A stretch of 64,000 nucleotides of DNA. Source: a virus. Of the stretch, positions 1-64,000 are shown piece after piece (positions within the stretch are counted from its first letter, which is position 1; the number at the start of each line of letters is the position of its first letter). A program made the translations under genes and the position numbers. The stretch spans positions 1 through 64,000 of IMG/VR virus record IMGVR_UViG_3300030110_004304. The stretch is one strand, 5' to 3'. The notes beneath the pieces are model-generated. The model did not search any database and had not been told where the DNA came from. It worked only from the letters and a program-made list of their open reading frames with translations.

Positions 1-146
1 ATATTTCATAATAATAGGATTTACACGGGGACGACGTTGCCCACGCAGAATTTAGGAAGGGTCGATGATCTTGGTACTCTCAGCGTGTGTATTCTCTTTA
101 TAAAAAAAAGAGGGGGGTATATTTTTCTTATAAATAATAAAGGGGG

Positions 147-154
147 TATATTTG
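147..154 (+). promoter_or_regulatory. Bacteroidota-type -7 promoter element (TATATTTG)
   Basis: Matches TAnnTTTG; 14 nt upstream of the ATG at 169. Confidence 0.45.
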
Positions 155-168
155 TAGAAAGCCATACT

Positions 169-339
169 ATGGAATTTATAGCACCTTTCTATTATCATAA
201 AATAAAAAAACAGATCGCAGTAGCTTTTCATGATGAAGAGAATGAAGAAGTAATAATTATTGCGTATGACACAGAAGGCACTCCTACAAATATAGAACAT
301 GTTATAATAGATAATGATTATATGGAGGAAACCTTATAG
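169..339 (+). CDS. Small acidic hypothetical protein (56 aa)
   Basis: In-frame ATG inside track ORF 37..339, downstream of the promoter-like box; MEFIAPF...EETL. Confidence 0.5.
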   Translation: MEFIAPFYYHKIKKQIAVAFHDEENEEVIIIAYDTEGTPTNIEHVIIDNDYMEETL

Positions 340-415
340 GTTTACTATATATAAGTTTTTCATGGCAAATTATCACTTAAGTTACTGACGCACAGGACAT
401 TAAACGAAATTAAGG

Positions 416-454
416 TATCATAAACGGTTGAGCACTAGTATCATGTTTATGATA
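416..454. repeat. 10-bp perfect inverted repeat with 19-nt spacer
   Basis: TATCATAAAC (416-425) and GTTTATGATA (445-454). Confidence 0.7.
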
Positions 455-558
455 GTCCAGGGATTATGTTTAGTATGGTTACTAGTATCACAAACGTAAT
501 ACCTCATCCTCATATGGAATTTATTTAACATATGCAAGTATTACTTTATCTTTATATG

Positions 559-602
559 TTAGTATCTAATTTGTATATTATTAGTATAAAATTTGTATAG
601 TA
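559..602 (+). repeat. Tandem 22-bp imperfect direct repeat
   Basis: TTAGTATCTAATTTGTATATTA / TTAGTATAAAATTTGTATAGTA, 19 of 22 identical. Confidence 0.65.
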
Positions 603-637
603 TAATAGTTTTTTTAATATTTGTACTATAATAATTG

Positions 638-647
638 TATATTTGCA
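638..647 (+). promoter_or_regulatory. Bacteroidota-type -7 promoter element (TATATTTGCA)
   Basis: TAnnTTTG followed by CA, upstream of the operon starting at 681. Confidence 0.6.
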
Positions 648-680
648 ATGTACTGGAATACAAAAAGAAGAAAAAGAAAG

Positions 681-953
681 ATGATCACAGTTTATCTAGA
701 TACAAAGGAAAGCGTCCTCCTTAAGTCAAAGGACAAAACGTTTCACGTCTTATACTATATCTTGAATCAAACAGATATGGAGAGAAATACATGGTATGCA
801 GACAAAGAAAACAAAGAGAGAATTATGAATAAGCTAGGGATAGCACCTCCTACTTTAGCTAAGCACATTCAATCTCTAAAAGAAAGACGGTTAATATTGA
901 CAACCGAAACAAGAGGGAAGTATATGTTAAACATGAATATATTTAGCACATGA
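681..953 (+). CDS. RepL-like winged-HTH DNA-binding protein
   Basis: VLYYIL...IMNKLGIAPPTLAKHIQSLKERRLI...RGKYMLNMNIF fits the RepL/wHTH pattern; the ATG at 681 is preferred over the TTG at 621. Confidence 0.6.
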   Translation: MITVYLDTKESVLLKSKDKTFHVLYYILNQTDMERNTWYADKENKERIMNKLGIAPPTLAKHIQSLKERRLILTTETRGKYMLNMNIFST

Positions 954-1243
954 TAGAAATAATTTTAACGATATCATTATTTTGTGTAGGACTAAGGGCT
1001 ATAACAGATCCTGGAAAGGTTCTAGATTCTATAAGATATTATGTAAAAGAGAAATTACCCATATATATAGGAAAGCCAATATGCTTATGTGCTCCGTGCA
1101 TGTCGAGTGTTTGGGGGACAACAATATACTGGGTATTCTACGGAACGAGTTTACAAGATATTCCAGAATGGATATTAGTAACAATCGCAGCTTCATACGT
1201 AAATTGGTTTTTATGGGAGCTATTAATTAAAATAAGTAAATAA
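950..1243 (+). CDS. Small membrane protein, DUF1360-like
   Basis: Hydrophobic segments plus CLCAPCMSSVW, resembling the CxxCxxxW motif. Confidence 0.5.
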   Translation: MIEIILTISLFCVGLRAITDPGKVLDSIRYYVKEKLPIYIGKPICLCAPCMSSVWGTTIYWVFYGTSLQDIPEWILVTIAASYVNWFLWELLIKISK

Positions 1244-1258
1244 CAAAAAACAAGTAAA

Positions 1259-1483
1259 ATGGCAAAAGTTAAAGAAATGACAACGGCTACTGAGGTTAAA
1301 GAAAAGTCAGCAGATGCTCTTATGAAAGAGGCAGCTGAAAAGAGAGAAGCAATTAGAAAACAATGCGGAGAAGAAGTGAATGCTATTCTCGAAAAGTACG
1401 ATTGTGCTCTAACTGCTCAAATGCTCATCGGGGAGCGAGGAGCAATACCACAAGTGTTTATTATTGATGGAGGTAAACCATAG
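1259..1483 (+). CDS. Hypothetical protein
   Basis: Co-directional ORF with A-rich leader, 74 aa. Confidence 0.7.
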   Translation: MAKVKEMTTATEVKEKSADALMKEAAEKREAIRKQCGEEVNAILEKYDCALTAQMLIGERGAIPQVFIIDGGKP

Positions 1484-1646
1484 TTATATAAGTATAGACT
1501 TCGCAGAACTAATGAAGAAGGAACTAGATGTTAGGGAGACATTTAGGGACTATCCACAAGAAGTAGAAGTGGAGTACGCAATACAAAGAAGTACTCCACT
1601 AATATTTAAATTAACTATTACTATAAAAGACAAAGATGGGAACTAA
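1464..1646 (+). CDS. Hypothetical protein
   Basis: Fills the gap between neighbours with short overlaps. Confidence 0.55.
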   Translation: MMEVNHSYISIDFAELMKKELDVRETFRDYPQEVEVEYAIQRSTPLIFKLTITIKDKDGN

Positions 1647-1995
1647 AGAAAAATTAACAGTAGCAAAAGAAATACTAGCTACTATATTTGTATCAGCTAC
1701 TGAAAGAGCTACGACATCTGGAATGAAATTTAAATATTCTAGCTATCCGGTAGACGTGGACGGCAAAAAGGGTTGGAAATTTGAAGTAATTGTGGCCCAA
1801 GCAGGATATCAACCGAGAACTGTACAAGAGTTCAGTTTTCAAAGACCAGAGAACATTGACGCCAAAAACATGGAGTATAATGTAATACTACATGTTCTTA
1901 CAGAAGTAACTCAAACTGCTCTTCTTAGCTGGTACCAACTAGGAATAATGTTAAATGTAGATGAGGAGCTTCGAACAGAAGCAAAGAACTTATGA
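1636..1995 (+). CDS. Hypothetical protein
   Basis: 119-aa ORF with ATGA coupling to the next gene. Confidence 0.7.
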   Translation: MGTKEKLTVAKEILATIFVSATERATTSGMKFKYSSYPVDVDGKKGWKFEVIVAQAGYQPRTVQEFSFQRPENIDAKNMEYNVILHVLTEVTQTALLSWYQLGIMLNVDEELRTEAKNL

Positions 1996-2465
1996 TAAAA
2001 AAGATTATCACATTACCAACGAATGACAGCAAGATCTATAAGCAAATACTGGCCTTCTTAAACTTCATGTTAGAAATAACGCCACAAGAGAGAGAGGTAC
2101 TTTCCGAACTTATTAGATTGAACCACGAGTATGAGGCTTTGCCTGTAGAGAAGCGGGCAAAGTTCATACTATCTACTGACATGCGTAAAGAAACCAGGGA
2201 GCTACTGCAACTAGAAGAAAAACATTTTAACGGGGTAATCTCTAGGTTAAAAAAGAAAAAGTTTTTAGGAAAACCTATTTTAAATGAAAAAAATATAATA
2301 CATTCAGAGTTGTTGTTTAAACCAGATTCTGAAGGATTCAGAATAGAAATAACATTAAAAAATACTCCAAATGTGTCCTACCAAAAAAAGTCTGTTGAGC
2401 TTCCTCCAGAAGAAGAGCCCGAGCAAGTTGAAGTTACTATCGACTTACCTCAAAAAGAAGAATGA
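1992..2465 (+). CDS. Putative wHTH DNA-binding protein
   Basis: ITPQEREVL...STDMRKETRELLQLEEKHFNGVISRLKKKK helix pattern. Confidence 0.5.
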   Translation: MIKKIITLPTNDSKIYKQILAFLNFMLEITPQEREVLSELIRLNHEYEALPVEKRAKFILSTDMRKETRELLQLEEKHFNGVISRLKKKKFLGKPILNEKNIIHSELLFKPDSEGFRIEITLKNTPNVSYQKKSVELPPEEEPEQVEVTIDLPQKEE

Positions 2466-2719
2466 GCAAACAGAAAAAAATATTAAACGAAATAGCAAAA
2501 AAGAATAACATCCCTATTACAGTAGCTGAAGAAATTTATTATCTTTTTACTAGAATGATTGCGGATACAATAAGTGATAAGGATAAGAAAACAGATGGTT
2601 TGTTTGATGCAGAAAAATTTAAAACTATACACATAGGCAACTTTGGAAAGTTTAAACCGAATACTAGAAACATAAGACATGCTAACTATTGCATAACAAA
2701 AAAGAAAGATGAGAATTAA
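2462..2719 (+). CDS. HU/IHF-like DNA-binding protein
   Basis: ILNEIAKKNNI helix and TIHIGNFGKF motif typical of HU/IHF. Confidence 0.7.
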   Translation: MSKQKKILNEIAKKNNIPITVAEEIYYLFTRMIADTISDKDKKTDGLFDAEKFKTIHIGNFGKFKPNTRNIRHANYCITKKKDEN

Positions 2720-3230
2720 CTTTGAAAATAACTTTTGGGATGAATTTCCTGAACTTAAAATACCTAGTAAGTTTAATGAGTTATATTCTGCAGATACCTC
2801 AAAAGACAAAAAGAAAAGCTCACGGATCATGTGGGCTTTGCATTTACATAGCCATCCTGAATCTAAATTATACAACCTTCCAGAAAAAGAAGACGTCATA
2901 GCTAGAGACTTTATTAAAGAAAAAGATTTTAAATGGGAAACCTACTCAGAACATTTAGAGTTATATAAGAATGTAGTGTTGACACCTGCAGAACGAGCTC
3001 TACAGAATTGGGATGAGATAATGGCCCTAAGAGACAAAGGAGTGAAAGAATTTTATATTGAAGCTATTGAAGATAGAGATCCAGATATTATTTTAAAACT
3101 AGACAAAGCATTAGCACAAACACCAAAAATGTTCGACGATTTCAAAAGGATTAAACAATCTTATGAGGAAGAGAAGACTAGAAAGAAAGGAACCAGGATA
3201 CAATCGTTATCAGACTCAGATGAAATATGA
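2709..3230 (+). CDS. Probable terminase small subunit
   Basis: 173-aa helical protein overlapping the TerL start; assigned from position only. Confidence 0.45.
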   Translation: MRINFENNFWDEFPELKIPSKFNELYSADTSKDKKKSSRIMWALHLHSHPESKLYNLPEKEDVIARDFIKEKDFKWETYSEHLELYKNVVLTPAERALQNWDEIMALRDKGVKEFYIEAIEDRDPDIILKLDKALAQTPKMFDDFKRIKQSYEEEKTRKKGTRIQSLSDSDEI

Positions 3231-5398
3231 TTAGTAATGAAAACTATATACTGAAAGAAATACCCAACTACCATCCTGAACTGGAGTACTACGAGCGGAT
3301 AACATTCTGGCAAATTCAGAAAAGAAGATGTATTGAAGGATATTGGGTTGGTGGGAAATGGATGCCGGGGCCTCTATATTATTATGTAAATTTCCATAAG
3401 ATTTTATTTGAAGATGATTCGTCAGTTGCACAGGCTCTTGGGTTGCCTTGGCTTAGAGATATTGACTGGGAGCTGTTTCTTTGCTATGAAGAGTGCAGGG
3501 GATTTTCTGGATTTTCTGAAGATGAGTTGCATACTTGCGACAGAAGATATGGGCCCGAAAAAGAATTGTCTATTCAATTGGGCAGGATAACAAAAGAAGA
3601 AGCCGAATCTAAAAAATATATTCCCGCAAGAGATTACCTCAACAAGATACACGATAAAGCATTAGGAAAACCATTATATAAAAATAACTCTAAGCATTTT
3701 ATAAGTATACAATCTAGGGGTGGGGGTAAGTCTTATGCTTCTTCTGGCCTATCAAATCATAACTATCTTTTTGATGGGGCTACAGATTATGATAACTATC
3801 TTAAAAGAAAAAAGGCTAAAGAATATATAGCTTCTGATACTATTATCGGGGCCATCGATACTAAGTATACTGAACCATTAATTAAAAAATGTAAAGCAGC
3901 TTTTGAACATTACGCCGGATCATATAGGATTGGCGACGAGTTTTATCCATCCCCACTTATGGTAGGATATACTGGCTCACTAGCACCTAACAGAGAGTAC
4001 ACATCCAAAACCGGATCTTTATTACGACACAGAACTTTTAAAGATAATCCGCTAGCAGCAAATGGTACACGTCCCAACTTATGTATCCTGGATGAGATTG
4101 GGTTCATGAGTAATATAAAAGAAGCCTGGGGAGCAATTGAAGCAACACAAGCTTCTAAGCAGAAAAAGAATTTAGTTATATGGGCTTTAGGAACAGGGGG
4201 ACTTGTTTCAGGACAAGCAGCTCTATATGCAGAATCTATCTTCAGAAATCCTTCAGAATATAACTGCATTACCTTTAATGATGAGTACGAAAACAGAGGG
4301 ACGATAGGTTATTTTGTACCGTACTGGAAAACACTTAATGAATTTAAAAAGGGGCCTAACAAAGAGACAGATGAGGTTAAAGCACGGATGTATATAAAAT
4401 CTAGAAGAGATTCTGCTAAAAAAGCAAATGATCCTTCAGTATATCATACAGAAATAATAAATGGTCCTATTCTACCATCAGAAGCATTCTTAGTTGTAGA
4501 AGGAGCGTACTTTCCAACATTATTATTAAAAGAACAATTATCAGAATTAGAAGGAGGAAAATATAAAAAATATCAAGAAGGATCTTTTAAAGGTTCTTTA
4601 TTATATACTAAGGATGATACTATAGATTTTAACACAATACAAGGAGCTCAGCCAATAAAGAACTTCCCACTATCAAAAGGAGAAGATAAAAAAGGAGCTG
4701 TAGAACTTTGGGTTAAACCACAAAAAAATGATGAGGGAGTAATTCCTTACGGAACATACATAGGAGGAATGGATGTTGTAGATAAGGCAAGAAGTACCAC
4801 AGACTCACTACCTTCTATCCTTATAATGAATAGATATACACGACAGATAGTAGCAGAATACACAGGACGAACTGACGATCCTAACGAATTTTATGAAGTT
4901 TGTAGGAAATTATTACTGTATTATAATGCCACAGGCATGTACGAACAAAACCTTCCTGGCCTTTTTACGTACTTTGAAAAGAATAAATGCTTATATTTAC
5001 TGGCAGATACTCCCTATCAACTACGTAATTCTGATACTTATAGACAAGGGACTAATACTTCTAAAGGTATTAATGCTTCAGGGAAAGTAAATCAAACTGC
5101 AAGAGATTTTATTAAATCTTGGTTATTAGAGAAGGTATCAGAAAACTCAGAGAAGAGAGTGATAGAAACAATATACTCTCCAGCTTTGGTAAAAGAACTC
5201 ATCATGTGGAACCAATATGGTAACTTTGATAGAGTATCTTCTTTAGGAATGTTACTGTGGCATGACGCCACAACTAGAAGACAGACAGAAAAAAGAAGAG
5301 AAGAAACTAAAGGATTTTTAGACGATCCTTACTGGGATAAGATGGGAGTAAAGAAAAAGAAGCCTTTTTATAAGGGAACTTCAAGTTTTTATAATTAA
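3227..5398 (+). CDS. terL: Terminase large subunit
   Basis: Walker A SRGGGKS, Walker B LCILDEIG, GTGG coupling motif, RNase H-like IGGMD...D and GNFDRVS; upstream of the portal. Confidence 0.95.
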   Translation: MISNENYILKEIPNYHPELEYYERITFWQIQKRRCIEGYWVGGKWMPGPLYYYVNFHKILFEDDSSVAQALGLPWLRDIDWELFLCYEECRGFSGFSEDELHTCDRRYGPEKELSIQLGRITKEEAESKKYIPARDYLNKIHDKALGKPLYKNNSKHFISIQSRGGGKSYASSGLSNHNYLFDGATDYDNYLKRKKAKEYIASDTIIGAIDTKYTEPLIKKCKAAFEHYAGSYRIGDEFYPSPLMVGYTGSLAPNREYTSKTGSLLRHRTFKDNPLAANGTRPNLCILDEIGFMSNIKEAWGAIEATQASKQKKNLVIWALGTGGLVSGQAALYAESIFRNPSEYNCITFNDEYENRGTIGYFVPYWKTLNEFKKGPNKETDEVKARMYIKSRRDSAKKANDPSVYHTEIINGPILPSEAFLVVEGAYFPTLLLKEQLSELEGGKYKKYQEGSFKGSLLYTKDDTIDFNTIQGAQPIKNFPLSKGEDKKGAVELWVKPQKNDEGVIPYGTYIGGMDVVDKARSTTDSLPSILIMNRYTRQIVAEYTGRTDDPNEFYEVCRKLLLYYNATGMYEQNLPGLFTYFEKNKCLYLLADTPYQLRNSDTYRQGTNTSKGINASGKVNQTARDFIKSWLLEKVSENSEKRVIETIYSPALVKELIMWNQYGNFDRVSSLGMLLWHDATTRRQTEKRREETKGFLDDPYWDKMGVKKKKPFYKGTSSFYN

Positions 5399-5405
5399 AT
5401 TTGCA
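5396..5405 (+). promoter_or_regulatory. -7 promoter element (TAAATTTGCA) upstream of portal
   Basis: TAnnTTTG overlapping the TerL stop codon. Confidence 0.5.
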
Positions 5406-5423
5406 TATTAACAAAAAAACATT

Positions 5424-7886
5424 ATGAGCCAAGATTCGCCAAAGATGCAACCATATATCAATTTTCCCAGACAGAAATTATCTGACAAAAAAAAGGACGA
5501 GAAGTGGTACAAGAAGAACGTAGAATTTGCTGCTAACATATTAGTTTCAGACTACAACTTAAGAGAAAACTTTGTAAACAAAAGAACAAATTATAATCTA
5601 AGATCAAACATAATAAACTCTAGAGACTTTGAAAAGTTTATTAATCCAGATGGTTTAGATTTAGAATCGCTTCCTGCAAGCTTCCAACACATTGGAATAG
5701 AAAATAGCAAAATAAATTTACTAGTAGGAGAATATTCAAAAAGAAGAAAAGAGTATAGAGCATATTTATCAGCCACAGACGAAGAAGGCATTACAAGAAA
5801 AGAAACAGAATTAAAAAGCCAACTAGATGCGGAGCTCATGGAAATCATCCAGACAACATCTATCTCAGAAGAAGAAGTACAAAAAAGATTACAAGAATTT
5901 GAGAAGTATCAAAAATATGACTATCAAGATATCGCTGAAATCACTGCTAACAAAATTCTCAAACGTGAGTACAAAGAGCAAGATTTGGGTTTCTTATTTA
6001 ATAGAACTTTTGAAGATTTATTGGTAGGAGGAGAACAAATTGTTTATTGCGGCGTACTTGGTGGCGAGCCCGTAATGCGAAGAGTGAATCCTATGAATCT
6101 ATATACTATGGGTGGAAACTCTATGTTTATAGAAGATTCTGACATTATAGTTGAATATGGTTATCAATCAGTTGGTCAAGTAATAGATGACTATTGGGAT
6201 GAGCTAAAAGAAAAAGACGTAGAGTTTTTAGAAACAGGAGCAAGTGATTCTAGTGAAACCAGTACTTTAGGATTAAATAGAGATATATCTGTTTTTGATT
6301 ACTATGGTGAAGAACAGGCCTTATCTATTTTTAAACCTAATGAAATGGGATTAAGAACTTTTGCAGGAGCTTTCGATACTTATGGAAATGTAAGAGTTCT
6401 TAAAGCTTCTTGGAGATCTAGAAGAAAGATAGGAAAAAGAAAATACTACGATGAAGATGGTGAAGTGCAGTATGATTTTGTAGCAGAAGATTATGAAATA
6501 AAAAAAGATTTAGGAGAAGAAGTAAAATGGATGTGGGTTAATGAGTGGTTACAAGCAACTCAGATTGCAGATGATATTTTTGTATCAATGGGACCAGTTC
6601 CTTTTGCATCTAAATCTATGGTGAATCGTTCTAAAGGAACGCCTCCTTACATAGGATCAGTAAACAGCACTAATGATTATAGAGTTCAATCTCTTACTGA
6701 TATCATAAAGCCTTTAGCTTATTCATATGATATTGCTTATTATAAAAGAGAATTAGAAATTGCAACTTATAAAGGAAACTTTGCTGCAATTAATGCGTCT
6801 ATGATACCTTCAGGATGGGAACCTAAAGAATGGATTAAATATGCTACAGTAAATAAAATAGCTTGGTTAGATCCTACATCTGAAATCCTTAAAGGACCGT
6901 CTCAAGGAAAATCTGCAGGAGCATTTAATACATTAACTGCTACCAGTGTCCCAGTGGGAGATCCTTCAACTATTCAACTATATACTAATTTATTATTAGA
7001 AATTGAAGCTACTCTAGGAAAACTAGCAGGAGTTACAGGAGCAAGAGAAGGACAAATACAAAACCGTGAAGCTGTAGGAAATGTTAATAGAGAAGTTACT
7101 CAGACATCTCATATTACTGAAAAATGGTTTACTATAGATGCTAACTTCCGTAAGAGAGCAATGACTAAATTCTTAGAGTGTTGTAAGTTTGCTTATAAAA
7201 AGAATCCTAAAAAGGGTCAGTTCTTATTGGATGACATGGGACAAGTAATGGTCCAGAACTTTAATGAGTTTTGTTTATCTGATTATGATATACATATTTC
7301 TAACTCTACTGCTGATACTGAATTATTCAACGAACTGAAAGCATTATCGCAAGCGGCTATCCAAAATGGTCAAGCTACTATTTCAGATTTAGTTGCTATA
7401 TCACAATCAGAATCTGTCCAGGAGATATCCAGAAAACTACAAGATTCTGCTGAAAAGATTAAAGAGCAACAACAAGAGATGCAAGAGAAACAATTGCAAC
7501 AACAGCAGCAAGCTGCTCAAATGGCTCAACAAACTGCTCAAGCTCAAATGGAACATGAAGCTATGGAAGCTGAAAAAGATCGACAAGTAAAGTATGCAGA
7601 CATACAAGCTAAGTTGGATATTGCAAATATGAAAGAGATAGCTTCGGATGTTCGAGATAGTAGAAAAGATAATAGAGATAGAGATAGTGACAATAATGGT
7701 ATTGATGATGTATTAGATCTTAGAAGAACTGATGTAGATGAAAACTTTAAAAATGATACAATTAGTATTAGAGAAGGAGAACTGCAAGAAAAGATAAGAA
7801 AGAATAAAGCAGATGAAGCTATTAAAAGAGCTTCTTTAGGATTAAAAAAACAAGAAGAGAAGCAAAAAAAGAAAAGTGAAAAATAA
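5424..7886 (+). CDS. Portal protein (crAss-like)
   Basis: 820 aa after TerL; N-terminal FPRQKLS..KK..KW typical of crAss-like portals; Q-rich coiled-coil C-terminus. Confidence 0.9.
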   Translation: MSQDSPKMQPYINFPRQKLSDKKKDEKWYKKNVEFAANILVSDYNLRENFVNKRTNYNLRSNIINSRDFEKFINPDGLDLESLPASFQHIGIENSKINLLVGEYSKRRKEYRAYLSATDEEGITRKETELKSQLDAELMEIIQTTSISEEEVQKRLQEFEKYQKYDYQDIAEITANKILKREYKEQDLGFLFNRTFEDLLVGGEQIVYCGVLGGEPVMRRVNPMNLYTMGGNSMFIEDSDIIVEYGYQSVGQVIDDYWDELKEKDVEFLETGASDSSETSTLGLNRDISVFDYYGEEQALSIFKPNEMGLRTFAGAFDTYGNVRVLKASWRSRRKIGKRKYYDEDGEVQYDFVAEDYEIKKDLGEEVKWMWVNEWLQATQIADDIFVSMGPVPFASKSMVNRSKGTPPYIGSVNSTNDYRVQSLTDIIKPLAYSYDIAYYKRELEIATYKGNFAAINASMIPSGWEPKEWIKYATVNKIAWLDPTSEILKGPSQGKSAGAFNTLTATSVPVGDPSTIQLYTNLLLEIEATLGKLAGVTGAREGQIQNREAVGNVNREVTQTSHITEKWFTIDANFRKRAMTKFLECCKFAYKKNPKKGQFLLDDMGQVMVQNFNEFCLSDYDIHISNSTADTELFNELKALSQAAIQNGQATISDLVAISQSESVQEISRKLQDSAEKIKEQQQEMQEKQLQQQQQAAQMAQQTAQAQMEHEAMEAEKDRQVKYADIQAKLDIANMKEIASDVRDSRKDNRDRDSDNNGIDDVLDLRRTDVDENFKNDTISIREGELQEKIRKNKADEAIKRASLGLKKQEEKQKKKSEK

Positions 7887-7981
7887 AATAAAGCTATAGT
7901 ATTATAGTATTTTTATAATAAAATATTGATTATAGTTTATAAAAAAAATTTTAATATTGTAAATAAATAAAGACAGCGAAT

Positions 7982-9181
7982 ATGAAAGATGGTAATGATG
8001 ACTTATTTGACGGGTTACAAATAATGTCCCCAAATGAATTAGAATCTTCGATGAAGGGAGAAACTGAAGATTCTACAGAAACTGGCGAAGGATTAACCGA
8101 TGAGCCAGAATTAACAGTAGCACCGGTAACGGCTACTACAGGAGATTTAGGAGATACTGAAGATGAACACAAGATAGTAGCTCCATCAGAGATTTCATCC
8201 AATACTGGAGAAGGAGTTTCTGACGAAAAGAAAGGAGCCTTTTATACGGCTGTGTTAAAGGAGATGATTGATGAAGGAATCATCGCAGCTCCTGAGACTG
8301 AAGAAGAACTAGAGGGTTCTTTGGAAAAAATGAAAGAATTGATGAAAGGCACATTGGAAAAATCATTTCAAGGAATGACGGACCAATGGAAAGGCGGATT
8401 CAGCGGAGCCAAAAAGAAATTTCTAGAAATAGAAGATTCTTTTTCAGATGCTGACCAAGCTATTCAAGCTGCTCAGAGATTAGAGTTCTTTGACAATATT
8501 ACAAATGAAGCTATTTCTGAAGACGAAAATCTTCAGAAAAACATTTATTATGAATATCTAAAATCTAAAAACTTCAGTGATACTGAAATTAGAGAACAGA
8601 TAGAAGATGCTTCTGCAATAGGTAAGTTAGAAGAAAAAGCTAAAAAAGCTGTTCCAATCTTAAAAAAAGAATCTCATCAATTTGTTGAGTCTGCTAAAGA
8701 AGCCAAAGCTCAACAAGAACAAGAGTGGGAAAGACAAAGAGAAGAGAGTTATAACAACCTAATGGGAGCTATCGATACTAAAGATAGTTTCATTGATGGC
8801 CTAAAATTAACAAAGGTCACAAGAGAAAAATTAAAAGCCAATATCACAAAACCTGTTTATACAGATGATAACGGCAGAGGATACACTAGCTTAATGTATA
8901 AACAAATGAGAAATCCTCATGAGTTTGAAATGTTAGTAAACTATTACGATCAATTAGGATTATTTGACCTAAATAAAAAAGGACAATTTACTCCTAATAT
9001 TAGTAAGTTTAAAAACATTGCTAAAACAAAAGCTGTATCAGAAATAGATAAAATTATTGCTTCTGAAAATGAAAGAGGTGTAGGTAGAAACAGTTCTATG
9101 GATACCACAGAAAGAAGCAAAAGTATACTTGACTTATTAGACAGAAGTCCACTAGGTCAAAAAAATAAAAGGAATAAGTAA
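7982..9181 (+). CDS. Putative capsid scaffolding/assembly protein
   Basis: Acidic disordered N-terminus, coiled coil, located between portal and MCP. Confidence 0.65.
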   Translation: MKDGNDDLFDGLQIMSPNELESSMKGETEDSTETGEGLTDEPELTVAPVTATTGDLGDTEDEHKIVAPSEISSNTGEGVSDEKKGAFYTAVLKEMIDEGIIAAPETEEELEGSLEKMKELMKGTLEKSFQGMTDQWKGGFSGAKKKFLEIEDSFSDADQAIQAAQRLEFFDNITNEAISEDENLQKNIYYEYLKSKNFSDTEIREQIEDASAIGKLEEKAKKAVPILKKESHQFVESAKEAKAQQEQEWERQREESYNNLMGAIDTKDSFIDGLKLTKVTREKLKANITKPVYTDDNGRGYTSLMYKQMRNPHEFEMLVNYYDQLGLFDLNKKGQFTPNISKFKNIAKTKAVSEIDKIIASENERGVGRNSSMDTTERSKSILDLLDRSPLGQKNKRNK

Positions 9182-9214
9182 AACAAATCGTCTAACAAAT
9201 AAAACAAAAAACAA

Positions 9215-10705
9215 ATGGCACAATTACTTCCATTACAGAGATATGAAGCTGTTGATTATAACGGTCTAGTTACCGATAATCACTTTCATGCTTTGTACCA
9301 ACAAAAGCCTGAGTTAATTAGTTCTGTAATCAGAGAGATCTACAAAACTAATTTACAAGGTAAATTAAGAGAGTTCGTTAACAGGTTCCCAGTAAAAGAA
9401 GTGGAACAAGAGAACGGATTTTATAACTGGATGTTGCAAGGGCAACACGATAAAAATCTTCCTTTAGTAGATGCTGAGACTATCGCGGGTAACGCTATCT
9501 CTGCTAACATCGGAGCTAATGGAGAAAGATTTAATCTTATTTTCGGAGATTCTATTTTCGATGAAGGAGATGTTCTTAAAGGAGAAACTGATGAGTATCA
9601 CTTATTAGTAAAGAAGGTATCAGATGCTGGTTCTTTAACTAAGGTTGAAGTAGAACTAGTTGCTGACAATCCTACTAAATCTGTTCCACCAGAAGAATTA
9701 GCTGAAGGAACAAGATGGTCTAAATTTTATAGCCTATCACCTTCTACATTATCTTACCAAGGTTCTAGTCCTTATTTCACTTCTCCTTGGAGAATGGAAA
9801 ACAGACCTTCTACTCTTAGAATGGAGTACAAAGTTCCTGGTAACGTAATTAACAAAGGTAAGAACGAACCATTAGAGTTCGGATTCCAATACAAAGGACA
9901 ATCAGAGTCTATCTGGATTAACTATCAAGATATGGTTGCTCACCACCAATGTGAAGAGATGTTCTCAAGAATGTTGATGTATGGTAAGAAAAACTGGACT
10001 AATGATCACAAGTACTTAAACAAAGACGACAAAACTAAATACTCTATCGAATCGGGTGCTGGTTTCTTTGAGCAAGTTGCTCCGTCTAACGTACACTACT
10101 ACAACTCATATGACATTGATTGGCATTTAGAAATGCTTCTTGATATGGGAGTTGGTAAAATTGAAAGAGGTAGAAGAACTATCCACTTGTTAACAGGTGA
10201 GTTTGGTGCTATCGAAATCTCTAAACAAATTCAAGCTAAGACGTCTGCTCTAGTACAAATTGTTTCTGATAAATTTATTACTGGAAACTCTAAAGCAGGA
10301 AACATTGGTGGTAAGAATACTAAGTCTTCTATGGAGCCTCAGTACAATATCTACGAATGGTACAATGGAGTTGTTATCAAAGTTGAGATCCTTGATTTCT
10401 TCGATGATGATGTATACTTCCCAAAAGTACATCCTGATGGAAAAGGTATCGTTGAATCTCACAGAATTTTAGCTCTTGACTACGGTGAAGAAGCAGGAAT
10501 CTACAGAGTTAAACCTAAAGGTGTTCCAGATTATAACTGGGCGTACATTCCAGGTATGAGAGATCCTTTCTCTCCTGCAGGAAAAGGTTCTCCGAAACTA
10601 GTAGCATCTCCTATTGATGGATATGAAGTTCATATGCAAAAATGGGGTGGCATGATGATTGAAGATCCTACAAAAGTTGTAGACTTAAGATTATCAGTAG
10701 ACTAA
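9215..10705 (+). CDS. Major capsid protein (crAss-like, HK97 fold)
   Basis: 496 aa; GLVTDNH, ESGAGFFEQ, LLTGEFG, YIPGMRDPFS, DGYEVH motifs; biased codon use suggesting high expression; followed by a hairpin. Confidence 0.9.
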   Translation: MAQLLPLQRYEAVDYNGLVTDNHFHALYQQKPELISSVIREIYKTNLQGKLREFVNRFPVKEVEQENGFYNWMLQGQHDKNLPLVDAETIAGNAISANIGANGERFNLIFGDSIFDEGDVLKGETDEYHLLVKKVSDAGSLTKVEVELVADNPTKSVPPEELAEGTRWSKFYSLSPSTLSYQGSSPYFTSPWRMENRPSTLRMEYKVPGNVINKGKNEPLEFGFQYKGQSESIWINYQDMVAHHQCEEMFSRMLMYGKKNWTNDHKYLNKDDKTKYSIESGAGFFEQVAPSNVHYYNSYDIDWHLEMLLDMGVGKIERGRRTIHLLTGEFGAIEISKQIQAKTSALVQIVSDKFITGNSKAGNIGGKNTKSSMEPQYNIYEWYNGVVIKVEILDFFDDDVYFPKVHPDGKGIVESHRILALDYGEEAGIYRVKPKGVPDYNWAYIPGMRDPFSPAGKGSPKLVASPIDGYEVHMQKWGGMMIEDPTKVVDLRLSVD

Positions 10706-10720
10706 TCATAAACTGTAAGA

Positions 10721-10745
10721 AGCCTCCCTCGGGAGAAGGGAGGCT
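10721..10745 (+). terminator. Stem-loop after MCP (terminator or mRNA-stabilising hairpin)
   Basis: AGCCTCCCT, 7-nt loop, AGGGAGGCT; no clear U-tract. Confidence 0.6.
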
Positions 10746-10770
10746 AATTACTTAATTAATAAATAAAAAA

Positions 10771-11715
10771 ATGGCAGCAACAAAAACAGCAAAAGCTGAA
10801 AAAGTATGGGGATCATACTTAAGAAATGAAATAGTAAGTGTAAAAGCAGTAGAATCATCTGGTAAATGGAGCACACTATTAGTAAAAGGACAGGACAAGA
10901 AAAAAGATCCTTTCTTATACAACAAAGTTAAAAGGAGTTACCAGGTTCCTCTTAACAACCAAAGAAGAGGTGGAGGAGTAAAAGTAATTTTAGACGACCA
11001 AGAGAGGCGTCATATTAAAAAGTATGCGAATAGTTTCCCAGAAGGAATGACGCAGAAAGAGTTCTTTGAAAAAGAATTAGGTACGGATTTAAATCCGAAC
11101 AAACCTGTAAATGAAGGAAACTTCTGGAGGGTTGATAGAAGAGGTAGAGTAACTATGACTAAAGAAGGATTAAGATTAGATCTTAGCCAACCAATAGACA
11201 TGTTAAAATATCTTATACTATTATCTAATAAGAAGCTAGTTTCTCCGTCTTATGATGAGAGATTACTAAAAGCTACTTATGAATTTATGATCGTTGATGA
11301 AGGCAAAGTAACTTCTAAGAAAGTTGAAGCAGCTGAAGTAAAAGCGAAAGCTTATACTAAATATGCTGAGATTACTTCTAACGAAAATAAGATGATAGGA
11401 TTCTTGAGATCTTTAGGAAGAACTATTCCTACTAAATATACTGCAGATTGGTTGAAGAGCGAAATTTTAGGAGTACTAGATGCTGATACATCTAAGTTCT
11501 TAGCTCTTGTAGAACATCCTCAATACGACAGTAGAATTTTTGTACAACGTGCAATTGACTGCGGAGGTATTAAGAAGATGAACAATCGCAGATACGTTTT
11601 AGATAACGGAATAGAATTAGGAGATTTAACAAGTACAATTGCGTACTTAGAAAATCCTGAAAACCAAGAAGTAAAAATGAGATTAACTACTCAAATTGAG
11701 TTAGCTAATAAATAA
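10771..11715 (+). CDS. Conserved crAss-like capsid-module protein
   Basis: Immediately after MCP; LDLSQPIDMLKY and ATYEFMIVDE segments; synteny. Confidence 0.7.
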   Translation: MAATKTAKAEKVWGSYLRNEIVSVKAVESSGKWSTLLVKGQDKKKDPFLYNKVKRSYQVPLNNQRRGGGVKVILDDQERRHIKKYANSFPEGMTQKEFFEKELGTDLNPNKPVNEGNFWRVDRRGRVTMTKEGLRLDLSQPIDMLKYLILLSNKKLVSPSYDERLLKATYEFMIVDEGKVTSKKVEAAEVKAKAYTKYAEITSNENKMIGFLRSLGRTIPTKYTADWLKSEILGVLDADTSKFLALVEHPQYDSRIFVQRAIDCGGIKKMNNRRYVLDNGIELGDLTSTIAYLENPENQEVKMRLTTQIELANK

Positions 11716-11724
11716 AAATAAAAG

Positions 11725-12483
11725 ATGACTGCAAACGAAATGGCCAATGAGCTAGAGTTAAGACTAGACCGAAGCGATAGTTTCGGATCCCCTGGGTACG
11801 AGGACTTTGATTTAACCTCCGTACTTACAGAAGGACAATGGCTATATATAAAAAAGTTTGCAAGTGAACTTAACAACAGGAAAAACCAAGGGTTTGAAGA
11901 AACCGAAGTAAGAAACCAGGGCTTGTCTGCTTTAATAAAAGCAGGCTTAGCTCTTTCAGCTTCTGCAAGCCAAGTAGGAGTTTTAGATAACGGTGTATTC
12001 TATGATCTTCCAGACGACTTTATGTATACTATATATGAAGAAGCAACGATTAATAAAAATGATTGTACACAAGAAGATGAAGTTCCCATTAAAGCTTGGA
12101 TAGATGTAGTTTCTCACGATGAAATTTGGCAATACATATATAATAAGTATAAGAAACCTTATTATAAATCATATGGGTGGGCCAGAGTTTGGAGACTCGT
12201 TTATGAAAGAGAAGTTTCTGGAGTTGATCCAGCATTACCTGCTACACCAAAGAGACACCAGTTAGTAACTGATGGAACTTTTAATGTAACAGATTATAGA
12301 ATTAACTATTTAAAAAACCCACCACAAATTGTTGTGGATAGATCGGGCGGAGGTGCAGAAAAAAATTGTATCTTAGACGAATCTACTCATACAGTGATAG
12401 TAGACATAGCTAAAGACCTAATGCTACAAAGAGTAAGGGAACAAAAAATACAAAACATAGAGCCTGTAAAGGACCTAGAATAA
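11725..12483 (+). CDS. Tail/neck ring protein
   Basis: MTANEM..E, PGYEDFDL, GFEETE, YLKNPP, CILDESTH..IV motifs; synteny with crAss ring proteins. Confidence 0.7.
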   Translation: MTANEMANELELRLDRSDSFGSPGYEDFDLTSVLTEGQWLYIKKFASELNNRKNQGFEETEVRNQGLSALIKAGLALSASASQVGVLDNGVFYDLPDDFMYTIYEEATINKNDCTQEDEVPIKAWIDVVSHDEIWQYIYNKYKKPYYKSYGWARVWRLVYEREVSGVDPALPATPKRHQLVTDGTFNVTDYRINYLKNPPQIVVDRSGGGAEKNCILDESTHTVIVDIAKDLMLQRVREQKIQNIEPVKDLE

Positions 12484-12520
12484 TAACAAAAACCAAAATT
12501 AATAACTAAAAACAAAAACA

Positions 12521-13789
12521 ATGCAACTAAGAAAACAAGATAACGTTACTTACGTTTCAATCGCAGACACAACTGCAACAGTTCCTACATCGAGTGGAGG
12601 AAGAACAGATGCTCCTGTGTCGCCATTAACTTTAGCAGCCGGTGGTGCAGCTATGGTAGATGAAGGAAATATTGGTATCTCAACTTTAGCAGCTTATGCA
12701 GCTCTAACAGATGATACTAGATTAAGAATTTGTCAGAATATCGCTGGCGAATTAGTATTCACAGCAGCTTTTACTAAATCAGCTATTACTGGTGTTAGTG
12801 TAAGACAATACTCAGCAGCTACACAGCAAATTACTGCTATCGGATTTAACGGTACTGCAGGTGATTTACCAGCTATTGCTGATGAAAGATTTTACATTAA
12901 AGTTCGTAAGAATGATAATGATGCTGCAAACAGAAGTCAACCAACAAGTATTTTTTCAGGACCTGTTTTAACTGTAGCTGGTACTCAAGAAGAGTTAGCT
13001 GAGCTATTAGTTTCTAGCGGAGTTATGAATATGGCAGATGCGCCAGGTGCTGGTTACTTAAAAATGGAAATGTTAAACAGTGCTGCTACTGGTACTGGCT
13101 CTGCTTGGGGTTCATTAGGTAATGCTACTGGAGACGCTACTTTTAGTAAAGGAAGCAAAACTGTTTCTATGACTGATACTCAAGATTTAAATGTTGGTGA
13201 TTATGTACGTTTAGCAGATGTTGCTGCTACAGAAGCTACAACTAATGCTTGCTACAGAATCGCTGCTATTCCTAGTGGTACTACTATTACTCTTGGAACT
13301 AAATTTGCAGGAGCAAGTGCTACTATAAGTGAAGATGACTTATTCTCAGTTGCTGCAGCATCTTTAGGTGGTAACTACGGTATCAAAGTTACAGGAATTA
13401 TGAATGATTTCGATGTTAACGCATTTAGAAATTACTATTCTAACAGATTTACTTGTTCTTTCTCAGACGCTGCTACAGCAGTAAGTCACTTACAAGGGGC
13501 TAAAGAAGGATCAGGTGTATGGCAAGAAGTTGCTATGGATGAATACATGTCAATGGGTAACCAAGGTGAAAACCAAATGTTATCTGTACCACCAAAAATG
13601 AGAACTCAATCAGTTGTTGTTGATGGTCAGTACGATGCTGTATCTATAGCGGTTTCAGAAGATATTCACGGCTTAACAAGTGCTAACACTGAAGATGCAA
13701 GAATCCTTCTTTATGTTGAAGACGGAGGTGGATCTCCTACTGGTTTAGGAATCGCAACTGCATTAGGTGTAAATGGTGATTTAAGTTAA
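12521..13789 (+). CDS. Auxiliary capsid (decoration) protein
   Basis: Ala/Gly/Thr-rich beta-type protein, MCP-like codon bias, followed by a strong terminator; synteny. Confidence 0.55.
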   Translation: MQLRKQDNVTYVSIADTTATVPTSSGGRTDAPVSPLTLAAGGAAMVDEGNIGISTLAAYAALTDDTRLRICQNIAGELVFTAAFTKSAITGVSVRQYSAATQQITAIGFNGTAGDLPAIADERFYIKVRKNDNDAANRSQPTSIFSGPVLTVAGTQEELAELLVSSGVMNMADAPGAGYLKMEMLNSAATGTGSAWGSLGNATGDATFSKGSKTVSMTDTQDLNVGDYVRLADVAATEATTNACYRIAAIPSGTTITLGTKFAGASATISEDDLFSVAAASLGGNYGIKVTGIMNDFDVNAFRNYYSNRFTCSFSDAATAVSHLQGAKEGSGVWQEVAMDEYMSMGNQGENQMLSVPPKMRTQSVVVDGQYDAVSIAVSEDIHGLTSANTEDARILLYVEDGGGSPTGLGIATALGVNGDLS

Positions 13790-13814
13790 GAGTTTTCTCT
13801 CTCCCTATAACCTC

Positions 13815-13865
13815 AGTAGCCTGTTGCACTATTTGCTGTCACAAAGCAGCAGGCTACTTTTTTTT
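13815..13865 (+). terminator. Rho-independent terminator
   Basis: AGTAGCCTGTTGC...GCAGCAGGCTACT stem followed by a T-tract. Confidence 0.85.
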
Positions 13866-13929
13866 AAAATAAAAACCTACTATAGCATCTTAGATGCGAT
13901 TTATGAAAATATATTAATAATTTACAAAT

Positions 13930-14346
13930 ATGGCCCGTGGTATAATTCTAGTTCTCATTGAGACCATCTTAAGGTGGCTTATAAAGCCTATAGCAATTGT
14001 ATACACAGGAATAAAATTATTAGTAGTTTGTAAAAACAGAAAATTATTTATAAGAGTTTTCAATAGATATTTAGTCAGGATAGCCTTGGCCCAGGACCAA
14101 GCTGACAATACCATGGTACGGTTTTTATTTAATGATTTATTATTAAAGAAAAACATCGACAGTTATAAGTTCGGAAACATGGATGAGAAAATATCTTCAG
14201 TACTAGGAAAAAACGAAAGACGAAAATCTTTAAACGGATTAGGTCGTTTCGTAAACGGCGTACTACATTCAATAGAAGAAGACCATTCTCTAAAAGCCAT
14301 AGATGAATCTGTAACTGATCAGAATTTGCCAAGTTATGAAGATTGA
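13930..14346 (+). CDS. Membrane-anchored conserved phage protein
   Basis: N-terminal TM; DQ..N, DEKISSVLG, DHSLKAI motif set often seen in phage proteins of unknown function. Confidence 0.65.
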   Translation: MARGIILVLIETILRWLIKPIAIVYTGIKLLVVCKNRKLFIRVFNRYLVRIALAQDQADNTMVRFLFNDLLLKKNIDSYKFGNMDEKISSVLGKNERRKSLNGLGRFVNGVLHSIEEDHSLKAIDESVTDQNLPSYED

Positions 14347-14851
14347 AGAATTAGGATATGACTCTTTAGACAGGCTTTCATCAAGCACCTTTCATCCAGA
14401 ATGTTACGGTTGCACAATAACCATAAGTATGATATTAGCTACGTTAGCAGGTTTTTTTGAAACCTATGTAGGAATAGAACCCGCTGTAGGAGCAGGTATA
14501 CTGTTACTATTTTGTATAGAAGTTATAACCGGGATAAAAGCATCCATAAAAGAGAATAAACCAGTAACCTCCAGAAGATTTTGGGGAGGATTTATTAAGC
14601 TAGGAATATATACAGTAATGATAGGAGCCTCTCATTTGCTAGCTAATGGGATTGAAATAAAAGATTTTATGGGAGTTTCCTTTAATATTTATGAATGGAT
14701 ACATTATTTCTTCTTAAACTTCACTATCTTGCAACTGTTTATTTCTAACATAGAAAACTTTAGAAGATTAGGATGGGGAGAATTTGTGCCAGTTATAAAT
14801 AAAATAGCTGAATTTCTAAAATTAGAAGATAAACCTAAAACTAAAAAGTAA
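14336..14851 (+). CDS. Holin-like protein (phage holin 4 / toxin secretion type)
   Basis: Several TM segments; EVITGIKAS...SRRFWGGFIK...SNIEN pattern; basic C-terminus. Confidence 0.65.
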   Translation: MKIEELGYDSLDRLSSSTFHPECYGCTITISMILATLAGFFETYVGIEPAVGAGILLLFCIEVITGIKASIKENKPVTSRRFWGGFIKLGIYTVMIGASHLLANGIEIKDFMGVSFNIYEWIHYFFLNFTILQLFISNIENFRRLGWGEFVPVINKIAEFLKLEDKPKTKK

Positions 14852-15444
14852 TGGCACTATTACCTAAACTAACAGTAAAATTAGGAAACACTTGTGACTC
14901 CATACAAATTTGTGAGAAGACTGATATCTATACAGTAACAACTAACGAAGGAGGATGGGGAGCACCTAATATAGATACTACAGATGTAGTTGAGGCAGAC
15001 GTGTTTGCCTTTGATCATACAGAATCTACACTATTAGAAGCTTATCCTATAAAGGACGCAGCTACAGCTTTAGATTTATATCCCAGTGCTACACCTCAAC
15101 CTTTTATAGCTATTGATGGAGCAGCATGGGGACAATCAGATGGAGTTTATTTATTCTACTATGAAGTACTAGATAGTCTAGGTACTGTACACAAATCAGA
15201 AAGACTAGATGTTTTATTTTGCTGTAACTTACAAAATTGTCTTTGGGGCATTGTAACAAAGATGGTTGAAGAATGTGATAAAGTAAAATTAGCTAAGTAT
15301 AAAGAAGTTGTAGATCAAATAGAAGTTCTATTATATGGAGCCAGAGCAGCATTTGACTGCGGTGATTATGCAAAAGCAGAGACGCTATTAGCGAATGGAT
15401 TAAAATTATGTGAAAATTATTGTGACCCTAGTTGTGGTTGCTAA
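14851..15444 (+). CDS. Tail hub/collar protein
   Basis: GGWG.PN and DGVY motifs, helical C-terminal half ending CDPSCGC; synteny. Confidence 0.5.
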   Translation: MALLPKLTVKLGNTCDSIQICEKTDIYTVTTNEGGWGAPNIDTTDVVEADVFAFDHTESTLLEAYPIKDAATALDLYPSATPQPFIAIDGAAWGQSDGVYLFYYEVLDSLGTVHKSERLDVLFCCNLQNCLWGIVTKMVEECDKVKLAKYKEVVDQIEVLLYGARAAFDCGDYAKAETLLANGLKLCENYCDPSCGC

Positions 15445-15459
15445 CTAAAAAAAAGAATT

Positions 15460-16431
15460 ATGGGATGTTCAGATTGTAACGATTGTCAAGGATTAGCAAA
15501 ATCATATCCTGCGGGACCACAAGGACCTCCAGGAGCCGATGGGGCACCGGGAGCACCAGGGGCACCAGGTACGCCGGGAGCAGACGGAGCTCCAGGAGCT
15601 GGGTACGATACTACATTTTGTGGGAGCGATCCAGGAGGCGAAGGATCAGGAATGGGATCAGGATTAAATAATTTCGGAATCTTAAGCAGTTATGATAGTA
15701 CTGTAGCAATAACAGGAAATTATGATTTATTTTTTAATTGTGAGTTATTGTTACTTGATACTCAAGCTTCAGGAGGAAATGCAGGAGAAGCTGGAATAGA
15801 GTTTTACAAAGACGATGGTACAGGACCTGTACCTATAGTAGGTTCTCTCAGAGAGTTTAAATATGATGATTGTTTTGCAGGAGATATTTGTACTTCTGAA
15901 ATACAATGGTCAGCTAACTTATTAGCTTGTACCGTAGAATTAAGCAAAGATGATGTTATAGGTGTAAGAGCTTGGGGAGTAAACGCTAATATTTTTAGAG
16001 GAACTGCTATGTATAAAATAAACTATACAGGTGGTGGTACTTTTAATATATTAAGTCCTAATAAAGATGGAAATTATGTTCCAGCACCAGGACCAAGTTG
16101 GGATGGCGGAAGCTTTACTAATGCTTCAGTACCGCCTCCAGCTAGAGTCACTACAGGAGACATTCAATTCTGGTTTGATAGAGTTACTTGTGCCTTGCCG
16201 ATGACTATAACATTATCACATGACGCAATAGCTTATCCTAATATTGTAGATGTTAATTTTGGAAATTCAGGAACAAACGTACTTGTAGCAGATTCAAACT
16301 GGTCTTTAGTAGCGGCTGATGGCCCTAGTGCACTACAAGTAGTTCAAGGACCAGAAACATTTGATTTTACAATAACTTATGAATCTTGTGGAACAACAAA
16401 GATTCAAACAGGACCTTTTGAAATAACTTAA
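15460..16431 (+). CDS. Collagen-like fibre protein
   Basis: GPQGPPGADGAPGAPGAPGTPGADGAPG (Gly-X-Y)n; Cys-rich N-terminus; beta-rich C-terminus. Confidence 0.7.
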   Translation: MGCSDCNDCQGLAKSYPAGPQGPPGADGAPGAPGAPGTPGADGAPGAGYDTTFCGSDPGGEGSGMGSGLNNFGILSSYDSTVAITGNYDLFFNCELLLLDTQASGGNAGEAGIEFYKDDGTGPVPIVGSLREFKYDDCFAGDICTSEIQWSANLLACTVELSKDDVIGVRAWGVNANIFRGTAMYKINYTGGGTFNILSPNKDGNYVPAPGPSWDGGSFTNASVPPPARVTTGDIQFWFDRVTCALPMTITLSHDAIAYPNIVDVNFGNSGTNVLVADSNWSLVAADGPSALQVVQGPETFDFTITYESCGTTKIQTGPFEIT

Positions 16432-16441
16432 AAAGAATAAA

Positions 16442-16711
16442 ATGGCAACATATAGTGAAGAAGATTGTTATCTATTAAGAGTTTGGAACCTCAACTGTAA
16501 ATACAGTAAATTGGCGATGAAATTCTCCAATAATATGGTTCTAGGTGCTTACTGTGAAAAACAATTAGATCACTTGAAAACATTTAGAAGAGCTTTAAAA
16601 TTATTAGAAGCGTATGATACTCGAGATATCTCTGGCGATACCACAGATTATAATGTAATAACATACACAACTATACAACAAATATTAAATACATTAACAA
16701 AAAAATACTAA
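16442..16711 (+). CDS. Small helical tail hub-like protein
   Basis: 89 aa in the fibre cluster; synteny only. Confidence 0.45.
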   Translation: MATYSEEDCYLLRVWNLNCKYSKLAMKFSNNMVLGAYCEKQLDHLKTFRRALKLLEAYDTRDISGDTTDYNVITYTTIQQILNTLTKKY

Positions 16712-16712
16712 A

Positions 16713-18929
16713 ATGTCAGGACAGAACCCAACATATCCAAAAACTTTTATATACAAAAGAGACGCCGTGCAAGTAGCTACGGAGAGTTCGAGTAAAATAG
16801 AAATTTTTAAAGATTTACGAGACGGAAAACTTTATTACTTAGATAGAAATAGAGTCCCAGTAGAAATTAGCACAGGAGGAGGCTCGGGGCCAGGAACAAA
16901 TACTAATATATCTAATGCTAATCTAACATTTGATGCTATTTGGCAATCAGATTTAGCGGGATTTGCTTGGGGAATAGTAGACTCTTTAGCAGTGACTAAT
17001 CCTTTTGCAATACAAGACAATTTAGATATTTTAGCTGGTACTGGGTACTCAGCAATTTCAATTGGTAGAGGAGACGGTTCTTGGTGGGACATTCCAGTAG
17101 GACTAGGCCAATTATCTGATAGAGGAATGTATATAGGAGGTAATGGTGGTGATAATGCTTATGAGTTCGCTCAATTCGATACTGCAATAGGTATCGGAGC
17201 TCTTGCTTTCTCAGGATCTATTGATTACGTTGGAGTAGTAACTAGTGCTAGTATTGTAGTGCAAGGAGCAGGATTTGCAGATGGACCATATACTGATGTA
17301 CCTGCTGTAGGAGGCTCTGGCTTAGGATTAACTGTAGATTTTAATGTGTTAGGTGGAGTTGTTCAACCACCAGTAACTATTAATCAACCAGGTTCTGGGT
17401 ATATAAATGGAGAAAATGTAGACATTGCAGGAGGAACAATAGCAGCAATATTATCTATTACAGCAAGTGTTTCAGAAAATAATAAAGAAAACACGGCAGT
17501 AGGATACGAGTGTTTAGCGAATTTTGGTTCGTCTCTTGAAGTGGTTGACCAAGAAGGGCAGAATACAGCAGTAGGATTTAGAGCTCTAAGCAGCCTAACG
17601 GGAAGTGATGGTGTTTATTTAGGATCTTTTAATGTAGCTCTAGGTGGCAGAGCCGGAGAAGGCTTAACTACTGGAGATACAAATACTATTATAGGACACA
17701 ATGCGGCTTTTGATGCAACTAATGCTTGGGGTAACACATTAATAGGTTTCGAAGTAGCAGTCGGTAATATGACTACTGCACTAACTGATGGATATTGGAA
17801 TATAGCAATTGGATACGGAAGTGATATAGGAACCTCAACATTTGAAACCACACTTATCGGTAACAATTCTTTTGCAGCTCCATCAACAAGTTATGCTGGA
17901 CCAGGTTTGGCTGATCCTAACTATACAGTAGCAATTGGTGATGGTAATGAAATAAACCAGTCTACGGACCCAAGTATTGGAAGCCAAAATACAGGTGTAG
18001 TTTGTGTGGGTATAGGAAACAACTTTACACAAATAGATTGTGGTGGTTTAGTAGCAGTAGGTAGTTTTATGGATATTCAAGAAAACATACCAACAGGTAC
18101 TGATGAAATATATACTACTGCAGTAGGACATAGAGTAGGAATCGTAGGATTCTGGAATGATGCTTTTGGATATGATGTACAAATGGGTGTTGGTGGAACA
18201 GAAAGTGCTTATAGTGTAGCTATAGGTAGAGGAGCTGCTTCTTTTGGAAACAGCAACGTTGTTCTAGGACAGACATCCGGAATAGGTACTGTAGGCCTTC
18301 CTAGTAACGAATGTATAGCAATAGGAAGAAGTGTAGTCGTAGGAAATGGGTTAACAGGTGCTATAGGAATAGGTAACGGAGCTAATCCTATCTCAAACAG
18401 TATAGCTATTGGATTTGGTGGTATTCAAGACATGTTATTAGTAGGAAAAACAGCCGGAGTTAATATAAACTCTGTTATTGAATTAGCAGGAGATCTTATT
18501 ATACAAGGTGATGGTTTCGGAGCTAATACGGAAATTGCGTTTGATTTTGCAACTACTATTTTTAGTGGACAAACACAAATTCAAGCAGAAACAGGAGCAA
18601 CTTTCACAGCTGCTAGCCCAATCACTATAGACTTTACTGGCGGAGATGCTCAGGAATTTACAATAGATGGTGGAGGAGCTATAGATGCAAACGTAGGAGC
18701 AGCTAGTTCTTTCGATAACATAGTAACAGGAACTTATATTTTTAAAATAACACAAGGAGCTGTACCTAGCACTATTAATTGGGGTAACTTTAGCTGTAAT
18801 ATTAAATGGCCTAATTCTTATGGAGGAGCACCTACATTAAGTGTAGGGTCTGGTGATATAGACATAATTACTTTCTACTCTGACGATGCCGGAGATCTTT
18901 ATGGAACAATAGCAAATAAATTTGTATAA
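16713..18929 (+). CDS. Tail fibre / receptor-binding protein with YadA-like head repeats
   Basis: Many NTAVG/NVALG/SIAIG repeats at roughly 14-aa spacing; GSGY insert; C-terminal WP...APTLS...DIITF domain. Confidence 0.75.
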   Translation: MSGQNPTYPKTFIYKRDAVQVATESSSKIEIFKDLRDGKLYYLDRNRVPVEISTGGGSGPGTNTNISNANLTFDAIWQSDLAGFAWGIVDSLAVTNPFAIQDNLDILAGTGYSAISIGRGDGSWWDIPVGLGQLSDRGMYIGGNGGDNAYEFAQFDTAIGIGALAFSGSIDYVGVVTSASIVVQGAGFADGPYTDVPAVGGSGLGLTVDFNVLGGVVQPPVTINQPGSGYINGENVDIAGGTIAAILSITASVSENNKENTAVGYECLANFGSSLEVVDQEGQNTAVGFRALSSLTGSDGVYLGSFNVALGGRAGEGLTTGDTNTIIGHNAAFDATNAWGNTLIGFEVAVGNMTTALTDGYWNIAIGYGSDIGTSTFETTLIGNNSFAAPSTSYAGPGLADPNYTVAIGDGNEINQSTDPSIGSQNTGVVCVGIGNNFTQIDCGGLVAVGSFMDIQENIPTGTDEIYTTAVGHRVGIVGFWNDAFGYDVQMGVGGTESAYSVAIGRGAASFGNSNVVLGQTSGIGTVGLPSNECIAIGRSVVVGNGLTGAIGIGNGANPISNSIAIGFGGIQDMLLVGKTAGVNINSVIELAGDLIIQGDGFGANTEIAFDFATTIFSGQTQIQAETGATFTAASPITIDFTGGDAQEFTIDGGGAIDANVGAASSFDNIVTGTYIFKITQGAVPSTINWGNFSCNIKWPNSYGGAPTLSVGSGDIDIITFYSDDAGDLYGTIANKFV

Positions 18930-18944
18930 TAAAAAACTAAAAAA

Positions 18945-19748
18945 ATGACTATAGCATATCCAATAACCTTTAACCAGAATCCAGATTCTGAAAGCCCTTA
19001 TCCGCTTTCTGATTTGGTATCTGATTTTGATCCCAGTGCAGGCTGCTATAGTGATGCTGGCTTTACTTTATGTGAGGACGCAGATCCTTTACAAGAGTGG
19101 CACGAACAAAGTCTATCAAGTATTAAGGGAGATCAAACAGATGCATCTGCTCAACCAGTTTGGTACGAGTCTGATGTTGCAAGAAATAGTAAGCCTTATG
19201 TAGACTTTGATGGTTCAGATTGGGTAGAAATATTAGGAACTTTAAATTATAGAGACGATAATATGACTATATACCTTGTTATGGATCCTGATTGGGGTAG
19301 TATTGGTTCTTTTGATACTTTTATACAAAAAGGCACTGATTTCGACTGGGACGACGGTTGGGTAGGATATTTTTCAAGTGGTGGATCAGATATTAATTCT
19401 AATGTTAATACCTGGTCTGATAACGCTGTTACTAATGCTGATGCGGGAGGCCCGGCAGCTATAGCATTCGGAATTAGGTTTAAAACTGATGCAACAGTTT
19501 ATAGAAATGGAAACCAAGTAGATAGTAATCCAGAAGAAACTGATAGTAGTTTTGTTGATTTCCCTGGTACAGACGCTCCTCTTACAAAAGCTTTAATAGG
19601 AACTACTTATGACTCCGATCCTACAGATCCGTCTTCTTCATTTGGATATACTGGAAAAATATTTAGAATATTAATATATTCAGAATATCATGATACTACT
19701 ACTTTTGATCAAGTACTAACAGATTTACAAACAGAATATAATATTTAA
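18945..19748 (+). CDS. LamG/concanavalin-like virion protein
   Basis: W..Q...Q....QP..FDGSD...GKIFRILIY pattern. Confidence 0.6.
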   Translation: MTIAYPITFNQNPDSESPYPLSDLVSDFDPSAGCYSDAGFTLCEDADPLQEWHEQSLSSIKGDQTDASAQPVWYESDVARNSKPYVDFDGSDWVEILGTLNYRDDNMTIYLVMDPDWGSIGSFDTFIQKGTDFDWDDGWVGYFSSGGSDINSNVNTWSDNAVTNADAGGPAAIAFGIRFKTDATVYRNGNQVDSNPEETDSSFVDFPGTDAPLTKALIGTTYDSDPTDPSSSFGYTGKIFRILIYSEYHDTTTFDQVLTDLQTEYNI

Positions 19749-19749
19749 A

Positions 19750-20019
19750 ATGGCAGAATATAAACTCATAATGAAACCTACTTTAGCAGAAGTAACAGCT
19801 GTTGCTGATGCAATAACTGCTGAAATAAATAAAGAAAAGGTTGTTTATCAACGTAAGCCTTATTATAATGCTGTACAAAATTTATACGCTCTCAAAGTTA
19901 ATCCTCCGTATGCTGATGCAATAATAGCAGTAATCGGGCAAGACGACTATGATGGCTTACCTATGATTTCAAAATCTAACGAAGATTGGTTTCCTAAAAG
20001 AGAAAAAACTACTAAATAA
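19750..20019 (+). CDS. Hypothetical protein (fibre-associated)
   Basis: 89-aa coupled ORF. Confidence 0.65.
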   Translation: MAEYKLIMKPTLAEVTAVADAITAEINKEKVVYQRKPYYNAVQNLYALKVNPPYADAIIAVIGQDDYDGLPMISKSNEDWFPKREKTTK

Positions 20020-20026
20020 ATAAAAA

Positions 20027-20839
20027 ATGAAAACATTAAGCAAAAAAGAAGAAAAACAGCTAAAAGGAAGTTTGGAAGAACTTAGAGAAGCTACTAAAGA
20101 AGCGAACCAATTGGCGGCTAGAGAATTTTTAAAGTCTATTAAAGAAAGCCCTAGTGCTCGTGTAAGAAAAGAAACAGATACTGTAAAACCTACTGTAGAT
20201 TTTAATCCAGACGAAAAGATTATCAAAAAACTAGAAGAAGAGCAGGACTTGGTTAAAAGGCTTTTCTCTAAAGAAAAACTAGAACCTTCAGAAAGCAGAG
20301 AATTACTTCGTGCTATTTCTAACCAAAGAGCTGGGAAAAAAAGACTAGAGGAACTTGGAGAAGTAGAATTTGTAGAAAAAGTAGGAAACTTTCTTAATGT
20401 GGCTGAAGGAAAAGTAGGAATAGTTGCTCCTTCAAAACTTACGGTACCAGAAAAAGATAGAGAGAAAAAAAGGAAAAATACTGGGAAGCATTTATTTTTA
20501 GAACCTATAAAAGGAGATCATGGTGATGATTTCTTGTTGCCTGAATTACCGATTAAAGAAGAACCAGCTTTAGAAGGACCGATTAAAGAAGAGCCTAAAG
20601 AGGAACACGAAGGAGAACACGAATTTGAAGAACCAATCTTTGAAGGACCAATTGATGGTAAGATTCCTGTAGTAGAAGAAAAAGAAAAAGAAGAAGAACC
20701 GGTAGCTGAAGCTCCTGCGGAAGAACCAATTCATGTTGATGAAGAGGGAGGTAAAAAAGAAAAACCTTCTGAGGGTCTTCCCGAAGATATTGAAGAGATT
20801 TCTTCCAAAAAACCAGGACCTGAACCAGGAGAAGAATAA
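20027..20839 (+). CDS. Glu/Lys/Pro-rich low-complexity protein
   Basis: PIKEEP repeats and an acidic disordered C-terminus. Confidence 0.7.
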   Translation: MKTLSKKEEKQLKGSLEELREATKEANQLAAREFLKSIKESPSARVRKETDTVKPTVDFNPDEKIIKKLEEEQDLVKRLFSKEKLEPSESRELLRAISNQRAGKKRLEELGEVEFVEKVGNFLNVAEGKVGIVAPSKLTVPEKDREKKRKNTGKHLFLEPIKGDHGDDFLLPELPIKEEPALEGPIKEEPKEEHEGEHEFEEPIFEGPIDGKIPVVEEKEKEEEPVAEAPAEEPIHVDEEGGKKEKPSEGLPEDIEEISSKKPGPEPGEE

Positions 20840-20865
20840 TAATATAACCAATTTAAAAAAACAAA

Positions 20866-22152
20866 ATGGCCGATTTTAATAAAAGTAAGAATAATTTCTT
20901 CGGAACTTATATAATAAACGACTCGAATAAAGCTACTATAAACTGTACCAGTATTATAGTGAGAGCCGATGCTACCTTTACTAGTTTAAAAGTAGCAGGA
21001 CAACAAGTAGATGTACGGGCAAGATACTTACAAGATAAAGGTGGAGCAATTCCCACAGGAACAGAGTTAGTCTGTAAAGATGGATATTTTTCAGAAATAA
21101 CTCTAGAAAAAGGAATAGTAGAGATAGTCTTAATGCAGAGAGATCCTAAGCCTATCGCAGTTCCTGAGTTACCCGATCCAAATGCAGGATTTAGAATAAC
21201 CTCATGTCCTGGAGTAGTTCCTGGTGGAGAATACACAGTATTGACTAGTGGATTCGCAGAAGAAGTAGGAATTACATTAGCAGCAGGAATGTCTTTAACT
21301 TTTAGTGGTGTAGAACCATTTCCTAATGGATGTTATTACGTTACTGAAACAGACTTAGGAGGAGAAGTTTTAGAAGTAGAAGGTGGAGAAGTTGCAGTAG
21401 TTGAAGACGGTCCGTGTTTAGATTGCGTAGAAAATTCTGACTCTTTTGTTCTATTCCCATGTGAAGGAGAAGAAGGAGAAATATTCTATGCAGATTCAGC
21501 AGTAGGTGTTGATTTAAATACTTACGTAGGAGCTTCTTTACGTATAGGGGAAACCTGTTATAGAGTAGAAAAATCTCTAGTAGGAGGACCTGCTTTAGAA
21601 GCACCGTTTGGGGATCCATGTGGATGTGGTGAAGAGCCACCAGCTCCGGAATGTCCAGGTGAATTAGATGAGTGTGAAAACTGTTCTTCAGATGAAGGAT
21701 ATTTACCACCAGATGAATGTGGAAATTGTCCAGGAGCTCCGGGATACCCATGTGAGCCAGGTGGAGAATTTACACTATTAATAGAAGGTGTAGAAGGTTC
21801 TCAAAACGGAAATCCTGATTTACCACCACCATTTGGTGCTGGACCAGAAGGATCAGAATGGGTTCTTATACAGGTATCAGAAGATGTACCAGGAGGACTA
21901 GCCTGGGATTTAGTATGTGGCCAACCAGAATTTGGTTTACCATTATCTGAACCAATTGGAGATACTCCATGGATGATTCACAACGAAGTCGGATCAGCTT
22001 ACTTACCTAAGTTCGCTTTTAATGGTATAGGAGATTTACAACCAGGTGCAGTATATCAAATAAGCATCACACAAAATAGGACTCTGAATCCCGCAGCTAT
22101 TGAAGGATTAGAAGGTCTAATAAGTTTTTACACACCAGAAGAACTAGCTTAA
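20866..22152 (+). CDS. Cys/Glu/Pro-rich putative virion decoration protein
   Basis: Beta-rich N-terminal domain, two G.CY-type modules, and a CGCGEEPPAPECPGELDECENC...ECGNCPG cluster. Confidence 0.6.
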   Translation: MADFNKSKNNFFGTYIINDSNKATINCTSIIVRADATFTSLKVAGQQVDVRARYLQDKGGAIPTGTELVCKDGYFSEITLEKGIVEIVLMQRDPKPIAVPELPDPNAGFRITSCPGVVPGGEYTVLTSGFAEEVGITLAAGMSLTFSGVEPFPNGCYYVTETDLGGEVLEVEGGEVAVVEDGPCLDCVENSDSFVLFPCEGEEGEIFYADSAVGVDLNTYVGASLRIGETCYRVEKSLVGGPALEAPFGDPCGCGEEPPAPECPGELDECENCSSDEGYLPPDECGNCPGAPGYPCEPGGEFTLLIEGVEGSQNGNPDLPPPFGAGPEGSEWVLIQVSEDVPGGLAWDLVCGQPEFGLPLSEPIGDTPWMIHNEVGSAYLPKFAFNGIGDLQPGAVYQISITQNRTLNPAAIEGLEGLISFYTPEELA

Positions 22153-22158
22153 TCTATA

Positions 22159-22180
22159 AATCCCCACTTCGGTGGGGATT
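22159..22180 (+). terminator. Hairpin with cUUCGg tetraloop (terminator-like)
   Basis: AATCCCCAC-TTCG-GTGGGGATT, between the fibre and lysis genes. Confidence 0.8.
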
Positions 22181-22208
22181 ATTCATTTAACACTTTAAAA
22201 AACTTACA

Positions 22209-22829
22209 ATGGGGAAATATGTATGGTTATTAGATCCAGGACACGGTGGCAAGATTGATGGCGTTTACCAAACTTCTGGAAAAAGAAGTCCTATATGGCC
22301 CGATGGTACTCAGTACTTCGAAGGAGTAGGAAATAGAGAGATTGTACAAAAACTAATGGGCAAATGCACAGAAGCTAACATAGACTTTTTTGATGTTACA
22401 GAAGGGAGTAACTATGATATAAGTCTTGCAGAAAGAGTACAAAGAGCCAATAATTACGAAAGATCATTTGGAAGATGTATATACTTATCTATGCACTCTG
22501 ACGCATTTACTAAAGAAAGTGCTCACGGGTATAGTGTATATACTAGTGAGGGAGAAACTAGGAGCGATAAAATTGCTACCGTTTTCATAAATAATATGAA
22601 AAAAATGTTTTCTGACCACAGGTTAAGAAAAGATAGTAGAGACGGAGACGAAGACAAAGAAGCACAGTTTTATGTGCTCAGAAAAACTTCTTGTCCAGCT
22701 ATACTAATTGAAAACTTTTTCATGACTAATGAAAGAGAGTCTAAATTATTAATGGATGAAAAATTCCAAAATAAGATAGTAGATTGTCATTTTGAAAGCA
22801 TATTACGTATAGAAAAAAACGGTATATAA
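22209..22829 (+). CDS. Endolysin, N-acetylmuramoyl-L-alanine amidase (Amidase_3)
   Basis: LDPGHGG, FEG, SMHSDA, AILIENFFM zinc/catalytic motifs; FYVLRKT. Confidence 0.92.
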   Translation: MGKYVWLLDPGHGGKIDGVYQTSGKRSPIWPDGTQYFEGVGNREIVQKLMGKCTEANIDFFDVTEGSNYDISLAERVQRANNYERSFGRCIYLSMHSDAFTKESAHGYSVYTSEGETRSDKIATVFINNMKKMFSDHRLRKDSRDGDEDKEAQFYVLRKTSCPAILIENFFMTNERESKLLMDEKFQNKIVDCHFESILRIEKNGI

Positions 22830-22981
22830 TGGAGAAACAAATAGAAGAATTAAAAAAACAACTGTCAGGAAACATGTTAAAAGATATGGAAATTAGAGAT
22901 AAAATTCATAAATTACAAATGAAAATCAAAGGCATAAAGCCAGAAGACTCTCATTTTGAATGTGTTGGCTGCGGATCATAA
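22829..22981 (+). CDS. 50-aa protein ending in CVGCGS (not in ORF track)
   Basis: Hand translation MEKQIEELKKQLSGNMLKDMEIRDKIHKLQMKIKGIKPEDSHFECVGCGS*; TAATG coupling to the amidase. Confidence 0.8.
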   Translation: MEKQIEELKKQLSGNMLKDMEIRDKIHKLQMKIKGIKPEDSHFECVGCGS

Positions 22982-22992
22982 AGCCTAAAATC

Positions 22993-23193
22993 ATGAACAA
23001 CAAAACAAAAAACATTATTACAAATTTAATAGGATTAATCCTATTAGGTATTAACATTTATATGTATTATACCTCAGAAGAAAGTTTATCTAGTTTTATA
23101 TCTATTTTAGTTATAAGTCTAGCATTATTTTTATTTAAAGGAACAGAAACAAAACAATGGCTACAAAAAGCATTAGGAAAATTGTCGAAATAA
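22993..23193 (+). CDS. Holin-like 2-TM protein (66 aa)
   Basis: Two hydrophobic helices and a basic tail; between amidase and spanin; ATG at 22993. Confidence 0.6.
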   Translation: MNNKTKNIITNLIGLILLGINIYMYYTSEESLSSFISILVISLALFLFKGTETKQWLQKALGKLSK

Positions 23194-23603
23194 TTTTACT
23201 AGTATTAATAGTTTTTAGCTGCACACCTCAAAAAAGATTACATAGATTAATAAATAAACACCCGGGGTTAATGCAACTAGATACTATAGTAATAAGAGAT
23301 ACTATAGTAATAGAAGACTATACCCACGATACTACAACAATATTACAATTTCATGACAGCACTACAGTTGTTAATAATGAAAAAGTAATACTAAAATATT
23401 TTTATGACACACTTACCAGAGAAATACACCACGAATATACATGCCTCGGTGATACGATTATACAGGAGAAAATTGTTCCGTATGAGAAAATCGTTATCCA
23501 GGAGCTTACGTGGTGGCAGAAATACGGAAATATAATTATTACTATAACTATTATCTTATTACTGCTGACATTGTTTAAAAAGTTTTCCAAATTTTTTATA
23601 TAA
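23157..23603 (+). CDS. Unimolecular spanin-like lipoprotein
   Basis: Signal peptide with lipobox (IVFSC), DTIVIR/DTIVIE beta repeats, C-terminal TM and basic tail. Confidence 0.7.
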   Translation: MATKSIRKIVEIILLVLIVFSCTPQKRLHRLINKHPGLMQLDTIVIRDTIVIEDYTHDTTTILQFHDSTTVVNNEKVILKYFYDTLTREIHHEYTCLGDTIIQEKIVPYEKIVIQELTWWQKYGNIIITITIILLLLTLFKKFSKFFI

Positions 23604-23604
23604 T

Positions 23605-24903
23605 ATGGGACGCAGAAAAAGTCAAAATAGTATTAGGGGTAGAGTCTTAAAACATGAAAAAAATATTAAACAATTTTTTCATAGTGGGATTACTTCACCT
23701 ATGCAAATAGCTAAAAAACTAAATGAGCTTGAGCTCTTACCAAACGTTACTTTAGAAGGAGCTAGGAAAGAAATATCTAAATTTTTAAGAAGAGAAAATC
23801 TACTTCCTGGAGTTGTTACTTCTACTGATAAAGTAAAGTGGGAAGAAGACTATGAAAATGGCGTAGCTTCTTTCGACTACTCAGGATTAAAAAAAATACA
23901 AACTCAAGAAGACTTAATTAGGTTTGCAAAAATAGATACTTCTAAATGGAAAGCGGTAAAACAAACTGCTAATAAGTGGGGAGAGAATTATCAAATTAAA
24001 GTAGTATTTGAAAGTGTAGATAAGCATGCTCAAGAAAAAGAACTTTACAATAGAGCTTTTGAAGCTCTAAAAGAACATCTAGCAGATAGAAAAATACTTA
24101 AGAAAAAGAATAAAAAGACCGTTACTAATATAGGAGTTATCCCATTAGCAGATTTTCATATAGGGGCCTACATTAGGAATCTTATTAGAACGCCTAATTA
24201 TGATTTAGATATATTAACTAATATGCTAGAAGAAGTAGCTATTACTATAAACGAATTAGAATATTCTGAAGTTCATATTATATTTTTAGGAGATATTATC
24301 GAATCTTTTACAGGAGTAAATCACCCTAACACTTGGAAAGAATTAATGCGGGGTGGTTACGGATCTAATATTGTAATCACTGCTTATGAAATATTAGAAA
24401 ACTTTCTCAATAAAATAGAAAATCTACATAGCCTTTATTTAGTTTCTGGAAATCACGATAGAGTTACTGCTAGCAACAAAGAAGATACAAAAGGAGAAGT
24501 TGTAGAGTTAATAAGTCATTTCTTAAAAAAACAATTATCAGTAAACGTTATATACCATCCGATTTTAATATCACAGATAATAGATAACATATGTTATATA
24601 TTTACACACGGACACCACAACTTTACTAAAAAATCATTAGAGCATATTATTTGGAAATATGGGAAACAAGGTTACTTTAATCTCGTATTACAAGGACATT
24701 GGCATACTAGAAGAAAAAAAGAACCAGTAGTCAATATGCAAACAATATATTCAGATTCGGGAGATTATAGAGGAATTACGTGCCCAAGTCTGTTTACAGG
24801 AAATTTTTACTCGGAAACATCAGGTTTTACCTCTACAGCTGGATTTTTAATAGTTCAGAACAAACATAATAAGCCTGCAATTTTCGATATACCATTAGAT
24901 TAA
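23605..24903 (+). CDS. Calcineurin-like metallophosphoesterase
   Basis: ADFHIG, LGDIIE, GNHD, THGH, GHWH motifs; possible N-terminal HTH. Confidence 0.85.
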   Translation: MGRRKSQNSIRGRVLKHEKNIKQFFHSGITSPMQIAKKLNELELLPNVTLEGARKEISKFLRRENLLPGVVTSTDKVKWEEDYENGVASFDYSGLKKIQTQEDLIRFAKIDTSKWKAVKQTANKWGENYQIKVVFESVDKHAQEKELYNRAFEALKEHLADRKILKKKNKKTVTNIGVIPLADFHIGAYIRNLIRTPNYDLDILTNMLEEVAITINELEYSEVHIIFLGDIIESFTGVNHPNTWKELMRGGYGSNIVITAYEILENFLNKIENLHSLYLVSGNHDRVTASNKEDTKGEVVELISHFLKKQLSVNVIYHPILISQIIDNICYIFTHGHHNFTKKSLEHIIWKYGKQGYFNLVLQGHWHTRRKKEPVVNMQTIYSDSGDYRGITCPSLFTGNFYSETSGFTSTAGFLIVQNKHNKPAIFDIPLD

Positions 24904-24904
24904 T

Positions 24905-24912
24905 TATATTTG
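24905..24912 (+). promoter_or_regulatory. -7 promoter element (TATATTTG)
   Basis: Fills the short gap before the ring-protein gene. Confidence 0.45.
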
Positions 24913-24916
24913 TAAT

Positions 24917-25627
24917 ATGCTGCCACTTATAGACTTACATAGCCAACTAGACGAAGCGTTAAACGTTAACTCAATAGATTCTGAATTTAGCGATCTTTTT
25001 TACACAGATCTTATAAACGAACAGAGAGCATTGTTTCTTCGTAACGAGTACAACAAATCTAGAACAATAGATCCAAATATCCAACAAGAGATACCTTGTT
25101 TAGAAATGGAACTTGTTGATCCTCAGACATGTTGTGACTTAGATATATCTTTAGATTGTAAAGTATTAAGAAGCAAAAAAACTATACCTAACACGGTAGA
25201 ATTATTTTTTAGAAAAGCCATTACAGCAATTGGCCCAGTAGATATTACCAAGAAGAGATATACTGTTATAGACTACAATAGAGTGCCATATGCAGGAAAT
25301 GGAAGAACAACTTCCAAAGCAGTATATGCTTTTCTATATGCTGATTACGTATATATAATTAGTAAAAACCCTACAATAAACTTAGTAGACAAAATAACTG
25401 TTAGAGGAGTTTTTGAAGATCCTAGTAAATTAGGAGAATTTGTAGATTGCTCAAACAAACCTTGTTGGAGCCCGTATGATATATATCCTCTTAATCAGTG
25501 GACATGGGCGTATATAAAACCACAAATACTCCAACAACTGATGCAAAAACAAGCTATACCGCAGGATAATGAAAATGATTCTAAAGATAATAAAACAGGG
25601 GGAATGACTAGTGGAGCAGCAAAGTAA
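24917..25627 (+). CDS. Tail ring protein
   Basis: CLEMELVD...LRSKKTIP...VRGVFEDP...YPL...ND..D motifs of crAss-like ring proteins. Confidence 0.75.
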   Translation: MLPLIDLHSQLDEALNVNSIDSEFSDLFYTDLINEQRALFLRNEYNKSRTIDPNIQQEIPCLEMELVDPQTCCDLDISLDCKVLRSKKTIPNTVELFFRKAITAIGPVDITKKRYTVIDYNRVPYAGNGRTTSKAVYAFLYADYVYIISKNPTINLVDKITVRGVFEDPSKLGEFVDCSNKPCWSPYDIYPLNQWTWAYIKPQILQQLMQKQAIPQDNENDSKDNKTGGMTSGAAK

Positions 25628-26168
25628 TACATATTTAAAAAGAGGAAAAGGGAAGAGTAATGGTAATATTATTAAAAGACACTTTTTTAGCTACTATAAT
25701 AAGCATAGTAAACTTAAAAAAGTATCTAGAAAAGCATATGATAATTTTTTAAAAGAATTATTAGAAGCTTATAGTAATGCTATAGTAAAAGATAATATGA
25801 GTCTTAAAGTAGGCAGCTTAGGCTATATTAGAATAAAAGCTACTAAAGGTAAGTTTTTTAATAAAGAAGGAAAACTAGCAAAGTCATTAAAACCTAACTG
25901 GCCTGCAACCTTCGAATACTGGCATAAGAAGTGGCCAGACTTAACAAGAGACGAGATAGTAGCTCTAAAAGATAAAGGAATTAAAAAGAAAGTAGTTTAC
26001 TTTCAAAACGAACATACTAATAGAGAGTATTATGAACATTACTGGGATACTAGTACTACAATGGTTAAATTTCATAGGTTCTATGAATTTACACCATCGA
26101 GACAATACTCTAGATTAATAGCAAAAATTGTAAAAGACCCTAATAGAAAAACATATTATTATGGATGA
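25611..26168 (+). CDS. crAss-type IHF-like protein
   Basis: LGYIRIK, PNWPAT...W, VYFQNEHT..Y...W; usual position between ring genes. Confidence 0.65.
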   Translation: MEQQSNTYLKRGKGKSNGNIIKRHFFSYYNKHSKLKKVSRKAYDNFLKELLEAYSNAIVKDNMSLKVGSLGYIRIKATKGKFFNKEGKLAKSLKPNWPATFEYWHKKWPDLTRDEIVALKDKGIKKKVVYFQNEHTNREYYEHYWDTSTTMVKFHRFYEFTPSRQYSRLIAKIVKDPNRKTYYYG

Positions 26169-26409
26169 ATTAATAGAAGAAACAGGAAGTGCAGGAGAAA
26201 CTACCTGGACTAAAGAAGTTAAGTTAGATGACGGAGGATATATCCGTACTAAAGTAGAAGAAGTTAGTAATGGCTTTCTAAAATGCGTAGACAAAAACAC
26301 GAAAGAAGGAGATAAGTGGACATTTGAAACTGTTAAATCTATACATTCTGATAATCCTCTAAAAGAAAAATCTTTAGTGGAGAAATTAGCAGAAGCCCTA
26401 AAAGAATAA
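26161..26409 (+). CDS. Hypothetical protein
   Basis: 82-aa coupled ORF. Confidence 0.65.
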   Translation: MDELIEETGSAGETTWTKEVKLDDGGYIRTKVEEVSNGFLKCVDKNTKEGDKWTFETVKSIHSDNPLKEKSLVEKLAEALKE

Positions 26410-26413
26410 AACA

Positions 26414-27550
26414 ATGCAATCAGGAAATACAGTATCTTATAAAAATGTAGTAGATAAAGTATTCAGAGATTTTGGATTCAATTATGATATAAATGATGAA
26501 GAAGTTTTAGAATGGCTAGCTGAATTTATGGCCCATACTATGGCTGGGGTAGTAATGGAAGCTAAAATCAACTACACAAATGTAGTAGATGGAAGAGCGG
26601 ATCTTCCTGCAGACTTACATAGAATAAAACAAGTAGCCCAACTATCCGGCGTTAGTAGCTTAGAAGAGGCAGAGTGTGGAAAAGGTACTATAATTCCTAT
26701 GAGGTGGTCTACAGATAACTTTCACAAAAGATATCATTTAGATAACAGAGACTACACTAGTGAGTCTTTAAATACTTATAATCTAGGACAAGGTTACATC
26801 TTCCCTTCTTTTGATTGTGGAATGCTAGCTATTTCATACGAAGCAATTCCGACAGATGATTGTGGATATCCTACAATACCAGCAGAACAACAATGGTTAG
26901 AAGCAGGTACGTGGTACATAGCTCATAAAATTGCTAGAAAACTTTGGATACGTAATGAGATTACTGCTGATAAATTCCAATTAATAGAAAGAGATAGAGA
27001 TTGGTACTTTACTCAAGCAGTAAACTTTGCTAGAATGACTAACGGAGTAGATGAGGCAGAATCTCTGAAAAATCAACAGGTAATTACTATTCCTAAGATT
27101 CAGGATCATGCATCATTCTTTGCTAATATGCAAATACCAGAACAGCGTAAATTTAGATTAAAAGCTAACGGTTCTATAGTAAACCAACCTAATGAAGTAG
27201 GTATACAAAGCAGCAGTAACTTAGCTTCTAACAATCCTAATGTTTTACCGGTATTAAGCCAATACGCCGTGTCAGCAATAGCAGCAACTACAGCTACTTT
27301 TAACAGTGAGCTCCAATCTTACGGATCAACTGCTATTTCTAATCATGGACATTGTTGGTCTACTACTTCTTTTCCAAGTATAGGAACTCCAGGAGTTATT
27401 GTAGATTCTAAAGGAACAGTTGCAGCCCCATTGGCGTATTCAACTAATGCTACCGGCCTAACACCTGCTACTACATATTACGTACGAGCTTTTGCAACTA
27501 CAGCAACAGGTACAGTATACAGTAATCAAATTACCTTTAATACTTTATAA
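26414..27550 (+). CDS. Tail tubular/ring protein with C-terminal FN3-like domain
   Basis: RADLP.DL, Y.AIPTD..GYP.IP, DWY..QA; C-terminal GHCWST...LTPATTYYVRAFAT. Confidence 0.75.
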   Translation: MQSGNTVSYKNVVDKVFRDFGFNYDINDEEVLEWLAEFMAHTMAGVVMEAKINYTNVVDGRADLPADLHRIKQVAQLSGVSSLEEAECGKGTIIPMRWSTDNFHKRYHLDNRDYTSESLNTYNLGQGYIFPSFDCGMLAISYEAIPTDDCGYPTIPAEQQWLEAGTWYIAHKIARKLWIRNEITADKFQLIERDRDWYFTQAVNFARMTNGVDEAESLKNQQVITIPKIQDHASFFANMQIPEQRKFRLKANGSIVNQPNEVGIQSSSNLASNNPNVLPVLSQYAVSAIAATTATFNSELQSYGSTAISNHGHCWSTTSFPSIGTPGVIVDSKGTVAAPLAYSTNATGLTPATTYYVRAFATTATGTVYSNQITFNTL

Positions 27551-27559
27551 CTATAGTAT

Positions 27560-30500
27560 ATGGCAATGAAAAAACATAATAACACTTATGGTAAAGGCCT
27601 AAATGTTGATACCGCTTTTGATAGCATGCCTGCCAATATGTATATCGATGCTATGGATGTTAGAATAACAACTGCAGACGGAGAAAGCACAGGGGCTATA
27701 ACTAATCTTCAAGGTAACGAAGAAGCTTTTAAAATAAACCAAGCCGGTGCAACAGGATTAAAAGAAATAATAGGAGTAGGATTTATTAGAAATATTATAA
27801 TTCTTTTCTGTGCAGATGATACTGGGACTAATGGTTGGATGTATTATGTAACTTATGACGAACAAACTAGAAAAATAACTAGTGGAGCTCAGGCTCCTCT
27901 TTTGTATGATGGTGATGGAAACCCTAACTTATTAGGTTTCAGCAAAGACTGGCCAATAGAAGCCCAAGGAAGATATGAATCTGATTGCGTACAAAGAATA
28001 TATTGGACAGATTATAACAACTCACTAAGAAGTTTATTAATTGAAGATTTTACAAGTATTCCAGCTGGAGGATTATCATTAGACATTAGTGTAATTGATA
28101 TATTTCCTGAAGTAACATACACACAGCCAATATTAACTAATGTTGCTTTTGGGGGAACACTTCTTGCAGGAGAGTACCAATTTGCATATAGACTAATTAC
28201 AGAAGACGGTAAACAAACTTTAATATCTCCTCCTGGAAACCTAATACATCTAACAAGCGACTCAGAAGCTACTAGTACTAGTAGACGATATATGGGAGAT
28301 CCCAAAGGTACTAATACTAATAAAAGTTTAGAAATTACAATAGACACAAGTGATTATGTAAATAAATTTGAAAGAATAGAATTAATATCAGTATTCTTTG
28401 AAGAATATGGGGGCACTCCTTTAGTACAATCTGTCGAAACTCAAGGAATAGGAGTATTAACTGAAATAAATTTTATTTATACAGGCCAAGAAAACACAAT
28501 AGTAGATTTACCTTTAGCAGAGTTTGCTATTAAAGTATATCCTTTTAGCACCTGCAAAACAATGGTCCCTAAAGATAACTCTTTAGTTGTTGCTAATATA
28601 AAACAAACTAAGTTTGATATAAACGAATTATTAGAACCAGGAGAGACTTTAGATTTAATGACAAAAAGATATAATAGTAGTAGTGAGTTACCTTTTACAG
28701 ACGGACTAGTTAATCCGCTGGCACTTGTGCCAGGTACTCTTTACGAAGAAAAAGATGAAGTATTTAATCTTCCTTATAATCTAGATCAACATTGGGAAGG
28801 ACCTTGGCACGAAGAACAACAATTTAAATATCAAGCTGATGGTTCTACTATGGGGGGACAATCTTTAGACGATGGTGTGAATCCTTCTAATCTATCCTAT
28901 AAGTTTGCCCTAAGTCTTGATATAATAGATGACAGTAGTCAACCAGGTTTAGCAGAATTAACCAATACCTTTCCAAATGAGATTATTAATCTAAATGATG
29001 GTTATACGTACACTAATAAAAGTTTTCGCTCTAAAGCATCTCCCTACAAAAGTGGATTAACCAGAGGCTATAAAAGAGGAGAAGTTTATCGTTTTGGTGT
29101 AGTATTTTATAATAAAAAAGGAGAGTCTTCTTATGTAGAATATATTGGTGATATTAAGATGCCTGATATTTCAGAAGAAGCAGGCTATACAACAGTGACC
29201 GTTCCTGGTCCTGGAGCTAAAGACTTTTTTCCTATATCTTCAGCTGCATCTAGTGGTGCTACAGTTCCAAACGATTATACTTATGGTCATGATTTAGGAT
29301 TAAAAATAGATTTAGATTTTACATCTTGTCCTAGTATATTAGACAAAATAACTTCTTTCCAAATAGTAAGATGTAAAAGAACAGATGTTGATAAAAGAAG
29401 ACCCGCTTCTGGTATAATTAAATCATATCATTTTCCAGATATAGGTTCAAACCCACATTACGATCCTGATCCAGAAGATAGAGAAGGTTATGAATGGGAC
29501 AGTCCCGATGGAAATATTTTACATTTATATTGGACAAAACCCACTGGCTTTATGCCATCTGAGAGTGGAAAACCTTTTGCTGGTAGTTGGTATTCTTTTA
29601 ATAATAATTGGAACACATATCGAAGATTTTCAGCTGATGAAAACTATAGTCCAATATATGGAGATTTCTTAGCTTTCTACAGTCCTGAAGTATCTTATAA
29701 TTTTAACAGACAAAATCTTGAAGGAGCTGGAAAAGCACTTTTAATTACAGGTTCATATGCTGACTACGGCCTTATTTGGCAAGGTGCATCATCTACTACT
29801 AGATATTATACTAGTACTCTACATGATGAAATTTATGGAACTAATCAAAATAATCAAGAATTAGGATGTGACATATGGGAACAATATTTTAAAGTACGAA
29901 CAACTAATAGAATAGATAGAGAAACCGTAGCTGAACAACCAGATGGTACTCTAGATACTGTATATGATGGAGGAGCAGGTTATCCAATATCATATAGAGG
30001 AATAGAATATGTAAGACAATTTAACAATGCTGGCGTATTCACAGATTTTGAAAAGGCTCAAGAAGATGTTGAACGAGGAGATAGAATGAGTAAAATTATA
30101 AAAACGTATGGTCCTCTAGTTTCGAGCCCTCCTACTCCTACTTCTTTTTATATAAGACCTGTTTATGTTTTTGTAGGAAATGAAGGAGCTGTTGGAACAG
30201 ATGATCCTGATGATTGTCCTTGTGCAGTATCTCAACCAGGTCGTAGTCTTGGTGGTAATAATTGTGGATATGGAGGAATAGGAAGAGGATCAGTCTGCTT
30301 AACAGTGAATACTACTAATATATTTACCAATCCTTATACAAGTAATCCCGTTGTTGTTGGATCAACTGGAGTTGCTTTTCCTACAACTCCTACTAATGCT
30401 GTTGCTGGATCAGTAACCGATCCATGTTTTGGAGGTCCTAGCACATGGACAGGTAGTTTTGGTTATGTTTGGCCAGAGTTTCCTGATCAAAATTTTATCC

Positions 30501-32428
30501 CCAGTCCTTCAGGCAATGATTTTTTAAACAACATTATGAATACTCCAGTAGTAGACGTTATGTTGTTTAAGCAAGAAATTTACGGAGGATATACTAACTC
30601 TGCTTTACAGAATAATATATTTGTTCCCTGTTCGCCTGTAGTTACAACAGCACCTGTAATATCTAATTTAGAAGTTTACGGAGGAGATACTTTTATAGGA
30701 ATGTATAGTATGCAAACAAGAAGTATGATTCTAGATGAGTATCCTTTTCCTAATGGATTTACAGCAGGTAATGATGAGTATAGATATGAAGCCAATGGAG
30801 GTTGCACGGAAGCTATTCCAGTAGAAACCCAAGTAAATTTAGACTTAGCTATGGGAGGTACTTATAAAACTAATTCACAAGCTTATTGGGTCTATTCTGG
30901 AGTTGCAGAAATAGAAGGATTCCTTAGACAAGAAGTAGGTAATTTATCTGATTCAGGGGGTAGTGGTACTTGGGCTAAAGTAAACGATGCGTATAACAAT
31001 GCTTATAATCAAGTATACTCAGTAGAGCCTGCAGATAATACTTTAGGATTTTTCATCAAGCCTGGAAGTGCAACTGGTTGTGGAATAAATGATATTAGAG
31101 CATTCTTATCGGATGTTAAGATAAACGAAGAAGAAGTAGATTCTTGGTCTATATTTAGAGCCAATAATTATTATGATATAGAAGCTCAGTTTGGGCCCAT
31201 AAATAAAATAGAAAATTGGAGAGACGAAGTATTCTTTTTCCAAGATACTGGCGTAGGAAAGTATAGTATAAACCCAAGAGCAGTAACAACAACAGAAGAT
31301 GGTATACCTACGCAATTAGGTTCTGGACAAGGATTCCAACATCACCAATATCTAAGTACTGAAAACGGATCTATACATCAGTGGGCAGTAAAAGCTACAG
31401 ATACTGGAATATACTACTTCGATGCTATGAATAAAAAGATATTCAGAATAGGTGGCCAAGGAAACGAGCCTCTTTCAACTATGAAAGGTATGCACGGTTT
31501 CTTAGCTAATTTTAATGGAACAGTATTAAGAAGAAAAGAAACTGATCAAGCTATAAGTTTAGGAGGAGATAATCCAATACAGAATAGAGGCGTTGTATTT
31601 TCTAGAGACCAACAAAACGATGAAGTACTAATGACTTTCTTAGGAATGTATAAAGTAGTAGGATTAACTAATAACATTAACTATGAAGCAGGTACTATTG
31701 TACAAATAACTCCTGGTGGCGGAGGAACAATACAATATTGGATAGTGTATGAAAGCTACACAAGTGATCCCGCTGCTTCCTCTCCAGCACTACAAGCAGA
31801 ACTATCCACTAAAGCTAGTTGGGTAGATACAGATACTAGAGAAGGTAGGTTATTATATAGTATCTTACAAAAAGGAGATGGAGGAAAAAGTACTTTAGTA
31901 TTTGATGAGGTTGCCCAAGCATTCTCTTCATTCTATTCTTCTACTCCAGGACTTTATATAGAAAATAGCAATATTTTAATGAGTGCGAAAAAATCTAAAG
32001 AAGGAGATGAGTTTATAGCCTACACTCATAATAAAGGAAAGTACGGAGAGTTCTATGGAAGTATTGAAGAAAGTAGTATAAGCTTAGTTATAAATCCAGA
32101 TGCTGATATAAACAAAATACTTAGATTTATAGAATTTGGTTCTCAGGTAAAAGAAATAGGAGGAGACATAGATAGGAGTACTACTATCACTGCTTTTAGA
32201 GTAGAAAACGAGTACCAGGACACTACTAAAACTGCTTACAGCCCAAGTAATATAAAAAGAAGATTTGATAAATGGAGAGTTAAATTGCCTAGAGATCAGA
32301 AAAGTTCTTCAAAAAGAGGACGTTTAAGAAGTACTCATTTTGTTTTAACTTTGTATTTTAATAACTTAGATAACAAGGAGTTAGTACTTAATAGGATAAC
32401 TTCTCACTATGATGTACAGGTATACTAA
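27560..32428 (+). CDS. Muzzle / tail stabilisation protein
   Basis: 1622 aa; KGLN.D, RIYWTD, YKRGEVYRFGVVF, GGDTFI, YYDIE..GPI, RRFDKWR..LPR...RLR motifs. Confidence 0.85.
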   Translation: MAMKKHNNTYGKGLNVDTAFDSMPANMYIDAMDVRITTADGESTGAITNLQGNEEAFKINQAGATGLKEIIGVGFIRNIIILFCADDTGTNGWMYYVTYDEQTRKITSGAQAPLLYDGDGNPNLLGFSKDWPIEAQGRYESDCVQRIYWTDYNNSLRSLLIEDFTSIPAGGLSLDISVIDIFPEVTYTQPILTNVAFGGTLLAGEYQFAYRLITEDGKQTLISPPGNLIHLTSDSEATSTSRRYMGDPKGTNTNKSLEITIDTSDYVNKFERIELISVFFEEYGGTPLVQSVETQGIGVLTEINFIYTGQENTIVDLPLAEFAIKVYPFSTCKTMVPKDNSLVVANIKQTKFDINELLEPGETLDLMTKRYNSSSELPFTDGLVNPLALVPGTLYEEKDEVFNLPYNLDQHWEGPWHEEQQFKYQADGSTMGGQSLDDGVNPSNLSYKFALSLDIIDDSSQPGLAELTNTFPNEIINLNDGYTYTNKSFRSKASPYKSGLTRGYKRGEVYRFGVVFYNKKGESSYVEYIGDIKMPDISEEAGYTTVTVPGPGAKDFFPISSAASSGATVPNDYTYGHDLGLKIDLDFTSCPSILDKITSFQIVRCKRTDVDKRRPASGIIKSYHFPDIGSNPHYDPDPEDREGYEWDSPDGNILHLYWTKPTGFMPSESGKPFAGSWYSFNNNWNTYRRFSADENYSPIYGDFLAFYSPEVSYNFNRQNLEGAGKALLITGSYADYGLIWQGASSTTRYYTSTLHDEIYGTNQNNQELGCDIWEQYFKVRTTNRIDRETVAEQPDGTLDTVYDGGAGYPISYRGIEYVRQFNNAGVFTDFEKAQEDVERGDRMSKIIKTYGPLVSSPPTPTSFYIRPVYVFVGNEGAVGTDDPDDCPCAVSQPGRSLGGNNCGYGGIGRGSVCLTVNTTNIFTNPYTSNPVVVGSTGVAFPTTPTNAVAGSVTDPCFGGPSTWTGSFGYVWPEFPDQNFIPSPSGNDFLNNIMNTPVVDVMLFKQEIYGGYTNSALQNNIFVPCSPVVTTAPVISNLEVYGGDTFIGMYSMQTRSMILDEYPFPNGFTAGNDEYRYEANGGCTEAIPVETQVNLDLAMGGTYKTNSQAYWVYSGVAEIEGFLRQEVGNLSDSGGSGTWAKVNDAYNNAYNQVYSVEPADNTLGFFIKPGSATGCGINDIRAFLSDVKINEEEVDSWSIFRANNYYDIEAQFGPINKIENWRDEVFFFQDTGVGKYSINPRAVTTTEDGIPTQLGSGQGFQHHQYLSTENGSIHQWAVKATDTGIYYFDAMNKKIFRIGGQGNEPLSTMKGMHGFLANFNGTVLRRKETDQAISLGGDNPIQNRGVVFSRDQQNDEVLMTFLGMYKVVGLTNNINYEAGTIVQITPGGGGTIQYWIVYESYTSDPAASSPALQAELSTKASWVDTDTREGRLLYSILQKGDGGKSTLVFDEVAQAFSSFYSSTPGLYIENSNILMSAKKSKEGDEFIAYTHNKGKYGEFYGSIEESSISLVINPDADINKILRFIEFGSQVKEIGGDIDRSTTITAFRVENEYQDTTKTAYSPSNIKRRFDKWRVKLPRDQKSSSKRGRLRSTHFVLTLYFNNLDNKELVLNRITSHYDVQVY

Positions 32429-32434
32429 TTAAAA

Positions 32435-35400
32435 ATGGATAAGATAAGAAAATATAAACACGGCGGAGAGCCTCTTTCAAATACAAGGAGGATAGAACCT
32501 ACTGTGTCTTATTTGCACTATTTAAACAACCAGAATGAATTTGCATACGGAGGAGAAGTAAACCCGCCAGAAGGAGAAGATTTAGGAATGTCTAAAGAAG
32601 ATTTTATTAGAAGGGTTAAAACTGGAAAAAGTAGTATACCTACTCAAGCACTTCAGAATCAAGTAGACTTTTTAAATCACCCTTTCTATCAACAAAATGC
32701 TAGAAATGTATGGGGAGAAGATGCTAATCAAAATATAGCAAACCAAATTGATAGGATGAAGAGTGCTAAAGTAACACTAGAATCCAATTTAGGAAATGCT
32801 GCCGGAATGTTTCATCCACCTGGTATCATGAAGGGTAATGAGAGGGGTCATATAAAACTTTTAGAAAGCACTGATCCGTCTGAAAAACTTCATACTATGG
32901 AGCACGAACTAGGACATGCGTCTGATACAGGCAAAGCTTCTCATTGGTGGGATTATAATGACCCTGCTCGTACATATATAACAGATGACTTTGATAATGT
33001 AGTACAAAGGGGTGATGAAGATCCTTTAGCTAAAATGGAACCAGAATTTGGAAGTTATTATGATTTAACGCTAACTAATCCATACTATGACTCCCAAGAT
33101 CCAGATTATTTAAAAGTACCAACAGAATTTAGAACAAGATTAAACCATGTTAAAAAATTAATGGCTAATGATAATTTTAACTGGAACGAAAAATCTGCTG
33201 AAGAAATTGCTAATTACATGCAAGAAAAAAAATTAGATAATAATATAAGCGACGCAGCAAGAAGCGAGTTACAACAGTTTTCACAATACAATCGAGAAGA
33301 TGTAGATCAGTATCTGGACTATGGCGATGTTTACAGAGATTTTTTAAGTGAGGAAAATAGAAAAGGTAAAGAAGGAAAAGACTTTAGAAAACTTTGGAGA
33401 CAAGGTGTTAGAACACCAGAAGAATTTATAAATGCTCACCCGTGGTATAAAAAAATGTTTCACAAAGAAGAAATAGAACAAATACTAGAAGATAAAGATG
33501 GAGATGGTAAAGCTGATTTCGAAATTTTAGATGATTATAAAGGTAGGCAACAAAACAGAGCGTTTTTAGACAAGGTATTTAAAGAACTTGCTCAAGAAAA
33601 GAATATACCAGATAATAGTTACAGAGTAGCTAGAAACGGAGGAAAGCCTTATCCAGGACCTCCTTATTATCCTTATCACAGTGCAAATCTTAAAGTAGAT
33701 AAAAGCTACGATAAGAATCATGTACAACCTAGTGTATTTCCTAATGGTGGAGAACTAGTTACAATAGGAGATAAGACATATAATACGTCTAGTAAAGAAT
33801 ATAGAAAGTTAGTAGAATCTGGTAAAGTTAAACCGTACACTACAGATACTAAATCAGGAATAGGGGCATTTGATTATGGAAACCTTCCAGATTTTGAAGT
33901 AACAGCACCTACGCAAGAAGCTGTAGATATGGCTAAAAGTGCTTTTAATAGAAGTAAACAAGGGCAAGCTAAACAGCAAAACACACAAAATTTTCTAAAT
34001 AATAACAGATATCGTTATCCTGAAAGTGGTGCTACAAAAGGGATAGTAGAATCAATGGTAGAAGGAGTTATAGATAATCCTAATAACTTAAGTTATTATC
34101 CAGGTGCAGGAGAACTTTATGATGCAGCACATTTAGGATATAGTTTAAGACAAGGAAATTATGGAGACGCTGCTTTTGATGCAGCTGCATTTACAATTCC
34201 TTTTGTAGGAGGAGCCGCAATTAAAAAGTTTGTAAAGCCTTATTTAAAAAATGCATATAAATACAATCCTTTTGCAACAAATTTAGAATCAAAAATTGCT
34301 AAAGAAAATTTATTAGCTCGTCAAATATATGGAGATGAAGCATACGAAAACTTTTTAAAACATGGACCAGCAACTGAGTACGGTAAAAATGTACCTAGAC
34401 ATAAACAAATACATGATTGGCTAAATGCTGATGTAGAAGATGTTTCGATTATAAGCAAGGGGGGAAAGAATGAAGGTAAACTTACAGTCGCTTCTACTAT
34501 GACAGAAGATAGAAATTTTAAATATCCTTATTTTCAAAAAGGTAACTTATTCTTTGGTCCCAATGAAAGAGCATTATATAATGCTGATATGGGTAAAGGT
34601 AGAGTAATAATTCCTAAAGATGTCAATGCTAAAAGTTTTTATCCAGCAGGTGAAACAAGTTTTATCAGAAATGTTGATACTGCTCCAGAATCTGCTGTTA
34701 AAAGGTATTCAGGAGAAAAACATATATTATCACCTTTTGACAAAAATGCTTTTAATCCTAAAGCTTTTGATGTTTACGAAGAAACTCCTCATTGGTTGAT
34801 GGGCAATAGAAAAATACAAAGACATGGTGGTCCTACAGATCCTGATAAAGAGTATTTAAAAAATTGGAATAAAGCCAGACTAAAAACAGGTAGATTTAAT
34901 GACCAACTAGGATCCGGAAGAATAGAAGGGCTTAATCAAAATATTGATGAGGTCGAAAGAGTTTCGAGAGCAGAGATGTCAAAATTAATAGGAGAAAATC
35001 CAAATAGTAGAGGAATGTATTATAGAGACCCTGAAAAAGGTATGCATACATACTTTTCGGAACCTACTTTTTTACAAGAACTTACTAATTATTTTGGAGG
35101 AATGCCCCAAACAAATCTTCACGAATTAACACATGCTATGACAAAAGCAAGTAGTCATATTCCTGGAGAAGAATCTACTGGCCAAATAAAAGCAATACAA
35201 AATATACCTTTAGGAACAGGAGAATACTATGGTTCAAAATATAGTAAGATGTCGCCGGAAGGTAAATATGACGTAGGGCCTTATGGATATGATGGAGATG
35301 CTGAAGAAATTTTAGCACAACTTATGGAATATCGTAAGAATTTTAATGTAGACCCTAATAGAATTTTTACTGAAGATGACATCGAAGAAGTGATGGAAAA

Positions 35401-36169
35401 TGTAAAAAAACAAGGAGCAAGAGGTTTATTCGGTTTAGAGGTATATAAGCCTAAAGAACTAATAAGATTAATGAATGAAGTTGCTATGGTAGACGATAAA
35501 AAATCAGATATCAATATGGCAAGAAACGGAGGTCCAACAGATCCTCCAAAAAAAGAATTAGAAATCCAACCAGCTGTTACTTCAACAACTTATGTAGATA
35601 AGCCAGTATTTGATAGAAATGCGTTTTCAGCAAAAATAGTTAAAGAGCTAGGAATAAAGCCGGACACTTCAAATGAAAAATACCACGAAACTGCAAAATC
35701 GTATGTAGAAAATGAAAAAGTAATAGATAGAGAACCAATAAGCGGCCTTAGAAGCTTGCTTCCTTATCCTTGTTATGACTATACATGTGTAGAGCTTCTT
35801 AAAGATGCAGATAAAGATATAGGAAGGAACTCTATACCGGGGAATATAAATAATAATAGGCAACTAAGAGAGTATTTATTAAACAACCCTAATTACACTA
35901 CAGTACATCGTGATAGTACAAAACCTGGTGATTTAATACAATATTATGATCCTGCTAGTAATAATTATCCTTATCATGCGGGTATAGTTGATACAGATTC
36001 TTCGTATATTAGCAGTGGTGGGGGCACGCCTTATTTTCCGATTGGTAATCCTGTAGAGGTTAAAGGGCTAAAAACTTATAATACTTTAGACGGAGATCAA
36101 CCAGGTACTGAGTGGTATGGTGAGTCAAAAGATCCTTATTATGCTTATAGATATATAGAACAAGATTAA
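32435..36169 (+). CDS. Multidomain cargo-type protein: two zincins, pre-toxin-like unit, NlpC/P60-like domain
   Basis: HELGH (32903), HELTH (35120), PGAGELYDAA...IPFVG, C...PGD...HAGI; six xxGG motifs separate the modules. Confidence 0.75.
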   Translation: MDKIRKYKHGGEPLSNTRRIEPTVSYLHYLNNQNEFAYGGEVNPPEGEDLGMSKEDFIRRVKTGKSSIPTQALQNQVDFLNHPFYQQNARNVWGEDANQNIANQIDRMKSAKVTLESNLGNAAGMFHPPGIMKGNERGHIKLLESTDPSEKLHTMEHELGHASDTGKASHWWDYNDPARTYITDDFDNVVQRGDEDPLAKMEPEFGSYYDLTLTNPYYDSQDPDYLKVPTEFRTRLNHVKKLMANDNFNWNEKSAEEIANYMQEKKLDNNISDAARSELQQFSQYNREDVDQYLDYGDVYRDFLSEENRKGKEGKDFRKLWRQGVRTPEEFINAHPWYKKMFHKEEIEQILEDKDGDGKADFEILDDYKGRQQNRAFLDKVFKELAQEKNIPDNSYRVARNGGKPYPGPPYYPYHSANLKVDKSYDKNHVQPSVFPNGGELVTIGDKTYNTSSKEYRKLVESGKVKPYTTDTKSGIGAFDYGNLPDFEVTAPTQEAVDMAKSAFNRSKQGQAKQQNTQNFLNNNRYRYPESGATKGIVESMVEGVIDNPNNLSYYPGAGELYDAAHLGYSLRQGNYGDAAFDAAAFTIPFVGGAAIKKFVKPYLKNAYKYNPFATNLESKIAKENLLARQIYGDEAYENFLKHGPATEYGKNVPRHKQIHDWLNADVEDVSIISKGGKNEGKLTVASTMTEDRNFKYPYFQKGNLFFGPNERALYNADMGKGRVIIPKDVNAKSFYPAGETSFIRNVDTAPESAVKRYSGEKHILSPFDKNAFNPKAFDVYEETPHWLMGNRKIQRHGGPTDPDKEYLKNWNKARLKTGRFNDQLGSGRIEGLNQNIDEVERVSRAEMSKLIGENPNSRGMYYRDPEKGMHTYFSEPTFLQELTNYFGGMPQTNLHELTHAMTKASSHIPGEESTGQIKAIQNIPLGTGEYYGSKYSKMSPEGKYDVGPYGYDGDAEEILAQLMEYRKNFNVDPNRIFTEDDIEEVMENVKKQGARGLFGLEVYKPKELIRLMNEVAMVDDKKSDINMARNGGPTDPPKKELEIQPAVTSTTYVDKPVFDRNAFSAKIVKELGIKPDTSNEKYHETAKSYVENEKVIDREPISGLRSLLPYPCYDYTCVELLKDADKDIGRNSIPGNINNNRQLREYLLNNPNYTTVHRDSTKPGDLIQYYDPASNNYPYHAGIVDTDSSYISSGGGTPYFPIGNPVEVKGLKTYNTLDGDQPGTEWYGESKDPYYAYRYIEQD

Positions 36170-36179
36170 AATTAATGTT

Positions 36180-39100
36180 ATGGCAAAAAGAAAGAAAATT
36201 ACTAAATATCCACACGGAGGACCACATAATCCACCAGCACTTTCTCAACAAGAGTTGGCTCAGGTAAACCAAGCATTAGCTGCAGGGAATACTGCGAATA
36301 TGAACCAATTAATGTCGCCAGGTTTTTTACAAGGAAGACATACTGATTTTAATAAAGACGAATTTAAAGGTAGCCCTTTCTATGGATTTCCAGAATTTTC
36401 AGGAAATGTTACAGCAACAGGAAATAAGACTGGATGGGGTTTTGATTCTACACCACATAATAATTTAACAACTGCTGATTTATATGACCAAAATTTTATA
36501 AGCAATATAAACAGTAGTCCTTTGTTTGGGGTAAAAAATTATAATGAATTAACAGATGAAAAGGGCCAAAAATTCTATGCACCTAACTGGCAATTTAAAG
36601 GAGCTCCTACTGCTCCCACATTATACGATTACCATACAGGAACAGGTAATCGAAACATGCCATACACAGGACCTCTAACAGCAAACCAATGGCAAAAAAA
36701 TCCAGGTAATCGAAACCCTAATAAAGCTCAAGCTTTAAAACCATTGAGTAATCGACAAAAAAATTTAGCGTACAAAAACCAATGGATGTATAATGATGCA
36801 GATGGTAATGTTGTAACTTATGGTGAACTTAAAGGAAAGGATAAAAGAAAGCCTCAAATTGCTCAAGAAGAGTATACTACTTATTTTAAAGGAGATAAAG
36901 AAATAAATGAAGGTCAGTATAATAGAGGACTAAGCTCTAATGAAAAAAAAACGAATCAATATAATACACAATTAACTGATTATAATGACGCACTGACACA
37001 ACTAAAAACAAGCATGTTTCCTACTACACCAGTTGATCCAATAAATACAAGTACTTTAGTACCAGTTACTAAAAGATACGGAGGGCGTAAAAAATATAAT
37101 AACGGAGGAGAACTTACAGAAGAAGAAAAGTGGAACGCTAAAAGAGAAGCTGAGTATAAAAAGAAGACTGCAGAGTTTGAAAAAAAGACTGCAGAGTTAG
37201 ATGCTAAATTTGAAGCTGATAAACTAGGAAATGCAGAATACAAAAAACAATTGGCTGCATTAGAAAAAGAAAAAACAAGAGTTCAGAAAGTAAGAGATAA
37301 TGTTCTAAAGACAGCAGAAGATTTGAATCAAAAGAAATTAAATTTATTTCCTAATACTGAAGATGTTTATAGTGATGAGCAGTACGCTTTAAATCCTAAT
37401 TTAGAAAACTACGAAGAACTGCAATGGTATCTTAATTCGTTGAATAGTGGTTATCCTATTGGAGACGACGGTGAGACAGACTTTGGTGCTCCCCTTAAAA
37501 CAAAACAAGAGCACCGAGAGGTAATGAAAAACATGCCTCAAGAGTTCAGAGATATTTTTCCAAGGCAAGGTAATTATGATTTATATATGGCTAATAAATT
37601 TAATCCAGACGGCACTTTAGATGAGGACAATTACACATACCACTCTGGCAGAGGCTTATATTGTACTCCAGGTTCTACAGATTGTTATAGAAGAGCCGGT
37701 GCTACAGACATGCCTATTGTGAGTGGAAATCAGGGTTTTGCTAAAAGATCTAAAGAAGGAAAAATTCCTTTTCAACTAATCTCTGATAGTGAAGCACAAC
37801 CAGGAGATATAGGATTAAAATATGGTTATGTTTCTAAAAATTATGCTAAACCAGAGCTAGGAAAAACTAATAGAGTCCATCATACTACAATTGCTAAAGA
37901 GCTTGGTGATGTTAATAGTAAAGGTGAGATTACTAATATGATAGCATACTCTCCTAATGATGGTGCCAGAGAGAGTTTTAGGCCAGTACCAGAATATGCT
38001 GATTCTCCGAAGAATGTGCCTGGAGAAGATAGTGATATTATGTTCTACAGATACGTAGGACAAACTCCCCAGATGCAAGCAAATATAGATAATCTTACAG
38101 CACAAGGTTATAATAAAGAAGCACAACAACAACTAGCTATGATGCCTACAATGGGACCAGCTTATGTAGGAGGAAATACTCCAGTACGTACTCCTCAAGC
38201 AATAAATCCTATTGAAGGAATGGATAAAAGACAAACAAGGCAGTATCTAAAAAATCCTATGGGACAATATAATTACGATCAGTACTTACAATTACAAAAC
38301 AACGATATGGTTACTAATAACAAATGGGGAGGAACAGTACCTCCTGCAGAATTTAAAAACGGTGGTAAAAAAGGCGGCGGAGATTGTGGATGTGGTAAAC
38401 CTAAACCAGGAACTAAACCTACAAAATCTTCTACTAGCTACCAAAGCTTTGCTAACGGGGGTCCTAAAGACCCTCCTACACAAGAGGAGTTTGATATGAT
38501 GGACCAAAAAAGTAAAGAAGCTCTTTCTAAGCAGTATCCAGGTATGTACAAAATAAATGCTGGCACACCTACACAAGAACAATTGAACCAATTTAGAGCT
38601 CAAAATATGATGCAAATGCAGCCTACAAATATGGAACTTCCTCTCCCTGCAGCAGAAAGCACTTATGTTAATACGCCTATGATAGGCAACTATGCTAAAG
38701 GAGGCTATATGGGAATAAACCCTGACCACAAAGGATATTGCACTCCTATGAGCAAGTCTACATGTACTCCACGTAGAAAAGCACTAGCTAGAAGATTAAA
38801 GCCAGGAGGAGATTTATACAGAGGAAAGAAAGAAAATGGTGGTTATAATTATGCTGACTCTGGTTTTAATAGTGGAATGCCTGCAGGAGTTACTCAAAGA
38901 AGTTATTTAGACTACATCAACGGAGGCCCTTTAATGGCTAATGGCACTGTGGTATATGATAACGGAGGAGGTATGGAACAGTATTCTAGCGTACCTGTAG
39001 ATAGTTTTGATACTGGCGGTAGTCACGAATCTAATCCTTTAGGAGGAATCCCACAAGGTCCTAATGCATTAGTAGAAGAAGGTGAGAAAAAAATAAAAAT

Positions 39101-42100
39101 CCCAGGAACTGAAGAGAGCTTTATAGTATCTCCTAAAATTATTTTAGATAAAGCCACAGCAGAAGAATTTGATTTACCTAAAAAATACATAGGTAAAGAT
39201 ATGGTTAAAATATTCGATAGTGTATTAAGAGTTAACTCTAGAAGAGAAGGTGATACTATAGAAGAGCATACTAAAGAATTAGAGATTATGCCATTTATAG
39301 AAGCCCATACATTATTAACTGAAAGAAAGAACGCTGAAGAAGAAGCGGCTAAACAAGCAGCATTTACTGAAGACATGGATAACATGATGACTGAGTATCC
39401 TGAGTACATGCAAGCTTTAATGAGTCAACAACAACCTCAACAACAAGGACCGTCTCCAGAAGAACAAGCTATGATGGAACAACAAATGATGGCTCAACAA
39501 CAAGGAATGCCTCAAGGTCCCCCTCAAGGTAGTATGCCTATGATGGCTAAAGGAGGAATGATTAGGCGTGCTGATGGTTCTTATAGTAGAAGAGGGCTGT
39601 GGGATAACATTAGAGCTAACAAAGGTTCTGGTAAAAAACCTACGAAAGAAATGCTTAAGCAAGAAAAAAAGATTAAAAGTATGCGTTCAGGAGGAAAGAT
39701 GTGTTATAATTATGGAGGAGTAGAAACCCCTGAAGCATACGGATACCATGACTTTGCTCAAGAAGGCTATTCATCTATGCCTGCAGGAGTCACAGATGCA
39801 AGCACTGCAACAAATACAAATAGTGGATCTGGGTGGGGAACTGCAGCAGCAAACGCAGCAGTGGCTATAGGACAAGGTGCGGCTACCAACGATGATTACC
39901 TTTCAAGCGAAGCGGCTATGAATCAAAGTGCTGATCAAATAATAAGTATGATTCCTGGATATGGAGCATTTCACGGATTAGCTTCGGGAGCTTCTGATAT
40001 GGCAAGAGAGCAATTAGGAGAAGAGCAGTATGATTCAGAAGGAAATCCAACTGGATATAAGAAATACGATAATCAAGCAGAAAAAGCAGGAGATGTTTGG
40101 CTAAAACCAGAACATGAATACCATACACAAAATATAGCTGCTATTAAAGAGGGTGAGTCTGGAGCATGGGGAAGATTAGCAATGGGATTAGTACCAGGAA
40201 TGAATCAAACATACACTATGTTAGCAGATGAAAATATAAAATCACAAGCAGCAACTAGAAATGGAGGTAACATACATGCTTATGGAGGCCAGGTAAAAGA
40301 TTATGACTTTGGTGCAGTAATGAGAGGCGTGGGCACAGGATTAGAAACTGCTGCTCCATTATTATCTAAAATACCAGTATATGGTACTCTAGTAGCTACT
40401 GCTGCAGGAGGACTTGGTGCAGGTCTAGGTAATGTAGGAACAGGAGCAGACTTTAAAGAAGTTGCTAGAGATGTTGCTTTCGGTGCCGGGAAAGGTGCTG
40501 CTTCAACTGTACCTGGTTTAGGTGCAGTAGTATCAGGAGCAGAATCAGTAGTAGATTCTAAGATAGAAGATGCTAGTGAGAAAAGAAGTAAGGAATTAAT
40601 TGAACAAGGTGGTGAAGCTGCTGAGAATGAATTAAAAAGACAAAAAACAGATGCCACAGTAAATAAAGTTATCGGACTAGCGGGAACAGCAACAAGCTTA
40701 GGAATGAATGCTGCAGACCAAGCTGCTGGTGAAGCTTCCGACGCATTTGGGGAAGCTGCTTTAGAAGGTACAGCAGACTTAGCAAGTTATGCTCCTGAAG
40801 GAACAACTACTGGAATGGTAGACGGAGCAATGGTATCTATGGCTCCCGGTACTATGGCTTATGGTGGATTTATGAATAGAAACTTCAGAAATGGAGGTAG
40901 ATACAGAACATTTGCTAATGGAGGTCCAGTAGATTCTTACGCAGATATTCCAGCAGAAGATTTAGAATACATCAAAAAAATCATAGCATATGAAAGAACT
41001 CATGGAGCAGAAGATGGTACTGGATTAACAGATGCTAAATGGAGTAAAAACAAAGTTGCTTCTATGGCAGGGGCTACTGATGATGAAAAAGCTGCTTTAT
41101 TTATTTATAATACATATGCTGCAGATAAATCAGGAATGCCTCTTGATTTAAGAATGAGAGCTGTAGATATGCATTTGAATAGTGAAGACCCTACAGGTTC
41201 TATGTTAGTTGCAGCAGGTCTTATTAGTCCTGCTGAAAAAGTAAAGTTACTTTATACAGCAGATAACAAGGGTAAGTTAAAGTACGATCCAGCTAAAGCA
41301 GAAGCTTTGTTAAAAGAATGGGAAAAAACAGATGAAGGTGTGAAAAAATTAGCTGCTCTTGACAAGGCTAAAAAAGATCCTAGATTTATAAAAGCTTTTG
41401 ATTCAGAAAGAATGAGGAGTTATAAAAATACAACTAATAAAGCTGGGGCATTTGATAACACTTGGCGTCCTAGAGTACACATTTTTGATGAAGGTTTTGA
41501 TTATGATGAGTATCAAAATATGCTAACGACTGTATCTGATTTTGATAAGAAAATTGCTGGTTTAGATAATACATCTGCTACTTATGAAGACGATTTAAAA
41601 ATTCTTCAAGAACAGAGAAACGATGCTGCGGAAGATATAAATCTTTTTGAGTATCAAGAAGATCCTAATGACCCAACAAAATTCACGTATACAGGTATTG
41701 GTCAAGAAGATGTGGATTACTTAGCAAGTGATGATGAAGGAGAAGAAGAAGATCCTCAAGATCCTTTTGAAAAAGCTGATCAAGATGATTATACAGCACC
41801 GGATGTTACAGATCTTAAGCCTAAGTTTAAGGACTTAGCAATTGGAGCTGCTCCTGCACTATTCGATATAGGAAGAGGTCTTCTTGAAAAAGATCAACCT
41901 TTAGAACTAAGTAGAATAAACGAAATTAGTAGTCCTCGTATTAATTTAGACGAAGCACAAAAAGCACAAGACAGAGCATTCGCTGCCCAACAAAGTGCTA
42001 TTAGAAACGCTGCTCCAGGAGGAGGAGCCTATCTAGCTAATCAACAAATGGCATATCAAAACTGGATGCAGAATGCTGCTCTACTAAGAGAAAGAGAAGA

Positions 42101-42380
42101 ACAGCTTAATGCACAGATTGCTGGCCAAGACTTAAGAACCAATGCAGGTATTCAAGCACAAAACATAAGATTAGATGCTAAAGAACAAGATTGGAGAGCT
42201 AAACAAAAAGCAGCTAAGATGGATCTAATAGGGTCAGGAATGGGATACTTAGGAGATATGGCTGCAGAAAATAGAAAGAATAAATTTATGGTTCAGCAAT
42301 ATTTCCCAGCAATAGCTCCAGTTATGTCCGACTATATGCAATGGCAAAAAGAAAAAGAAAAAAACGAAGAAACTGATTAA
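36180..42380 (+). CDS. Cargo/ejection protein 1-like polyprotein (2066 aa)
   Basis: GGSHESNPLGG...LVEEGE core, Gly/Ala hydrophobic helices, Q/A-rich C-terminal coil, about 19 xxGG motifs; lies after the muzzle. Confidence 0.75.
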   Translation: MAKRKKITKYPHGGPHNPPALSQQELAQVNQALAAGNTANMNQLMSPGFLQGRHTDFNKDEFKGSPFYGFPEFSGNVTATGNKTGWGFDSTPHNNLTTADLYDQNFISNINSSPLFGVKNYNELTDEKGQKFYAPNWQFKGAPTAPTLYDYHTGTGNRNMPYTGPLTANQWQKNPGNRNPNKAQALKPLSNRQKNLAYKNQWMYNDADGNVVTYGELKGKDKRKPQIAQEEYTTYFKGDKEINEGQYNRGLSSNEKKTNQYNTQLTDYNDALTQLKTSMFPTTPVDPINTSTLVPVTKRYGGRKKYNNGGELTEEEKWNAKREAEYKKKTAEFEKKTAELDAKFEADKLGNAEYKKQLAALEKEKTRVQKVRDNVLKTAEDLNQKKLNLFPNTEDVYSDEQYALNPNLENYEELQWYLNSLNSGYPIGDDGETDFGAPLKTKQEHREVMKNMPQEFRDIFPRQGNYDLYMANKFNPDGTLDEDNYTYHSGRGLYCTPGSTDCYRRAGATDMPIVSGNQGFAKRSKEGKIPFQLISDSEAQPGDIGLKYGYVSKNYAKPELGKTNRVHHTTIAKELGDVNSKGEITNMIAYSPNDGARESFRPVPEYADSPKNVPGEDSDIMFYRYVGQTPQMQANIDNLTAQGYNKEAQQQLAMMPTMGPAYVGGNTPVRTPQAINPIEGMDKRQTRQYLKNPMGQYNYDQYLQLQNNDMVTNNKWGGTVPPAEFKNGGKKGGGDCGCGKPKPGTKPTKSSTSYQSFANGGPKDPPTQEEFDMMDQKSKEALSKQYPGMYKINAGTPTQEQLNQFRAQNMMQMQPTNMELPLPAAESTYVNTPMIGNYAKGGYMGINPDHKGYCTPMSKSTCTPRRKALARRLKPGGDLYRGKKENGGYNYADSGFNSGMPAGVTQRSYLDYINGGPLMANGTVVYDNGGGMEQYSSVPVDSFDTGGSHESNPLGGIPQGPNALVEEGEKKIKIPGTEESFIVSPKIILDKATAEEFDLPKKYIGKDMVKIFDSVLRVNSRREGDTIEEHTKELEIMPFIEAHTLLTERKNAEEEAAKQAAFTEDMDNMMTEYPEYMQALMSQQQPQQQGPSPEEQAMMEQQMMAQQQGMPQGPPQGSMPMMAKGGMIRRADGSYSRRGLWDNIRANKGSGKKPTKEMLKQEKKIKSMRSGGKMCYNYGGVETPEAYGYHDFAQEGYSSMPAGVTDASTATNTNSGSGWGTAAANAAVAIGQGAATNDDYLSSEAAMNQSADQIISMIPGYGAFHGLASGASDMAREQLGEEQYDSEGNPTGYKKYDNQAEKAGDVWLKPEHEYHTQNIAAIKEGESGAWGRLAMGLVPGMNQTYTMLADENIKSQAATRNGGNIHAYGGQVKDYDFGAVMRGVGTGLETAAPLLSKIPVYGTLVATAAGGLGAGLGNVGTGADFKEVARDVAFGAGKGAASTVPGLGAVVSGAESVVDSKIEDASEKRSKELIEQGGEAAENELKRQKTDATVNKVIGLAGTATSLGMNAADQAAGEASDAFGEAALEGTADLASYAPEGTTTGMVDGAMVSMAPGTMAYGGFMNRNFRNGGRYRTFANGGPVDSYADIPAEDLEYIKKIIAYERTHGAEDGTGLTDAKWSKNKVASMAGATDDEKAALFIYNTYAADKSGMPLDLRMRAVDMHLNSEDPTGSMLVAAGLISPAEKVKLLYTADNKGKLKYDPAKAEALLKEWEKTDEGVKKLAALDKAKKDPRFIKAFDSERMRSYKNTTNKAGAFDNTWRPRVHIFDEGFDYDEYQNMLTTVSDFDKKIAGLDNTSATYEDDLKILQEQRNDAAEDINLFEYQEDPNDPTKFTYTGIGQEDVDYLASDDEGEEEDPQDPFEKADQDDYTAPDVTDLKPKFKDLAIGAAPALFDIGRGLLEKDQPLELSRINEISSPRINLDEAQKAQDRAFAAQQSAIRNAAPGGGAYLANQQMAYQNWMQNAALLREREEQLNAQIAGQDLRTNAGIQAQNIRLDAKEQDWRAKQKAAKMDLIGSGMGYLGDMAAENRKNKFMVQQYFPAIAPVMSDYMQWQKEKEKNEETD

Positions 42381-42390
42381 AAAATAAAAG

Positions 42391-45300
42391 ATGGCAAATC
42401 CATATTCAACTCCTTTAACAGCGAGATATAAGTATAAACCACTAGATGTCAGTGTGTTAGCACAACCACTTGCTCAACAACAGCAGCAATATGACTTAAC
42501 AGAACAAGCCGTAGATGCTGCTCAGTTTGAGTTAGCAGGCCTATCTCCAGATAGTGAAAGAGCTAAAGAAATAAAAGCAGTTTTAGGTGAGCAAGTAGGA
42601 GATATTTCTGAAGGACTGTTGTCCAAAAGAGATTATAGAACAGCTGCTAAAAATCTAAATAAACTAAATAAGTTTTATAATAGTAACGAAGAGATAAAAG
42701 CTATTAAAGGAAACTATAATGCTTGGCAAGACGCTATTAAAGAGCAGAAGAAAAGATTAGTTGGAAAAAATGCAGACTTAAGTCAAAAACAATATGAAGA
42801 GTGGTATCAAAAATCTATGATAGAGTTTCGTGACAAAGGAGGTACTGACTTCAGAGACGGAGATTATAACACCATAAATACAATGGGAAGAATGTCCGAC
42901 ATGGACAAAGAAATACAGGATTATGCATATAAATTAGCTAATGCTAGGCCGGATGAAAAGAGAACTATATTAGGAAAAATCCAAGATGTAGCAGGACATA
43001 GATTCAAAGATCAAGTAATAGATACAATAATTACTTATCAAAACAAGGATGACATTACTGCTGAGCTCTACAATCAATTATCTAGTTCAGATAGATTTAA
43101 AAGTTGGTTAGATGAGAAAGCAGAATATAACCATTTCTTCCAAAGTTATGGGAATCCAGAATATGCTGCTGACATGTATGGAAAATATCATGCACATTTA
43201 GATGAACAAGAAGAGAATATAATTAAATCGAAAGCAAAGAAAAAACAAAAAGAAGCAGCATTAGCAAATGTTGAAGAGCAAAGAAGAAGTTTAACAGAAG
43301 GTTATGCTAAAAGCAAAGGAGATTATATTAAAGGTTTGGTTAAAAAAGCCCACACACAAGATTACTTAATGGGAGTATCTTCTAGTATGGCTGATGTATT
43401 TAACTTTCAAGATATAGAATATGATCGTACTTTCGTAGATGATTTTGAAGCAAAAGAAAATTATAAAAGGGCAATGAAAGCTGCTGATGATGCTCAAAAT
43501 ATGTTTTTCTCAGTAAGTCCTGATACACACGTTGCTCCATTAGGACCAAATGGAGAAGTTTTAACAGGAAAAGAAGATCCTGGAGAGCTTATACAAAACT
43601 TAATTGGAACATCTTCTACTACAGGAATGAATTGGACTCCTGGTACTGGTACTGGTTTTAAAGGATTAGAAACTAATATATCAGGAACTCAAGTAGCTTT
43701 AAATAATTTACAATTAAAAATAAATCCTTTAAAGCGTCAAGCTAAAAGAGATCTTCAAGCTGCTAAAACAGAAGAAGAAAGACAAACTATAATTAATAAT
43801 TATAATAGAGATAATGCAGACTTATTCGATAAACAAAAAAGACTACAAAAAGCTTTATCAGAACAGAAAGCAGTATATACAAGAGAAACTGATAGAGTAA
43901 AAATTAATATAAAGAATAATTTAAATAGGTTAATAGCAGAAGGAAGAAAAAAAGGACAAGATGTTTCTTGGTATACTGAGCAATTAAATCTTATAGAAAA
44001 CAATATTTCAGATCCTTGGAATCTTTCTATTTCACAAAATAAAGGGAAAGTTAGTATATCTGGTTACTTAAAAGGGATGCAGGTAGATAGTAAATCTAAA
44101 TATGATAATAGTCCATTATTAGGTGATTTAAGTTTTGCACAGCCTGGTGTTCCCGGATATGATGTAATAAGATTAGATGGTATAACTAGTGCTTCTCAAG
44201 GTACTAATCTTTCAGGAGTTTTAAGCCCAGGAACTGTTGATGCAGGTGTTGCTGCGGGAGCCCTCTTATTAGATTATGCTACATCCGATTCAGGAGGAGA
44301 CATTATTCCTGTACAAAGGATGGCTGGAGAAGATGATAGAAAACAAATACAGAATATTAAAAATAATAACAAAGAAGCAATACTTGAATTTGATGTTTCC
44401 AGCTCTGACTTTGATCATGATTTTGCAGTACTTCCTTATAGCCAATCAGGTTTCGTACAACAAGCTCACGATAGAAAAAATTCTTGGATAAAAATGTTAG
44501 AAGAAGAAGGATATACAATTGTTCAAGGACCACGATCTAATAGTGATAAGCATGCTTATTTAGATGATATAGTAGTACACCATTTAAGAGCTGTTCCTAA
44601 TAGCCTAATAAAAAAGCAAAAAGAATATGTATCAAACCCAAATAAAAATCAAATGGCTATTCTACAAAAAGGGGTCAGTGAAGAATTATACAATCAACAA
44701 ATGAGTAGAAGTACTCAAGATCAAGGGATTATATTAAATGATGCATCTAATTCAGTATCAGGAGGAGTATTTAACCAATTAGTAGATTATCAACAACAAG
44801 ATACTAATAACGCTAATACTCATAGATTTTATATGAATGAAAATGGAAGTTATAGAATGGCTAGTGATGGAATGAATAATGAAGAACCTAATCTAAATTT
44901 ATACGAAGCTAGAGAAGTAGTAGGTACATCTACTGTAGACGGTAAACAAATCCCCCTAATTAGATATGCTTTAAAACAAGATTTAACAGAAGGCCAAATA
45001 ATAAATGAAATTTCTAGAAGTGGTAATGTAAAAGCACAGACAGGAGGAATGAGTGCTGATGAAAAAAGAGTGTGGAGTGCTACTAAAATGGGACTTTTAA
45101 CTGATGATTGGAGAAATGTGTTTAGTACTGATGTAGTAGTAGGAACTCTAGGAACTAGTTTCGCTCTAGGAGAAGCTGTTAAAAATACTAGAAAAACTTT
45201 TGAAAATATAGCAGAATATGGAGACGGAGCACAAACTGCTAACGCTTTAACACAATTAGCTCAAACAGAAATTTCTTTAGATGGTAAAATGCAAGATAGA

Positions 45301-45651
45301 CTTGCTTTAGACTATATAGATTTATTTCAAGGAACAACAAACGAAATAAGAAATCAAGGTACTCCTTTTGCATTCCCAGACGGTTCTTTAGGAAGATATG
45401 ATATTATTTATAGAAGCACAGGGGGAGGAGGAGTTACTCAAGAAATTACTTTAGTAGATGCTAAAAAATATCCTAATGAAACCGTAGGAAAAGAAATACT
45501 TACACAGAGTCTAAGTAACGTAATGAACTCTGATGTTCCTGCCTTTATGAGATCTTATGAATTACTGTATGGAATCAACACTAATCAAGCGTATATGAAT
45601 AATATACTAAATAGAGGACAGAATATTGATGTAGCTAGCGTAGGAAGATAG
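42391..45651 (+). CDS. Cargo/ejection protein 2-like
   Basis: MANPYS...YKPL N-terminus; helical; between cargo 1 and the RNAP. Confidence 0.65.
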   Translation: MANPYSTPLTARYKYKPLDVSVLAQPLAQQQQQYDLTEQAVDAAQFELAGLSPDSERAKEIKAVLGEQVGDISEGLLSKRDYRTAAKNLNKLNKFYNSNEEIKAIKGNYNAWQDAIKEQKKRLVGKNADLSQKQYEEWYQKSMIEFRDKGGTDFRDGDYNTINTMGRMSDMDKEIQDYAYKLANARPDEKRTILGKIQDVAGHRFKDQVIDTIITYQNKDDITAELYNQLSSSDRFKSWLDEKAEYNHFFQSYGNPEYAADMYGKYHAHLDEQEENIIKSKAKKKQKEAALANVEEQRRSLTEGYAKSKGDYIKGLVKKAHTQDYLMGVSSSMADVFNFQDIEYDRTFVDDFEAKENYKRAMKAADDAQNMFFSVSPDTHVAPLGPNGEVLTGKEDPGELIQNLIGTSSTTGMNWTPGTGTGFKGLETNISGTQVALNNLQLKINPLKRQAKRDLQAAKTEEERQTIINNYNRDNADLFDKQKRLQKALSEQKAVYTRETDRVKINIKNNLNRLIAEGRKKGQDVSWYTEQLNLIENNISDPWNLSISQNKGKVSISGYLKGMQVDSKSKYDNSPLLGDLSFAQPGVPGYDVIRLDGITSASQGTNLSGVLSPGTVDAGVAAGALLLDYATSDSGGDIIPVQRMAGEDDRKQIQNIKNNNKEAILEFDVSSSDFDHDFAVLPYSQSGFVQQAHDRKNSWIKMLEEEGYTIVQGPRSNSDKHAYLDDIVVHHLRAVPNSLIKKQKEYVSNPNKNQMAILQKGVSEELYNQQMSRSTQDQGIILNDASNSVSGGVFNQLVDYQQQDTNNANTHRFYMNENGSYRMASDGMNNEEPNLNLYEAREVVGTSTVDGKQIPLIRYALKQDLTEGQIINEISRSGNVKAQTGGMSADEKRVWSATKMGLLTDDWRNVFSTDVVVGTLGTSFALGEAVKNTRKTFENIAEYGDGAQTANALTQLAQTEISLDGKMQDRLALDYIDLFQGTTNEIRNQGTPFAFPDGSLGRYDIIYRSTGGGGVTQEITLVDAKKYPNETVGKEILTQSLSNVMNSDVPAFMRSYELLYGINTNQAYMNNILNRGQNIDVASVGR

Positions 45652-45665
45652 TCAATAAATTTAAG

Positions 45666-45673
45666 TAAATTTG
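45666..45673 (+). promoter_or_regulatory. -7 promoter element (TAAATTTG) upstream of virion RNAP
   Basis: TAnnTTTG in a 36-nt intergenic gap. Confidence 0.5.
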
Positions 45674-45687
45674 GATAAACAATAAAT

Positions 45688-48600
45688 ATGTCGGAAGAAT
45701 TAGAAAATGAAATACCAGAAAACGACTTAGATGCAGTAAGTGGTTTACCAAAAGATTTTGTAGAGAGAAGCGTTATAGGAGGAAAAATGTCTCAGTATCT
45801 TACTCAAAGCGAGGCAGCTATGTCTGGACATATTCAAGGTAAACAAGGAGCTTCAGGATTTAAGGGAAATATGGGACCATTTGTAAATCAAGATTATGAT
45901 TTAAATGAGATGGTAGAAGGGGGAGAATATGAAGATGAAAAACGTTTTGATCCTTTAGGACATCTTGAAACTAAAAATAATCCATATGGTCTAGATGCTA
46001 ATATTCCGAACGGTGTAGACTTTTATGCAAAATTATCAGAGTTAAACCTAAAACAAGGAACCCTGGACTACGAAGATGAGTTAGAAGAAAATCAAGGATT
46101 CTTTGAGGAACTGACTAATACGGGAATAAAGTTTTGGGGTAAAGTCGCTAACTATACTGCATTAGGTATAGCAGGTTTTGTTTGGGGAGCAGGAAAAGCT
46201 ATCGTTAATTGGGATATCGATTCTCTTATGGACAACGAAGTTTTTAGAGGAATGGACGAAGTTGATGAATGGCTTAATAAAAGATTTGTCGTACATGGAG
46301 GAGCAGACTATAGATTAGCCCAGGAAAGAGGTGCGGGTATTGGAGAAAGGTTTTTATTAGATCCTACAAAAGTACTGGCAGATGATATATCAAACGCAGG
46401 ATCTTTCGTAGCGAGTGCTATCGTAACTGAAGTATTATTAGGAGCAGCTACTGTAGCTACTGTTGGTGGAGCTGGACCAGCTTTAGCTGCCAACACTGCT
46501 AGACTAGGAGTACAAGGAGCTAGACTATTTAGTACAGGTGTTAGAGTATTAAGAGGTATAGATAAAATGGCTGACATGGGGGCTGCTTTAAGAAACGCTA
46601 CACGGTTTAAAAATATGGCTGGTACTGGAAGAGCTATATTAACTGGAGCCGGTTTTGAGTCAGCTATGATAGGTAGAGAGACTAAAGATAGAGTTATAGA
46701 AAACCTAGCAGCTGATTATGAAGAATACTATGGAAGACCGCCTTCAGAAGCTACATTAGCAGAATATGAAGAACTTGGTAACAGTGCAATGCGTCAGGCT
46801 TATGCATTGAACCTACCACTAGTAGCAGGTAGTAATATGTTACAGTTCCCTAGACTATTTTTAAAAGGATATAGTGGAGGAAGAAAATTAGTAAACGGAC
46901 TTAGATTTAAAGGAGGAAAGTGGGCTGCTAAATATGATGAATTTAGTAAAATAAGAAAAGCAGGACTTTGGACAAGAAAAAGTTTAGGAAGAGGTGTTAC
47001 TGAAGCCTGGGAAGAATATGCTCAAGGAGCTATGGAAGAAGGACTAGTAGATTACTTTAGTGCTAACTATTCTGCAGACGCCGCAAAAAATGGTGTAGGT
47101 TGGTTAGATGCAATGTCTACAGCTGGTTCAAAATATTTAGGAACTACAGAAGGACAAGATAGTGCTACTATTGGATTTTTAATGGGTATGGTAGGAATGC
47201 CAATGCCTTTTAAAATGAATCAAAAAACAGGAAAAATAGAAAAAGGTTTTGGCTGGTTCGGGGGAGTTGCTGAAGAATTAAGTAATCAAAAGCGTAGAAT
47301 TAAATCTTTAAGAAATGCTGCAGACATGCTAAATCAAACAGATGCAGGACAAGCACTAGCAGCTAACTATCAGAACTTTATAAGAAACATGGCCATAGAG
47401 CAAGATAAAGATAATGCTCTAATGAATGAGGACCCTTTTAGTTTTAAAAACAGTGAGCACGATCAGCTTCATAGTTATGCTATGACTAGACATAACATGG
47501 GACTTTCTGATACTATGTGGCAAGAACTTGATGGATTAGAAAAAATGTCCACAGAAGATTTTAATAAGGCTTATCAATTAAAAGGAGTTGATGAGTGGAC
47601 CGATGCTACTAAAAAAGAAGTTCTAGATAAAACTAGAGCTAAACTAAAAAGAGTGGTAAAAGTAGCAGAAGATGTTGATACTCACTTTAATAACAAAGTA
47701 ATAAGCAATGTTCCTGTTGGTGAAGAGGCAAGTTATGCTGCAGTAAAAGAACAGCTAACATATTTAGCATCTACTATTGACAACGTTGATGCTAGAGAAA
47801 AAGAATTAGAGGATAAGATAAGCAACCTCACAGGGGGCAATGTAAACTCTAATAGCATAAAAGCAAGTAAAACAGTATCTGGAATAAATGAGAAAACAGG
47901 TCAAGCAGAGTTTGGAACATTAAGAGATCCTAAAGGTAGGTTTAAAAGCCAAGACGCCGCTTTCAAGAATCAGATGGAAGAATGGAAAGAAAATGATCCA
48001 GGAGGCTATGCTTTAAACAAAGACGAAGTAACGGATTTATATAACGACACTAAGAAACTAAGCAACAGAAGAAGAGAAGCTGGGGGGCTTTATGAGTTTC
48101 TATTTACTAAAGAAGGAAGTGAATCATTTAAAAAAGTACACGAAAAACTTCAAAAAGATTTTGCTAAAAAAGTAGCAGATGCTGTAAAAGAAAAAGTTAG
48201 AAATAAGGCCAAAGGAACAAAAAACCAAACGCAATCTAATAGAAATAAAAGAGACGCCGAGTCTACTAATACAGATGATATCTGGGGAGAAGAAGCAGAT
48301 CAGCAAGCAGCGGCGGCTAATGATAATGTAATTAGTAAGAAAAAAGGACCTTTAGCAGACTTAGCTAGTGACGAAGAAATGGAACCTGGTATTCCTCAAG
48401 AAGTAAAAGGAATTGATATATTAGAAGATATAGCAGAAAATAGATCTAATACATTCTTAAATAAAATACTAGATGAAGCAGAAAAACGAGGGTACAATAC
48501 ATCCGGTATAAACTCAATACAAGATATTCTGAACATAACAGCTTTCCAAGATCCTGAACTATTTGCTGAGCTACAAAGAATAGCTTTAGAAATGGCCCAA

Positions 48601-51600
48601 ACAGCTAGTAAGAATAGAACAAGCGAACGTGAGCAAGCTTCAAAAGCAGAGGCTAATAATATAATAGGTAAGGACCCAGAAGAAAACACAACAGTCCCTC
48701 CAGGTGATATTATAAAAGAACAAGAAGATGCTTCAACTGAAGATGAGTTTATACTAATGCTAGACCAAACAGGAGACATTTATACTAAAGGAGAAAATGT
48801 TACAGAAGAAAGTATTATTCTAATAACTCATGATAAATCTTTTGATGATGATGGAAATGTTATAACATACAAAGGAAGACCTCTCGAAAGCCGTAAGAAA
48901 GGCGATCAGCCTGAGTTACTTAATTCTCAATTAAATAATCCTAATTTCTTATCAGATTCTCAAATAGAAAAAGAAGGAGGATCTGTTGAGGTTACTATAG
49001 TATTATTAAATAACAATCATAATTCAAAACCAGGTAATCAAAATGGAGAAGGAGCTGCTTTCGGAATTTATTACGATGGTATATATTTAGGAATGTTACC
49101 GGAGTATCAAAAAGGAATGCCAGGACAGTTTTTAGAATTAAGGAAAAAGGCGTTTGAAGCAGGAGCAAACGGTAATACTATTACTCATTCTCTTATACAA
49201 AAAATAAACACTCGAGTTAATACTCAAAGAAACAATACTGGAAAGCCTGTTCGTAATAATCCTCTTAGTATTATAAAACAAGCAATAGCAGAAGGAGCTA
49301 GTTTTATAACTAAAAAAGGAGGAAAGATTCCTTTAAAGTTATGGTTAGTATCTAGTGTAAGAGATAAGCACGGTACTCCTGTATTAAAAACTAACGGTCT
49401 TAGTAAAACAGTAGTAGACAATATAGCAGGAGATGGAACCAAACTACAGGAAGGACATATTTATATGCTAGTACCTCATCCTAAAGGACTGTTTCCTGTA
49501 AGATTATTTTCTCAACCTTTTAGCAATGTTTCTGACAAAGCTAAATCAGATGTAAAAAATTTATTAGATACTTTACAAGAGCAATCTGGTAAAGATGAGG
49601 ATAAATATAAAGAAGCTAAGGAAAGGTTAGCAAACGTATTCCACAATGTAAACTTTGATTTTTACGATGGTAGGTATATAATAACTAGTGAAAATCCAGC
49701 TATAGTAGAAATGTGGGGAGGAAAGGTTTTACCACAGTCTGAAACATCTAACTCTGAATATATTGTAATGGCTATGGGGAACTTAGTTCCTAAAGTTGCT
49801 TTTAATAATATGAATAATAAGGGCACACAAGGTTATTATGTTAATAATGGGTTTATAACAACTGATGTATTTAGTGAGGATGGAAACTTCTTCCACTCTT
49901 CTGGATTTACATTAGATAGTTACTCGAGTCCTGAAAGTAAAACCGCTGCTAATAATATAAACGAACAAGAAGATACTAGTAAAGCAGATAGTCTTGAGAA
50001 TCAAACTACAAAAAATAAAGCAGTAAATGATTCTCCTGCTCCACTTACTACTGTTTTATCAGAGTTGCAAGTAGCTAGATGGGAAGCAGAGGGTGAGATA
50101 GGACCTAACACTTTACAAAAAGTTATTGATAAGTTTAATAATCAAGAAGAAGAATTAACTACTACTGAACAAGAAATAATAGATCAACATTATTCTAACA
50201 TAGCAAAAGAAGTAGCAGATGCTGCCGTAGAAGATGCAGCTCCTGAAGGTTGGAGATTGGTAGTTCCTGGAGAAGTCCTCCCTATGGGTAGTGAAGTTAG
50301 AATGGATGTAACAACTGGGCAACAGTTAGTTAAAATAGAAACTCCCTCACCAGAAAAGCCAATAGATACTGATGGAATAAGTGGTATACTACCAGGTTTA
50401 GATCCTGAAAACTCAGATGATAGTGACTTAAGAACTAGAATGACTGACAAGACAGATGGTACAACATTTAGTGAGTCAGAAGAAGTTCAATGGTTAGAAG
50501 ACAAATTAGGAAAAGAAGTAGTAGGTAAAACAAAGATGTTTAATTCTCTAGAAGATTTAAAAAGCTATTTACCTAAGCAAGTTTATCAGATGCTTCTTAA
50601 TGCTAGAAAAAACGGCAAGAATCTACACGGACTTTTCTCTAATGCTGCTTTATACCTAAACTCAAATGCTTTTGAAGGGACCGCATATCACGAAGCTTTC
50701 CATATAGTATTTCACCTAACTCTTTCTCCTAAGCAAAGAGCAGCTATCTTAAAAGAAGCTCGTACAAAATATAAATCAGAGCTAGCAGAGAATGCTTCCG
50801 AAATAGAAGTAGAAGAGTTACTGGCTGATAAATTTATGGAGTATGTTCAATCAGAAGAAGGTACTAGAAAAACATTATCAGGAAAGATAAAGAACTGGTT
50901 TAGAAGTACTTACAGAATGATTAAGACTTTCTTCAATGGTAATAATAACATATCTATAGATGAGGTTTTTGAAAATATTCAATTAGGAGTTTATAAAAAC
51001 AAGCCTAAGTTCCAAAGCACAAACTTAACAGAATTAACCAATCCTGTATTCCGTACCGCACTGCGAGAAGAGTCATACGAGAATGTTGCTGAAGAATCTC
51101 AAGCCCTAGAATATTTAAGAAGCAGATATTTTGGAATACTAGATGTACTTAGAAAACAAGATGCATTAAAAGATTTTAAAGATGCTACTGACTCTGAGTT
51201 AATTAATAAAGTAGGAGTTCAGTATATGGATGACCTAGTACTCACTCAGTTATTAGGAGACATTAACAACCTCAATGCTGCTTTAAATAAAAATCTTACT
51301 GAAAATAGAAGAATAAAAACTGAGAAAGTATTATCATTACTAAACAACTTAAAAAGAATTGTAACTAATAACAATGTTGGAATTAGTGCTGCGGAAGATG
51401 GGGGCATGTTTAAGCTTAAAATAGGATTCAACGAGAAGAAGCCTGATTTTATGAATAAGTTCCACAGGTTATTAAAAGGAGATGGATTAAATATTAAGAC
51501 CAAAAAAGCTACCGGTACTATAGAGACTTATGATACTGATCAGTTAACAAACGAAGCAGAAGAAAGCACTCAAGAAGAAAACTGGCAAAGAAGTAATATA

Positions 51601-54600
51601 GAGATTAATCCTAAAGATACTTTAAGTGATCAACTTAAAAGATTCTTTAATTCTGTTCCTAAATATACTAGAACTAAACAAGGATATGTTCCTGCCACAA
51701 ATGCTTTTGGAGTTCCATTAAGAGAAAGCTCTGCTAGAATCTTTTCTTATTTGGGAGAAAAAATAACTAACTCTACAGAAGGAGTAGACCAAATGATGGA
51801 GAAATTAAATTCTCTAAAAAATGATAAGCCTTTTGTAAAGCATATTATAGAAAAACTTTCAGACCCTGCAAATGAGTCTGTAAAATCTGATTTGTATGTT
51901 AACCTAGCATCAAAACAATTTATAAAGTTCTTATCAGTATTAGAATCTAATGATGAATATAGAGTATTCTTCTCTAATAGAAAGAGTGCTGAGAATCTGA
52001 TAACAGAAGAATTAGTTGCTAACTTCTTAAATGAGAGAAATAAATTATTTACAAAACAACCAGGAGGAGGTAGAAACTTTGAGAATATTGATATAGCAGA
52101 AGCTAGAAAATTTAAAGAATTAATTGGAAAGACTATAAAGTATTTACAAAGCGTTAAGCCTAGTAATGAGTCAGAAAAGTTAAACGACAAATTTTTTAAT
52201 GGATTCGCTAAAGCATTATCGGGAACAGGTGCTCAAAATAATTTAGGATTTAGTTTAACAGCAGATCAGATAAAGGATAATCTTTATAAAGAAATAGACG
52301 GAGCAAGTGCAGTAGGTGTATTAAGAAGTTTTGTTAATACTCTTGATAAATTAGCTACACAGTTAGAACAAGGTAAAAATCCTTTCTTATTTCTCAAAGC
52401 TACTGACCAAGTTGATAAGTCTAAAGTAGGTAGTAGAAATATTGTAGAAGAATTAGCTAAACACTACTCTAAAATATTCCAAGGAGAAGTACAGTCTGCT
52501 TTCAGAAATGTAGAAAATAAAACTGTTTATAATATTCAACTAGCTAACTTTTTAAGTCAGGCCATAAGTAAGTTTAAAAACAAAAAACAAAGACAAGACT
52601 TTTTAAGACTTATTGCTAACGATCCTTTATTAAGTAACTCTCCTTTCTTAAATGATTTAGCTCAAAATGAAAAACTACAAGAAGAGCTGGATGTTGTTTT
52701 ATTAGATGGTTTTAAAAGACAAGGTAAAAGCAGAGGAGTAAAGTATACAAAGCTTTCTAACTTAGAATTAGAAGCAACCTCAATGGGAGCATTCTTAAAC
52801 CAAAGTAAAAATTCTTCTTATGGTTACTATAGATTACCTATACCAGCAGATTCTCCTACTATACCATTTATAAAAATGGGAAAATATACTAACGAAGAGA
52901 TATTAGATAAACTAGTAGAAGTTGCAAGAGGAGAGTTTAATAGAACTAAGAGAGTAATGAATTTGCCTGAAAATGCAGAAATAAAAAAGATTAAAAATTT
53001 CTCTAAAAACTTTGGTAAGTTTAATCTTCTTCCTTTTTTAAATGGAAAAGTAAATTACTCAGAAAAATTTAATGAGAAGCAAGTAAGAAGCACTTTAGAA
53101 AAATGGTTAAATGATGAAACCTCCAAAGGATTTTTTGGTTCTCAGCTAGAGGCTTATACAGAAAAAGGTATTATCAAAAACATAGAAGGAAATAAAATAA
53201 CATTTGCAGAAAAAGTATTAGATAAAAGAATTAGGCAAGAAGGTAAAGGATTCTTTAAGAACTATTTATTTAATTCTTTATATGCTAATACTCAACTAAC
53301 TACTTTATTCTCAGGAGATCCTGCTTTTTATAGTGGTACCGTAGATTATCAGAAAAGAAATAAACAAATTCTAAGTCCTAAACTTTATTTAGATACTAGT
53401 AAAACAAGGCCTAATTATTATTTGTCAGTAATAGCTGATAATGAAAGACCTTCTGAACAAGAACTAGTAGATACTTTAACAGAATTGATAGAAAGTTCTG
53501 ATCTTCCAGCAGACAAACAAACAGAGTTAATTGCTACGTGGACTTCTGCTGAACACAACGAAACAGATGCTCAAACATATATCCATCCTAGAAGATATAA
53601 AGAAATCATGGAAGGATTAAATAGATGGAGTGATAAGCTCGAAGCAAGTTATCAAAGAGTGCTTCAAGGTAAAGAAACAATAGAAGATATTGCGGTTTTC
53701 CCTCCTATAAAACCATTCATGTATACACAAAACAGAATAAACGGTTTTGTAGTACCAGTACAAATAAAGAACTCAGAAATAATGTTAACTCCTTCTATGG
53801 CGTTAGCTAAAGAGGGTAAAGAATTAAAGTATCCTAAACTTGCTGAGGTTTATCAAGCAATGGAAAAAGAAAGAACTATGGAAGACGGTACCGTTTACCA
53901 AATAGATTCTATTGCATTTGAGTCCGCTGTTAAGGTAGGTGGGGATGCCATAGCCCCTACTATGGAAGATATAGATGGAGCTAGAGTACTTACTTTAAAG
54001 AACTCTGATTTTGGACTACAACAAGAAACGCCTCCTCACTATCTAGATGACGTTACTAACTACGGTACTCAATTGAGGAACTTAATTTTAGCAGATATTA
54101 ATCTTGAAGGAGATTATGTTTTAGATGGTCAGAAATTAAAAGGAAAAGATATAGCTAGACTGTATCAAGAAACTATTGCAGAAGATCTAAAGGCATCCTT
54201 CGATAAGTACAAAAAACTATTTGAAACAAAAGATGGTAAAGTAAATTACGAAGCATTAATCGATACTCTTCAAAATGAGGTAGATAGGAGAGACTTAGGA
54301 GATAACGCAAGAGCAGCTATAGCAGCTATTAAAGTTAACCAAGGTATTAATAAAGGTGAAGTAAGACCTGCTCTCCCTTTCTATCATCCTGCCCATTCTA
54401 TAATGATACAGAATATCTTAAACGGCCTGTTTAAGAAAAATGTAACGAGACAAAAGGTAGAAGGGGGAGCACTTATTAACACCTCTTCTTACGGTGTTTC
54501 TGATACTTTAAAATGGCATAAGAATAAAAAAGGTGAGTTAGAGTTTCAAGTACTATTACCGTGGTGGTCTAAGAAATATTTCCCTAAAAATGAAAAAGGA

Positions 54601-57600
54601 GAAGTAGACATTACTAAGCTTCCAGACGAGCTTAAAGAATTAGTAGGATATCGTATTCCTACTGAGGATAAGTATTCTATGTTCAAAATGAAAGTAGTTG
54701 GATTCACTCCTGCTACTATGGGAGGTACTCTAATAATGCCAAGAGAGGTAACTACTATTGCAGGTCTGGATTTTGATATTGATAAAATTTATGTAATGAC
54801 TCCGGCTTTTAATGTAAGTAAAGACGGTAAGCTAAGTAAAGTAAAACCTTTAACTAATAATACTAGCCCGGAAGTAGCAGCTAGCAAAATCTTTAATGAT
54901 ATAGATACTCTAGAAAAATTTGTTAATGAGAACATAGATAAAGAATACGCTGATAACATAATGAATTTTAGAAGAGAGGCTAATGAAGCTGTTGTAGAAA
55001 ATAAGGAGCTAAAAAAAGAATTATTTGAAAGTGAAGAGCACAAAAACATTTATAATGAAATACAACTTATTAAGTTACAGATAAAAAATGCAAAAACTGA
55101 TGAAGAGACTAATGAAGAGATACCGTTTTTAGTTAGTAAAAAAGATAGTTTATATGAACAATTAAAAGACTCTTTTGCTCCTTATAATGCAGCAATAGAA
55201 GAAATTTATAACAATAAAACTACAATAAAAGATTATTTAGAAAAAGTAATAAGAGATGGAGATATTGATCTTACAAAATATAATGGTAAGAGAGAAAGAG
55301 ATAATCTTAAACTAGATATAGTAAGCAGTATCTTAGGGAATAAGCACACTGCGAAGAGTTTAGTTTCTCCAGGTAACTTTCAAAACTTATTAGATTTAGC
55401 AAATAAAATAAGATTATTACAAGCTGGTAAAGAAAAAGAAGCATTAAGTTTAAAAGGTAAAAAGCTAAAAGAAGCTGCTGATGCTTTAGACGATATTAAT
55501 ATGTTTAACATAGTATATCCTTCTACTCAACTAGAATTGTTTGAAAGAAATATGGCAGGTAAAGAATTAACAGGAATCTTTGCTAATCAAAATACTCACG
55601 CTGCTAAAGCTCAGTATACACAAATGGAATTGAAACTTCCTATACTAGTTGATGGACAAGAGTATATGTATTTAAATAAATCTATAATAGGAGATACTAG
55701 GATTTCTGAAAAACTAGCATCTTACTTAGCAGCTGTTGTGGATAATACAAAAGAACCGATGTCTGCTTTTATAAACTTAAATACTTTCACTGCAGATACT
55801 GTAGCATTATTAACAAGATTAGGTGTAGAAGAAGATACTGTGGCTTATTTAATGAATCAGCCAGTAATAAAAGAGCTCACTAAATTATGGTTCCAAGAAA
55901 AGGGGAATTTATCTGAAGAAAATGTATTTGGAGAAATCTTAGAATTATGGAAGGATAAAATGCTTAGTAAATCAGGAGCACTATCTTTAGAAGAAATAGA
56001 TAATCTATTTGAATCAGGAGGAGTGGAACTTAATAAAAATAAACTAAGAGATAACTTACTTCCTGGAAATCAAGGAACTGCCGAATTTTATAAACAACAG
56101 TATATAGCTTTATTAAGTTTTGAAAGCTTAAGTAAAACAGCTAAAGAACTTTCTGAGTCTATACAAGCTTCCAGAGTAGATACTAAAGGATTAGGAGCAA
56201 CAATGGCTGAAGGCTATGTGTTCTTAGATCAACAAAGAAGATTAATACAAAAAGAGGAGAACAACGAAAACTTAATTTTTGGTATAACAGAAACATTCAC
56301 TGGCTCCGAAGATCAAATTATGATGCCTGCTTTTAACGAAAACGGTATTATAAAACCATTATCTTTAATGGATACTTTATTTCCATACAACGGTAAACAA
56401 GGTACAGAAGGAGAGTTTCTTTATAATCTTTTAGGCTCAGTAAAAAATTGGTTTTCTAATCAAAAAGGAAAAACTTTAGGATTAACAGAAAGAGAAGTTA
56501 GGCTTATAGAGGCCCAATACATGGGATACATTTCTTCTAATTTTCCATTCTTTAGTCATACTGAGAATGAGCAAATAATAAAAGAAACTCCTAGAAAACT
56601 GATAGACTTTAAGCATAAAAATCCTAATTCTCAATTTGCTCCTTTATTAGATTCATTATATGTAAAAGCTCCTGATAAGCAATTTCCTTTAGAAAGAATA
56701 GAATATTATAAGTCAGGAAAAACTCCTATCCAATCAGAACAGATGATTAAGAGTTGGGAGATAATGATGACTCGAGGAACTAAAGAAGAACAGGACCTAG
56801 CTTTTGACTTAGTAAAATATGCATACCATTCTACCGGTTTCGAGTATACTCCTTATAGTTTTGTACAACAAATTCCAACTGCTTTCTGGACAGATGACTT
56901 TGGAAGAGATAGAGCAGACAGAGGATTAGTTGATGCAAAAGGTAGAACATATAATGAGTTTTTATCAGTAGCTGATGACTATATAAGAAACACTCCACTA
57001 TATATAAATCCACAAAGTATAACTGAAAAGTTTTCTGAAAAAGGAGGAGGACAAGTTGCTAATAACTTTATCCACCAATTTTTAAGAAACAACTTTGATA
57101 GGGATGGTTTTGTAAAAAGTGTTACAGCTAGATCTAGAGGTGCTGCATATATTAAAGGAAAAGGTAATAAGCCTGGATTTATTTCAATTACAGCAAGTAG
57201 ATTTAGTCCTTTTGCATCTTTTGGAGACGGTATGGTTACTTATGTAAAAAGATACAATAAGAATTTAAAGAAGAATGAGTTATTTAGATTCAGTCAAGTT
57301 ATAGAAGGAACTGCTATATATAATAAAGTAGAGCCTTTAGGAACTACCAATTTCTTAAAAGTATTTAATGCTAATGGAGCTATAGAGGGAGATTGGTTAG
57401 AAAGAACTAAGAAACCAAAAACAGGGAAAGTATTATATCCTGGCTTCGCTAGAGAAAAAGCTAGTTTTAAAGCTAACATAGGAACATTACAAGACCAGGT
57501 AGACAATACTACAACTGTTAAACCTTTAGTTAATCAACAGAATAAAGAAGACGTAAGTGGAGGAGCTCTACAGAAACTATCAGATAGAAATGATTTAAAT

Positions 57601-58320
57601 CAAGTATCTATGGAAGATAGAATTAATGACATGGCTGAAACTGCAGTACAACCAGTTACTAAAATTATATCTGGGGCACAAACTGGTGTAGATCAGATTG
57701 GTTTAGAAGTTGGAAAAGGGTTAGGAATGAGAACTGGTGGAACAGCTCCTATAGGGTTTCAAACTGAAAAAGGAAAAGATACATCCTTAGCAGAAAAATA
57801 TGGTATAAAAGAAATTACTGCGGAAGAACAGAATACGTACGCAAAAGGTAAAACTGATGCCTACACTGCTAGAACAGAGATGAATGCTTTAAATTCAGAT
57901 GGAACAGTTTATTTTGCTACCAATGCAGATAGTGCAGGAAAAATTGCTACAGAAAGATATGCTAAAAAACATAGTAAGCCTTTTATTCTAAATCCTACGG
58001 CGGAACAATTAAGAAAATTCTTAGCTGATAATAATATTAAAACTCTTAATGTTGCAGGTAATAGAGGTAGTAAACTTACTGCTCAGCAAAAAACAAATAT
58101 TAAGAATATTCTTACTACTGCATTAAAAGCTCCAACACAACCAGCTGCTGGGGGGTTAGCATCACTAGCTTCTGAATCAAAGGGAGAAATTACTCAGAAT
58201 GAGTTAGATAAGATAAATGAAAATATAAAGAAAGCAGGCTTTAAAGATACTTATAGTATGGAAAAATTTAAAAAGCTATCTTTACAAAACCAATTAAAAG
58301 TAAGAGAATGTTATGGCTAA
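45688..58320 (+). CDS. Virion-packaged double-psi-barrel RNA polymerase polyprotein with zincin and C-terminal SLOG (cpYpsA-like) domains
   Basis: DFDIDK at 54769-54786, YRIPTEDK, TDAQ.Y, FESAVKVG, GTQLR; HEAFH at 50689; KIISGAQTGVD...LNVAGNR from 57661. Confidence 0.92.
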   Translation: MSEELENEIPENDLDAVSGLPKDFVERSVIGGKMSQYLTQSEAAMSGHIQGKQGASGFKGNMGPFVNQDYDLNEMVEGGEYEDEKRFDPLGHLETKNNPYGLDANIPNGVDFYAKLSELNLKQGTLDYEDELEENQGFFEELTNTGIKFWGKVANYTALGIAGFVWGAGKAIVNWDIDSLMDNEVFRGMDEVDEWLNKRFVVHGGADYRLAQERGAGIGERFLLDPTKVLADDISNAGSFVASAIVTEVLLGAATVATVGGAGPALAANTARLGVQGARLFSTGVRVLRGIDKMADMGAALRNATRFKNMAGTGRAILTGAGFESAMIGRETKDRVIENLAADYEEYYGRPPSEATLAEYEELGNSAMRQAYALNLPLVAGSNMLQFPRLFLKGYSGGRKLVNGLRFKGGKWAAKYDEFSKIRKAGLWTRKSLGRGVTEAWEEYAQGAMEEGLVDYFSANYSADAAKNGVGWLDAMSTAGSKYLGTTEGQDSATIGFLMGMVGMPMPFKMNQKTGKIEKGFGWFGGVAEELSNQKRRIKSLRNAADMLNQTDAGQALAANYQNFIRNMAIEQDKDNALMNEDPFSFKNSEHDQLHSYAMTRHNMGLSDTMWQELDGLEKMSTEDFNKAYQLKGVDEWTDATKKEVLDKTRAKLKRVVKVAEDVDTHFNNKVISNVPVGEEASYAAVKEQLTYLASTIDNVDAREKELEDKISNLTGGNVNSNSIKASKTVSGINEKTGQAEFGTLRDPKGRFKSQDAAFKNQMEEWKENDPGGYALNKDEVTDLYNDTKKLSNRRREAGGLYEFLFTKEGSESFKKVHEKLQKDFAKKVADAVKEKVRNKAKGTKNQTQSNRNKRDAESTNTDDIWGEEADQQAAAANDNVISKKKGPLADLASDEEMEPGIPQEVKGIDILEDIAENRSNTFLNKILDEAEKRGYNTSGINSIQDILNITAFQDPELFAELQRIALEMAQTASKNRTSEREQASKAEANNIIGKDPEENTTVPPGDIIKEQEDASTEDEFILMLDQTGDIYTKGENVTEESIILITHDKSFDDDGNVITYKGRPLESRKKGDQPELLNSQLNNPNFLSDSQIEKEGGSVEVTIVLLNNNHNSKPGNQNGEGAAFGIYYDGIYLGMLPEYQKGMPGQFLELRKKAFEAGANGNTITHSLIQKINTRVNTQRNNTGKPVRNNPLSIIKQAIAEGASFITKKGGKIPLKLWLVSSVRDKHGTPVLKTNGLSKTVVDNIAGDGTKLQEGHIYMLVPHPKGLFPVRLFSQPFSNVSDKAKSDVKNLLDTLQEQSGKDEDKYKEAKERLANVFHNVNFDFYDGRYIITSENPAIVEMWGGKVLPQSETSNSEYIVMAMGNLVPKVAFNNMNNKGTQGYYVNNGFITTDVFSEDGNFFHSSGFTLDSYSSPESKTAANNINEQEDTSKADSLENQTTKNKAVNDSPAPLTTVLSELQVARWEAEGEIGPNTLQKVIDKFNNQEEELTTTEQEIIDQHYSNIAKEVADAAVEDAAPEGWRLVVPGEVLPMGSEVRMDVTTGQQLVKIETPSPEKPIDTDGISGILPGLDPENSDDSDLRTRMTDKTDGTTFSESEEVQWLEDKLGKEVVGKTKMFNSLEDLKSYLPKQVYQMLLNARKNGKNLHGLFSNAALYLNSNAFEGTAYHEAFHIVFHLTLSPKQRAAILKEARTKYKSELAENASEIEVEELLADKFMEYVQSEEGTRKTLSGKIKNWFRSTYRMIKTFFNGNNNISIDEVFENIQLGVYKNKPKFQSTNLTELTNPVFRTALREESYENVAEESQALEYLRSRYFGILDVLRKQDALKDFKDATDSELINKVGVQYMDDLVLTQLLGDINNLNAALNKNLTENRRIKTEKVLSLLNNLKRIVTNNNVGISAAEDGGMFKLKIGFNEKKPDFMNKFHRLLKGDGLNIKTKKATGTIETYDTDQLTNEAEESTQEENWQRSNIEINPKDTLSDQLKRFFNSVPKYTRTKQGYVPATNAFGVPLRESSARIFSYLGEKITNSTEGVDQMMEKLNSLKNDKPFVKHIIEKLSDPANESVKSDLYVNLASKQFIKFLSVLESNDEYRVFFSNRKSAENLITEELVANFLNERNKLFTKQPGGGRNFENIDIAEARKFKELIGKTIKYLQSVKPSNESEKLNDKFFNGFAKALSGTGAQNNLGFSLTADQIKDNLYKEIDGASAVGVLRSFVNTLDKLATQLEQGKNPFLFLKATDQVDKSKVGSRNIVEELAKHYSKIFQGEVQSAFRNVENKTVYNIQLANFLSQAISKFKNKKQRQDFLRLIANDPLLSNSPFLNDLAQNEKLQEELDVVLLDGFKRQGKSRGVKYTKLSNLELEATSMGAFLNQSKNSSYGYYRLPIPADSPTIPFIKMGKYTNEEILDKLVEVARGEFNRTKRVMNLPENAEIKKIKNFSKNFGKFNLLPFLNGKVNYSEKFNEKQVRSTLEKWLNDETSKGFFGSQLEAYTEKGIIKNIEGNKITFAEKVLDKRIRQEGKGFFKNYLFNSLYANTQLTTLFSGDPAFYSGTVDYQKRNKQILSPKLYLDTSKTRPNYYLSVIADNERPSEQELVDTLTELIESSDLPADKQTELIATWTSAEHNETDAQTYIHPRRYKEIMEGLNRWSDKLEASYQRVLQGKETIEDIAVFPPIKPFMYTQNRINGFVVPVQIKNSEIMLTPSMALAKEGKELKYPKLAEVYQAMEKERTMEDGTVYQIDSIAFESAVKVGGDAIAPTMEDIDGARVLTLKNSDFGLQQETPPHYLDDVTNYGTQLRNLILADINLEGDYVLDGQKLKGKDIARLYQETIAEDLKASFDKYKKLFETKDGKVNYEALIDTLQNEVDRRDLGDNARAAIAAIKVNQGINKGEVRPALPFYHPAHSIMIQNILNGLFKKNVTRQKVEGGALINTSSYGVSDTLKWHKNKKGELEFQVLLPWWSKKYFPKNEKGEVDITKLPDELKELVGYRIPTEDKYSMFKMKVVGFTPATMGGTLIMPREVTTIAGLDFDIDKIYVMTPAFNVSKDGKLSKVKPLTNNTSPEVAASKIFNDIDTLEKFVNENIDKEYADNIMNFRREANEAVVENKELKKELFESEEHKNIYNEIQLIKLQIKNAKTDEETNEEIPFLVSKKDSLYEQLKDSFAPYNAAIEEIYNNKTTIKDYLEKVIRDGDIDLTKYNGKRERDNLKLDIVSSILGNKHTAKSLVSPGNFQNLLDLANKIRLLQAGKEKEALSLKGKKLKEAADALDDINMFNIVYPSTQLELFERNMAGKELTGIFANQNTHAAKAQYTQMELKLPILVDGQEYMYLNKSIIGDTRISEKLASYLAAVVDNTKEPMSAFINLNTFTADTVALLTRLGVEEDTVAYLMNQPVIKELTKLWFQEKGNLSEENVFGEILELWKDKMLSKSGALSLEEIDNLFESGGVELNKNKLRDNLLPGNQGTAEFYKQQYIALLSFESLSKTAKELSESIQASRVDTKGLGATMAEGYVFLDQQRRLIQKEENNENLIFGITETFTGSEDQIMMPAFNENGIIKPLSLMDTLFPYNGKQGTEGEFLYNLLGSVKNWFSNQKGKTLGLTEREVRLIEAQYMGYISSNFPFFSHTENEQIIKETPRKLIDFKHKNPNSQFAPLLDSLYVKAPDKQFPLERIEYYKSGKTPIQSEQMIKSWEIMMTRGTKEEQDLAFDLVKYAYHSTGFEYTPYSFVQQIPTAFWTDDFGRDRADRGLVDAKGRTYNEFLSVADDYIRNTPLYINPQSITEKFSEKGGGQVANNFIHQFLRNNFDRDGFVKSVTARSRGAAYIKGKGNKPGFISITASRFSPFASFGDGMVTYVKRYNKNLKKNELFRFSQVIEGTAIYNKVEPLGTTNFLKVFNANGAIEGDWLERTKKPKTGKVLYPGFAREKASFKANIGTLQDQVDNTTTVKPLVNQQNKEDVSGGALQKLSDRNDLNQVSMEDRINDMAETAVQPVTKIISGAQTGVDQIGLEVGKGLGMRTGGTAPIGFQTEKGKDTSLAEKYGIKEITAEEQNTYAKGKTDAYTARTEMNALNSDGTVYFATNADSAGKIATERYAKKHSKPFILNPTAEQLRKFLADNNIKTLNVAGNRGSKLTAQQKTNIKNILTTALKAPTQPAAGGLASLASESKGEITQNELDKINENIKKAGFKDTYSMEKFKKLSLQNQLKVRECYG

Positions 58321-61300
58321 AAGTTGCGTAAGTTTAAGTAGTCCAGAATTTAAGAATCTTCTAGAAGAAACTGGTAAAGATATGTTAGAGTTAGCCGCTG
58401 AAGTATCCAGATGGCAAGATGCTAACGGTGTAGAGAATTTTCCAAACCGTGCTCAATTAGAAGATTATTTTTACGAAGAACTTCCTAAAGACATTATTTC
58501 AAAATCTGTTTTGGAAAATATGGGATTTCCTACTGGATCAAGAACAAGCTTAGCTATAGCTTCCGCAAGAAAAGCTCAACAAGATGGTAAATTTAATAAT
58601 CTGGAAGAGGGTATAAATTGGGTTCAAGAAAATCTTGTAAAAACAAAGAAAGAAGATAATCTATATTACCAAAACAGAATAAACGCCAGAACCAGAGCAA
58701 AGAAAAAACTAATCAAGTTAGGAATAATAGATAGATATAATAATATTATAGAAGGACAGCTGGGGGAGTTTAGAAGAAAAGGAAGAGAATGGTCAAACTA
58801 CTATATACAAAAAGGAGTACTAAAACAAGGAGAACAGTTAATAGTAGATGAAAGAGGTAGTAAAGCTTTTTTCAATGAAGACTTTTTTAAGAGGGTAGAC
58901 CAAGCTAATTTTCAATTAGAAAAACAATCTGGATTAGCACCTAATGAAGACTTAAACTTAAAGTTAGAAGCTTGGGCAGAGAAACACGGCATAAGTATAG
59001 TGGCCATGGAAACTCTAAAGAAAAGGCTAGAAGGATCTGGAAGATATGTAGACGGAGCAATAGGTGTAGCAGATATTGCAAACCAACTAATAGGTATTGC
59101 ACAAAAACAAGCTGATATTACTACATTACCTGAAGAAGTAGCTCACTTCGCAATAGAGTTATTATTAGAAGATATCTCCGTTCAAAGAGCATTATTAGCA
59201 GTTACTGAAACGCAAACATATGCAGACGTAAAAGAACAGTATAAAGATATCTACACTACTGAAGAACAATTTAGAAAAGAGGCTTTAGGTAAAGTTTTAG
59301 CAGAAGAAATTATAAATAAGAATAAAGAGGACGTAAGTAATAAAGGAGTAAGAGGATATTTAAATGGAATAAAACAAAAGTTTAGTAGATGGATAAATAA
59401 AACATTTGGAAACCAGACTACTAGGGACGAGTTGAAAGAAATTTTAGCTCCAATTGCCTCAACGATTTTAAAAGGAGAGTATTTAGGAGATGTTAATTCT
59501 TTAGAAGGAGATCCTTTTTATTCTCTAGAAGAAGAAAGCGATAAAATTATAGACGTAGACTCTAAGGTAGAAGAGATAATGCAGAATGCAGAGTTTATAA
59601 AACCTTCTGATAGTGAAGGAAATATAGTAGACGCTTCTGAAGCTACTAATTATATTAATACTAGAACCGGAGAGGTCTATGAAAGAGTAACTAGTTATAT
59701 AAAAGGACCTGTTTCCGAAAGCTCTCTCTTAGATACTGCTAATTTATTAGGAAATAAGGCTGATGAATTTGTTAGAGATTTCTTTTCTGGAGCAATGAAG
59801 GACTTAAGTGAATATGATTTAGCACCAAATGTAGAATTGCAAAAATTCTTAGAATCTTTATCAATACTTAAAGCCCAGTTTACTGCTAATGGAGAAAAAG
59901 TAATAGCTAATGGTATTACTTTATATGACGAAAATCTAGGAATAGCAGGAACAGTTGATCTTTTAACATATGATAATAAAGGAAACTTTAGAATCTATGA
60001 TATGAAAACTATGAGGGGTAACCAACTAAAGACTACTTATAAAGGGGACCCTAGAAATGTAAAATATGATAGTACTCTATATGGTCAATCTAATAGAGAA
60101 TCTCATATGAGACAACTATCCTTATACAGAATCTTATTAAATAATACACACGGAGTAAAAGCAAAAGAATTAGGAGTAATTCCTATAGTCTTTCCTAAGT
60201 ATCAAGCAGGTACAACTTCTGTATCTTCTGTTAATATTCCAAGAAATGGAAATGTTGTTTCTATAATAGGACATAAAGCTCTAGATAAAGTTGAAGATGC
60301 TGAATTAGATTTAGAAGAAACTATAGAAGACTTTGATGCTGAATTTATAGAAAATCCTCTAGATATCAGTGAGAACGAAATGAAATTAAAGTTCTTAAAT
60401 GATGCTATAAGTAGTTTAAAAAGCAGAAGAAAAGCATTACAAACTAAAGGTAAAAAACAAAAATCTAAAGAATTAACTAAAGAAATATTTAAAATTGAAA
60501 AGAAAATAGCTTTAGGAGAATTAGATGCAGGGATACAAGGATTACTGTTGCTAGCAAAAAGTGAGACAGATAGTATTAGAGAAACTCTAAACGGGTATAG
60601 AAAACAGGGAGCATTTGCAGATACAAGTATTTTAAAAATGTCAAAAGACTTTTTAGATATGTATGACGGACTGTTTACTTCATTACTTGCAGAAATGAAT
60701 ATGTGGATTCCATCAACGGATACTATGGAATTACAGACAGAAGTAGAAGATTTCAGAGCTGATATACAAAAAATACGAGATATTAATTTAGGATTAATAA
60801 GAAGAAATGTTGTATCTAAATTAGATTCTGAAAATAGAAATGCTTTCGGAGAAGTAATAGATCCTACTTTTGATGCTAAAGATATTTACAGAGAAACAGA
60901 AGCAGATGCTTCTTGGTGGAGAGTCTTAACAGGAAGTTATTCTAATTCTAGTAGTAATATATTAAAGATTGCTATGAAAATGATTAAAAGAGGTATCAAT
61001 TCTGTTAAAAGATTTACAATAGAAACTGGTAGAGATTTAATTATTTTAAAAGATGAGTTTAATAAAGCAGGATTTAAACAAGAAGATCTTGTTGAAGTAA
61101 ATAATGAAGGTAAAAAAGGAGCTTTTATAGTTTCAGAATATAACAGACATAGGTTTCAAGAAGATTTAGATGCTGTTAGAGCAGAAGTAGCTAGTAAATT
61201 AGGATTTGAGTCTTTTGAAGAAATTATAGTAACATCTTTATCTAAGAAAGAAGCAGACTATTATACCAGGGCTATTAAAAATTTCTACACAGAGAATACT

Positions 61301-63472
61301 CAAAAAATAGGAGTAGAAGAAGAAACTGTGGGAGGACAAAAATTAATTATTCAGAAAATAGTACCAGCACAAAAATATTATAATAAGGAGTTTGCTAAAA
61401 ATATGGAAAACGAAGCGTTTGCCAATTACTATAATCTTTTATTAGAGACTAAAAAAGAAGCCTTAGCAAAATTACCTACTAATTATCAAAATGAAAATGC
61501 TATGTATTTGCTCCCCCAAATAAGAAGAACTTTCATGGAGAGGTTAGGTAATAAGAATCAAAGTTTCTTAAAAAATATGCTTCAAATTGGAGAAGATTCT
61601 TTTTTATTAGATGCTGATGATACTCAATTTGGAGATTTAAGTAATATAAAAGCTAAAACTGTTCCTATTTTCTTTAATAACAGGATGAGAACAGACTCAG
61701 ATATTTCTTACGATCTAGCAAATACTTATACTCACTATGCTGAAATGGCAGAAAACTTTAAGAGCATGAATAAGCTTGCTCCTGATTTAGAAAATATATT
61801 AACAACAGTAGGAGAAAGAACTTATATTAAAGGAAAGTTTAAAAAAGAAAAGAAAGAAGGTAAAGAGTCTAACGAATATAGAGCATTAGAAGGTATGTTA
61901 GATTTTTTAGTTTATGGTAAAGAAAGAGAAGTTAATGCTTCTGGAGTAATAGGAGACTCTTGGGTAGCTAAAAAATTAGGAGTAAATGGTAAAAGAGTAT
62001 CTTGGACTAAAGTTTCTCAAAAATTTGCAAGTTATATCAGAACAAATAACTTGGCATTTAACTTAGTAACCTCTACTGCAGGTTTAGTTAAAGGTAGTAT
62101 CGATTCTCATATAGAAGATATGGTGGGTATTTATACTACACCAGAAAGTAAACTTTGGGCCCGAGGAGAGCTCCTTAAAAACCTATCAGCAGTAATGGCT
62201 CAAATAGGTAATCCAAAACAAACTAATAAAATGCATCTTATTTTAGAGCAAAATGATATAGTAGATCTTGGAAGAAGCTTAAAAGATTCAGAAAAAAATA
62301 GAATAACTAGAAAAATAGTCAATAAAGATTTTTTCTTTACTAATTATATGATGGCTGATTATGTAATGAAAGGAAACATTACTCTAGCAGTATATGATAA
62401 CTATAGATTAGTAGGGGATAGATTTGTTACTAAACAACAATTTGTTAATACAAAAAGAGAAGAAAATTCAGAAATTGATAATAAAACAATAGATGCTGAA
62501 TGGAAAGAGCTTAGAAGTAAAAACTTATACTCAGCTTTTGAGATGGTAAATGATAAGCTTGTAATAAAAGAAGAATATAAAAATATTGTTACTGAAGATG
62601 TATTAGACATAGTTAAAAATAGAATAACTCAAATAGCTGCTCAAGTAGACGGAGTTATATCTCCAGAAGATAAAGGAGCATTAGCTAGAACTATATTAGG
62701 AGATTTTGTCTTAATGCATAGAGGATGGTTTTTATCTGGTATAGACAACAGGCTTAAAAAATCAGGAATGAATTATCAAACTGAAGAGCATGAAGTTGGT
62801 TATTATAGAGCATTTGGTAGTTTTATAAAGAAATTTTGGGCAGAAGAAGGACCAGGATTACAAGCAAGATTTGCTTCTTGGGATAAATTAAGTGCCGCAG
62901 AAAAAAGAGGTGTTAAGAAAACAGTATTAGATCTTGTTTATATGCAGGCTATAGCAATTATTGCAGCAATGATTGGAAAAGCAGCAGATGATGATCCAGA
63001 TGATTTTACATTAAACTTTGCTGCTTATCAAATGAACAGAATACTATTAGAACAAAAAGCTTTCATTACGCCTAAAGAACTAATAGAAATTATGGATGAG
63101 CCTGTAGTAGGAGCAAGAACAGTGAGAGAGTTAATGACTATTAGTGATGCCTTAAACTGGTCAGAAACTTACGAAAAAGGAATGTATAAAGGACAATCAC
63201 ATGCTTCAAGATGGTGGCAAAGAAGATTTCCTACTAGAAATTTATACGAATTACAATTCCCAAAACAGAAAAACAGATTCATAAAATCTATATTAGACTC
63301 ACCAACTTATAATTTTTATGCAAAAGATGATATGGATTTAGGAAGTTTCTTGGGAATAAGTGGCTTTTCTAATATCTTTGCAGATGAGAACGCCTCAGAC
63401 GGATCTCCTAATAGAAGTTATAGTGACTCAGAACTAGAGCTCTTATTAGATTTAAATAGTGAGGATGAATAA
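58313..63472 (+). CDS. Large cargo-type protein with degenerate zincin and PD-(D/E)XK nuclease domain
   Basis: PEEVAH...EALGK; GTVDLL...IYDMKT...QLSLY; C-terminal hydrophobic helix; adjacent to the RNAP. Confidence 0.75.
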   Translation: MAKSCVSLSSPEFKNLLEETGKDMLELAAEVSRWQDANGVENFPNRAQLEDYFYEELPKDIISKSVLENMGFPTGSRTSLAIASARKAQQDGKFNNLEEGINWVQENLVKTKKEDNLYYQNRINARTRAKKKLIKLGIIDRYNNIIEGQLGEFRRKGREWSNYYIQKGVLKQGEQLIVDERGSKAFFNEDFFKRVDQANFQLEKQSGLAPNEDLNLKLEAWAEKHGISIVAMETLKKRLEGSGRYVDGAIGVADIANQLIGIAQKQADITTLPEEVAHFAIELLLEDISVQRALLAVTETQTYADVKEQYKDIYTTEEQFRKEALGKVLAEEIINKNKEDVSNKGVRGYLNGIKQKFSRWINKTFGNQTTRDELKEILAPIASTILKGEYLGDVNSLEGDPFYSLEEESDKIIDVDSKVEEIMQNAEFIKPSDSEGNIVDASEATNYINTRTGEVYERVTSYIKGPVSESSLLDTANLLGNKADEFVRDFFSGAMKDLSEYDLAPNVELQKFLESLSILKAQFTANGEKVIANGITLYDENLGIAGTVDLLTYDNKGNFRIYDMKTMRGNQLKTTYKGDPRNVKYDSTLYGQSNRESHMRQLSLYRILLNNTHGVKAKELGVIPIVFPKYQAGTTSVSSVNIPRNGNVVSIIGHKALDKVEDAELDLEETIEDFDAEFIENPLDISENEMKLKFLNDAISSLKSRRKALQTKGKKQKSKELTKEIFKIEKKIALGELDAGIQGLLLLAKSETDSIRETLNGYRKQGAFADTSILKMSKDFLDMYDGLFTSLLAEMNMWIPSTDTMELQTEVEDFRADIQKIRDINLGLIRRNVVSKLDSENRNAFGEVIDPTFDAKDIYRETEADASWWRVLTGSYSNSSSNILKIAMKMIKRGINSVKRFTIETGRDLIILKDEFNKAGFKQEDLVEVNNEGKKGAFIVSEYNRHRFQEDLDAVRAEVASKLGFESFEEIIVTSLSKKEADYYTRAIKNFYTENTQKIGVEEETVGGQKLIIQKIVPAQKYYNKEFAKNMENEAFANYYNLLLETKKEALAKLPTNYQNENAMYLLPQIRRTFMERLGNKNQSFLKNMLQIGEDSFLLDADDTQFGDLSNIKAKTVPIFFNNRMRTDSDISYDLANTYTHYAEMAENFKSMNKLAPDLENILTTVGERTYIKGKFKKEKKEGKESNEYRALEGMLDFLVYGKEREVNASGVIGDSWVAKKLGVNGKRVSWTKVSQKFASYIRTNNLAFNLVTSTAGLVKGSIDSHIEDMVGIYTTPESKLWARGELLKNLSAVMAQIGNPKQTNKMHLILEQNDIVDLGRSLKDSEKNRITRKIVNKDFFFTNYMMADYVMKGNITLAVYDNYRLVGDRFVTKQQFVNTKREENSEIDNKTIDAEWKELRSKNLYSAFEMVNDKLVIKEEYKNIVTEDVLDIVKNRITQIAAQVDGVISPEDKGALARTILGDFVLMHRGWFLSGIDNRLKKSGMNYQTEEHEVGYYRAFGSFIKKFWAEEGPGLQARFASWDKLSAAEKRGVKKTVLDLVYMQAIAIIAAMIGKAADDDPDDFTLNFAAYQMNRILLEQKAFITPKELIEIMDEPVVGARTVRELMTISDALNWSETYEKGMYKGQSHASRWWQRRFPTRNLYELQFPKQKNRFIKSILDSPTYNFYAKDDMDLGSFLGISGFSNIFADENASDGSPNRSYSDSELELLLDLNSEDE

Positions 63473-63498
63473 ACGACAAATTTTTTAAAGGCCAAGTA

Positions 63499-63876
63499 AT
63501 GAAAATAAATGAGAGCACTGAAGTTAAGTTAGATCTTAAAACAATAGCTACTGTGATAATAATAACTGCTTCTTTTGTAGGTATGTATTTTACTTTACAA
63601 GCAGATATCGAAGAAGCTAAAAAATTACCTCCTAATGAAATAAACAGAATAGAGTATGATTTAAATAAACAAGCACTACAAAAAGAAATCGATGATTTAT
63701 CCGATAGAGTTACTGATGCAGAAGATTTAGTAGAAACAATGTTTAGATTAGGATTAGAATTAGATAAAGAACTACATAAGATAGATGCTAGTTATGATAG
63801 TCACATGGATCAGAAAATAAAAGAAATAGAAAATCAAATCAAAAATAAGTCTAATAAAAAAAGAAAAAATAGATGA
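63499..63876 (+). CDS. Membrane-anchored coiled-coil protein
   Basis: N-terminal TM (IATVIIITASFVGMYF) followed by a heptad coil. Confidence 0.65.
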   Translation: MKINESTEVKLDLKTIATVIIITASFVGMYFTLQADIEEAKKLPPNEINRIEYDLNKQALQKEIDDLSDRVTDAEDLVETMFRLGLELDKELHKIDASYDSHMDQKIKEIENQIKNKSNKKRKNR

Positions 63877-64000
63877 GAGATTATTTAAGATGGTTCTTTA
63901 CAGAACATATAAAAAATGGAAGAGGTAAGCTAAAGTTAGTAGCTACAATATATGGTGTGTTTCAAATAATATATGCTACTCCATTAATTCTCGAAGAATA
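63873..64000 (+). CDS. Partial ORF running off the window end
   Basis: ATGA overlap; MRDYLRWFFTEHIKNGRGKLKLVATIYGVFQII... is open to the end. Confidence 0.5.
   Translation, partial: MRDYLRWFFTEHIKNGRGKLKLVATIYGVFQIIYATPLILEE

Follow-up and report, generated by a model that had tools for sequence, protein, structure and literature searches.

A conserved Gly-Gly seam motif at module borders in two presumed cargo proteins of a crAss-like phage

The 64,000-nucleotide stretch analysed here (the window; all features below lie on its plus strand) belongs to the complete, 91-kb genome of a crAss-like phage, and it presents the gene order associated with cargo protein 1 (ring protein, muzzle, C1, C2, RNAP-associated giant genes). 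The Ring1 gene, at 26414, is followed by the muzzle protein gene (27560..32428), and directly downstream lie an accessory cargo ORF, P0001 (32435..36169, 1244 aa), a larger ORF, P0002 (36180..42380, 2066 aa), a C2-like gene with a conserved N-terminus (42391..45651), and then ORFs of 4210 and 1719 aa. The gene order is identical in 11 related loci (L002-L012), with C1 between the muzzle and the C2-like genes. Judged by Pfam, BLASTP, Foldseek and gene position, P0002 is an expanded C1, like gp45 of crAss001 (Bayfield et al. 2023, PMC10172136; PF25725; PDB 7QOG chain M), which likewise follows the muzzle gene and precedes C2. Its residues 940-1058 match Pfam PF25725 (crAss_CARG1) at 27.8 bits (cut-off 27; E 3e-6), BLASTP aligns it with aa 441-551 of gp45 (E 6e-5), with 26% identity over this single alignable domain, and its best Foldseek match is 7qog_M (probability 1.00, target TM-score 0.53). 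Unlike gp45, P0002 is 2.5 times longer, with many inserted modules, and it is preceded by the extra gene P0001, carrying more modules. P0001 is a string of modules without a CARG1 domain, and in fact without any match in the Pfam search; its modules are ones that relatives house within the C1 gene. The phage is uncultured, and both giant proteins are probably packaged in the particle and injected; for C1, presence in virions with binding to the portal and the tail barrel is known from crAss001 alone (PMC10172136).

The first-pass annotation had drawn attention to 25 copies of a short motif ending in Gly-Gly, and all of these are present at the positions it gave (6/6 in P0001, 19/19 in P0002), as are the proline linkers that follow some of them (GGPTDP, twice, GGPHNPP, GGPKDPP and GGEVNPP) and, in both ORFs, an early copy, lying in the first 14 residues and preceded by a basic stretch. 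In gp45, too, a motif copy comes after a basic N-terminal leader, and this protein is itself motif-bearing, for example at aa 16-21, 205-210, 423-428 and 558-563.

In P0001, YKHGG (32453..32467, aa 7-11) follows the basic leader and FAYGG (32540..32554, aa 36-40) comes next, before a module that is zincin-like by signature only (32654..33595; HELGH at aa 157-161) and has no Pfam match. Homologous modules exist in P0006 and P0028, aa 74-387 matching aa 805-1121 of P0006. Further along, homology blocks shared with close relatives begin or stop exactly at GG402, GG439 and GG798. One example is ARNGG (33629..33643, aa 399-403), where an 83% identical block begins (aa 402-610, matching aa 251-459 of P0020, a CARG1-bearing protein). 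Here lies a small module (33641..33751, aa 403-439) that relatives carry within the C1 gene, as its N-terminal module. Another example is FPNGG (33737..33751, aa 435-439), where a 93% identical block shared with P0019 stops; a 93% block with the same protein then runs from the GG of QRHGG (34817..34831, aa 795-799) to the C-terminus. A second HExxH module follows (34832..35524; HELTH at aa 896-900), again with no Pfam match, in which, over an alignment of 10 homologues, the H, E and H are nearly invariant (at least 90%) and a Glu some 60 residues downstream is invariant, making it a candidate gluzincin. The homology of this module with eight relatives stops at another ARNGG (35519..35533, aa 1029-1033), and the C-terminal module (35537..36166, aa 1035-1244), without a Pfam match, shares 91% identity with its counterpart at the C-terminus of P0019.

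In P0002, the first copy, YPHGG (36207..36221, aa 10-14), aligns with an internal seam of relatives (SVFNHGG followed by PHIDP). The tandem pair KRYGG and YNNGG (37071..37109, aa 298-310) is kept as a pair in orthologues, and NKWGG, FKNGG and FANGG (38319..38462, aa 714-761) occupy a segment with a pLDDT below 50. YAKGG, KENGG, YINGG, YDNGG and FDTGG (38691..39020, aa 838-947) fall in a low-confidence arm leading into CARG1, and the last of these aligns by BLASTP with INEGG of gp45, within the solved gp45 domain. The same arm includes a Cys-containing basic mini-module (38706..38837, aa 843-886), found in varied settings in 20 other proteins of the homologue set. The CARG1 portal-binding domain with its long helix (38997..39503, aa 940-1108; confidently modelled over aa 959-1108) is followed by MAKGG, MRSGG and YNYGG (39543..39719, aa 1122-1180), flanking another basic mini-module (aa 1126-1170) that is highly conserved in 84 other proteins. 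The tandem TRNGG and HAYGG (40254..40289, aa 1359-1370) and the triple tandem MAYGG, FRNGG and FANGG (40854..40925, aa 1559-1582) come next, the latter cluster being kept in 8/8 aligned C1 orthologues, and the chain ends with the conserved C-terminal domain of C1 (41880..42377, aa 1901-2066), common to 32 other proteins of the set.

As to the reality of the motif, we have several lines of evidence. With [NHYK]GG as the pattern, P0001 has 7 copies versus 1.9 expected, a number reached by 2/500 whole-protein shuffles, and P0002 has 17 versus 3.9, reached by 0/500. When local composition is retained by shuffling within blocks of 20 or 40 residues, the contrast persists (7 versus 1.9 in P0001, reached in 4-5/2000; 17 versus 4.3-4.7 in P0002, reached in 0/2000), and the stricter pattern [FYMW].[NHYKWST]GG occurs 14 times in P0002 versus 1.0 expected (0/2000 block shuffles). 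P0001 is the weaker case, as three of the six copies there lack an aromatic residue at position -3 and show A or Q instead. By whole-protein shuffles, none of the other 25 ORFs of at least 150 aa is enriched, among them those for the portal, capsid, muzzle and C2-like proteins and the two giant RNAP-region ORFs. Likewise, in each of the 11 related loci the CARG1-bearing gene alone is enriched (9-19 observed versus 1.4-3.9 expected, 0/200 shuffles). Across 142 homologues of at least 400 aa, we count 1133 motifs versus 195 expected, a 5.8-fold enrichment, with 113 of the 142 enriched individually. The family consensus is [F/Y/M]-[A/K]-x-G-G-x-[M/L/I/H]; position -3 is Y, F or M in 44% of sites, -2 is A in 22%, +2 is M, L, I or H, and Gly is also enriched at 7 to 9 residues on either side, because of tandem copies. 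The motif is encoded with all four Gly codons, at close to their genomic frequencies, which means that it is the peptide that is constrained and not the DNA. Together, these data confirm that the motif is real, conserved in relatives and specific to these cargo proteins. It is apparently undescribed: our literature search found no paper describing it, and the gp45 study makes no mention of the motif, of cleavage or of module exchange (PMC10172136).

The motifs border homology blocks. The claim that they sit at the borders of recognisable domains is not confirmed, since Pfam sees CARG1 only; the labels zincin, NlpC/P60 and muramidase therefore rest on short signatures such as HExxH. While HExxH occurs at aa 157 and 896 of P0001, so that two effector or enzyme domains per polypeptide may be present, Pfam recognises no enzyme domain in either ORF, and crAss_CARG1 alone in P0002. 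Homologues carry the Pfam domains M15_3, DUF2272, lysozyme, GH19, SLT, MORN and Pkinase. A motif is present within 5 aa of 24.2% of the 5833 BLASTP block ends, versus 8.6% for random positions, with ends peaking at the second G and starts at the aromatic residue or the first G; BLAST blocks have a tendency to finish at conserved positions, and these peaks therefore look more exact than they are, an effect that does not inflate the 2.8-fold enrichment. In an alignment of eight orthologues, whole-module indels start and finish at conserved motif columns, module order varies between proteins of the set, and the mini-modules have GG on either flank in dozens of unrelated architectures. These comparisons establish both ORFs as beads-on-a-string proteins, and bear out the proposal that cassettes are gained, lost and swapped at the motifs. 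Judged from the alignments, the seams are conserved anchor points across orthologues, and it is at them that whole modules have been gained, lost, exchanged, put in another order or detached to become a gene of their own. In an AlphaFold2 model of P0002 aa 700-1190, no motif copy falls in a confident region (aa 763-812 and 959-1108); the pLDDT is below 50 at nearly all of them, and two (aa 1171-1179) are in blocks averaging 53-68. The seams of this stretch lie between modules, in segments that are probably disordered; low confidence in such a model is not proof of disorder.

The same observations could be accounted for if the motif had no function, being a linker habit that spread with mobile modules, a footprint of cassette copying where any flexible linker would suffice. 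Modules are indeed flanked by GG on both sides wherever found, and where copies stand in tandem at a joint they resemble scars left when two flanked modules were joined. However, the motif is kept at aligned positions in orthologues even where the flanks have diverged or been replaced; this conservation, the 5.8-fold enrichment and the retention of the peptide while codons vary point to purifying selection on the motif peptide, and we consider the functionless scenario very unlikely.

One family of proteins that invites comparison is the polyvalent proteins of phages and conjugative elements (Iyer, Burroughs, Anand, de Souza, Aravind 2017, PMC5512222), which are also very large, composed of multiple modules that are shuffled among relatives, and co-delivered with DNA. 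Zincin-like modules are frequent in these proteins, and processing by the zincin domains has been proposed (PMC5512222). The differences are that this paper describes no junction motif (the words "linker," "glycine" and "crAss" are absent from its text), that Pfam finds no polyvalent-protein domain in either ORF, and that motif-bearing relatives do not share the zincin-like modules described here.

This brings us to the suggestion, made in the first-pass annotation, that the motif is a protease cleavage site. The modules would be freed by cuts at or beside Gly-Gly, made while the particle assembles or once the protein is injected, by a zincin or other enzyme of the phage or by one of the host. 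The motif does resemble the GG-X sites, with the cut between GG and X, of the adenovirus protease, which recognises (M/I/L)XGG-X, of pS273R, which processes pp220 and pp62 of ASFV, and of Ulp1/DUB-type and coronavirus PLpro enzymes. The adenovirus and ASFV sites likewise have a hydrophobic residue shortly before Gly-Gly and occur in many copies per virion protein, between functional units. A local candidate for the enzyme could be sought in the two HExxH modules of P0001, one with a conserved H, E and H, by analogy with the zincin processing proposed for polyvalent proteins. Cutting would also make it easier to place an N-terminal segment of gp45 in the tail and a later domain in the capsid, each in 12 copies (PMC10172136), and gp45 went undetected in the 85-100 kDa bands of the 2018 crAss001 gel while the 12-copy portal was detected, a weak observation. 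Against this, no protease of clan CE or a comparable type (S78, S77, C48, C39 or C5) is found in the complete genome, although a divergent enzyme is possible, and the HExxH modules are missing from 11/11 related loci and from nt 1-70000 of crAss001, all of them motif-bearing. Proline, which directly follows GG in 7 of the 25 copies here, accounts for 7.5% of the residues at this position over 1203 motif sites (1.35 times the background) and is thus not depleted at P1'. In contrast to the adenovirus and ASFV sites, a solved structure shows at least one homologous site uncut: aa 425-552 of gp45 form one modelled chain spanning NAFGG, TQGG and INEGG (PMC10172136; 7qog_M, 126 residues), and the published model has gp45 as a single chain. 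In related cargo blocks no gene ends naturally at GG, and semi-tryptic GG termini are not above chance in the crAss001 MALDI lists; peptide-mass matching of public crAss001 gel spectra (bands 1-10) detected gp45 neither as the full-length protein nor as GG-ended peptides. Cleavage is thus not supported by the available protease repertoire, the tolerance of proline or the continuous gp45 domain, and we judge it improbable. Were the seams cut, C1 would be a true polyprotein, releasing shuffled enzymes and small basic peptides through a not-yet-recognised protease, a strategy in tailed phages parallel to core maturation in adenovirus and ASFV, and the presence of gp45 in both tail and capsid would be explained. 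A related candidate, the double-glycine leader of C39/PCAT substrates, was rejected, as there is no Peptidase_C39, the motif is mostly internal and multi-copy, and the N-terminal copy is the homologue of a seam that is internal in relatives.

Yet another scenario is that each copy is a short linear motif that docks in a pocket of a virion protein (portal wing, rings, capsid interior, scaffold or other cargo), recruiting or positioning the cargo. Hydrophobic residues on both sides of GG are conserved by position in otherwise fast-evolving, low-confidence segments; tandem copies build the arm into the CARG1 core and make up nearly the whole N-terminus of the smallest C1 proteins; this arm is ordered on the portal in crAss001 (PMC10172136), and motif copies adjoin every resolved segment of gp45. 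However, GG 209-210 of gp45, just before its tail-bound helix, is outside the residues modelled in the map. The N-terminal copy of P0002 is what is left of a seam that is internal in relatives, not a dedicated N-terminal signal. The C2-like and RNAP-region proteins, also presumed cargo and expected to be packaged, are without the motif, at either end, and therefore a general capsid-loading tag is unsupported. Short peptides able to load unrelated proteins into an HK97-fold shell do exist, such as the T4 capsid targeting sequence and the encapsulin cargo-loading peptides, the latter Gly-rich with alternating hydrophobic residues. These are single, terminal tags, while the motif is internal, occurs up to some 20 times in one chain and is lacking in other presumed cargo. 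Overall, docking or loading seems to us unlikely.

The explanation that we prefer, at roughly even chances, is that the motif is a conserved junction, or seam, peptide of crAss-like C1 proteins and their detached modules, and that it stays uncut; it looks more like an uncut joint than like a protease cutting site. Such a seam would serve as a flexible joint, letting modules fold, unfold and refold independently, and the C1 chain may be stored extended and threaded through the portal and tail, as proposed for crAss001 gp45. The hydrophobic residues flanking the Gly-Gly turn could provide weak, repeated contacts, from one chain to another or to the rings of the portal and tail, and the arm that joins the portal-bound CARG1 domain may hold the ordered example of such copies. 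Against this reading, a plain hinge needs neither the conserved aromatic residue at -3 nor the hydrophobic one at +2, a pattern that suggests recognition by some partner. The cargo repertoire would be easily reshuffled via uncut seams, because any in-frame seam junction would yield a working protein.

Another parallel for injected virion proteins is the ejection proteins of podoviruses. T7 gp16, for example, has a transglycosylase domain. These proteins (T7 gp14/15/16, P22 gp7/16/20, N4 gp51/gp52) are packaged, ejected before the DNA and thought to unfold on their way through the tail (PMC10172136, PMC13434306); the structures of crassvirus ejection proteins were described as still unresolved in a 2026 paper on N4 (PMC13434306). 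We found no sequence relationship between them and the ORFs described here, and neither a recurring seam motif nor the shuffling of cassettes is known from them. Peptidoglycan hydrolases (Pfam M15_3, lysozyme, GH19 and SLT) are among the cassettes in relatives of the two ORFs.

With moderate confidence, we read the aromatic-x-x-Gly-Gly motif that recurs 25 times in the two giant ORFs 3' of the muzzle gene, P0001 (32435-36169, plus strand, 1244 aa) and P0002 (36180-42380, plus strand, 2066 aa), as a seam peptide, conserved and probably left uncut, in cargo of the C1 type (cargo protein 1, like gp45 of Bacteroides phage crAss001), where it serves as a flexible joint linking modules that fold independently. 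Every copy listed in the first-pass annotation is present where it had been placed. The pattern [NHYK]GG occurs 7 times in P0001 and 17 times in P0002, versus 1.9 and 3.9 expected from whole-protein shuffles, and none of the remaining 25 ORFs of at least 150 aa is enriched by the same measure. Shuffling in blocks of 20 or 40 residues, which takes out the effects of locally Gly-rich composition, gives 7 versus 1.9 for P0001 (4-5/2000) and 17 versus 4.3-4.7 for P0002 (0/2000), and the stricter pattern [FYMW].[NHYKWST]GG is found 14 times in P0002 versus 1.0 expected. The enrichment in P0002 is beyond doubt, and that in P0001, taken alone, is modest. Two Gly-rich ORFs elsewhere in the window, one collagen-like (15460-16431, 14.6% Gly, with a weak Pfam Collagen match) and one of 738 aa (16713-18929, 16% Gly), both probably encoding fibre proteins, show no enrichment of the seam motif.

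The virus record is complete (91,345 bp, with direct terminal repeats, the window being its first 64 kb), and the virus is a crAss-like phage, as the genes for terminase, a P22-like portal (5424-7886), the crassvirus major capsid protein (9215-10705), ring proteins (11725-12483 and 26414-27550) and the muzzle protein (27560-32428) are all identified by Pfam and PHROGs, with P0001 and P0002 coming next. These are followed by a C2-like gene (1086 aa, 42391-45651), whose conserved N-terminus is typical of the gene that follows C1 in related loci, and beyond it lie ORFs of 4210 and 1719 aa. The 4210-aa ORF (45688-58320, RNAP region) carries a C-terminal circularly permuted YpsA SLOG domain (aa 3993-4132, PF12694, E 5e-21). 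Among GenBank phages there are no nucleotide matches and no near relative; at the protein level, Bacteroides phages DAC15 and DAC17 alone match, with 28% identity across 10% of P0002, in the CARG1 region. No locus related to P0001 was found in IMG/VR.

P0002 is an expanded C1, since it possesses the crAss_CARG1 domain (Pfam, aa 940-1058), aligns there with aa 441-551 of gp45, and, when modeled with AF2 (aa 700-1190), is by a clear margin structurally closest to 7QOG chain M, the gp45 fragment bound to the crAss001 portal (PMC10172136). P0001 lacks CARG1 and has no Pfam matches, and is best read as a detached portion of the same modular cargo: its modules occur within the CARG1-bearing giant proteins of relatives, one example being aa 402-610, with an 83% identical counterpart in the homologous protein P0020, another being aa 74-387, with a counterpart in the homologue P0006, and a third being the short module at aa 411-439, which is N-terminal in several C1 proteins. 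In some related phages, a single gene of 2117-3667 aa spans the whole interval between the muzzle and the C2-like genes. PHROGs, a PDB sequence search and the ESM Atlas return no useful match for either protein. The PT-TG-like cassette, GH108-like muramidase and NlpC/P60 domains proposed in earlier notes on this genome are unsupported by Pfam (E up to 1), and a likeness between the C-terminal domains of P0002 and gp45 is not claimed, BLASTP being not significant.

The motif is a property of this protein family at large. Across 11 related IMG/VR loci, its enrichment is confined to the gene that bears CARG1 (9-19 copies versus 1.4-3.9 expected) and does not extend to the genes of the muzzle, the C2-like protein or the RNAP region. 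A phmmer search with aa 651-1650 of P0002 matched 2057 proteins, and in the 142 homologues of at least 400 aa that were retrieved, [FYMW]..GG occurs 1133 times versus 195 expected, with 113 of these proteins enriched individually. A logo of 2526 GG sites reveals Y/F/M at position -3, A or K at -2, Y/N/M at -1, the two glycines, no preference at +1 and M/L/I/H at +2, with Gly also enriched 7-9 residues from GG, reflecting tandem copies. In gp45 itself, a copy follows the basic N-terminal leader, GG 209-210 lies just before the tail-barrel helix (214-245), NAFGG (423-428) is at the start of the portal-bound domain (425-552), and FAYGG (558-563) is just past it. That the motif has no function of its own appears highly improbable. 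All four Gly codons are used in the motif, in roughly genomic proportions; they vary as elsewhere in the genome, and therefore the constraint acts on the peptide, and a DNA-level recombination signal is ruled out.

As to position, the copies in the modelled stretch of P0002 fall between modules. The AF2 model of P0002 aa 700-1190 is confident only at aa 763-812 and 959-1108, and all motif copies are outside these regions, nearly all of them at pLDDT <50, with two (aa 1171-1179) in blocks averaging 53-68. The model of P0001 (aa 45-1244) has a mean pLDDT of 38.8, and module borders in this protein were taken from homology, not structure. One 93% block shared with its close relative P0019 extends from GG798 to the C-terminus and another stops at GG439, an 83% block shared with P0020 starts at GG402, and homology of an HExxH module to eight relatives stops at approximately aa 1030, immediately before GG1032. 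When 174 proteins were compared all against all by BLASTP, 24.2% of the 5833 block ends internal to a protein came within 5 residues of a motif, versus 8.6% at random positions, with ends peaking at the second Gly and starts at either the first Gly or the aromatic residue. Eight C1 orthologues aligned with MAFFT keep the motifs as conserved anchor columns, at which whole-module indels begin and end, and module order varies between proteins. Two basic mini-modules of approximately 45 aa in P0002 are shared widely, one (aa 843-886, 38706-38837) recurring in 20 other proteins and the other (aa 1126-1170, 39555-39689), highly conserved in sequence and placed before CARG1 in some proteins and after it in others, recurring in 84. 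Their host proteins are otherwise unrelated in architecture, Gly-Gly is present on both flanks in most listed occurrences, and neither mini-module could be matched to a Pfam family or to a GenBank phage.

Several viral proteases cut at GG|X sites, which the motif resembles, and the first-pass annotation had offered protease cleavage as one function. This would agree with the zincin processing proposed for polyvalent proteins generally (PMC5512222) and with the location of the gp45 N-terminal segment in the crAss001 tail and of a later domain in the capsid, each in 12 copies, which the authors of that structure explain by an intact chain stretched through the portal (PMC10172136). However, no match to Peptidase_S78, S77, C48, C39 or C5 is found in the complete genome. 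Elements resembling a protease are limited to two HExxH modules, both in P0001, one with H, E and H nearly invariant in an alignment of 10 homologues, and these are ruled out as a general processing enzyme because they are missing from relatives that all bear the motif (11 of 11 related loci, and nt 1-70000 of crAss001). Most endopeptidases do not cut before Pro, but among 1203 motif sites 7.5% have Pro directly after Gly-Gly (1.35x background), as do 7 of the 25 copies in P0001 and P0002. Moreover, gp45 aa 425-552 is built as a single chain with three Gly-Gly sites inside it, to one of which FDTGG of P0002 aligns, and Gly-Gly is never the terminus of a gene in the related cargo blocks. Asn-dependent self-cleavage is ruled out, as the family shows no conservation of Asn immediately ahead of GG. 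Cutting at the seams is thus an unlikely explanation.

Peak lists from MALDI of crAss001 virion gel bands 1-10 (Shkoporov 2018, supplement file 14, PMC6235969), matched to the phage proteome, bear on the same question. The matching works, identifying the expected proteins band by band (bands 1-9: gp44, gp50/47, gp49(+gp44), gp20, gp26/22, gp22/25, gp25, gp23). In bands 1-10 gp45 scores no better than decoys, including the 85-100 kDa bands where the portal, also a 12-copy protein, is clear, and gp46 is undetectable; GG-ended peptides give two isolated mass matches, about chance level. Processing, low abundance and poor ionisation could each account for the absence of gp45.

The other function suggested at first was a capsid-loading or docking tag placed after a basic stretch. 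The C2-like and RNAP-region proteins, which by analogy with crAss001 should be packaged too, are without the motif, so it is not a general loading signal. Judging from alignment, the supposed tag of P0002 is a truncated seam: its N-terminal copy (leader, YPHGG, PHNPP) corresponds to a seam that is internal in relatives (SVFNHGG, PHIDP) and whose upstream module is now located in P0001. Loading in this general sense is unsupported. A more specific docking handle would fit the tandem copies that make up an arm leading into the CARG1 core, an arm that constitutes almost the whole N-terminus of the smallest C1 proteins and is ordered on the portal in crAss001, although we consider such a handle unlikely. 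Co-folding of the N-terminal 500 aa of the C2-like protein with P0002 aa 835-960 scored 0.01 in a single run without controls, a value that bears on binding in neither direction.

On our preferred reading, a flexible, uncut seam, the joints would lie where the chain is stored extended, and the hydrophobic residues flanking GG would probably make weak repeated contacts. The seams are also permissive points for evolutionary exchange of payload modules. The structure paper on crAss001 (PMC10172136) mentions neither motif nor cleavage, the polyvalent-protein paper (PMC5512222) mentions neither linkers nor glycine nor crAss, full-text searches combining crAss with Gly-Gly, or Crassvirales with cargo and protease, returned nothing relevant, and a 2026 paper still describes crassvirus ejection proteins as unresolved. 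A junction peptide would provide a simple rule for parsing unannotatable giant proteins into modules, predict payload-exchange points in relatives, and show where to mutate or to insert reporters in cultured phages such as crAss001 and DAC15. Uncut seams would clearly exemplify how a short linear motif can organise a beads-on-a-string protein that is ejected, and cut seams would amount to a polyprotein system new to tailed phages. Among phages of the human gut, Crassvirales, which store and inject megadaltons of protein, are the most abundant, with relatives common in the environment.

Some minor observations can be added. P0002 aa ~1385-1470 (about 40330-40590) is Gly/Ala-rich and hydrophobic, resembling the transmembrane helix predicted in gp45 (aa 136-158), which is likewise rich in Gly, and may be a membrane-inserting part. 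Distant from the cargo genes, a 74-aa ORF (1259-1483) ends in FIIDGGKP, a single motif-like C-terminus that is probably due to chance. Beyond the window (64000-91345), ORFs of at least 100 aa are almost all on the minus strand, and two of them have one motif match each, the rest zero. Finally, the C2-like proteins of the window (42391-45651) and of related loci (L002-L012) share an N-terminal peptide invariant at P4, P8, Y15-K16-P17-L18, A24 and P26-L27 across eight divergent phages whose overall identity is only 19-35%; it looks like a putative binding peptide in its own right.
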